NCBI GenBank assembly: GCA_021852325.1
Contig: JAJZNM010000003.1
Coordinates: 1 to 25,235 of the forward strand
Length of the DNA stretch: 25,235 bases
DNA from: Pseudomonadota bacterium
GTDB taxonomy: Bacteria > Pseudomonadota > Gammaproteobacteria > JAKAQQ01
Direction of reading: 5' to 3'
The notes beneath the pieces were generated by a model. It was not told where the DNA came from and did not search any database. It saw nothing but the letters and a program-made list of their open reading frames with translations. The position numbers were made by a program, and so were the translations under genes. The stretch's first letter is position 1; each line of letters starts with the position of its first letter. This document shows positions 1 through 25,235 of this stretch, in pieces.

Positions 1-193
1 GGTCCGGTTCCCGGCCGGCTACCTCCTGCATGCGGATGCGGATCCGGATGGGAATCGACCGGAATCCCGCCCTGCTGGACACTGGGAGCCTCGTGGCTCT
101 CGGCCAACCTGACTCATCCCAGGGCGTGGGCAGCCAAACCGGCCAGAGACCTCCTGCCATTGACCGCAGGCATCACGTGCCCCATCCGCCCCC

Positions 194-1636
194 TCAGGCC
201 GGTTTCCGGTTGATGGCGTTGAGCGCCCGGCCGCCGACTGAGAGCGCGGCCTCGTGCACCGCCTCCGAAAGTGTCGGATGCGCATGGATCGTGAGCGCGA
301 TATCTTCCGCGCTCGCCCGGAACTCCATCGCCAGCACCGCTTCCGCAATGAGTTCGGATGCCATGGGGCCCACGATATGCACCCCGAGGATCTCATCGCT
401 CGCCTGGTGTGCCAGGATCTTGACGAACCCGATCGGCGCTTCGAGGGCATGCGCGCGGCCATTGGCCGCAAACGGGAAACTCCCCACCCGGTAGGGAACG
501 GCTGCCTTCTTGAGTTCTTCCTCGTTCCGGCCCACCCAGGCGATTTCCGGTGCCGTGTAGATGACCGATGGGATGACGTCGTAGTTCACCTCGGCAGGCT
601 TGCCCGCGATGAGATCGGCGACCATGACTCCTTCTTCTTCGGCCTTGTGCGCCAGCATGGGTCCGCGGACCACATCGCCAATGGCATAGACCCCCCCCCG
701 CTCGGTCCGGCAGTGGGCATCCACCTGGATGAATCCCCGTGCATCGCACCCGACCCCCGTGCCGGATTCCAGGAGACCCTCCGTGAACGGACGGCGCCCG
801 ACCGCAACGATCAGGCGGTCGACGTCGATGGTCGAGGTCCCACCCGAAGCGTCGCTGGCATGCAGGGTCAAGGCCGTCTTCTTGCGCTCGACCGAAGTGA
901 GCTTGGCGCCGAGAGCGATCTTGAGGCCGAGCTTCTGGAACTGACGCAATGCCTCCTTGGCCACCTGGGCATCGATGGCCGGCAGGAACGTGGGCAGGGC
1001 TTCGATCAGGGTCACCGCGGATCCGAGCCGCGCGTAGACGCTCCCGAGCTCAAGCCCGATCACACCCGCACCGATCACGCCGAGCCGCTTGGGGACCCGG
1101 TCAAACTCGAGTGCGCCCCAGGAATCGACGATGCGATCACCGTCAAAGGGTGCCGAGGGGAGCGCAACCGGAACCGAGCCGGTCGCGAGGATCACCGAAC
1201 GGGTCTTGAGGACGCGTTCGGCTCCCTGGGGATCCCGGAAAGAGACGTTCCCGTCCTTGAGCAGCTTGCCGTGTCCGACCAGCCCGTCCACCCGGTTGGC
1301 CTTGAACAGCTGGGCAATGCCGCCGGTCATGGTGCGGACCACTTTCGTCTTGCGCGCCTGCATGGCCTTGAGGTCGAGTGCCAGTTTCTCGAAGCCGATG
1401 CCGTGGAGCTTGAACTCTTCCCGGGCCCGATGATAGAGCTCACTCGATTCGAGGAGCGCCTTGGAGGGGATGCACCCGGCGTTGAGACAGGTGCCGCCGA
1501 AGGCGTACGCCCCATCATGATTCTGCCAGGAATCGATGCAGGCCGTACGCAGGCCGTTCTGCGCGGCCCGGATCGCGGCAATATAGCCGCCCGGTCCCGC
1601 ACCGATCACTACGACATCATAGGTTTCTTCTGTCAT
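194..1636 (-). CDS. lpdA: Dihydrolipoyl dehydrogenase (E3)
   Basis: FAD-binding GAGPGGY, redox disulfide motif GGTCLNAGCIPSKALL, NAD-binding GAGVIGLE and C-terminal HAHPTLSE. RBS GGGAG lies upstream of ATG 1636, and the gene is third in the suc operon. Confidence 0.97.
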   Translation of the reverse strand: MTEETYDVVVIGAGPGGYIAAIRAAQNGLRTACIDSWQNHDGAYAFGGTCLNAGCIPSKALLESSELYHRAREEFKLHGIGFEKLALDLKAMQARKTKVVRTMTGGIAQLFKANRVDGLVGHGKLLKDGNVSFRDPQGAERVLKTRSVILATGSVPVALPSAPFDGDRIVDSWGALEFDRVPKRLGVIGAGVIGLELGSVYARLGSAVTLIEALPTFLPAIDAQVAKEALRQFQKLGLKIALGAKLTSVERKKTALTLHASDASGGTSTIDVDRLIVAVGRRPFTEGLLESGTGVGCDARGFIQVDAHCRTERGGVYAIGDVVRGPMLAHKAEEEGVMVADLIAGKPAEVNYDVIPSVIYTAPEIAWVGRNEEELKKAAVPYRVGSFPFAANGRAHALEAPIGFVKILAHQASDEILGVHIVGPMASELIAEAVLAMEFRASAEDIALTIHAHPTLSEAVHEAALSVGGRALNAINRKPA

Positions 1637-1662
1637 GGTTCACTCCCGGGTCAAAAACGGTT

Positions 1663-2898
1663 TCAAAGGTCGAGCAGGAGCCGGTCCGGGTTCTCCAGGG
1701 CTTCCTTGACCGCGACCAGGAACTGGACGGCTTCCTGACCGTCGACCAGGCGGTGGTCGTAGGTGAGCGCCAGATACATCATCGGCCGGATCACGACCTC
1801 GCCCGCGATCGCAACCGGGCGGTCCTGGATCTTGTGCATCCCGAGGATCGCACTTTGCGGCGGGTTGATGATCGGGGTCGACACCAGCGATCCGAACACG
1901 CCGCCATTCGTGATCGTGAAGGTTCCGCCCTCGAGATCGGCGAGTTCGAGCCCGCCCGAACGGGCCTTTTCGGCAAACTGCGCGATCCGGGTCTCGATCC
2001 CGGCAAAGCCGAGCTGATCGGCATCCCGCACGACCGGCACCACGAGTCCGCGCTTCGAGGACACGGCAATGCCGATGTCCCAGAAATCGTGGTAGACGAG
2101 GTCGGATCCCTCGATCGAGGCATTGATGACCGGAAAGCGCTTGAGGGCGAGCACGGACGCTTTCACGAAAAACGACATGAAGCCGAGTTTGACCCCATGC
2201 GTCTTCTCGAACGGTTCGCGCAGGGTTGCGCGCATCTCGATCACACGGCTGAGGTCCACTTCATTGAACGAAGTCAGCATGACAGCATTCAGGTTGGATT
2301 CGCGCAGCCGCTCCGCGATCCGGGCCCGGATCCGGGTCATGGGAACGCGGCGGATCCGAGACGAGGCGCCGGCAGCGGCTGGGCGGGAAAGCGGAACGGT
2401 TTCGGGACCTTGCCCGAGATGGGCCAGGACATCTCCTTTGCTGATGCGCCCCTCGCGGCCGTGCCCTTCGATCGTTCCGGGATCCAGTCCATGCTCATCG
2501 ATCAGCCGGCGGGCGGCCGGAGCCATGGGCGGGGACTTGGCGGGGCGGGGGGGCGCCTCGCGAGTCGGCTCGGGGGGAGGAAGCGGCCCGGCTTTGGGCG
2601 ACGGCCGAGACTGATCGGGCTGAGAAGCTCCGCTCTGGGGTGAAGTGACCGGCGCCGAGACGCCTTCCTCGAGGATCGCGAGCACCGTGCCCGCCGTCAC
2701 GGTTGCGCCGTTGGCCACACGGATCTCGCGGAGGATACCGCTCGCGGGAGCAGGCACCTCAAGCACGACCTTGTCGGTTTCGAGGTCGACCAGGTTCTCG
2801 TCTCGTGCCACGGATTCTCCGGCTTTCTTGCGCCAGTTGACGACCGTGGCGTCGGCCACGGATTCGGGAAGGGGCGGGACCTTGATTTCGATGCTCAT
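1663..2898 (-). CDS. sucB: 2-oxoglutarate dehydrogenase E2, dihydrolipoamide succinyltransferase (411 aa)
   Basis: Starts [18 protein letters not shown], with lipoyl motif ETDKVVLEV, a Pro/Ala linker, E3-binding [13 protein letters not shown] and catalytic YDHRLVDG. Start reassigned from 3144 to ATG 2898, which forms an ATGA overlap with the sucA stop (2895-2897). Confidence 0.96.
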
Positions 2899-5771
2899 GC
2901 GGACTCCGGGAGCGGTTTGGATCGTGTCGATGGCCGTTTGCGGCCCGGTTGCGGCGGCCCCTCGGCCAGTGCGGTCTCGAGAATCGCCTGTTGCTGGAGC
3001 GTATGGAGCGCCGCATACCCCGGGGCCGTGGCCGCCGAGGCCGGCCGCCCCACATAACGGAGACGCTGGTTTGAGGCGAGGAGCGGACCGAGTCTCGGCG
3101 CGAGCGCGAGCCAGGCACCCTGGTTCTCGGGTTCCTCCTGGCACCAGACGACATCCTCAGCATCCCGATAACGGACGAGTGCGGCCTTGAGGAGCTCCCC
3201 GGGGAGCGGATACCACTGCTCGAGCCGGACGAGTGCCACGTCTTCCCGCCGTGCGGCCTCGCGGGCCTCGAAAAGCTCGTAGTAGAGCTTGCCCGTGGTG
3301 AGGATCACCCGGCGCACCCGTCTTGGGTCCAGGGCCCGAGGCTCGTCGATGACCGGCTGGAAACGGCCCTCGGCGAAATCAGGCCAGCCAGAGACGGCCA
3401 GGCGGTGGCGAAGCAGGCTTTTCGGCGTGAGCACGATGAGCGGCTTGCGGTAAGGACGGACCACCTGACGGCGGATCAGGTGAAACATCTGCGCCGGGGT
3501 TGTGGGGCTCGCGATCTGGAGGTTCTCTTCGGCGCAAAGCTGGAGGTAGCGCTCGGGGCGCGCCGAGGAATGCTCCGGTCCCGCCCCTTCCTGACCATGG
3601 GGCAGAAACAGGACGAGACCGCACAAGCGACCCCATTTGGCTTCTCCGGCACTCAGAAACTGGTCCACCACCACCTGTGCGCCGTTTGCAAAATCACCAT
3701 ACTGGGCTTCCCAGATCACGAGGGCATCGGGATTTGCGGTCGCATAACCATATTCGAACGCGAGCACCCCCTCCTCGGACAGGAAGGAGTCAACGATGTC
3801 GGCGAGTGCCTGTTTCGGCGCGAGCCGGTTGAGCGCCACATCGGTCGCATCAGTCGCCAGATCGTGCAAAACCGCGTGGCGGTGGAAGAATGTGCCCCGC
3901 GCACTGTCCTGGCCGCAGAGGCGCACCGGGTGACCCTCGACGAGGAGCGTGGCATAGGCCAGAAGCTCTGCCATTCCCCAGTCGAAGGGCGCCTCGCCCG
4001 CAAGCATCTTGCGCCGTTCATCGAGGATGCGCGCAAGGCGCGGGTGGACGGTCCATCCCTCGGGAAGGGTCACGAGCGTCTGGCCGAGCGCCAGGAGATC
4101 GGCCTTGGGTACTCGGGTCTCGACCGGGCGATCCCAGCGCTCACCCCGGTAGGGTTCCCAGTCGACGAGCGCCGGGCGGGCTTCCGCGCGCGGCAGAATG
4201 AACGAGACCGGAACCTCGCCCCGGTCGAGCCCATCCCGGTATGCGACCGTGAGCTTTTCGGATTCGGCGGCGTCGATCACCCCTTCCCCGATGAGCTGGC
4301 GCTCATAAACCGTCCGCACGCTCGGATGCTCGCGGATCCTCGCGTACATGACCGGCTGCGTGACGGCTGGCTCGTCGGCCTCGTTGTGCCCGTGTCTCCG
4401 GTATCCCACCAAGTCGAGAAAGACGTCCTTGTGGAAGCGCATCCGGTACTCGAAGGCGAGACGCAACGCGAAGATCACGGCTTCGACATCGTCCGCGTTT
4501 ACATGGAACACCGGCGCCTCAACCAGCTTCGCGATATCGGTCGCGTAACGGGTGGAGCGGGCATCCCGCGGATTGCTGATCGTGAATCCGATCTGGTTGT
4601 TTACGACAAAGTGAAGCGTACCCCCGGTCCGGAATCCCCGGGTTGCCGCCATCTCGAGGGTTTCCATGACGACCCCTTGCCCGGCGAGCGAGGCATCTCC
4701 ATGGATCAGGACGGGCAGCACCCGATCTCCTGCCCGGTCTTCGAGGCGGTCCTGGCGGGCCCGCACTGAGCCTTCCACGACCGGGTTCACGATCTCGAGA
4801 TGAGACGGATTGAACGCGAGGGTCAGATGGAGGACACGCTCGTCCAAGCTCACATCCGAGGAGAACCCGAGATGGTACTTGACATCCCCCGAACCGTTCT
4901 GGTGGAGCGGATCATAACGGCCTTCGAATGCGGAGAAGAGCTCGGGCAAGGGCTTGGCCAGAAGGTTCACGAGGACGTTGAGCCGCCCCCGGTGGGCCAT
5001 GCCGATCACGATCTCCTCGACTGCGGCCGCACCCGCGCGGCGCACAAGGTCGTTCAGTGCAGGCATGAGGGATTCGCCCCCCTCGAGGGAAAACCGTTTC
5101 TGCCCGATGTAACGTCGGTGGAGAAAATGCTCGAGCCCTTCGGCGGCCGTGAGTTCAGTCAAGATCCGGAGCCGCTCCCCGCGATCGAGCGTGTACTGGC
5201 CGCGTGCGGTCTCGAGCCGGTCGCGGATGAATCCCCGTTCCGCGACGTCGACGAGATGCTGGTATTCGGAGCCGATCGCCCCGCAGTAGGTGGCTTCGAG
5301 CATCCGGCCGAGCTCGGCGCCCGTCCGGGGATCCAGGCCCGAGACGAGGCCCTTCGGGATTGCGGATTCGAGGTCCGCCGGGGCGATGCCATGAAAGGCC
5401 GGATCGAGATCAGGCGGACGGACCTCCGGCGCGAGCCCCAAAGGATCCAGGCGGGCAGCCCAATGGCCACGCGAGCGATAGGCTTGGACCCAACGGGTCC
5501 AGACACTGCTTTCGGACGGGTCCGTGCCCACCGCCGCGAGCCGGGGGGCCCGTGCAAGCCCGGCCAGAACCGATTCGATCGGGCGTCTCGGGATCCCGGG
5601 ATCCCCTGCACCCCATCCGGCGAACACCCGCGCAAACCCGGCCGGTACCGAACGGGGATCGGCCAGGTATTGTTCATAGAGATCTTCGAGATAGCCAGCC
5701 GCCCCACTGTTCAGAACAGTCGGATCGAAGCTTTCGGCCACTCGATCATCCGATCTGGATTGGCTGGCCAC
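2895..5771 (-). CDS. sucA: 2-oxoglutarate dehydrogenase E1 component
   Basis: Contains [39 protein letters not shown], ThDP motif [10 protein letters not shown] and [20 protein letters not shown] start at 5771; an alternative GTG lies at 5741. Confidence 0.97.
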
Positions 5772-5838
5772 CCGGATCTCGTCACCATCTATGTGCGGAT
5801 TGTATAAGGGACCGTTGCACCCGCCGCCGCGTTTCAGC

Positions 5839-5868
5839 TTGAGTGAACAGTGCTTTTCCGGCTATAGT
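5839..5868 (+). promoter_or_regulatory. Candidate sigma70 promoter for the oxygenase operon
   Basis: TTGAGT (5839-5844), 18 nt spacer, TATAGT (5863-5868), 44 nt upstream of ATG 5913. RBS GGAG at 5904-5907. Confidence 0.4.
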
Positions 5869-5912
5869 TTACAGCAAGCCGGACACAATGGGGAACATCC
5901 GGTGGAGTAGTT

Positions 5913-6593
5913 ATGGCTGTTAAAGCTCAATCCGACCCGATCTCCTTCGACGAAACTGTCGAAGTGCACTACCCGACGACCGTTCTCGAACGACGCCATC
6001 ACGGATGCGGGGATTTGAACGCGGCACTGTACACGCTGCTCAAAAGCCTGGCAGAAACCAACCGCAGCGACCATCGCGAGAACGCCATCTACTCGGGACG
6101 AATCTCGACACAAGGCGGATACCAGACCGCAAAGCACAGGAATTTCCTGGAACGGACCGATGCAGCTGTAGTTACCCTCCGGGAGAGAATCATCCTGCCC
6201 GCTGCAGCACACTACCTAACCCAGGTTTTTGGCCCCCCGGCGTCCAGTCTCAGGCCCTGGCTCATGGGTTGGGCCAACTTTCTCACGGCAGGGGACTGGC
6301 AGGCTCCCCATATGCATCCCACTCCGGGGAACCTCGCGAGTGGGGTCTACTATGTCCGCCTGCCCGAAGGCCGGGAGCCGCCCCAGGGTTGGATCGAGTT
6401 CTTGAACCCCCATCCCATCTCCGTCCACCACGGATTCACACTCACCCGTCGCCTTGAACCCGAGGAAGGGAAATTGCTCCTTTTCCCGCCCTATCATATC
6501 CATTATGTGCATCCCTTCCGGTTGCCCGGCGAGCGTGCGATCATTGCTTTTGACTTGCTCCGTGAACGGCCCAATCTTGATCTCACATTCTGA
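5913..6593 (+). CDS. TIGR02466-like putative 2OG-Fe(II) oxygenase (copy 1)
   Basis: Family-typical WANF...GDWQAPHMHP (HxH), LASGVYYV, EFLNPHP, EGKLLLFPPYHIHYVHP and RAIIAFD. Confidence 0.8.
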   Translation: MAVKAQSDPISFDETVEVHYPTTVLERRHHGCGDLNAALYTLLKSLAETNRSDHRENAIYSGRISTQGGYQTAKHRNFLERTDAAVVTLRERIILPAAAHYLTQVFGPPASSLRPWLMGWANFLTAGDWQAPHMHPTPGNLASGVYYVRLPEGREPPQGWIEFLNPHPISVHHGFTLTRRLEPEEGKLLLFPPYHIHYVHPFRLPGERAIIAFDLLRERPNLDLTF

Positions 6594-7963
6594 TGCAGGA
6601 ATCCCGGCCCATGAATAAAAACGTCACCCCAGCCGCGCTCGGACAGAACATCGAGGACTACCCGATTGCAGAACTGCCGGACCAGATTGCTCTGCTCACA
6701 AACTGCGCCGAGGTGCTGGTTCGGGATGGTCGGCTTGAAGACGCGGAAAAGATCTACCGCCGCATCCTGGAAGCTGCTCCCCATCATTTGCCGGCTATGA
6801 CGTTCATTGCGATGCGGGCCTACGAAGCCGGAAATCTGGAAGAAAGCCTGCGTCACCTTCAGGCCGCGATTCGCGTCAATTCCAAGAGTTCCCAGCTGCA
6901 GGAAAACCTGGCCATAGTCCGACGCAGTCAGGGGCTGCCCGAAAATGCCCTTGAAGCGATCGACCGCGCAATCCAGATCAACCCCGAGCGTGCTGCGGCA
7001 CACCTTCACCGGGGAATGATCCTCGAGGATCTGGGAAGGGCCCATGAGGCGCTGCGGTGCTACGGAAAAGCCTTGACCCTCGAGCCCGTCTTGCGGACCA
7101 GTCCGGCGACACAGCCACCCGGAATCCAGAAACTGGCGGCGCATGCCATCGGTCGGCTCGCTCCACTCCGTCTGGCTGCCATTTCCAAGGCAGCACAGGA
7201 GGTCGAAACGCTCTTTGAGTCCAAGCTGCCGGAACGGGCACACCGGTTTCTCGACATTTTCAAGGGGTTGACGCCCCCATCCTATGAAGATCCGGAGCAG
7301 CACCCCGACTTTCTTTTTTATCCCGGCCTCAATCCCAAACCCTGGTTTGAACGTGGGGAGTTCCCCTGGGTCAAGGCTTTCGAGGCCGAAACACCGGGCA
7401 TCCTGGCGGAATACCAGGCGCTCGTTTCGGAAAACCGCGCTGCCACACCGGAGCAGCCGTACGTCCCGGAAGGAGCCCGGCAGAGCCCGATCTGGAAAGA
7501 TCTGGCGGGATCGCTCGATTGGAGCAGCTACCACCTTTACCGTTCCGGAAATCCGGTCCCTGGCATCATCCAACGCTGCCCCCGAACCTTTTCGGCGCTC
7601 AAGCATTTGCCACTCGCGCGCGGACAATCCCATGCACCAGAGATTTTTTTCTCCATCCTGAAACCCGGTACACACCTCCCGCCGCATCATGGCCTGTCAA
7701 ATGCCAAGCTCACCGTCCATCTGGGACTTGGAATTCCGGATCGCTGCGGCATCATGGTCGGTGGCGAGACGCGCCAGTGGCGTGAGGGTCGGGTACTGGT
7801 TTTCGACGACAGCTTCAAGCATGAGGCGTGGAACGCGAATACGGCCACACGTGTTGTCCTGATCGCAGACATCTGGAATCCTGCACTGACCCCAATCGAA
7901 CAGGAACTCGTCGCCCGCGTGATCGATGCACATGACACCTTCAGCCGGGAATATTTCTCCTGA
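6593..7963 (+). CDS. TPR-repeat protein with C-terminal aspartyl/asparaginyl beta-hydroxylase (Asp_Arg_Hydrox) domain
   Basis: N-terminal TPR-like repeats (GRLEDAEKIYRRILEAAP, GNLEESLRHLQAAIRVNS, LGRAHEALRCYGKALTLEP). C-terminal FSILKPGTHLPPHHGLSN..LTVHLGL, W.EGRVLVFDDSFKHEAWN and RVVLIADIWNP. TGATG overlap with the upstream gene. Confidence 0.88.
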   Translation: MQESRPMNKNVTPAALGQNIEDYPIAELPDQIALLTNCAEVLVRDGRLEDAEKIYRRILEAAPHHLPAMTFIAMRAYEAGNLEESLRHLQAAIRVNSKSSQLQENLAIVRRSQGLPENALEAIDRAIQINPERAAAHLHRGMILEDLGRAHEALRCYGKALTLEPVLRTSPATQPPGIQKLAAHAIGRLAPLRLAAISKAAQEVETLFESKLPERAHRFLDIFKGLTPPSYEDPEQHPDFLFYPGLNPKPWFERGEFPWVKAFEAETPGILAEYQALVSENRAATPEQPYVPEGARQSPIWKDLAGSLDWSSYHLYRSGNPVPGIIQRCPRTFSALKHLPLARGQSHAPEIFFSILKPGTHLPPHHGLSNAKLTVHLGLGIPDRCGIMVGGETRQWREGRVLVFDDSFKHEAWNANTATRVVLIADIWNPALTPIEQELVARVIDAHDTFSREYFS

Positions 7964-7987
7964 ACCCGATGCACCGAGGACCCGCAA

Positions 7988-8098
7988 ATGATCTCGACTG
8001 AACATGCCCTGAGGGCCGATCGTCTTCTGGCCGGAGCAGCGGGTTCTCCGGAAGATCCAGTGCCGGGCCATGCTAGGAGCCTCGAACGGTGGCTGTGA
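7988..8098 (+). CDS. Putative 36-aa small ORF, MISTEHALRADRLLAGAAGSPEDPVPGHARSLERWL (below the ORF-track cutoff)
   Basis: GAGGA at 7976-7980, 7 nt before ATG 7988, with TGA at 8096-8098. It fills the only sizeable gap in an otherwise coupled operon and overlaps the next GTG start by 10 nt. No homology is recognised. Confidence 0.3.
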   Translation: MISTEHALRADRLLAGAAGSPEDPVPGHARSLERWL

Positions 8099-8823
8099 GC
8101 CCCCCACGAACGACAAGAGGCCTGGAGTCAATTTTCGCCAGCCCGTTCTACCGTACCCAGCTGCCCAACTCGGAGGCATTCAATCTGAGGCTCAAACGCC
8201 ATTTGATTGAATGGGAGACCGCTCCACCCGCAAACGATCAGACACGACCCAGTCCGGTCCGCAAGCATAACGTCTTTGAGAGCGCATTCGACTTTTTTTA
8301 CTGGGATGATCCCGACGTCCAGTCCCTGGCCCAGTTCTGTCTCAATCACCTCGGCCATCTGATTCAGACGCTCAATGGCTACACGATGGAAGAGATGGCC
8401 GAGTTGCGCATCTACCACCACAGCTGGTTCCACCTGACCCGCCAAGGTGGCTACACGAGCTACCATCATCATCCCATGGCCTCCTGGTCAGGGGTGTACT
8501 GTGTCGACCCGGCCCTGTCCAATACAGCCCCCCCGGCCAGTGGCGTGCTCCGTTTCTTTGATCCCAGGGTGAATGTGGGCATGTTCGTCGACCCTGGCAA
8601 CAGCTATCTGGATTCGCCTTATGCGTTTGGTGCACTCGAACACATCTTCCAGGCGGGTGAACTGGTGCTGTTCCCGTCCTATCTCTACCATGAAGTGAGC
8701 CCCTACACGGGCAGCGGCATCCGCATCACGGTTGCCTTCAACGCCTGGGTGCGTTACCAGGATGAACCTGCACTCGCCCCCGGTTACCGTCGCGTACGCC
8801 AGACCCCAAGCTCTCCGGGTTGA
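8089..8823 (+). CDS. TIGR02466-like putative 2OG-Fe(II) oxygenase (copy 2)
   Basis: SWFHLTRQGGYTSYHHHP (HxH), SWSGVYCV, LRFFDPR, GELVLFPSYLYHEVSP and RITVAFN. RBS AGGAG at 8075-8079 precedes GTG 8089. Confidence 0.82.
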   Translation: MAVSPPRTTRGLESIFASPFYRTQLPNSEAFNLRLKRHLIEWETAPPANDQTRPSPVRKHNVFESAFDFFYWDDPDVQSLAQFCLNHLGHLIQTLNGYTMEEMAELRIYHHSWFHLTRQGGYTSYHHHPMASWSGVYCVDPALSNTAPPASGVLRFFDPRVNVGMFVDPGNSYLDSPYAFGALEHIFQAGELVLFPSYLYHEVSPYTGSGIRITVAFNAWVRYQDEPALAPGYRRVRQTPSSPG

Positions 8824-8838
8824 GTGGCCGGAGCATAC

Positions 8839-10137
8839 ATGGACCCGGCCTCGATGCATCTTTCAACCCCCAGTCCGGAATTGGGGCAGGCCCTTGATGC
8901 CCTGAAAAACCGCGATTTCAGCCAAGCCCATCGTCGCCTGCTCGAGATGGCCGGCCGGGGACAAACCGATGCCATGGGCTATCTTGGCATGCTCTACCTC
9001 CGCGGGCTTGGAATACCCTATGATCCCACCCAGGCCTACCATTGGACTGAACAGGCTGCCCGGGAAGGCAACGGGACTGCACTCTTGGCATTGGCCAACC
9101 TCGTCTACCTCGGCCTGGGAACACTGCGCGATCCCGAACGTGCCAAAGCAGTTCTGCTGGCAGCTGCCCGCACGGGGAATTCCGCAGCGCTACGCACGCT
9201 TGGCCTCGTCTATCTCGGACTCGGGGCCAACTGGCATCAGGCAGCCATCACCTGTTTCGAGGCGGCCGCCACACTCCGCGACGTCTTCGCCACGCACGCT
9301 TTGAGTGTCATCCGGCTCGGCTTGGGACAAATCGATTTGGCACTGCCCATCCTGTCCTGGGCAGGAACACAGGGATTGTTCCCCAGCCTCCTGCGGCTCA
9401 AAAACCTCCAGCACCAGCTTGGCATCTCCACCGTCCGAGACCTGGCGATTCTCCCACCGCAATATCCGGACCGCCCCCATCTGCGAACCATCATTCCTTT
9501 CGAATGGGAAACCCGATCAGCGGGATCAACCACTGAGTGTGACACCCGCATCGCACTTCGCATCGGCACAGACCTGCTTCATCCCATTGAGTGCGACTAC
9601 CTGATCGCCCTTGCAGCACCGCATCTCCGACCTGCCGAAACCCAAGAGCCCCATACGGGCCGCATCATCAAAAACCCGGTCCGGACATCGAGCGCCATGA
9701 ATTTTCCGCCCAATCTCGAAGACCTCATCTTGATGCGGCTCGAAGAACGGATTGCGTCATTCGCCGGGCAGCACCTGGAGCGGGCCGAGGCACTGGCGGT
9801 ACTCCGCTACCGTCCGGGTGAAGAATACCGGCCACATTACGACGCATTCGACCCCGAGACCTGCAAACGGGATCCAGAATGTATCCGCCTGGGACAACGC
9901 ACCGAAACGGTGCTCACCTACCTCAATGATGGATTTACAGGTGGCGCGACCGATTTCCCCACACTGCAACAAACGATTGAATCCCGATCCGGGCAGGTTG
10001 TCGCTTTTCGCAATCTCGATGCCTCGGGGAACCGCATGCCGCTTGCGCTACATGCCGGATTGCCGGTACAAAGTGGAGAAAAATGGCTGGCCACGCTCTG
10101 GTTCCGCGAACGCCCGGGCGCAAGGAGTATGGGGTAG
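8839..10137 (+). CDS. Sel1-like-repeat protein with C-terminal prolyl 4-hydroxylase-type 2OG-Fe(II) oxygenase domain
   Basis: Sel1-like repeats (AMGYLGMLYLRGLG, ALLALANLVYLGLG, ALRTLGLVYLGLG). P4H-type motifs V.NPVRTS, YRPGEEYRPHYDAF (HxD), TVLTYLND.FTGGATDFP and LHAGLPVQSGEKWLATLWFRE (distal His, 2OG-binding Lys). ATG 8839 follows GGAG; an alternative GTG lies at 8824. Confidence 0.87.
   Translation: MDPASMHLSTPSPELGQALDALKNRDFSQAHRRLLEMAGRGQTDAMGYLGMLYLRGLGIPYDPTQAYHWTEQAAREGNGTALLALANLVYLGLGTLRDPERAKAVLLAAARTGNSAALRTLGLVYLGLGANWHQAAITCFEAAATLRDVFATHALSVIRLGLGQIDLALPILSWAGTQGLFPSLLRLKNLQHQLGISTVRDLAILPPQYPDRPHLRTIIPFEWETRSAGSTTECDTRIALRIGTDLLHPIECDYLIALAAPHLRPAETQEPHTGRIIKNPVRTSSAMNFPPNLEDLILMRLEERIASFAGQHLERAEALAVLRYRPGEEYRPHYDAFDPETCKRDPECIRLGQRTETVLTYLNDGFTGGATDFPTLQQTIESRSGQVVAFRNLDASGNRMPLALHAGLPVQSGEKWLATLWFRERPGARSMG
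9099..9225 (+). repeat. Intragenic Sel1 repeat duplication visible at DNA level
   Basis: cctcgtctacctcggcctggg (9099) and cctcgtctatctcggactcggg (9204) are 105 nt (35 codons) apart, both encoding LVYLGLG. Confidence 0.65.
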
Positions 10138-10814
10138 GCTTCATGCCTTCCAGCATGTTCGAGATAGACACGGGCCTCGGACGCCCGCGCTGGCCTTGAA
10201 GTCGGTCGGCAGTCCATTGCTGAGGAATGGGCGACCGCGTTACCGATCGTACAGCATTTGATGTTGCCCAAAGGGATCTGGGGCCACTCCCTCCCGAGTG
10301 CGGCCATGCGGATGAGAGCAAAAACCTTCCTGAAGTGGAACCGTCGATCGGATGCGCCAGCCACACTTATTTTGACAAGGCCCTCCCGATATATCAGCAC
10401 GAGACCGATTTTGGGTCCCATCATGACCCGCTGACCACCGGTTCGCAAACTGCCCATGTGCCCGTTCCAGGCATCGGAGCAATGGTCGGGTGTGAGTCCC
10501 CAACGCCCACTCTGCGGCGCTAATCGATCACCCGGATGATCAGCAGCTGGAGTGCCAGAAACCATTCTGGGTGACCCGGCACCACGCCAAAGGATTGACG
10601 ACCTTTCCTCGTATTTTCCCAACCCGGTTCCTCAACCCATGGCACAGGAATCAGGTTTCCAAGGCTCTTGTGCCTCCGTGAACAGATTTGTGGGACCTTG
10701 ATCCACATCGCATCCATCCGGGCGAGAGTCGGTGGATCGGCGAGCCCTGATCCGGAGTGGAAGCGCCAGCATGGCCCTTCACTTTCTGGCGCGCACGTCC
10801 GTTCAGACAAAGAC

Positions 10815-10846
10815 AAAAAACCCGTGGTTCCTTGCGGAACCACGGG
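10815..10846 (-). terminator. Intrinsic terminator downstream of the TonB-dependent receptor
   Basis: Perfect 11-bp stem CCCGTGGTTCC/GGAACCACGGG (10821-10846) with a 4-nt loop, followed by T6 on the minus strand, 31 nt after the stop codon. Confidence 0.9.
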
Positions 10847-10877
10847 CAGTGTTCTTTTGTTGTCGTTGTTGGATTTT

Positions 10878-13800
10878 TTAGAAGCGCACGCCTACACGGG
10901 CATAGAAGAACCGGCCCGGGACCCGATAGTAAAACGGCTGATAGCTATTCGCGAAAGCCGTCATCGAAATCGGCGGATTCCTGTCGAAGAGGTTCCGGAT
11001 TCCGAAGGTAACATCGGTATTCCAAGCATCCACGTCGTAGGTGACCTGGATATCGTTGTAGACGGTCGTTCCGAGCTCGTTCAAGCCCTTGACCACATAC
11101 GGATCATGCAACTGCTGTGGCGTCTGAAGAATATCACCACACCAGCCAGTCCCGACCTGCGGCAGAATGAAGTCAGCCACGATACCCGAGTTCTGGCACT
11201 GTTCCCACATGGGACCAATCAGCTCCATCGACCAAGCTGCCGACCACGGACCATAGCTCCACTGCAGGACGGCATTTGCGCGGTGCTTCGGAATGAGTCC
11301 CGTCACCGTTCCTGCTTCTTCCTGGGTGAACTCCGTCGGCAAACCAGTCTGGGCATTCAGGCCCACAAAGGAATTGACGAACGTCTTCGTAAATGTGGCA
11401 TTCACGTCCAGCTTGAAGTCGCCGATCGGAGTCGATGGGAAGCGGTAACCGGCATTGATGTCCCAGCCATCCGTCTTGAGTGAGCCCACATTTGCGTTGA
11501 GCGACAGGATATTGGTGATTGATCCAGGCGTGTTGTAGGTTGCGCCATTCCGCTGGATATCACTGCAATAGAGCCCGACCGAACTGTAACAGCTGTCGAG
11601 AATCGTCTGCGGTCCCACTCCACCCGCGGTAATCGCATTCACCAGCTCGATCTTGTAGAAATCGGCGGAAATGTCAAAGCCGGGGATGTAAGACGGACTG
11701 TAGACGAATCCAATCGTGCGCGAGATCGACCGTTCCGGAGTCATGTGGGCGTTTCCGCCGACCGTGACCGGAATCTGGCCGAGCGGCTGGATCGCCGTGG
11801 CCGGGCAGTTTGGCAGCGGGTGTCCCGACCTGATCGAAGCCGGGCAGGGATCGGTCAACGGGTCAAAAGACTGTGCCTGACCCGCGAAGAACTCGCTGAT
11901 CGATGGCACCCGGAACCCCTGCGACCAGCTGCCGCGGAAGAGCAGGCTACGGATCGGGGCATACTTGAATGCGATGCGTCCCGACGTGTTGGTGGCCCGG
12001 CTGCCGACCGGCGTCGTGGGATTGGCAAATCCCGCCCACGTCGCCTGGGTCCAGCGGTTCGCGATGTCTACCGACAGGTGATGGACCAGGAATACATCGC
12101 GCACCAAGGGCACGTTGACTTCGATGTATTCGGCATCGCTCGCCTCCCGGCCACTGGTCGGGAATGATGTGTTCGTCGTTGCATTGCCTGAGGCCACGAG
12201 CGGATCGGGAGTGAAGTAGCCATTGTCTTCCAGGTACTCATAGCCCACGGCGACACCGAGCGGTCCGGCTGGCAGGTCGACGAGTGTGCCCGTCAGGTTG
12301 CCGGAATAGTCGCGCTGCGTGATGGCATCCTCGCTCACGCTGGTGTAGTCGATGTAGTTGGCCATGGCCGGCGTGATCGTGCCTTGCCCGGTCTGGAGGT
12401 CATATCCGCCAAAAAGATCAAGCGGGACGCAGCCCGGCGTGCTTTGGCAGATGTTGAGAGGTCCCAGGGCCAAGGCGAGACGGGAGGTGTTCTGGAGACC
12501 CGTGGTCTTGAAAATCACGTCGCGATTGGCATATCCGTAGTGGACGTTCCAATCCCAGTCATGGCCGAGCATCCGGAAGTAACCCTTGAAGCCCATCCCG
12601 AAACCAAAGGTCCGCTTGTTCGAATCGAATACACGGTACCCGGATTCAATCATGCGGCGGCCCAGGAAGAACAGGGTGTCACTATGGGTCGCGCAGTTCG
12701 CTGTGCCATAGAGAGAGCACCATTGCGCCGCGCCGGCCGCACCACTATACGGCACGAGATCAACGCCGAACGGGTTATAGGGGTTCGTGGCCGAGATACC
12801 CACCTTGATCCCATTGTTCGAGTCATCCGACCCGAACACACCAAGGAACAGTGGATTCGGTGCGAGGGTGCTCACCGACGTGTTGTCGTTGTAGAGCACG
12901 TTCGTATCGAACTGGAGGTGTGAGTTGAAACGGTAGTGGGCCTGTGAATAGGCATACCACTGTTCCGACGGGGTCATGAGATAGTTCGCCGGGGCGTAAT
13001 TATAGGCTTCGGAAGGCGAGAACGGCTGCGGATTCGCATGTGGGCCATTCAGCGGGCCTGCGATATCGTAAAGCCCCGAAGTCGTTCCAAACGGCTGCGA
13101 AGTGACCGTGGGATACGGATTGACTGGTCCTGCGTAGATGAAGCGGCCGCCGGGCGTGCCGGAGCTGCCCGCCTCATTACCGGTGCCGATGATCGGCAAT
13201 TGGGAAAGCGTCCGGTTGCCAGCCCAGATCGGCTGCTGTTCCCGGTAGCCGACCGACAGCAAGGCCCCTGCACGGCTGTTGCTCGCTCCCAGGGTAAAGC
13301 TGTATTCCTGGACCTTGCCGTCCCAGTGGTTGCTGCTGCTGATCGGCTGGGCCAGGCCCAATCCCGCCGGGACGGAGGCATTGTGCCCTTGGTAGATGCC
13401 CATGTAGGCACTGGCTTCGGCTCCATTGAAGTTCTGCACGGTGATGATGTTGATCACCCCGGCAATCGCATCCGATCCATAAATCGGTGATGCGCCATCG
13501 AGCAACACTTCCACGCGCTCGATGATCGCAGCCGGGATCGTATTGAGGTCGACGGAACCACCCAGAGTCGGAATCCAGCGGTGTCCATTGAGCAGGACGA
13601 GAACCCGCTGTGAGCCCAGGTTGTGCAGGTCAACGAACGTGTCGCCGTCATTTCCGTTGTTGGTCTGCGTATTGATGGCTGCGCCAGCCGATGTGATCGA
13701 CTGGAGAATGTTGCCAATCGTGACCTCGCCAGTCAGATTGAGTTGCTGTTTCGTGAGAACCACAACCGGCTGTGCGGTGACCGTACTCGTTCGCATGATG

Positions 13801-13940
13801 CGCGAACCCACGACCTCGATTTTGGCGAGCTTCGTGGTATTGCTTGCGGCCAGCGCTGCCGGTGCGGCGACGACTCCTGCAGACGCGCCGGCGATGAGCG
13901 CCCCGCGTACTGCTTGCCGCACAAGATTTCTCTGTTTCAT
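10878..13940 (-). CDS. TonB-dependent outer-membrane receptor (1020 aa), Cys-rich loops
   Basis: Signal peptide MKQRNLVRQAVRGALIAGASAGVVAAPAALA, TonB-box region KIEVVGSRI, plug motifs LHNLGSQRVLVLLNGHR and IERVEVLLDGASPIYGSDAIAGVINIIT, and C-terminal GIRNLFD...PGRFFYARVGVRF ending in Phe. Start reassigned from 14264 to ATG 13940, with GGAGG 10 nt upstream. Confidence 0.95.
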   Translation of the reverse strand: MKQRNLVRQAVRGALIAGASAGVVAAPAALAASNTTKLAKIEVVGSRIMRTSTVTAQPVVVLTKQQLNLTGEVTIGNILQSITSAGAAINTQTNNGNDGDTFVDLHNLGSQRVLVLLNGHRWIPTLGGSVDLNTIPAAIIERVEVLLDGASPIYGSDAIAGVINIITVQNFNGAEASAYMGIYQGHNASVPAGLGLAQPISSSNHWDGKVQEYSFTLGASNSRAGALLSVGYREQQPIWAGNRTLSQLPIIGTGNEAGSSGTPGGRFIYAGPVNPYPTVTSQPFGTTSGLYDIAGPLNGPHANPQPFSPSEAYNYAPANYLMTPSEQWYAYSQAHYRFNSHLQFDTNVLYNDNTSVSTLAPNPLFLGVFGSDDSNNGIKVGISATNPYNPFGVDLVPYSGAAGAAQWCSLYGTANCATHSDTLFFLGRRMIESGYRVFDSNKRTFGFGMGFKGYFRMLGHDWDWNVHYGYANRDVIFKTTGLQNTSRLALALGPLNICQSTPGCVPLDLFGGYDLQTGQGTITPAMANYIDYTSVSEDAITQRDYSGNLTGTLVDLPAGPLGVAVGYEYLEDNGYFTPDPLVASGNATTNTSFPTSGREASDAEYIEVNVPLVRDVFLVHHLSVDIANRWTQATWAGFANPTTPVGSRATNTSGRIAFKYAPIRSLLFRGSWSQGFRVPSISEFFAGQAQSFDPLTDPCPASIRSGHPLPNCPATAIQPLGQIPVTVGGNAHMTPERSISRTIGFVYSPSYIPGFDISADFYKIELVNAITAGGVGPQTILDSCYSSVGLYCSDIQRNGATYNTPGSITNILSLNANVGSLKTDGWDINAGYRFPSTPIGDFKLDVNATFTKTFVNSFVGLNAQTGLPTEFTQEEAGTVTGLIPKHRANAVLQWSYGPWSAAWSMELIGPMWEQCQNSGIVADFILPQVGTGWCGDILQTPQQLHDPYVVKGLNELGTTVYNDIQVTYDVDAWNTDVTFGIRNLFDRNPPISMTAFANSYQPFYYRVPGRFFYARVGVRF

Positions 13941-13996
13941 TTGTTGATAGCCTCCACATGTGCTGAGGTGATAATGCTCCTGGCGCGACCAGGATT

Positions 13997-14030
13997 GTGG
14001 TGAGCATACCACTTTCAACCCTGCTGTCAA
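13997..14030 (-). promoter_or_regulatory. Candidate sigma70 promoter of the receptor, with a palindrome over the -10
   Basis: TTGACA (14030-14025), 16 nt spacer ending in TGG, then TATGCT (14008-14003). The palindrome GTGGT-N6-ACCAC (13997-14012) overlaps the -10. Confidence 0.6.
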
Positions 14031-14047
14031 GCCTTGGCGCGGAGCAT

Positions 14048-14080
14048 AAAAAAAACTCCGTCCAATGAGTCCGGACGGAG
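14048..14080 (-). terminator. Intrinsic terminator upstream of the receptor promoter
   Basis: Minus-strand CTCCGTCC(G)-loop-(T)GGACGGAG, an 8-bp stem plus a G-U pair, followed by T8. Confidence 0.8.
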
Positions 14081-14148
14081 CACATCGCCAGCTTTGTGTG
14101 TTCAATACAACAATAATGCTTGTTGCTAACACGCGACAGTCCTCAAAT

Positions 14149-14157
14149 TGGTACAAT
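14149..14157 (+). promoter_or_regulatory. Candidate extended -10 promoter for the sulfotransferase operon
   Basis: TGG-TACAAT at 14149-14157, ~70 nt upstream of ATG 14228. No good -35 element. Confidence 0.35.
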
Positions 14158-14227
14158 CGCCAACGGCATGCGGTGAATCGCAGCCCGAGATTCCACCCTC
14201 CAGCCCCAGGACTGTGCCCGTATTCGC

Positions 14228-15769
14228 ATGAATGAGCCACCGCCGCCCGGTTCAGCGCCCGCATTTCCCACTGAGGGGGTCCTGGTCGATGCCAGTACGT
14301 CTTACGAGCTGGGAAATGAGCTACGGAGGCAAGGCGACCCTGTCAGCGCAGAGGCCGCGCTCCGTGAGACGCTGCGCTTGGCGCCGGATCACTTCGAGGC
14401 CCGCACAAGCCTTGCCTTCCTCTACCTGGAACTAGATCGAAAAGACGAGGCGGCACGGTTATACCGTGACTGGCTTGCATCCGGCCCCAAAGACGGGACC
14501 CGACTCGTGAAGGTCGCCCTTTTCCTCGAAGGAATCCAAGAAGGGGGCCTCGCCTTGGCCTGCCTGGAACGTGCCACGGAACTGGCACCCGGCCTGGGGG
14601 CAGCTTGGTTTCACCGGGGACGCCTGCACTTCCAATCGGATCGAATCGACTCGGGCACCGCATACTTCGAGCAAGCACTTCAAAACGACCCGGATCTCGG
14701 TACCGCCTTTCTTCAGTTGTCCCACGCACGGCACTTCCGGTCCCGGCGGGATCCCTTGATCGACTTCTTCATGGCTCAGGCGACTGATCCCAAGCGCCCG
14801 GAATCAACCCGGGCCTGTTTCGAATTTGCACTGGGCAAGATCTGGGATGATCTTGAGGAATGGGACCAGGCCCTCCAATGGGTCGAGACGGCCAACGCGA
14901 TTCGCCGCAAGACCATACGATTCGATCCCGATCGATGCCGAAGCCTGCTTCGCGAACGCCTCGTCGCGCCCCACCGCGTCTGGGCACCCTCCACTCTCCT
15001 ACCTCGGGAGGAGGTGGAACCGCTGTTTATCGTCGGCCTCCCGAGAAGTGGTTGCACGTTCATCGAGCAAGTCCTCCTCGAACACCCCGCCATCCGCAGC
15101 GCCGGGGAACTGCCGATGCTCCCTGCTCTCGTCCAGGAAACCCACCTCGTCGAACGCTGGCGTGAAGCTGATCAGGCTGGAGCCCCCCCCTCAGATGACG
15201 AACTCGAAGCCCTCCGGGCCTCCTATCGTGAGGTCCTGATGCGTTCGATCCCGCCTCCCACCTCGGGTGAGTCCACGCGCTATGTGATCGACAAGAACCC
15301 GCTCAATTTCTTTCATGTGGGCGTGATCCGGAGGCTTTTTCCACACGCACCCATACTGGCACTGGAACGCGATCTCCGGGATGTGCTGATTTCACTCTAC
15401 TTCCACGATTTCACCCATCCTGATCTCGCATTCACCTACTCCATCGATCACCTGCTTTTCTTTTTCCGCTGTCACGAAACGCTCATGCCGTTGTGGAAGG
15501 CCATTACCGCCGGCCATCTTCGTGCCATCCGCTATGAAACGCTCGTGGCCGAACCCGCCACCGTCGTCCAGGCAGTTCTGCGCTTTCTCGCACTGCCAGC
15601 AACCGGTGAGGCTGGAACACGCTTGTCTGCACCGAATATCATTGCCCGTGCCCATGCCTGGCAGGCCCGACAGCCGATCTATGGCCGTGCCCCAAGACAC
15701 TGGGAACACTATGCACCGGGATTGCTCAGGCTCTATCCCGAACTTCGCTCCATCGGGTTTGGCCCATGA
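14228..15769 (+). CDS. TPR-repeat sulfotransferase (copy 1, divergent motifs)
   Basis: N-terminal TPRs, 5'-PSB loop IVGLPRSGCTFIEQVL, DKNPLNF, 3'-PB RDLRDVLISLY, YETLVAEP and WQARQPIY. Confidence 0.85.
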   Translation: MNEPPPPGSAPAFPTEGVLVDASTSYELGNELRRQGDPVSAEAALRETLRLAPDHFEARTSLAFLYLELDRKDEAARLYRDWLASGPKDGTRLVKVALFLEGIQEGGLALACLERATELAPGLGAAWFHRGRLHFQSDRIDSGTAYFEQALQNDPDLGTAFLQLSHARHFRSRRDPLIDFFMAQATDPKRPESTRACFEFALGKIWDDLEEWDQALQWVETANAIRRKTIRFDPDRCRSLLRERLVAPHRVWAPSTLLPREEVEPLFIVGLPRSGCTFIEQVLLEHPAIRSAGELPMLPALVQETHLVERWREADQAGAPPSDDELEALRASYREVLMRSIPPPTSGESTRYVIDKNPLNFFHVGVIRRLFPHAPILALERDLRDVLISLYFHDFTHPDLAFTYSIDHLLFFFRCHETLMPLWKAITAGHLRAIRYETLVAEPATVVQAVLRFLALPATGEAGTRLSAPNIIARAHAWQARQPIYGRAPRHWEHYAPGLLRLYPELRSIGFGP

Positions 15770-17610
15770 GCCGTGAGCCGATCCCGCGCCTCCCGCGTCC
15801 AGTCCTCGAACGCGGACTCCGCGAGGCCATCCAGCTTATGCAAAAGGGTCGGCACGAGGCAGCAGATCGTGAGTTCAACATGCTCTTGCGTTACGGTGTC
15901 GAATTTCCTCCACTCCTGCATTTCGCAGGATTGAACTGCCTGGAGATGGGTCACACCGAGATGGGATTGGAGCTTTTGAAACGTTCGGTCGCGCTTGCTC
16001 CCACGGACCGGGCCTTTCAAGGTAACCTGGCCACTGCCTTGGTCCGGCTACACCGCTGGCAGGAAGCGGAAACACTGCTTCGCGTCCTTCGGAATGAGGA
16101 TCCGCAGGATCCCATGATTGCCTTCAATCTGGCGAACCTTCTGCATCTGACCGAACGGGACGGGGAAGCACTGCCCCACTGGCAGGTGGCCGTAAACCGG
16201 GCACCCGACTGGGCACCCGGCTGGCTCGGCTTGGGGGAAAGCCTTACCGAACTCAACGATCTTAAAGCTGCCGACCAGGCCTATGCCCGTGCCCAGGCGC
16301 TACGGCCACGGGATCCGCTCATCCCCACTGCACGGGCGGAACTGTGGTCCCTAGAAGAAGAAAACGGCACACGGGCCCAATCGTTCTACAGCGTGGCGCT
16401 CAAGGTCGAACCGGGATTCCCGCCGGCCATCATGGGTCTCGCCGCGCTCGAAGGACAGATGGGACAGTTCGACCGGGCACTCGAGCGCCTGCGAACATTG
16501 CTCAGCCGGCAGCCGGGCGCCTATGCCGCAGCCTGGCTGCTGGCGCGATTCAAGTCCCATGCAGCAGACGGTCCAGACAGCAAACTCATCGAGCGTTCGA
16601 TGGAGCACGCCCATCACGAACCCGAGCATCCCCTGGCATACCATGCTTTTTTCGCCTGGGGCAAGGTCCTCGAAGACCGGTACGAATACGATCGGGCCTG
16701 GGCCGCCTTCGAGCGTGGACAGGCCTTGCGTCCACACACCTCGACCAATGCTGAAACGGAACAACGCCAGTACATGCGGCTCATCCTGGAAGCGGTCGAT
16801 CACCGATTCATCGAGAGGCACCGCTTTCTTCATCCCGGCCCTGTCAATCCCATCTATATCGTGGGCATGCCGCGTTCGGGAACCACTCTCGTGGAACAAA
16901 TGCTGTCCGCACATCCAGCCATCACGGGTGGCGGAGAGATGACGGCACTGCACAACTGCTTCCGCCATGCGCTCGGTCTGCCGGATCTCGGCCAGTTGCC
17001 CTTCGTCTTGAATCCGCTCTCGCCCGTCGCCTGGAAGAAGCTGCGCGCCGACGTCGACCAGCTCCATGCCGCCTCTGCCCATGGCAAACCCAATCTCACG
17101 GACAAGATGCCCACCAACTTCATGTTTCTGGGACTGCTTCATGCCCTTTCCCCCAATGCGCGGATCATTCACGTCATGCGTGATGCCCGTGACACCTGTG
17201 TTTCGTGTTACACGACCCTCTTCCGGACCAGTCACAAGTTCGCCACCAACCTCGAACACCTCGGGCATTACTACCGGATGTATGAGACTCTGATGGAACA
17301 TTGGCGACAACAGCTGCCACCGGACATGCTGATCGAAATCCGCTATGAATCCCTGGTACGGAATCCGCGCGAAGCACTTGTACGTCTTCTAGATGCCCTG
17401 GGGCTTCCCTTCGAGGAGGCTTGCCTGAAACCGGAACAAACCGGACACCGCATCAAGACGGCAAGCGTCTACCAGGCCCGCCAGCCGATACGCACCGACT
17501 CGGTGGCTCGCTGGCAACGTTACGCCGCCCATTTGGGTCCACTGGAGAGGGCGCTTGCCATCACCGACCCACTGGGCCGGTCGGGCCTTGCCGAAACCCA
17601 CCCGCTATAA
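15766..17610 (+). CDS. TPR-repeat sulfotransferase (copy 2, canonical motifs)
   Basis: Multiple TPRs, IVGMPRSGTTLVEQML, TDKMPTNF, RDARDTCVSCY, YESLVRNP and KTASVYQARQPI. ATGA overlap with copy 1. Confidence 0.9.
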   Translation: MSREPIPRLPRPVLERGLREAIQLMQKGRHEAADREFNMLLRYGVEFPPLLHFAGLNCLEMGHTEMGLELLKRSVALAPTDRAFQGNLATALVRLHRWQEAETLLRVLRNEDPQDPMIAFNLANLLHLTERDGEALPHWQVAVNRAPDWAPGWLGLGESLTELNDLKAADQAYARAQALRPRDPLIPTARAELWSLEEENGTRAQSFYSVALKVEPGFPPAIMGLAALEGQMGQFDRALERLRTLLSRQPGAYAAAWLLARFKSHAADGPDSKLIERSMEHAHHEPEHPLAYHAFFAWGKVLEDRYEYDRAWAAFERGQALRPHTSTNAETEQRQYMRLILEAVDHRFIERHRFLHPGPVNPIYIVGMPRSGTTLVEQMLSAHPAITGGGEMTALHNCFRHALGLPDLGQLPFVLNPLSPVAWKKLRADVDQLHAASAHGKPNLTDKMPTNFMFLGLLHALSPNARIIHVMRDARDTCVSCYTTLFRTSHKFATNLEHLGHYYRMYETLMEHWRQQLPPDMLIEIRYESLVRNPREALVRLLDALGLPFEEACLKPEQTGHRIKTASVYQARQPIRTDSVARWQRYAAHLGPLERALAITDPLGRSGLAETHPL

Positions 17611-17631
17611 TTCAAGTTTGAGGCGAGATAT

Positions 17632-18105
17632 ATGATGGATCCATCCGAACCGAACGCAAGCACCGACCCGGACGAAACGAGTCTCGACCGAGCCATGGCT
17701 GCACTCACGGAGGAGTTGTCGACGCGGGAACGGGCACTCATTGAGTTCGTCCAAGCTCAGGTCTGGCTGCTCGCGGATCGCGAAACGGGATCGGACCCTG
17801 CCGCCCTGGCGAGCACACGCATGGGTCTCGTCTCGGACGGACCGCATCTCGACCAGGCGATGCTCGCCGTCTTCAGTACCCGGAGACGGGCCATCGCATT
17901 CCAGGGCGCACATGAGCGCAGCCTGCCCTGCATCATCGCGGTCGAAGCGCCCTTTGCGATCCTCTGTGTGCCGGAAGACTCCGGGATCATCATCAACCCG
18001 AACCAGAGTCCCGGTTTCCGGATCGGGCCTGAAGCCGCGCAGATGCTCAAGAACCAGATGATTGAACTGCAAAACCGCGGGTCGGCCGGCACCAGCCATC
18101 CGTAA
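17632..18105 (+). CDS. SseB-like protein (SseB N-terminal domain only)
   Basis: Pattern LDRAM....RERAL..FVQAQVWLL ... LAVFST ... GIIINPNQSPGFRIGPE resembles SseB-family proteins. GAGG RBS upstream and TAATG overlap with the next gene. Confidence 0.6.
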   Translation: MMDPSEPNASTDPDETSLDRAMAALTEELSTRERALIEFVQAQVWLLADRETGSDPAALASTRMGLVSDGPHLDQAMLAVFSTRRRAIAFQGAHERSLPCIIAVEAPFAILCVPEDSGIIINPNQSPGFRIGPEAAQMLKNQMIELQNRGSAGTSHP

Positions 18106-19832
18106 TGAACCGGCCCCACCTTTCCGACACCGCTATCGAGTCGCGCGCGCGGCTCTATGCATACATTGATGGATCGGAACTCGAACTTGCGGAAACCTTG
18201 TGCCAAAGCCTGCTGGGCAGCCAGATGGATGATCCGGAACTCCTCTACTTGTCCGGGGTCATTGCCCATAAAGCCGGGCATGCCCAAGAGGCCATCCAGC
18301 GCTTCCGCCAGGCGATCCCGCGCGCACCGACGCTGGAAAGCCGCGCGGCGTGCCTGATCGGGCTCGCAAAAGCCCATTGGATGCTGGAGCAGCTTGAGCA
18401 GGCACAGGCCGCTTTCGAAGAGGCCGGCCGGTTGCGGCCGGAACTGGCATCCACCTGGGTTTCGCTCGGTGCCGTCCACACAACCCTCGGGAATCCACTC
18501 GCTGCCGAGAGTTGCTTTAAGCGCGCGCTTGTGCTGGATCCGGATGAACCGGACGCGCTAACCGGGCTCGGACTCTGCCTGATGGATTTCGGACGCTATG
18601 CCGAAGCCCGGGCATCCCTGGAGCAAGTTCTCCAAAGATTTCCGGTGCATCCGGAGGCCGAGCAGGCACTTTGCACGCTCGATCGAATCACCGGAAACTT
18701 TGAAGCCGCAGAAAAGCGGCTGTTCGCACTGCTCAGCGAACACCCCGACCGCATGGGTTACGGTGACCTGGCTTCGATCAAAACCTTCAAGACTCCTGAC
18801 GACCCGAGGCTTGGCTTTCTGGAAAGTCGATACCAGTCCCTGCAGCCTGTAGTGACTCCGGAAGTGGTCCGGATTGATCTTATGTTTGGACTCGCCCGGG
18901 CCTATGACGATCTCGGAAGGCCTGAGGAAGCTTTCCCCTTGCTCGAAGCAGCCTCAAAGCTCAGACGCCGACATCTCAAGTTCGACCTCGCAACCGAAGA
19001 AGAACGCATGAAACGGATCGCCGGTATCTTCAGTCGCGTGTTCATCGAGCGATGCTGCCTTGATCACAACCCCTCGTCACCCCAGCCTCTTTTCATCGTG
19101 GGCCTTCCCCGTTCCGGTTCCACCCTGTTGGAACATATCCTGAGCGCTCATCCCGACATTGCAGCCAGCGGCGAACTCACGATTCTGCCCCGTCTGGCCG
19201 TCGGGCTCGGCGCGACCTGGGGTCGTGTGCCCGGGTTCCCCAACGCGCTCCCCGAAGCCCGCGCCAAGCGCGACCTCCAGGATTTCAGACTCCAGTATTT
19301 TCGTGAAATCGAAACGATGACCGGATACCAGCCTTCCGGCATATTCACCGACAAGCTGCTCGGTAATTTTCTCTTCATCGGGCTCATCCGAATGGCTTTC
19401 CCGGGCGCACACATCATACACATGCAAAGACATCCCCTGGATCAGGCTCTTTCCGCCTATCGCCAGCTTTTCACCCAAGGACATGCCTACACCTACGATC
19501 TCGAAGAGTTCGGGCATTACTTCATCGCCTACCAGAGACTCATGGCCCACTGGCGTGAAGTCGCCGGCGAGGCGATCTACGATCTCGCATATGAATCGCT
19601 GGCCAGTGACCCCGAACCGGAAATCCGGAAACTCATGGATTTCCTGGGTCTCCCTTTCGCCTCTGCGTGTCTCGCAACCGAGACCATCAGCCGCCCCGTG
19701 CGGACAGCGAGCGCGACCCAGGTTCGCGATCACATCCATCAGGATTCAATCGGGCACTGGAAGCACTACCGGATTCAGCTTGAACCCTTGCGGCAGATGC
19801 TGGGGCCATGGATCCCGCCCGAACCCAGCTGA
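18105..19832 (+). CDS. TPR-repeat sulfotransferase (copy 3)
   Basis: Multiple TPRs, IVGLPRSGSTLLEHIL, TDKLLGNF, RHPLDQALSAY, YESLASDPE and RTASATQVR. Confidence 0.9.
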   Translation: MNRPHLSDTAIESRARLYAYIDGSELELAETLCQSLLGSQMDDPELLYLSGVIAHKAGHAQEAIQRFRQAIPRAPTLESRAACLIGLAKAHWMLEQLEQAQAAFEEAGRLRPELASTWVSLGAVHTTLGNPLAAESCFKRALVLDPDEPDALTGLGLCLMDFGRYAEARASLEQVLQRFPVHPEAEQALCTLDRITGNFEAAEKRLFALLSEHPDRMGYGDLASIKTFKTPDDPRLGFLESRYQSLQPVVTPEVVRIDLMFGLARAYDDLGRPEEAFPLLEAASKLRRRHLKFDLATEEERMKRIAGIFSRVFIERCCLDHNPSSPQPLFIVGLPRSGSTLLEHILSAHPDIAASGELTILPRLAVGLGATWGRVPGFPNALPEARAKRDLQDFRLQYFREIETMTGYQPSGIFTDKLLGNFLFIGLIRMAFPGAHIIHMQRHPLDQALSAYRQLFTQGHAYTYDLEEFGHYFIAYQRLMAHWREVAGEAIYDLAYESLASDPEPEIRKLMDFLGLPFASACLATETISRPVRTASATQVRDHIHQDSIGHWKHYRIQLEPLRQMLGPWIPPEPS

Positions 19833-19843
19833 GTGTTTCCAGC

Positions 19844-21010
19844 ATGACCCGAGCCACGCATTCCGCTCCTCCTCAAACCCCTATTTTGCGCAATGGGCCC
19901 ATTGCGCGTTGGGTTCGGTCCCGCATCGAGAAAGCCGGCATTGTGCCTGCCGGCCCCAATCCGTGGGATATCGAGATCCGGGATGGACGCTTTTTCCACA
20001 AGGTGTTTTTTCAAGGAACGCTCGGCTTCGGGGAATCCTACATGGATGGCGACTGGGAGGCACCGGCACTCGACCGCTGTCTCGAAAGGCTGGTCGCCCA
20101 AGGCCTCGATGACCCCCCGGGACTGGCCCGGATCCTGGAGCGGGCGCGTACCCTGGCTGGCTGGCTCCTCAATCTCCAGAATCCACGGCGGGCCTTCGAA
20201 GTCGGACGGCGGCACTATGACCGCGGTCTCGACCTCTTCCAGGCCATGCTCGACCCGCAACTGATCTACAGCTGCGGCTACTGGAAAGAGGCCCGGACGC
20301 TCGAGGCGGCGCAGGAAGCCAAATGCGCGCTCATCTGCCGGAAACTCGGGCTCGCCCCGGGGCTGCGCCTCCTCGACATCGGATGCGGCTTCGGCGGTCT
20401 CGCCCGCTATGCCGCGGAACACTATGGGGTCGAAGTGCATGGCATCACGGTCTCGCGCCAGCAGTTCGAGTACGCAAAGACTCACACCGCGGATCTCCCC
20501 ATCCATTTCGAGATCCGGGATTACCGGGACCTCGATGGCACCTACGACCGGGTTGTCTCGGTCGGCATGTTCGAGCACGTGGGGGCCAGGAACTACCGGG
20601 CCTTCTTCGAGACCGTACACCGGGTGCTCCGACCGGAAGGGCTCTTTCTCCTCCATTCGATCGGCGGCAACCGCTCGCGGCAGCGCACCGATCCCTGGAT
20701 CGAGCGTTACATCTTTCCGAACAGTCTCGTGCCATCGGCCGCACAGATCACGCGCGCGTTCGAGAACCTGTTCGTCCTTGAGGACTGGCACAACTTTGGC
20801 GCCGACTACGAGAAGACCCTCAGGGCTTGGCACGACCGTTTTGAAGCGGCCTGGACGGCGCTCTCGAAAAGCTACGACGAGCGCTTTCACCGCATGTGGC
20901 GGCTTTACCTCCTGGCCAGTGCCGTCTCGTTCAAGCTCCGCAAGCTCCAGCTCTGGCAACTCGTCCTCTCGCCAACGGGCATCCCCGGCGGCTATCAAGC
21001 TCCACGCTGA
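19844..21010 (+). CDS. cfa: Cyclopropane-fatty-acyl-phospholipid synthase
   Basis: GTLGFGESYMDG, HYDRGLDLF, YSCGYW, SAM motif LLDIGCGFGG, SVGMFEHVG, WIERYIFP and F.RMWRLYL. An alternative ATG at 19808 overlaps the upstream gene. Confidence 0.92.
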   Translation: MTRATHSAPPQTPILRNGPIARWVRSRIEKAGIVPAGPNPWDIEIRDGRFFHKVFFQGTLGFGESYMDGDWEAPALDRCLERLVAQGLDDPPGLARILERARTLAGWLLNLQNPRRAFEVGRRHYDRGLDLFQAMLDPQLIYSCGYWKEARTLEAAQEAKCALICRKLGLAPGLRLLDIGCGFGGLARYAAEHYGVEVHGITVSRQQFEYAKTHTADLPIHFEIRDYRDLDGTYDRVVSVGMFEHVGARNYRAFFETVHRVLRPEGLFLLHSIGGNRSRQRTDPWIERYIFPNSLVPSAAQITRAFENLFVLEDWHNFGADYEKTLRAWHDRFEAAWTALSKSYDERFHRMWRLYLLASAVSFKLRKLQLWQLVLSPTGIPGGYQAPR

Positions 21011-21032
21011 GTCTCCACACCCGCCCGGGAGA

Positions 21033-21512
21033 TCAGGCCGGGAATCGGCACTCAGAGTCTCGAGCCACCCGCCGTCGGCCAATCAATTGCGCCCCCTTCA
21101 TGCCAGCCAACATCGATGCGACGAAGAGGATCACCGGGTACGATCCGCTCGCGAGGTCGGCGAGCGCGGGGGCGGGGCAAAGCCCCGCCAAGCCCCAGCC
21201 GGCCCCGAAGAGCGCCGCACCGGCCACGAGCCGGAGATCCACTGCGCGGTTCCGGGGGAGATCGTAATCCGGCGCGAACCAGGGCCCTGAAGGCTGACGG
21301 CCCGCCAAGCGGTACCCGAGCGCCGTGACGGTGACGGCTGCGAGGAGCACGCAGGCGAGCGTCGGATCAAAGCGCCCGGTCACATCGAGAAAGTGGATCA
21401 CCTTCCCGGGCTCGATCATTCCGGACAGGGCAAGACCCCACCCGAAGAGCAGGCCAGAAACCCACGCCGCGGCGCCCAGACGTCCCGGGGAGTTCTGCCG
21501 CTCAGCTACCAT
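21033..21512 (-). CDS. YeeE/YedE family sulfur-compound transporter subunit (second of pair, 159 aa)
   Basis: SGLLFGWGLALSGMIEPGKVIHFLDVTG.FDP and GAALFGAGWGLAGLCPAP (conserved Cys). Start reassigned from 21887 to ATG 21512, overlapping the partner's stop by 11 nt. Confidence 0.87.
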   Translation of the reverse strand: MVAERQNSPGRLGAAAWVSGLLFGWGLALSGMIEPGKVIHFLDVTGRFDPTLACVLLAAVTVTALGYRLAGRQPSGPWFAPDYDLPRNRAVDLRLVAGAALFGAGWGLAGLCPAPALADLASGSYPVILFVASMLAGMKGAQLIGRRRVARDSECRFPA

Positions 21513-21930
21513 GGCGAACCATCCAGACGGTGAGCATGCCGACGGACAGGAACACCACGACGGCGACGACCGACCGTCGCGAGCCCCGGGCGAGGCCGCA
21601 AACCCCGTGCCCGCTCGTGCAGCCGGACGCCATCTCGGTACCCACCCCCACGAGAATCCCCGACAGGGCCACGAGCGGCCATGGAACCGGGAAATGGATG
21701 GACCAGGAGATGCCTTGCATCCCCACCCAGCCCGCCGCACCCATGACGAGCCCTGCGAGGAAGCACCAGCGTGCGAATCCTCCCCTCCCGCGTGCTTCGA
21801 CCATCTGTCCCAAAAGCCCGGAGATGCCGGCAATCCGTCCCGCAGCCAGCCACCAGACGACGGCGCCTGAGCCGATGAGCAGGCCACCCACGAGTCCGCG
21901 GACCGGAGTGAAGTCCACCACGACGGTCAT
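21502..21930 (-). CDS. YeeE/YedE family sulfur-compound transporter subunit (first of pair)
   Basis: GGLLIG, GRIAGISG, GILVGVGTEMASGCTSGHGVCGLAR.S.RS (family GCTSGHG motif). Confidence 0.9.
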   Translation of the reverse strand: MTVVVDFTPVRGLVGGLLIGSGAVVWWLAAGRIAGISGLLGQMVEARGRGGFARWCFLAGLVMGAAGWVGMQGISWSIHFPVPWPLVALSGILVGVGTEMASGCTSGHGVCGLARGSRRSVVAVVVFLSVGMLTVWMVRHGS

Positions 21931-21958
21931 CCTCGCGAGTCCCGGGCCATCGAACGCA

Positions 21959-23044
21959 TCACCGGCCGAGCCTCAACCTGAAGCGATGGCCATTGATCGT
22001 GACGAGCTCAAGGAAAAGCGCACCGGCCGATCCATCCGGCAGCGGACGGGTGGCCGGAAGACGGATGGTCGCCTGTGCCCCCACCCGGGCCGTGATCCCT
22101 CCAAATCCGGGGACGAAGCGGTTATACCGGTAGACATTCCGGAAATCGTCCGCAGGCAGCCTGGACAGGGCATGCCGGGACCAGCGTTCGAGTACCCGTC
22201 CACCCGAACCGATCAGCCTCACGTCGATGATGTGTGCCGGCTCGGCCGCGGTGCCGGCATCCAGTACCGCATCAAAATGGACCGCTCCTCCGGGAGACAG
22301 CCAACCCCTGCTCAACTGGATGCCATGGCGGGTTGGGCTCACGGGATCCCCGTGGAACGATGACCAGATCGAGCCCCGGTAATAGTTGTAGGTCAACCCG
22401 ACAAAGAGGATCGTGAATGCGAGCCCGGCAAGACCCGCTCGACGGGTCCATTGGGGATCCATCGGACCACTCAGCAGCCACCGGAACCAGCCCCGACCCG
22501 CCCAGCCCGGCTTGCGGTCCAGGATCCAGCGATCGACCGAGAATGCCGGGGCCCCGCCGAGAAAGAGCGTGATGCCCATCGCGAGATTGGCGGAAGCCAT
22601 GGTCCATTCGTCGATACAGGTCGCACCCTGCCACCCGAAGAGCAGCATGAGCACGATGCTCAAACCGATCGTCACGAGGCTCGACAGGCGCGTCATGAAT
22701 CCGGCCATCAGAAAGAGCCCGGCGAGGAGCTCGACGACACTGAAGAGGATGAGTGCGGGATAAAGGATCGAAAAATGCCGGAGCAGGAAACCGACCAGAT
22801 GGCCCGTCCCGAGCAAGGCTCCGGGAATGGCTGATTGAAGCTTGTTGGCCATCCAGCTCGCGGCATGCGGGTCGAGTTTGGCTGGTGCGTAAATCAGGCG
22901 GCGGCTGCCACCGCCCCAGAAAATCCAGCCCTGGACGAACCGGATCGCGAGGAGGACGGTTCCGAGGAGGGTTGCGGTCTCGATGCCCTTTTCCCGGGCA
23001 CGGACCCCGGCGTTCAGGGGTGAGGGTCGCGTCTTCCACAGCAT
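21959..23044 (-). CDS. doxDA: Thiosulfate:quinone oxidoreductase, fused DoxD-DoxA
   Basis: IRFVQGWIFWGGGSRRLIY, KLDP...WMANK, transmembrane helices, conserved WQGATCIDEWTMA and a soluble C-terminal DoxA-like region. Confidence 0.85.
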   Translation of the reverse strand: MLWKTRPSPLNAGVRAREKGIETATLLGTVLLAIRFVQGWIFWGGGSRRLIYAPAKLDPHAASWMANKLQSAIPGALLGTGHLVGFLLRHFSILYPALILFSVVELLAGLFLMAGFMTRLSSLVTIGLSIVLMLLFGWQGATCIDEWTMASANLAMGITLFLGGAPAFSVDRWILDRKPGWAGRGWFRWLLSGPMDPQWTRRAGLAGLAFTILFVGLTYNYYRGSIWSSFHGDPVSPTRHGIQLSRGWLSPGGAVHFDAVLDAGTAAEPAHIIDVRLIGSGGRVLERWSRHALSRLPADDFRNVYRYNRFVPGFGGITARVGAQATIRLPATRPLPDGSAGALFLELVTINGHRFRLRLGR

Positions 23045-23062
23045 GGCATGGGCCCGGATGGC

Positions 23063-24100
23063 TCAATGCCCGACACGTCGGAGGCTCTGATGCGGGACGG
23101 GCCTGAAACCATAGTGTTCAAAAATGTGGAGCGCGACCCGCGAGCGCAGGAAACGGAGCCAGAGCCGTGCCGCACGGGGATGGGGGGACCCGCGCACCCG
23201 GGCCGCGGCGTAGACCGCGACCGTGTTGTCGGCTCGCGGAATCGCGACATACCGGATGGGGTGGCCGATCTGTTCCTGGAAAATCGCCTCGGATTTCCAG
23301 GTTACCCCCGCCTCAGCAAGACCCTGCATCAGGAACAGCGGGGTCTGGCGATGGTGGATATGGGTCAGGATCGTCTCCCCGTTCCGGACCTTGGTGCCGT
23401 AGACCGCTTCCGCGAGCCTTCGGCCACCGGCCTTGACCAAGGACGAGCGGATCTGGCGCGCGACCCCTTCCCAGGCGGGGTTCGGCATGGCGAGGCGCAC
23501 CCCGGGCCGTCCGAGATCGGACAGGGAATGGACCTGTCCGGGGTTGCCGCGTGGAATCATGATCGCGAGATCATTGGTGGCATAGTCGACCACGGGACCC
23601 CGGAGAAGCCCATGCCGGATCGCGGCCTCGACCTTGCGTTGGCCGGCCGCGAAAACATCCGGTTCAACACGCCAGGTCATGTTCCCGACCGTGATCGTGT
23701 CCTGGTCATGGATCTGGCGGAGGAGGATTCCCGGTGGGAGGGTCTCATAGTAGATGAGACCCTTGAGGCCGGGATGGCGGGATTCGAACGCGTGGACGAG
23801 CGGCGCCATGGCAAAGTAGTAGTTCCCGCCAACGAAGATCACGAGCTGCGCCGTTTCCGGGTCGCCATGGAAATCAGCCAGGTCATCGACTTCCGGGACA
23901 CTAAACCCGAGCCCACGGTAGGTGCTGGGATCGTTCCGCCCCTTCTGCCAGGGGGGGAACAGCCGGCCGCGATAAGCCGGGGCGCTCACGGCCTCCGGAC
24001 ACGCGACTGCTCGGGTCCTGTGGGGGCTTGCAACGATCGGGGGGCTCGCGATCAGGGCAGACACGGCCAGTGCGAGCAGCAAAGGTTTGACCTCGTTCAT
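23063..24100 (-). CDS. Periplasmic oxyanion (thiosulfate/molybdate-type, ModA-like) substrate-binding protein
   Basis: Signal peptide MNEVKPLLLALAVSALIA, LVIFVGGNYYFAM, YYETLPPG, LGRPGVRLAMPNPAWEG and GVTWKSEA. ATG 24100 follows GGAG (track TTG start at 24118). No ABC permease is nearby. Confidence 0.8.
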   Translation of the reverse strand: MNEVKPLLLALAVSALIASPPIVASPHRTRAVACPEAVSAPAYRGRLFPPWQKGRNDPSTYRGLGFSVPEVDDLADFHGDPETAQLVIFVGGNYYFAMAPLVHAFESRHPGLKGLIYYETLPPGILLRQIHDQDTITVGNMTWRVEPDVFAAGQRKVEAAIRHGLLRGPVVDYATNDLAIMIPRGNPGQVHSLSDLGRPGVRLAMPNPAWEGVARQIRSSLVKAGGRRLAEAVYGTKVRNGETILTHIHHRQTPLFLMQGLAEAGVTWKSEAIFQEQIGHPIRYVAIPRADNTVAVYAAARVRGSPHPRAARLWLRFLRSRVALHIFEHYGFRPVPHQSLRRVGH

Positions 24101-24187
24101 GGTGACTCCGGGAATCAAATGTGGAGGGCTTCCGGCTGTCGGGTGTGGGGTGAGCCGGGCAAGCCGGCTCGCCCGATCGACCAGCCC

Positions 24188-24757
24188 TTACATGCGCATC
24201 AGGGCGTAGCCCTCATCCTGCTGGATGACGAGCGTCGTCAACGCCGAGAGAACCACCCGGATCTGCGGATTCACTTCGGAAGGTGTGAAATGCATGTCAC
24301 CGAGCGCATTGCCGCAGACCCAGATCCGGACACCGGCCCGTTTCAGTGCCGCGATGATGCGGAGGTTCGGATTCGGGTGGTGGAATTTCATTTCGAACGC
24401 GCGTTCGCCCAGGGCAATCGGCGTTGCCGGTCCATGGATGATGACCACAAAGCGCAGGTGGTTGAGGGGCACGTTTGCGGCTGCGAAGGTGTTCACGGCG
24501 CGGGCGATGTGGTCCAGTCCGGGGTTGAGCTCGAGAAAGCTCTTTCCGGGTTTGGTCAAATCAAAGAGCGCCTTGTAGAGCTTGTGGGGGCCGGGTTTGT
24601 CGATCACATGGGGCCAGACGTGCACCGGTCCGTATCCCGGGATCGCGGGATACTGCCAGAAGGATCCGGCTTGTGCGAGTGCGGGCGTGAGTGCCCAAAA
24701 TAGCGTGGATAGCGCGGTGATCAGCCATAAAAACCGGTTTTGTGCGGAACGTGACAT
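24188..24757 (-). CDS. DsrE-like protein with Sec signal peptide
   Basis: Signal peptide ending ALA, YPAIPGYG, VVIIHGPA, NPN..II.AL..AGV.IWVCGNAL (conserved Cys) and LVIQQDEGYALM. GGGAG RBS upstream. Confidence 0.78.
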   Translation of the reverse strand: MSRSAQNRFLWLITALSTLFWALTPALAQAGSFWQYPAIPGYGPVHVWPHVIDKPGPHKLYKALFDLTKPGKSFLELNPGLDHIARAVNTFAAANVPLNHLRFVVIIHGPATPIALGERAFEMKFHHPNPNLRIIAALKRAGVRIWVCGNALGDMHFTPSEVNPQIRVVLSALTTLVIQQDEGYALMRM

Positions 24758-24867
24758 GGATCGTCTCCCTCATTGATTCAAGGGCCGTCCGGTTCGGGGG
24801 CGGCAACCGTGTGCCCTCAACCGGGCGAGCCCGGGAAGAGCGACTCGGATGGGTACTCTACAGACTT

Positions 24868-24925
24868 GATCGATATAAATAAAATACATCTTTATAATAT
24901 TATCTATATATAATATCTATATTAT
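24868..24925. promoter_or_regulatory. AT-rich divergent promoter and LysR operator region
   Basis: Extremely AT-rich tract in a GC-rich genome. T-N11-A boxes (e.g. 24898-24910 and 24874-24886) and a direct repeat TATCTATAT at 24901 and 24914, between the divergent dsrE-like and lysR genes. Confidence 0.7.
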
Positions 24926-24976
24926 GACCCGTTACCGAACCGCCGGACCCCTCACCCTGGGGCGCTCCCCAAGCCC

Positions 24977-25235
24977 ATGAACCTCTGGCATCTCGAAATT
25001 TTTGAAACCGTGGCGGAATCCGGCTCGATCAGCCTGGCCTCACAGAAACTGCATATCAGCCAGCCCGCCGTCACGAGCCAGATCAAGCAGCTCGAAGCAC
25101 GTCTCGGCATCACCCTGTTCGACCGGTTGCCGAGGGGCGTCCGGCTCACCGATGCCGGCGGCATGCTCCGGGAATACACCCGGCGCATCTTCGCCCTGAG
25201 CCGCGAAGCGCAACAGCGTGTGCAGGATCTCAAGG
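24977..25235 (+). CDS. LysR-type transcriptional regulator, N-terminal part (truncated by window end; absent from the ORF track)
   Basis: Translates to MNLWHLEIFETVAESGSISLASQKLHISQPAVTSQIKQLEARLGITLFDRLPRGVRLTDAG..., a canonical LysR winged HTH. Confidence 0.93.
   Translation, partial: MNLWHLEIFETVAESGSISLASQKLHISQPAVTSQIKQLEARLGITLFDRLPRGVRLTDAGGMLREYTRRIFALSREAQQRVQDLK

Follow-up and report, generated by a model that had tools for sequence, protein, structure and literature searches.

We identified a block of hydroxylase and sulfotransferase genes arranged around 1 TonB-dependent receptor gene in the stretch of DNA analyzed here (the window, 25,235 nucleotides), and this block is real, widely conserved, and uncharacterized. 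Pfam searches recovered 2 PF13759 oxygenases, a TPR-AspH, a Sel1-P4H, the receptor, 3 TPR-sulfotransferases, and an SseB-family gene, placing 9 of the 9 genes of the first-pass annotation where it had put them. With a probability of about 40%, we read the block as a cytoplasmic module for protein modification that acts on a polypeptide tied to the barrel; the receptor precursor may be this target. A modified protein is the most likely outcome, ahead of classical siderophore assembly.

The hydroxylase arm, on the forward strand, is preceded by a candidate promoter at 5839–5868 (TTGAGT, 18 nt, TATAGT), kept in 4 family loci (alignment A6) and probably functional, judging from its consensus and conservation. 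The oxyA gene (5913–6593) encodes a PF13759/TIGR02466-like Fe/2OG oxygenase of 226 aa (Pfam E 9e-15) that matched TIGR02466 below the cut-off of that model and had orthologues of 57–81% identity in the family loci. A second oxygenase of this type, oxyB (8089–8823, 244 aa, Pfam E 8e-18), matched weakly the structures 2rg4 and 3bvc, both uncharacterized. TPR-AspH (6593–7963; 456 aa, or 450 if translation begins at the ATG at 6611) joins an N-terminal TPR solenoid to an Asp/Asn beta-hydroxylase-type oxygenase (PF05118 E 2e-43) with intact His motifs. It matched human AspH (E 3e-32), and all of the top 10 Foldseek hits of its AF2 model (pLDDT 94) were human AspH "oxygenase and TPR domains"; the best NCBIfam matches of the AspH domain were the lipid hydroxylases OlsC (9e-29) and LpxO (2e-16), neither of which came near its cut-off. 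Sel1-P4H (8824–10137; 437 aa; PF13640 and Sel1) carries Sel1 repeats and a prolyl-4-hydroxylase-type oxygenase with HxD at residues 338–340, and its catalytic part matched the P4Hs of Chlamydomonas (2.5e-22) and Bacillus anthracis (4e-20) and human C-P4H alpha-2 (1.8e-19). Its assignment as a PiuC/YbiX orthologue was rejected, with no such NCBIfam match and collagen-type P4Hs as the best structures.

The receptor gene lies on the reverse strand (10878–13940) and encodes a signal peptide, TonB box, plug, and barrel (Pfam plug and barrel) in 1020 aa from the ATG at 13940, which replaces a start at 14264. Members of the receptor clade in modules elsewhere were 44–79% identical, and the clade is marked by 10 invariant Cys and a disulfide loop specific to it. 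A candidate receptor promoter (14004–14031, reverse strand; TTGACA, 16 nt, TATGCT) is unchanged in 6 loci (alignment A3), and downstream of it the leader holds a 5-bp hairpin (13979–13993) with a compensatory change in L012. Each arm has a separate, conserved sigma-70-type promoter by prediction; neither an operator common to both arms nor a Fur-like box was visible. Behind the receptor gene, the noncoding spacer at 10138–10877 ends in a strong hairpin terminator (about 10815–10850). No ORF in the spacer had a Pfam domain, and this 740-bp gap is not conserved: the terminator alone is shared with L011, and in L012 and L013 the equivalent spacer spans just ~110 bp.

The sulfotransferase arm, also on the forward strand, encodes 3 PAPS sulfotransferases with N-terminal TPR domains (Pfam), namely ST1 (14228–15769; 513 aa; PF13469 E 4e-34), ST2 (15766–17610; 614 aa; PF13469 E 6e-44), and ST3 (18105–19832; 575 aa; PF13469 E 2e-42). 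The sulfotransferase domains aligned end to end with TPST1/2 and kept the PSB loop (GLPRSGCT in ST1, also kept in ST3), the GE after AHP, DK, and RDxRD..S. The best solved relatives of ST2 were protein-tyrosine sulfotransferases (1.8e-14 and 5e-12, with ~226 residues aligned and motifs kept), and the second-best sulfotransferase match was CurM ST, which sulfates a beta-hydroxyl (acyl-ACP). The arm further includes an SseB N-domain family protein (17632–18105, forward strand), cytoplasmic and 157 aa long, with a weak SseB Pfam match (E 0.006), an ESM Atlas score of 0.94 with 207 shared features, and an AF2 model of pLDDT 84. Its homologues bear PF07179, the motifs VSDG..Q.MLA.F and GI.INPN are kept throughout its alignment (A2), and across the loci compared its gene always sits between 2 sulfotransferase genes in the order ST-SseB-ST.

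The arms had been described at first as 2 translationally coupled operons flanking the receptor. Coupling holds for 4 gene pairs, oxyA/AspH (TGATG), oxyB/P4H (adjacent), ST1/ST2 (ATGA), and SseB/ST3 (TAATG), with gaps of 125 nt ahead of oxyB and 21 nt ahead of the SseB-like gene. None of the 7 enzymes has a signal peptide, so they are cytoplasmic, and 5 of the 7 carry TPR or Sel1 solenoids (Pfam). An APS kinase gene, required for PAPS, was found in the genome. In family f1 only, cfa overlaps or abuts ST3.

The receptor clade was found with these enzymes in at least 3 GTDB families, and also in a further assembly whose flanks differ, the flanking genes being sucA and cfa in family f1 and guaAB in L029; the module was also identified in G091, G169, and G321. 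In a class sample of 401 genomes, 8 of 10 receptor-clade loci bore the enzymes, against a chance expectation of ~0.03 (a rough estimate from sulfotransferase match density); since these loci are partly kin, they count as at least 3 independent families, to which L029 and the metagenome loci are added. The enzymes adjoined 28 of 80 metagenomic receptor homologues, 7 metagenome loci had the module with a receptor identity of 41–47%, and joint duplication of receptor and enzymes was observed in contig C54 and in G002. The module tracks the receptor clade rather than the genomic neighborhood, and the enzymes co-occur with the clade in other lineages and contexts, as the first-pass annotation would have it. 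Enzyme-free receptor-clade copies numbered 2 (G005:C30 and G091:C15), both in genomes that carry a complete module at another site. When 40 TPR-sulfotransferase homologues were sampled across the class, about 35 proved to be orphans with unrelated neighbors, which indicates a family that does not need a linked barrel.

Both arms very probably act on 1 common substrate, because they travel together, a related locus (L033) encodes an AspH-sulfotransferase fusion, and a minimal trio of receptor, PF13759 oxygenase, and TPR-sulfotransferase recurs. This joint action had been proposed from the outset, but the accompanying order, hydroxylation and then sulfation, is unproven. The end-to-end TPST-like alignment with its motifs kept means that Tyr could be sulfated without prior hydroxylation, and the activity of CurM ST means that sulfation of a new hydroxyl may still hold; any reaction order is thus tentative.

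In receptor-less variants, a gene for a plugless beta-barrel (~330 aa) lay directly 5' of the same enzyme families in 7 of 7 loci examined, with a signal peptide on P0073, the 1 small-barrel sequence read, which makes an outer-membrane barrel, and not energized import, the constant partner of the enzymes. A conserved ORF of 58–65 aa, hydrophobic in its N-part and with TTYTVxKAND..FP...C as its conserved core, adjoins the barrel gene in 1 small-barrel subgroup and had no homologue in the source genome or any other of ~160 loci.

The window contains no NRPS, PKS, exporter, peptidase, or glycosyltransferase, in agreement with the earlier claim. NRPS condensation domains and IucA/IucC (NIS) were not found in the source genome and 4 relatives (94–96% complete), nor were collagen-like or tail-collar proteins in 5 family genomes, and no EGF-like protein was found. 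No inner-membrane transporter recurred in 36 module loci, and no exporter, peptidase, acyltransferase, or lipid-synthesis gene recurred in the module loci compared. Across 9 module loci there was no conserved small ORF, and the 36-aa ORF at 7988 showed no conservation. The habitat of the source bacterium is mine drainage or tailings.

We infer a polypeptide substrate, which may be the receptor itself. A peptide or protein, as already suggested at first sight of the locus, fits the closest solved relatives of 3 of the enzyme classes (human AspH, collagen-type P4H, and TPST), since these modify proteins. The block would be a module that moves horizontally and encodes protein-modifying enzymes of the cytoplasm tied to 1 outer-membrane beta-barrel; in it, the repeat solenoids would grip unfolded polypeptide, the oxygenases would hydroxylate Asp/Asn, Pro, and other residues, and the TPST-like PAPS-dependent sulfotransferases would O-sulfate Tyr and/or hydroxyls, with the SseB-family protein as their putative adaptor or holdase. 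The leading candidate substrate would be the receptor encoded alongside, in its precursor form, or else some other envelope protein that takes part in the same uptake; modification would precede Sec export, and the mature barrel would bear anionic or hydroxylated residues. Besides the solved relatives, this reading draws on the repeat solenoids, the cytoplasmic location of the enzymes in a genome with an APS kinase gene, the linkage to the receptor clade, the lack of a conserved small ORF, exporter, peptidase, inner-membrane permease, or synthetase, and the plugless barrels of the receptor-less variants. Caulobacter CciT offers a precedent, since it strictly depends for its function on CciO, a cytoplasmic 2OG dioxygenase encoded next to it (PMC12004947). 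We know of no case in which the precursor of an outer-membrane protein is hydroxylated or sulfated in the cytoplasm. The enzyme-free receptor copies, the orphan sulfotransferases, and the OlsC/LpxO and CurM ST matches count against this reading, as does the small barrel, which might just as well serve as a channel for a small product.

A small secreted metabolite is unlikely; here a free amino acid or comparable primary metabolite would be hydroxylated and sulfated into a siderophore-like molecule or signal that the receptor re-imports. In essence, Iyer et al. (2010; PMC2938197) predicted this when they foresaw, for neighborhoods of 2OG oxygenases and TonB receptors, siderophore-like products and later sulfation of new hydroxyls, and the reading gains from the receptor genes that usually adjoin genes for the imported compound, the minimal trio that suits a 2-step route, the hydroxyl sulfated by CurM ST, and the combination of TonB transporter and sulfotransferase described for methanobactin operons (PMC3621798). 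However, the module lacks a linked synthetase, exporter, or inner-membrane importer, NRPS/NIS genes were not found genome-wide, the TPR/Sel1 fusions and protein-type nearest relatives are hard to square with a free amino acid, and the receptor-less variants have merely a plugless small barrel. The lack of a visible Fur-like box and the mine-drainage habitat, where soluble iron is usually abundant, also argue against it. Rather unlikely, too, is processing of imported cargo, with cytoplasmic enzymes that detoxify or trap a compound or peptide or release a nutrient from it, as proposed for PiuC/YbiX/CciO. The locus logic is like that of nutrient-uptake loci, and substrate transformation is among the authors' models for the dependence of CciT on CciO (PMC12004947), yet the 36 module loci lack a recurrent inner-membrane transporter, Sel1-P4H falls outside PiuC/YbiX by NCBIfam and structure matches, and some variants have small barrels in place of the receptor. 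To sulfate an imported nutrient with PAPS would moreover be costly and unusual.

A RiPP-like product is improbable; its precursor would be encoded elsewhere or too variable, the TPR domains would read its leader, and the receptor would sense or import it after export. RaxST of Xanthomonas, a PAPS sulfotransferase acting on the ribosomal peptide RaxX, is a bacterial precedent for TPR-fused tailoring enzymes and Tyr sulfation of such a peptide, and the 58–65 aa ORF offers a candidate in its own subgroup but nowhere else among the loci. With no small ORF common to the 9 module loci, the one at 7988 not conserved, and no linked or recurrent peptidase or exporter, the RiPP or metallophore substrate of the first-pass annotation was not borne out. 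Very improbable is the decoration of envelope lipids, in which the AspH-like enzyme would act in the manner of LpxO and OlsC, adding a hydroxyl to an acyl chain of lipid A or ornithine lipid, while lipids would also be decorated by the sulfotransferases in an acid-stress membrane program with the downstream cfa. The NCBIfam matches of the AspH domain, far below cut-off, the cfa junction, and the habitat favor it, whereas the cfa linkage is confined to 1 family, the AspH domain is nearer human AspH in sequence and 2-domain build, the TPR/Sel1 fusions and P4H/TPST relatives fit poorly, and no acyltransferase or lipid-synthesis gene recurs.

Our preferred reading, a modified protein, can be set beside several known systems. 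Iyer, Abhiman, de Souza, and Aravind (2010; NAR 38:5261; PMC2938197) reported receptor neighborhoods of this kind and proposed "hydroxylate, then sulfate", so this idea is already published as a prediction, from purely computational work. Their loci likewise combine several unrelated classical 2OG oxygenases (Syn9-gp52/54-like enzymes and cognates of Pro/Asp/Asn beta-hydroxylases) with TonB-like receptors and sulfotransferases. They assigned siderophore-like products to receptor loci and collagen-like or tail-collar substrates to hydroxylase/sulfotransferase operons, neither protein kind being found here, and their passages on these loci do not mention the SseB-like gene, Sel1 fusions, or plugless-barrel variants. 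Methanobactin operons also hold a TonB transporter (MbnT) and a sulfotransferase in 1 cluster (PMC3621798), but there, as for RaxST-RaxX, the cluster encodes a recognizable precursor together with maturation enzymes and an exporter, whereas our block has no such gene linked to it. The CciT-CciO, Fiu-YbiX, and PiuA-PiuC pairs share the coupling of a TonB transporter to a cytoplasmic PF13640-superfamily 2OG oxygenase, which for CciT-CciO is genetic and functional, with the mechanism unknown (PMC12004947). Those pairs serve Fur-regulated iron uptake and have just one oxygenase, which is unfused, and no sulfotransferase (PMC12004947), whereas our block has 4 oxygenases of 3 families and 3 sulfotransferases, no Fur-like box was seen, and its P4H-like enzyme is nearer collagen-type P4Hs than PiuC/YbiX. 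Animal AspH, collagen prolyl 4-hydroxylase, and TPST1/2 act in the secretory pathway on proteins whose EGF-like or collagen-like kinds were not found here, and unlike them the bacterial enzymes are soluble proteins of the cytoplasm that lack both a membrane anchor and a signal peptide. The catalytic domains are nevertheless homologous with motifs kept, and TPR-AspH shares with animal AspH the build of N-terminal TPR and C-terminal oxygenase.

The gene content claimed by the first-pass annotation for the block at 5913-19832 of the window was borne out by Pfam and NCBIfam, with the receptor start moved to the ATG at 13940. The left arm, on the plus strand, encodes oxyA (PF13759), TPR-AspH (PF05118), oxyB (PF13759), and Sel1-P4H (PF13640), and the right arm, also on the plus strand, encodes the sulfotransferases ST1 and ST2, an SseB-family protein, and ST3. 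The TonB-dependent receptor (1020 aa) lies centrally on the minus strand. Four gene junctions have overlapping or abutting stop and start codons, and a signal peptide was found in none of the 8 soluble proteins of the block. The contig (C121) belongs to a 1.41-Mb metagenome-assembled genome, G000, which is 74% complete and comes from mine drainage/tailings, with assembly and origin confirmed by the DNA runs. One of its proteins has a homologue, 70% identical, that is catalogued as gammaproteobacterial. An APS kinase gene elsewhere in this genome can supply PAPS. The block is flanked on the left by sucA-sucB-lpd and on the right by cfa and a thiosulfate-type sulfur module. The latter (window 21033-25235), comprising a YeeE-like gene (DUF6691/Sulf_transp), a DoxD-DoxA fusion, an SBP_bac_11 binding protein, a DsrE-like protein, and a divergent LysR regulator, is unrelated to the receptor and enzyme block.

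We identified the whole block, including the sucA and cfa flanks, in syntenic arrangement in four further genomes of the same GTDB family. Outside the family, one locus (L029) with a TPR-AspH 41% identical carries the same module adjoining guaAB, and another (L033), with a 34% TPR-AspH relative, has a rearranged receptor module beside exbB-exbD-tonB. L033 also encodes one 609-aa protein (L033:11354-13183) in which an AspH-type oxygenase is fused to a PF13469 sulfotransferase domain. G000 also carries a further paralogous module of smaller size on contig C54 (L021:1-7243), with a counterpart in the related genome G002 (L016, G002:C77). The receptor paralogue on C54 is 69% identical, truncated at the contig end, and divergent from ST1-like and ST2-like genes; its copy in G002 is also accompanied by a TPR-AspH gene.

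In 401 genomes sampled from the class, receptors with 48% or more identity occurred at 10 loci in 8 genomes of 3 families. That the enzymes co-occur with this receptor clade in other genomes, as the first-pass annotation expected, held at 8 of these 10 loci, the other two being second copies in genomes with the full module; receptors of at most 38% identity in this sample were without any of the enzymes. We estimate about 0.03 chance coincidences from the density of sulfotransferase hits, and since the module loci are partly kin, the independent count is nearer four or five. The co-occurrence extended to metagenomes, where a scan with the receptor alignment placed 28 of 80 homologues near a sulfotransferase, PF13759 oxygenase, AspH, or P4H gene, with a recurrent minimal trio of receptor, PF13759 oxygenase, and then a convergent TPR-sulfotransferase. 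A pattern search of genome contigs with the AspH alignment returned the same family only, because the patterns were too specific. The G+C content is 0.58-0.62 within the block (window 6000-20000) versus 0.64-0.68 in the flanks, which, together with the differing genomic contexts across lineages, is consistent with horizontal acquisition. The module is real, conserved, and mobile, and has never been characterized experimentally.

The receptor matched the Pfam plug (E 2e-18) and barrel (E 8e-24) domains, and its N-terminus and a KLAKIEVVGSRI box were read from the sequence; with a predicted signal peptide, TonB box, plug, and 22-strand-type barrel, it has the expected features of a TonB-dependent receptor. 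Against solved transporters, it matched in the plug only, with BtuB best. A clade-specific putative disulfide loop, W-C-x-L-Y-G-x-x-N-C (receptor residues 407-416; window 12693-12722), occurs in module receptors but not in the nearest enzyme-less ones. All ten receptor cysteines are invariant in the clade, with eight common to the outgroup, and five invariant tyrosines are clade-specific; neither the loop nor these tyrosines enter our argument as evidence.

Among the hydroxylases, TPR-AspH scored 148 bits against PF05118 (Pfam cut-off 22.6), and its AspH domain matched human AspH with E 3e-32. The best ten PDB matches of its AlphaFold model (pLDDT 94) in Foldseek were all human AspH "oxygenase and TPR domains" entries, aligned over ~470 columns in both domains. 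The whole-model TM of ~0.4 against human AspH indicates a different interdomain angle, and the oxygenase domain alone superposed on 5apa with a TM of 0.81 and an rmsd of 2.9. The PHHG and FDDSF(K/E)H motifs are kept, and their histidines are, by analogy with human AspH, presumably the iron ligands. TPR-AspH is accordingly assigned on sequence to the AspH family, with a predicted double-stranded beta-helix oxygenase, two-His iron site, and 2OG-binding residues, and the model suggests an N-terminal TPR joined to the oxygenase in the build of human AspH. The domain of Sel1-P4H, which carries PF13640, matched the Chlamydomonas (2jig, 2.5e-22), Bacillus anthracis (3itq, 4e-20), and human collagen (7zsc, 1.8e-19) prolyl 4-hydroxylases. 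Its residues H338-x-D340, a distal His in LALHAG, and a Lys in GEKW would form the HxD...H iron triad and basic 2OG-binding residue of a P4H-like domain. The PF13759 enzymes oxyA and oxyB resemble two uncharacterized structures only, and no paper characterizing this family was found in a literature search. A dioxygenase of the PiuC/YbiX/CciO type was considered and rejected, as none of the 4 oxygenases had a PiuC/YbiX-type NCBIfam match, the receptor matched solved transporters in the plug only, with BtuB rather than a Fiu/PiuA-type transporter best, and no Fur-like box was seen by eye in the conserved promoters.

The nearest structures of the sulfotransferase domains are protein-tyrosine sulfotransferases, TPSTs (E 1.8e-14 and 5e-12), followed by the sulfotransferase of CurM (1e-9), whose acceptor is a hydroxyacyl-ACP. 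ST2 aligned with TPST2 over ~226 residues, in which the PAPS-binding loop and other motif positions matched, and ST1, ST2, and ST3 all keep G(L/M)PRSG(C/T/S)T, GE after HP.I, DK..NF, and R(D/H)..D...S.Y. With residue roles assigned as in the TPST2 structure, all three appear to be TPST-like PF13469 enzymes with a 5'-phosphosulfate loop, a 3'-phosphate motif, and catalytic Glu/Lys/Ser positions. Peptidyl tyrosine could be their acceptor, TPSTs being nearest, but the CurM domain also matches. The earlier proposal that hydroxyls created by the left arm are sulfated by the right arm fits the oxygenase-sulfotransferase pairs and the AspH-sulfotransferase fusion; sulfation need not follow hydroxylation, given that the sulfotransferases resemble enzymes acting on tyrosine.

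The small gene between ST2 and ST3 belongs to the SseB N-domain family and was always placed between two sulfotransferase genes in the module loci examined. Its model had only a weak Foldseek match to the hypothetical protein 2z0r (E 3e-3), so the fold gives no function. TPR-sulfotransferase homologues were identified in 98 of the 401 sampled genomes. About 35 of the 40 examined (L036-L073) are orphans with unrelated neighbors, and each genome of the window's family has one orphan 570-aa copy (L162, L163). Neighbors across the class are heterogeneous, with other TPR proteins the only recurrent partner, and the TPR-sulfotransferase family as a whole therefore yields no substrate clue.

We also identified enzyme clusters without a receptor. 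A TPR-AspH relative 40% identical sits in such a cluster, whose enzymes are directly preceded by the gene for a 330-aa, signal-peptide-bearing protein (P0073). Its assignment as a barrel rests on the PF00593 domain carried by its homologues and on ESM Atlas, which places it among plugless "TonB-dependent receptor family" barrels of ~330 aa (score 0.98); hhalign of the small barrel against the receptor's C-terminal strands was not significant. Six further members of this small-barrel family, 35-51% identical, were looked up, and plugless barrels of ~280-380 aa lie directly 5' of the enzymes in 7 of 7 loci (L031/L032, L156-L161). The genes that follow encode PF13759 proteins, P4H or Sel1-P4H, more PF13640 oxygenases, TPR-sulfotransferases, or TPR-AspH with a TPR-methyltransferase. 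No receptor was called within 7 kb on each side of these clusters (less at contig ends). The plug is needed for TonB-driven import, and these loci suggest that the constant partner of the enzymes is an outer-membrane beta-barrel, with or without a plug. The small barrel was not found in G000 as far as assembled.

Five of the small-barrel loci share an ORF of 58-65 aa, upstream of the barrel gene and divergent from it, with a hydrophobic N-terminal part, a TTYTVxKAND..FP core, and a C-terminal Cys (L157:25-198, L158:3209-3403, L159:5201-5392, L160:3149-3343, and L161:6323-6514, all on the minus strand). In that subgroup, it may specify either a peptide that serves as substrate or a small membrane protein; no homologue was found in G000 or the other loci compared, so it cannot be a general substrate.

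The hydroxylase arm, sulfotransferase arm, and receptor each have a separate, conserved putative promoter of sigma-70 type. In the aligned promoters, no Fur- or Pho-like box was seen by eye, and no operator common to both arms was seen. The promoter region of the sulfotransferase arm (window 14095-14140) has repeated ACAAC / GTTGC half-sites, for example ACAACAATAATGCTTGTTGC, in a pattern that is kept in five family loci, did not appear in front of the hydroxylase arm, and is probably the operator of some regulator. The receptor leader contains a 5-bp hairpin (CCTGG, N5, CCAGG; window 13979-13993, minus strand) that is kept in the family; L012 shows a compensatory change there. A hairpin with a T8 run just upstream of the receptor promoter (window 14048-14085, minus strand) is missing from the aligned region of the family loci L011 and L012 and is thus lineage-specific. 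No Rfam families were found in the window, and the three metatranscriptomes of the source study gave only scraps of <50 nt from other organisms.

We put the probability that the substrate is a polypeptide linked to the barrel at roughly 0.4, the leading candidate being the receptor precursor. This reading is favored because the enzymes have protein-type relatives, solenoid fusions, and a chaperone-sized SseB partner, because receptor and enzymes were co-duplicated and plugless-barrel variants exist, and because no synthetase, precursor, exporter, or permease was found. In its specific form, which we regard as doubtful, the enzymes would hydroxylate and sulfate the precursor of their own barrel in the cytoplasm before export, the barrel being the receptor here and the plugless small barrel in the variants. 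Iyer et al. 2010 (PMC2938197) predict instead a siderophore-like metabolite derived from an amino acid, with subsequent sulfation of its newly made hydroxyls. Searches for NRPS condensation (PF00668) and IucA/IucC (PF04183) domains found none in G000 or four relatives (94-96% complete), and a small secreted metabolite re-imported by the receptor is in our view unlikely. Where collagen-like or tail-collar proteins are co-encoded, that paper predicts these as the targets of hydroxylation and sulfation; searches of the same five genomes found neither collagen repeats nor tail-collar domains, and these substrates were rejected.

When all ORFs from 36 module loci were clustered, no inner-membrane transporter, exporter, or peptidase recurred, and what did repeat was kin synteny or antisense artifacts; we judge cytoplasmic processing of imported cargo rather unlikely. 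The ribosomal peptide suggested by the first-pass annotation did not hold up as a linked precursor: no small ORF of at least 18 aa was conserved across nine module loci, where all-against-all comparison gave terminator-derived or chance matches. A 36-aa ORF (7988-8098) lacks an equivalent in relatives within the corresponding intergenic gap, and a 740-bp gap (10138-10877) shows neither conservation nor a domain; both were discarded as precursor sites. A RiPP with an unlinked precursor, with no leader peptidase or exporter in the window, appears improbable. Modification of an envelope lipid jointly with cfa draws on the position of that gene (window 19808-21010), which overlaps or abuts ST3, with a 4-nt overlap in L011; in this family alone, cfa and the sulfotransferase arm probably share a transcript, and we give this reading very little credence.

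Under either a protein or a metabolite reading, the module is compact, occurs widely, and lends itself to experiments. A small sulfated metabolite, if confirmed, would represent a secreted compound of a new type whose synthesis needs no NRPS or PKS, and a protein substrate would represent an unreported class of bacterial post-translational modification on an envelope protein. Modification of the own barrel, if true, would be the first of AspH, P4H, and TPST type on a bacterial outer-membrane protein. This kind of module is not newly seen, being covered by the 2010 comparative-genomics paper (PMC2938197); the present instance is among the most elaborate, with seven enzymes and an SseB-like gene in a genome of ~2 Mb in which no NRPS/NIS genes were found.

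The only experimental anchor for such neighborhoods is in Caulobacter, where the TonB transporter CciT fails without the neighboring cytoplasmic 2OG dioxygenase CciO (PMC12004947). Own-barrel modification, if true, might account for the requirement of TonB transporters such as CciT for a cytoplasmic dioxygenase, and a protein substrate could explain the genetic dependence in CciT-CciO, PiuA-PiuC, and Fiu-YbiX, a dependence that bears on iron uptake and cefiderocol entry. Human-type AspH acts on Asp/Asn in disulfide-bonded EGF-like domains in the secretory compartment, whereas the TPR-AspH described here is without a signal peptide or membrane anchor; with a protein substrate, the module would be a cytoplasmic bacterial counterpart of the animal secretory-pathway trio of AspH, P4H, and TPST.

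Follow-up and report, generated by a model that had tools for sequence, protein, structure and literature searches.

The window (the whole 25,235-nucleotide stretch of DNA analyzed here) contains, at positions 5913–19832, genes for four Fe(II)/2OG oxygenases and three PAPS sulfotransferases, placed on either side of a divergent TonB-dependent receptor (TBDR) gene. In our best reading, which is unproven and to which we give about an even chance, this module represents one instance of a conserved set for hydroxylation and sulfation that is centered on the receptor, and its solenoid-bearing enzymes hydroxylate and sulfate a polypeptide client. Pfam assigns repeat domains to five of the seven enzymes: the AspH-type oxygenase and the three sulfotransferases have N-terminal TPRs, and the P4H-type oxygenase has Sel1 repeats. 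This confirms the observation made in a first-pass annotation of the DNA, the interpretation of which is partly supported. That annotation had drawn the cluster at 6593–19832, a span that encloses the other enzymes and omits the first oxygenase gene (5913–6593). In the 1.41-Mb assembly, TPR_16 matches occur in ∼16 ORFs (∼1% of genes), six of them inside two receptor-linked modules. Judged by sequence, the catalytic residues are kept in the oxygenases and sulfotransferases.

The oxygenase genes, all on the forward strand, encode two TIGR02466-type proteins, one AspH-type enzyme and one P4H-type enzyme. The two 2OG-FeII_Oxy_5/TIGR02466-like oxygenases have no repeats. Copy 1 (5913–6593; 226 aa) scores 55 bits for PF13759 and 36 bits, under the cut-off, for TIGR02466, and has an orthologue in every family locus; copy 2 (8089–8823; 244 aa) scores 65 bits for PF13759 and 57.9 bits for TIGR02466 (cut-off 62.5). 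The AspH-type enzyme (6593–7963; 456 aa; Asp_Arg_Hydrox, 148.5 bits) contains four TPRs at residues 29–163, seen as four TPR pairs in its AlphaFold2 model (pLDDT 91), followed by a DSBH domain (PF05118) at residues 239–445. The same order is found in human AspH (PDB 5JQY, 6YYU and 5APA), the TPR domain of which is needed for substrate hydroxylation (PMC6817910), and this favors a polypeptide client. The modeled oxygenase domain superimposes on 5apa with a Z-score of 22.8 and an rmsd of 2.2 Å over 190 residues. Residues H365, G367, H410, S354, H376 and R420 correspond to human H679, G681, H725, S668, H690 and R735, i.e. the two iron-binding His, the Gly that replaces the customary acidic ligand, and the Ser, His and Arg that bind 2OG. 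The analogy to AspH proposed earlier thus holds for domain order but not for the residues that hold the substrate Asp in the human enzyme, K666 and R688 (PMC6817910), which are replaced by F352 and T374, so Asp may not be the substrate of the cluster enzyme. The two proteins also differ in domain orientation (whole-chain rmsd of 19 Å) and in location, as human AspH is anchored in the ER membrane whereas the cluster enzyme is predicted to be soluble and cytoplasmic, and no EGF-like substrate is present at the cluster.

The P4H-type oxygenase (8824–10137; 437 aa; Sel1 and 2OG-FeII_Oxy_3, PF13640) matches Sel1 proteins in the PDB over residues 25–131 and, further, Chlamydomonas P4H (2jig, E 1e-23). 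Its H338-x-D340, H410 and K420 line up with the P4H motif, so the 2OG-FeII_Oxy_3 domain, the HxD...H triad and the 2OG lysine are shared with the Chlamydomonas (2JIG) and Bacillus anthracis P4Hs and human C-P4H alpha. In C-P4H alpha, the peptide-substrate-binding domain is formed by helical repeats N-terminal to the catalytic domain (PMC6817910). The cluster enzyme likewise has a helical-repeat module ahead of its catalytic domain, but its repeats are of the Sel1 type, it is predicted to be cytoplasmic, and no gene for a collagen-like protein was found near its own.

The sulfotransferases, also on the forward strand, are ST1 (14228–15769; 513 aa; PF13469, 119 bits), ST2 (15766–17610; 614 aa) and ST3 (18105–19832; 575 aa; PF13469, 147 bits), with Sulfotransfer_3 scores of 119–151 bits across the three. 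Human TPST1/2, which share this domain, are the closest relatives of solved structure (E 1.8e-14 to 1e-9). ST1 carries PRSG at 272, GE at 293–294, DK at 355–356 and RDLRD at 381, and ST2 aligns with TPST structures (8w5z, E 1.8e-14; TPST2, E 5e-12), including at the 5'-PSB, Glu, Lys and Ser positions. Presuming that our numbering of the TPST2 residues is correct, the cluster sulfotransferases keep both the PAPS loop and the residues that line up with the Arg, Glu, Lys and Ser used in catalysis. An APS kinase gene is found in the genome, so PAPS can be made. The enzymes are genuine homologues of the AspH/P4H/TPST trio to which they had been likened (top PDB sequence matches at E 1e-30, 1e-23 and 1e-14, respectively). 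As the nearest solved relatives, i.e. human AspH, algal, bacterial and human prolyl 4-hydroxylases, and human TPST1/2, all modify proteins, a polypeptide client is favored. The idea that the solenoids mirror those of the trio applies to two of its three members, AspH and P4H, because TPSTs have no TPR. TPR is also absent from Xanthomonas RaxST, a cytoplasmic enzyme that acts on RaxX. The cluster further differs from these systems in keeping three distinct sulfotransferase paralogues side by side, and a RaxX-like precursor, a peptidase-exporter or another secretion gene was not found there.

The seven enzymes all lack signal peptides and membrane helices: no 19-residue Kyte–Doolittle window reaches 1.6 and no N-terminus is hydrophobic, whereas the receptor signal peptide, used as a positive control, scores 1.86. 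All seven are thus soluble and, as far as their sequences tell, cytoplasmic, in line with the cytoplasmic location that the earlier annotation had inferred. A scaffold synthetase, precursor peptide, exporter and inner-membrane importer were absent from the window, the L030 module and the P0029 contig. A 36-aa ORF at 7988, considered as a candidate precursor peptide, was rejected as it is not conserved.

The receptor gene occupies 10878–13940 of the reverse strand and encodes 1020 aa with a signal peptide and Pfam plug and barrel domains; a longer ORF (10878–14264) overcalls it, the true start lying at 13940, where the signal peptide opens with MKQRNLV. Of the two domains, the plug alone resembles receptors of solved structure, such as BtuB, Cir and PfeA. 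An intrinsic terminator (10815–10877, reverse strand), a GC hairpin and T-run that begins straight after the stop codon, is 95–97% identical in three family genomes from two genera, one being the genus of the window. The receptor gene and the sulfotransferase operon diverge from the promoter region at 13941–14227, in which an alignment of seven loci reveals four conserved elements. On the receptor strand there is an invariant TTGACA/TATGCT pair; the others are a hairpin in the 5'-UTR, the palindrome GCAAC...GTTGC, and TACAAT ahead of the sulfotransferase genes.

The cluster keeps its synteny in all nine family genomes searched. In its own genome it is partly duplicated, with paralogues of the receptor, ST1 and ST2 (69%, 43% and 59% identity, respectively) lying together on contig C54, and the second module in genome G002 carries its own AspH as well. 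This joint duplication counts in favor of our reading. Receptor orthologues in L030 and G095 (47–51% identity) are also located among sulfotransferase genes. Elsewhere, the module recurs at 36–50% identity with fused enzymes, AspH+Sulfotransfer_3 in L030 and TPR+2OG-FeII_Oxy_5+Sulfotransfer_3 in P0029 and P0032, a TBDR adjoining the P0029 copy. Such fusions link the enzymes to one common substrate and, together with the lack of a scaffold-making gene, fit the tailoring of a polypeptide, as had been suggested, although the substrate itself was not found. In other gammaproteobacterial families, TBDRs are the commonest neighbors of TPR-sulfotransferases (7 of 74 neighboring ORFs); in G032 one lies nearby in all six sampled loci, and two-gene TBDR and TPR-sulfotransferase pairs occur with no other enzymes. 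The tight and recurrent link to the TBDR is the strongest contextual clue at the locus and had been passed over in the first-pass annotation. In two alphaproteobacterial contigs the adjoining gene encodes instead an autotransporter, also a Sec-exported barrel protein, and these recurrent neighbors favor an exported client. Many TPR-sulfotransferases have neither neighbor (L051, L052 and G015), so the family at large must act on other targets too.

We propose that the TPR and Sel1 solenoids would serve to dock a client polypeptide in extended form, as the repeats do in human AspH, collagen P4H and OGT, that the oxygenases would place hydroxyls on it, and that the sulfotransferases would sulfate those hydroxyls, or tyrosines, with all steps taking place in the cytoplasm. 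The client would most likely be an exported protein altered ahead of Sec export. Foremost among the candidates is the co-encoded receptor, which takes about half of the weight that we give to the whole reading; an unlinked peptide is the alternative. OGT, in which a TPR array also precedes the catalytic domain, is the best structural match to the TPR part of the AspH-type model (Z ∼19). The cytoplasmic glycosyltransferases HMW1C and TibC modify exported adhesins before secretion, which sets a precedent for cytoplasmic modification of an outer-membrane protein exported by Sec. Chemistry and catalytic folds differ in OGT, HMW1C and TibC, and the likeness is one of logic rather than of catalytic-domain homology. 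A receptor that needs a cytoplasmic enzyme has a precedent in Caulobacter CciT, which strictly requires the dioxygenase CciO; the requirement applies to that receptor in particular, and the mutant phenotype surfaced in a pooled screen (PMC12004947). In CciT–CciO, as in Fiu–YbiX of E. coli and PiuA–PiuC of Pseudomonas, the receptor is co-conserved with a cytoplasmic PF13640 2OG oxygenase. Unlike these pairs, the cluster encodes three TPR-sulfotransferases and an SseB-family protein in addition to its four oxygenases; its receptor is of another type than Fiu and PiuA, no cluster protein has a YbiX-type NCBIfam match, and no Fur box was found at the locus (best match 12 of 19 positions). Several findings count against a polypeptide client: a search for a client motif found none, the residues that bind Asp in human AspH are lost, and L030 has repeat-less P4H-type (185 aa) and AspH-type (214 aa) enzymes alongside repeat-bearing versions, so the solenoids are not obligatory.

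It is possible, if on balance unlikely, that the enzymes make or process a small-molecule ligand of the receptor, with the repeats only assembling or regulating them; the ligand, perhaps a cell-associated chelator or nutrient derivative bearing hydroxyl and sulfate groups, would be either synthesized in the cytoplasm or modified once taken up. Siderophore systems are usually laid out as receptor-plus-enzyme clusters, the authors of the CciT–CciO study prefer models of substrate synthesis or turnover (PMC12004947), and co-duplication of receptor and enzymes equally fits two ligand–receptor pairs. Similar neighborhoods are already known from Iyer, Abhiman, de Souza and Aravind (NAR 2010; PMC2938197): the available part of that study reports Syn9-gp52/gp54-like 2OG oxygenases with TonB-like receptors and sulfotransferases, read as secondary-metabolite pathways, and operons that pair a beta-hydroxylase with a sulfotransferase, for which hydroxylation of a substrate followed by its sulfation is predicted. 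The clusters in that part include halogenases, SapC, NRPS and collagen-like/tail-collar substrate genes, none of which is present here, and it does not describe the TPR and Sel1 fusions (PMC2938197). Against a small-molecule ligand stand the three independent module versions that have no scaffold synthetase, exporter or inner-membrane importer in or beside them, the protein-docking repeats on five of seven enzymes, the missing Fur box, and the expense of PAPS on an imported nutrient for no clear benefit.

Hydroxylation of acyl or head groups of an envelope lipid or lipopolysaccharide, followed by sulfation, is improbable in our estimate. The bacterial AspH-family enzymes of known function, LpxO and OlsC, act on lipids, and Sulfotransfer_3 also takes in the acyl-carrier-linked CurM-ST and OLS-ST; both points count against a polypeptide client. 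Among NCBIfam models, the AspH-type protein scores best against OlsC (100 bits) and LpxO (60 bits), but far under their cut-offs (450 and 500). The F and T in place of the Asp clamps and weak matches to NoeE, which sulfates a lipo-oligosaccharide, would also suit a lipid. So would the cyclopropane-fatty-acyl-phospholipid synthase gene, cfa (19808–21010, forward strand; NCBIfam PRK11705, 544 bits), which overlaps the end of ST3 by 25 nt and lies directly 3' of it in five family genomes; its membership in the system is uncertain, and it was not found in the L030 and P0029 versions. The closeness of the sulfotransferase domains to TPST and the lack of membrane segments in all seven enzymes speak against a lipid, which would also leave the receptor link unexplained. 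There is a similarly slim chance that the solenoids mainly assemble the seven enzymes into one complex and bind no substrate. Stop/start codon overlaps at ST1/ST2 and SseB/ST3, from which we read the enzyme genes as co-transcribed, would fit, as would bare L030 enzymes that dock on repeat carriers. However, nothing tested here shows inter-enzyme contact or otherwise supports the complex that had been suggested, the repeats of the closest solved analogues (AspH, collagen P4H and OGT) bind substrate (PMC6817910), and the two-gene pairs leave no other enzyme to assemble.

The SseB-family protein (17632–18105, forward strand; 157 aa) has a weak Pfam SseB match, an Atlas score of 0.94 to SseB clusters and a fold that matches TTHA0547 (Z 8.2). 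ST3 has orthologues in seven family loci, and the overlap between the SseB stop and ST3 start codons is kept in the six of these for which we located the end of the small gene.

Pfam and NCBIfam scans of the window, which is contig C121 of a 1.41-Mb gammaproteobacterial metagenome-assembled genome (MAG; 74% complete), gave the gene order of the cluster. The lpd, sucB, and sucA genes (194–5771, minus strand) are followed on the plus strand by four oxygenase genes, encoding a TIGR02466-like 2OG-FeII_Oxy_5 enzyme (5913–6593), a protein with TPR repeats and an Asp_Arg_Hydrox domain (AspH-type; 6593–7963), a second 2OG-FeII_Oxy_5 enzyme (8089–8823), and a protein with Sel1 repeats and a 2OG-FeII_Oxy_3 domain (P4H-type; 8824–10137). 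The gene for a TonB-dependent receptor (TBDR; 10878–13940) lies on the minus strand. Its true start is the signal peptide at 13940, and a longer open reading frame (ORF) reaching 14264 is an overcall. Three plus-strand genes encode proteins with TPR repeats and a Sulfotransfer_3 domain, ST1 (14228–15769), ST2 (15766–17610), and ST3 (18105–19832), and a plus-strand gene for a 157-residue SseB-family protein (17632–18105) is located between ST2 and ST3. The end of ST3 is overlapped by cfa (19808–21010, plus strand). The G+C content of the cluster (0.58–0.62) is lower than that of the flanks (0.64–0.68), and an APS kinase gene for PAPS supply is encoded in the host genome. The sucA-sucB-lpd genes, which specify 2-oxoglutarate dehydrogenase, adjoin 2-oxoglutarate (2OG) oxygenase genes throughout the host's taxonomic family, and in a distant gammaproteobacterial MAG (locus L024, 880–8481) they adjoin P4H-type and TPR-AspH genes.

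The AspH-type enzyme belongs to Pfam family PF05118 (148.5 bits, cut-off 22.6), and its C-terminal domain matches human AspH with an E-value of 1e-30. The AlphaFold2 model (pLDDT 91, pTM 0.81) comprises four TPR helix pairs (residues 29–163) and then the DSBH domain, so that the TPR region is directly N-terminal to the oxygenase domain, as in human AspH. The oxygenase domain of the model superimposes on 5apa with a Z-score of 22.8 and an rmsd of 2.2 Å over 190 residues. Over its full length, the model follows the human TPR-plus-oxygenase construct 6yyu in the same domain order (Z-score 24.1), and the rmsd of 19 Å indicates that the two domains are oriented differently from those of the human structure. 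The iron site is kept (H365, H410, and G367, corresponding to human H679, H725, and G681), as are the 2OG ligands (S354, H376, and R420, corresponding to human S668, H690, and R735), and these residues are invariant or nearly so across 12 homologues. [quoted passage not shown] Both clamping residues are absent here: K666 is replaced by F352 (F, L, or M in 12/12 homologues) and R688 by T374 (T, M, A, or V in 12/12 homologues). The enzyme is a member of the AspH family, but with the equivalents of K666 and R688 lost it may not hydroxylate Asp.

The P4H-type enzyme matches PF13640 at 48.6 bits, and its closest matches of solved structure are the Chlamydomonas, Bacillus anthracis, and human P4H enzymes (E-values from 1e-23 to 4e-20). 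Its iron triad (H338-Y-D340 and H410) and K420, the Lys that contacts the C5 carboxylate of 2OG, align with those of Chlamydomonas P4H. For the sulfotransferases, the search was carried out with the catalytic domain of ST2, whose best solved relatives are tyrosylprotein sulfotransferases (TPSTs; E-values from 1.8e-14 to 1e-9). In the alignment of ST2 with TPST2, the PAPS loop, the 3′-phosphate motif, and the positions of the catalytic Glu, Lys, and Ser residues are conserved. ST1 and ST3 contain the same Pfam domain and motifs as ST2: the TPST-like 5′-phosphosulfate loop PRSG is found at residues 272, 369, and 335 of ST1, ST2, and ST3, respectively, together with GE, DK, and RDxRD motifs, the last of which reads RHPLDQ in ST3.

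As the first-pass annotation had claimed, solenoid repeats are detected by Pfam in five of the seven enzymes. It had also stated that none of the enzymes has a signal peptide, and this holds: a hydrophobic N-terminus is absent from all seven, none of which contains a 19-residue hydrophobic window of at least 1.6; for comparison, the same scan gave 1.86 for the signal peptide of the receptor. The observation stands, and its interpretation, that the set mirrors eukaryotic post-translational modification enzymes, is partly supported. The parallel is correct for AspH and collagen P4H and fails for TPSTs, which have no TPR.

Sulfotransferase genes were present in all nine genomes of the family that were searched. 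Family members share the complete gene order, including ST1-ST2-SseB-ST3 and the flanking genes (sucAB-lpd on one side and cfa on the other). For the flanks, synteny was upheld in the loci retrieved, which represent three genera with 34–95% protein identity. In all six family loci with a mapped end of the small SseB-family gene, its stop codon overlaps the start of ST3. In one locus (L019, 12328–18043; genome G004, genus g3), ST2 is present in three tandem copies in an otherwise syntenic cluster. A second module, that is, a receptor with linked enzyme genes, is found on contig C54 of the same genome as the window, where a receptor with 69% identity is divergent from ST1-like (43%) and ST2-like (59%) genes; in another genome (G002), the second module has its own TPR-AspH. 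TPR_16 matches occur in ∼16 ORFs of the host genome, six of them within the two receptor-linked modules, and since TPR proteins are this rare the concentration of solenoids is not a chance effect. In the genome (∼2 Mb), five Plug-domain matches were found, corresponding to four or five receptor genes. Because two of these few receptors carry a module, it is probably important to the organism.

The module recurs outside the family. Locus L030, a 480-kb metagenome contig, encodes a receptor with 47% identity and two sulfotransferases, an SseB-family protein, and a further sulfotransferase in the same order as in the window, plus additional sulfotransferases, an Oxy_5 oxygenase, repeat-less P4H-type and AspH-type enzymes, a TPR-AspH, and an AspH-Sulfotransfer_3 fusion. 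In two other proteins (P0029 and P0032), TPR, 2OG-FeII_Oxy_5, and Sulfotransfer_3 are fused in one chain, and the P0029 gene adjoins the gene for a 919-residue receptor. Genome G095 contains a receptor with 51% identity surrounded by five sulfotransferase genes. Among 17 loci drawn from other families of Gammaproteobacteria, TBDR was the commonest neighbor family of TPR-sulfotransferases (7 of 74 ORFs), followed by AspH (3 of 74); leaving aside TPR repeat families and an aminotransferase family with two members, every remaining family occurred once. In genome G032 (48 Plug matches in 3.1 Mb), a receptor was located within a few kb at all six sampled sulfotransferase loci and was directly adjacent at five, these loci being paralogues and hence not independent. 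BLASTP with the window receptor misses divergent receptors that are detectable by Pfam.

The receptor link is not universal. Genome G015 combines many TPR-sulfotransferase matches with just two Plug matches, and TPR-sulfotransferases occur in other contexts on two alphaproteobacterial contigs. In a Stellaceae locus (L052, 1–15806), ThiF-nitroreductase, MacB-type exporter, and FeeM acyltransferase genes surround a TPR-sulfotransferase; the setting resembles a natural-product cluster, which adds to the contexts of the TPR-sulfotransferase family. A locus from another gammaproteobacterial family (L038, 7532–11772) contains a TPR-methyltransferase gene directly beside a TPR-sulfotransferase gene. 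At two alphaproteobacterial loci (L028, 2816–12154; L029, 2779–10163), TPR-sulfotransferase genes are divergent from genes for autotransporters of 1025–1094 residues. A general autotransporter link was rejected, as two alphaproteobacterial contigs, which may be mutually related, show it and two others do not.

Just two non-enzyme partners recur, the receptor and the SseB-family protein. For the latter, a single confident AlphaFold2 model was obtained out of five; its best fold match was the uncharacterised protein TTHA0547 (Z-score 8.2), with Tic22 at Z-scores of only 4–5, and neither match points to a function. We propose that the repeats would dock a polypeptide client in the cytoplasm, where it would be hydroxylated and then O-sulfated (or Tyr-sulfated). 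A polypeptide is favored because the nearest relatives of the enzymes all modify proteins, because most of the enzymes (five of seven) contain repeat domains, and because the fusions bind an oxygenase and a sulfotransferase to one substrate. We infer that the leading candidate client is the receptor itself, since every receptor paralogue retains its own enzymes and since the alternative neighbor in two alphaproteobacterial contigs, the autotransporter, is also a Sec-exported barrel protein. HMW1C and TibC are precedents for cytoplasmic modification ahead of export. It is possible, although on balance doubtful, that the co-encoded receptor, or a different outer-membrane protein exported by Sec, is hydroxylated and sulfated by the TPR/Sel1 enzymes while still in the cytoplasm, prior to export; on this reading, the SseB-family protein may keep the client in an unfolded state.

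Rival accounts are those in which the enzymes make or process the ligand of the receptor or modify an envelope lipid. The Pfam family of the sulfotransferases, PF13469, also includes CurM-ST and OLS-ST, both of which act on acyl-carrier substrates; against ST2, they score below the TPSTs. No precursor peptide, NRPS or other scaffold synthetase, protease, exporter, or inner-membrane importer was found in the window, L030, or the P0029 contig, and the window does not contain the pairing of a precursor with a leader protease or exporter that defines a RiPP-type cluster. A 36-residue ORF (7988–8098) was rejected as a precursor peptide, as loci L012, L014, and L020 have no equivalent. The solenoids could alternatively serve purely as scaffolding for a complex of the enzymes.

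A known kind of gene partnership is represented here by an uncharacterised variant. Passages of Iyer et al. 2010 (PMC2938197) describe neighborhoods of Syn9-gp52/gp54-like oxygenases, TonB-like receptors, and sulfotransferases, and operons of a β-hydroxylase and a sulfotransferase that are predicted to hydroxylate and then sulfate. Literature searches on TPR-sulfotransferases with TonB receptors and on TIGR02466 function returned nothing beyond that paper, and no experimental work on the present cluster was found. Caulobacter CciT strictly and specifically requires the adjacent cytoplasmic dioxygenase CciO and is still produced as a protein without it (Hernandez-Ortiz et al. 2025; PMC12004947). 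As in CciT-CciO, Fiu-YbiX of E. coli, and PiuA-PiuC of Pseudomonas, the last two of which are linked to cefiderocol resistance, a TonB-dependent transporter gene is co-conserved here with an adjacent gene for a cytoplasmic Fe(II)/2OG dioxygenase; the synteny is seen in the family, L030, G095, and the P0029 contig. Compared with CciT-CciO, the window cluster is a much larger variant that bears repeats and sulfotransferases. The NCBIfam search gave no YbiX-type match to the four oxygenases, and the window receptor resembles solved receptors only through its plug.

The cluster bears on why some TonB-dependent transporters work only with an adjacent cytoplasmic dioxygenase, and its main interest is that receptor maturation becomes testable, the repeat domains being an experimental handle that bare dioxygenases do not offer. 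Modification of the receptor before export would amount to a post-translational maturation system dedicated to outer-membrane receptors of bacteria and could explain the need of CciT, Fiu, and PiuA-like receptors for their dioxygenases. If the client is a protein, the cluster would be a bacterial cytoplasmic counterpart to three modifications of the animal secretory pathway (hydroxylation of Asp, hydroxylation of Pro, and sulfation) and would provide a bacterial forerunner for TPR-AspH. TPR-bearing 2OG oxygenases have been described as apparently characteristic of the ER (PMC6817910), and the soluble bacterial TPR-AspH is a counter-example to such a restriction.

The overlap between cfa and ST3 is 25 nt (19808–19832). 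The cfa gene directly follows ST3 in five family genomes and is missing from more distantly related modules, and its link may be functional or just inherited synteny. The 740-nt gap between the P4H-type and receptor genes (10138–10877) is conserved only in its last ∼60 nt, the terminator. The remaining ∼680 nt (10138–10814) have no counterpart in relatives (the same gap is ∼110 nt in genome G009), are not repeated at any other place in the assembly, and contain no convincing ORF. No convincing Fur box was detected in either promoter region, the best match (12/19 positions) being in the divergent promoter. The divergent region (13941–14227) contains an invariant TTGACA/TATGCT pair on the receptor side, a 5′-UTR hairpin (CCTGG-CGCGA-CCAGG) with a compensatory change in two genomes, and a GCAAC-N-GTTGC palindrome ahead of the TACAAT element that precedes the sulfotransferase genes. 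The receptor terminator (10815–10877), a hairpin with a T-run, is 95–97% identical in three family genomes from two genera, one of them the genus of the window, and the receptor proteins of these genomes are just 71–77% identical to the window receptor; the element may have a role beyond termination.
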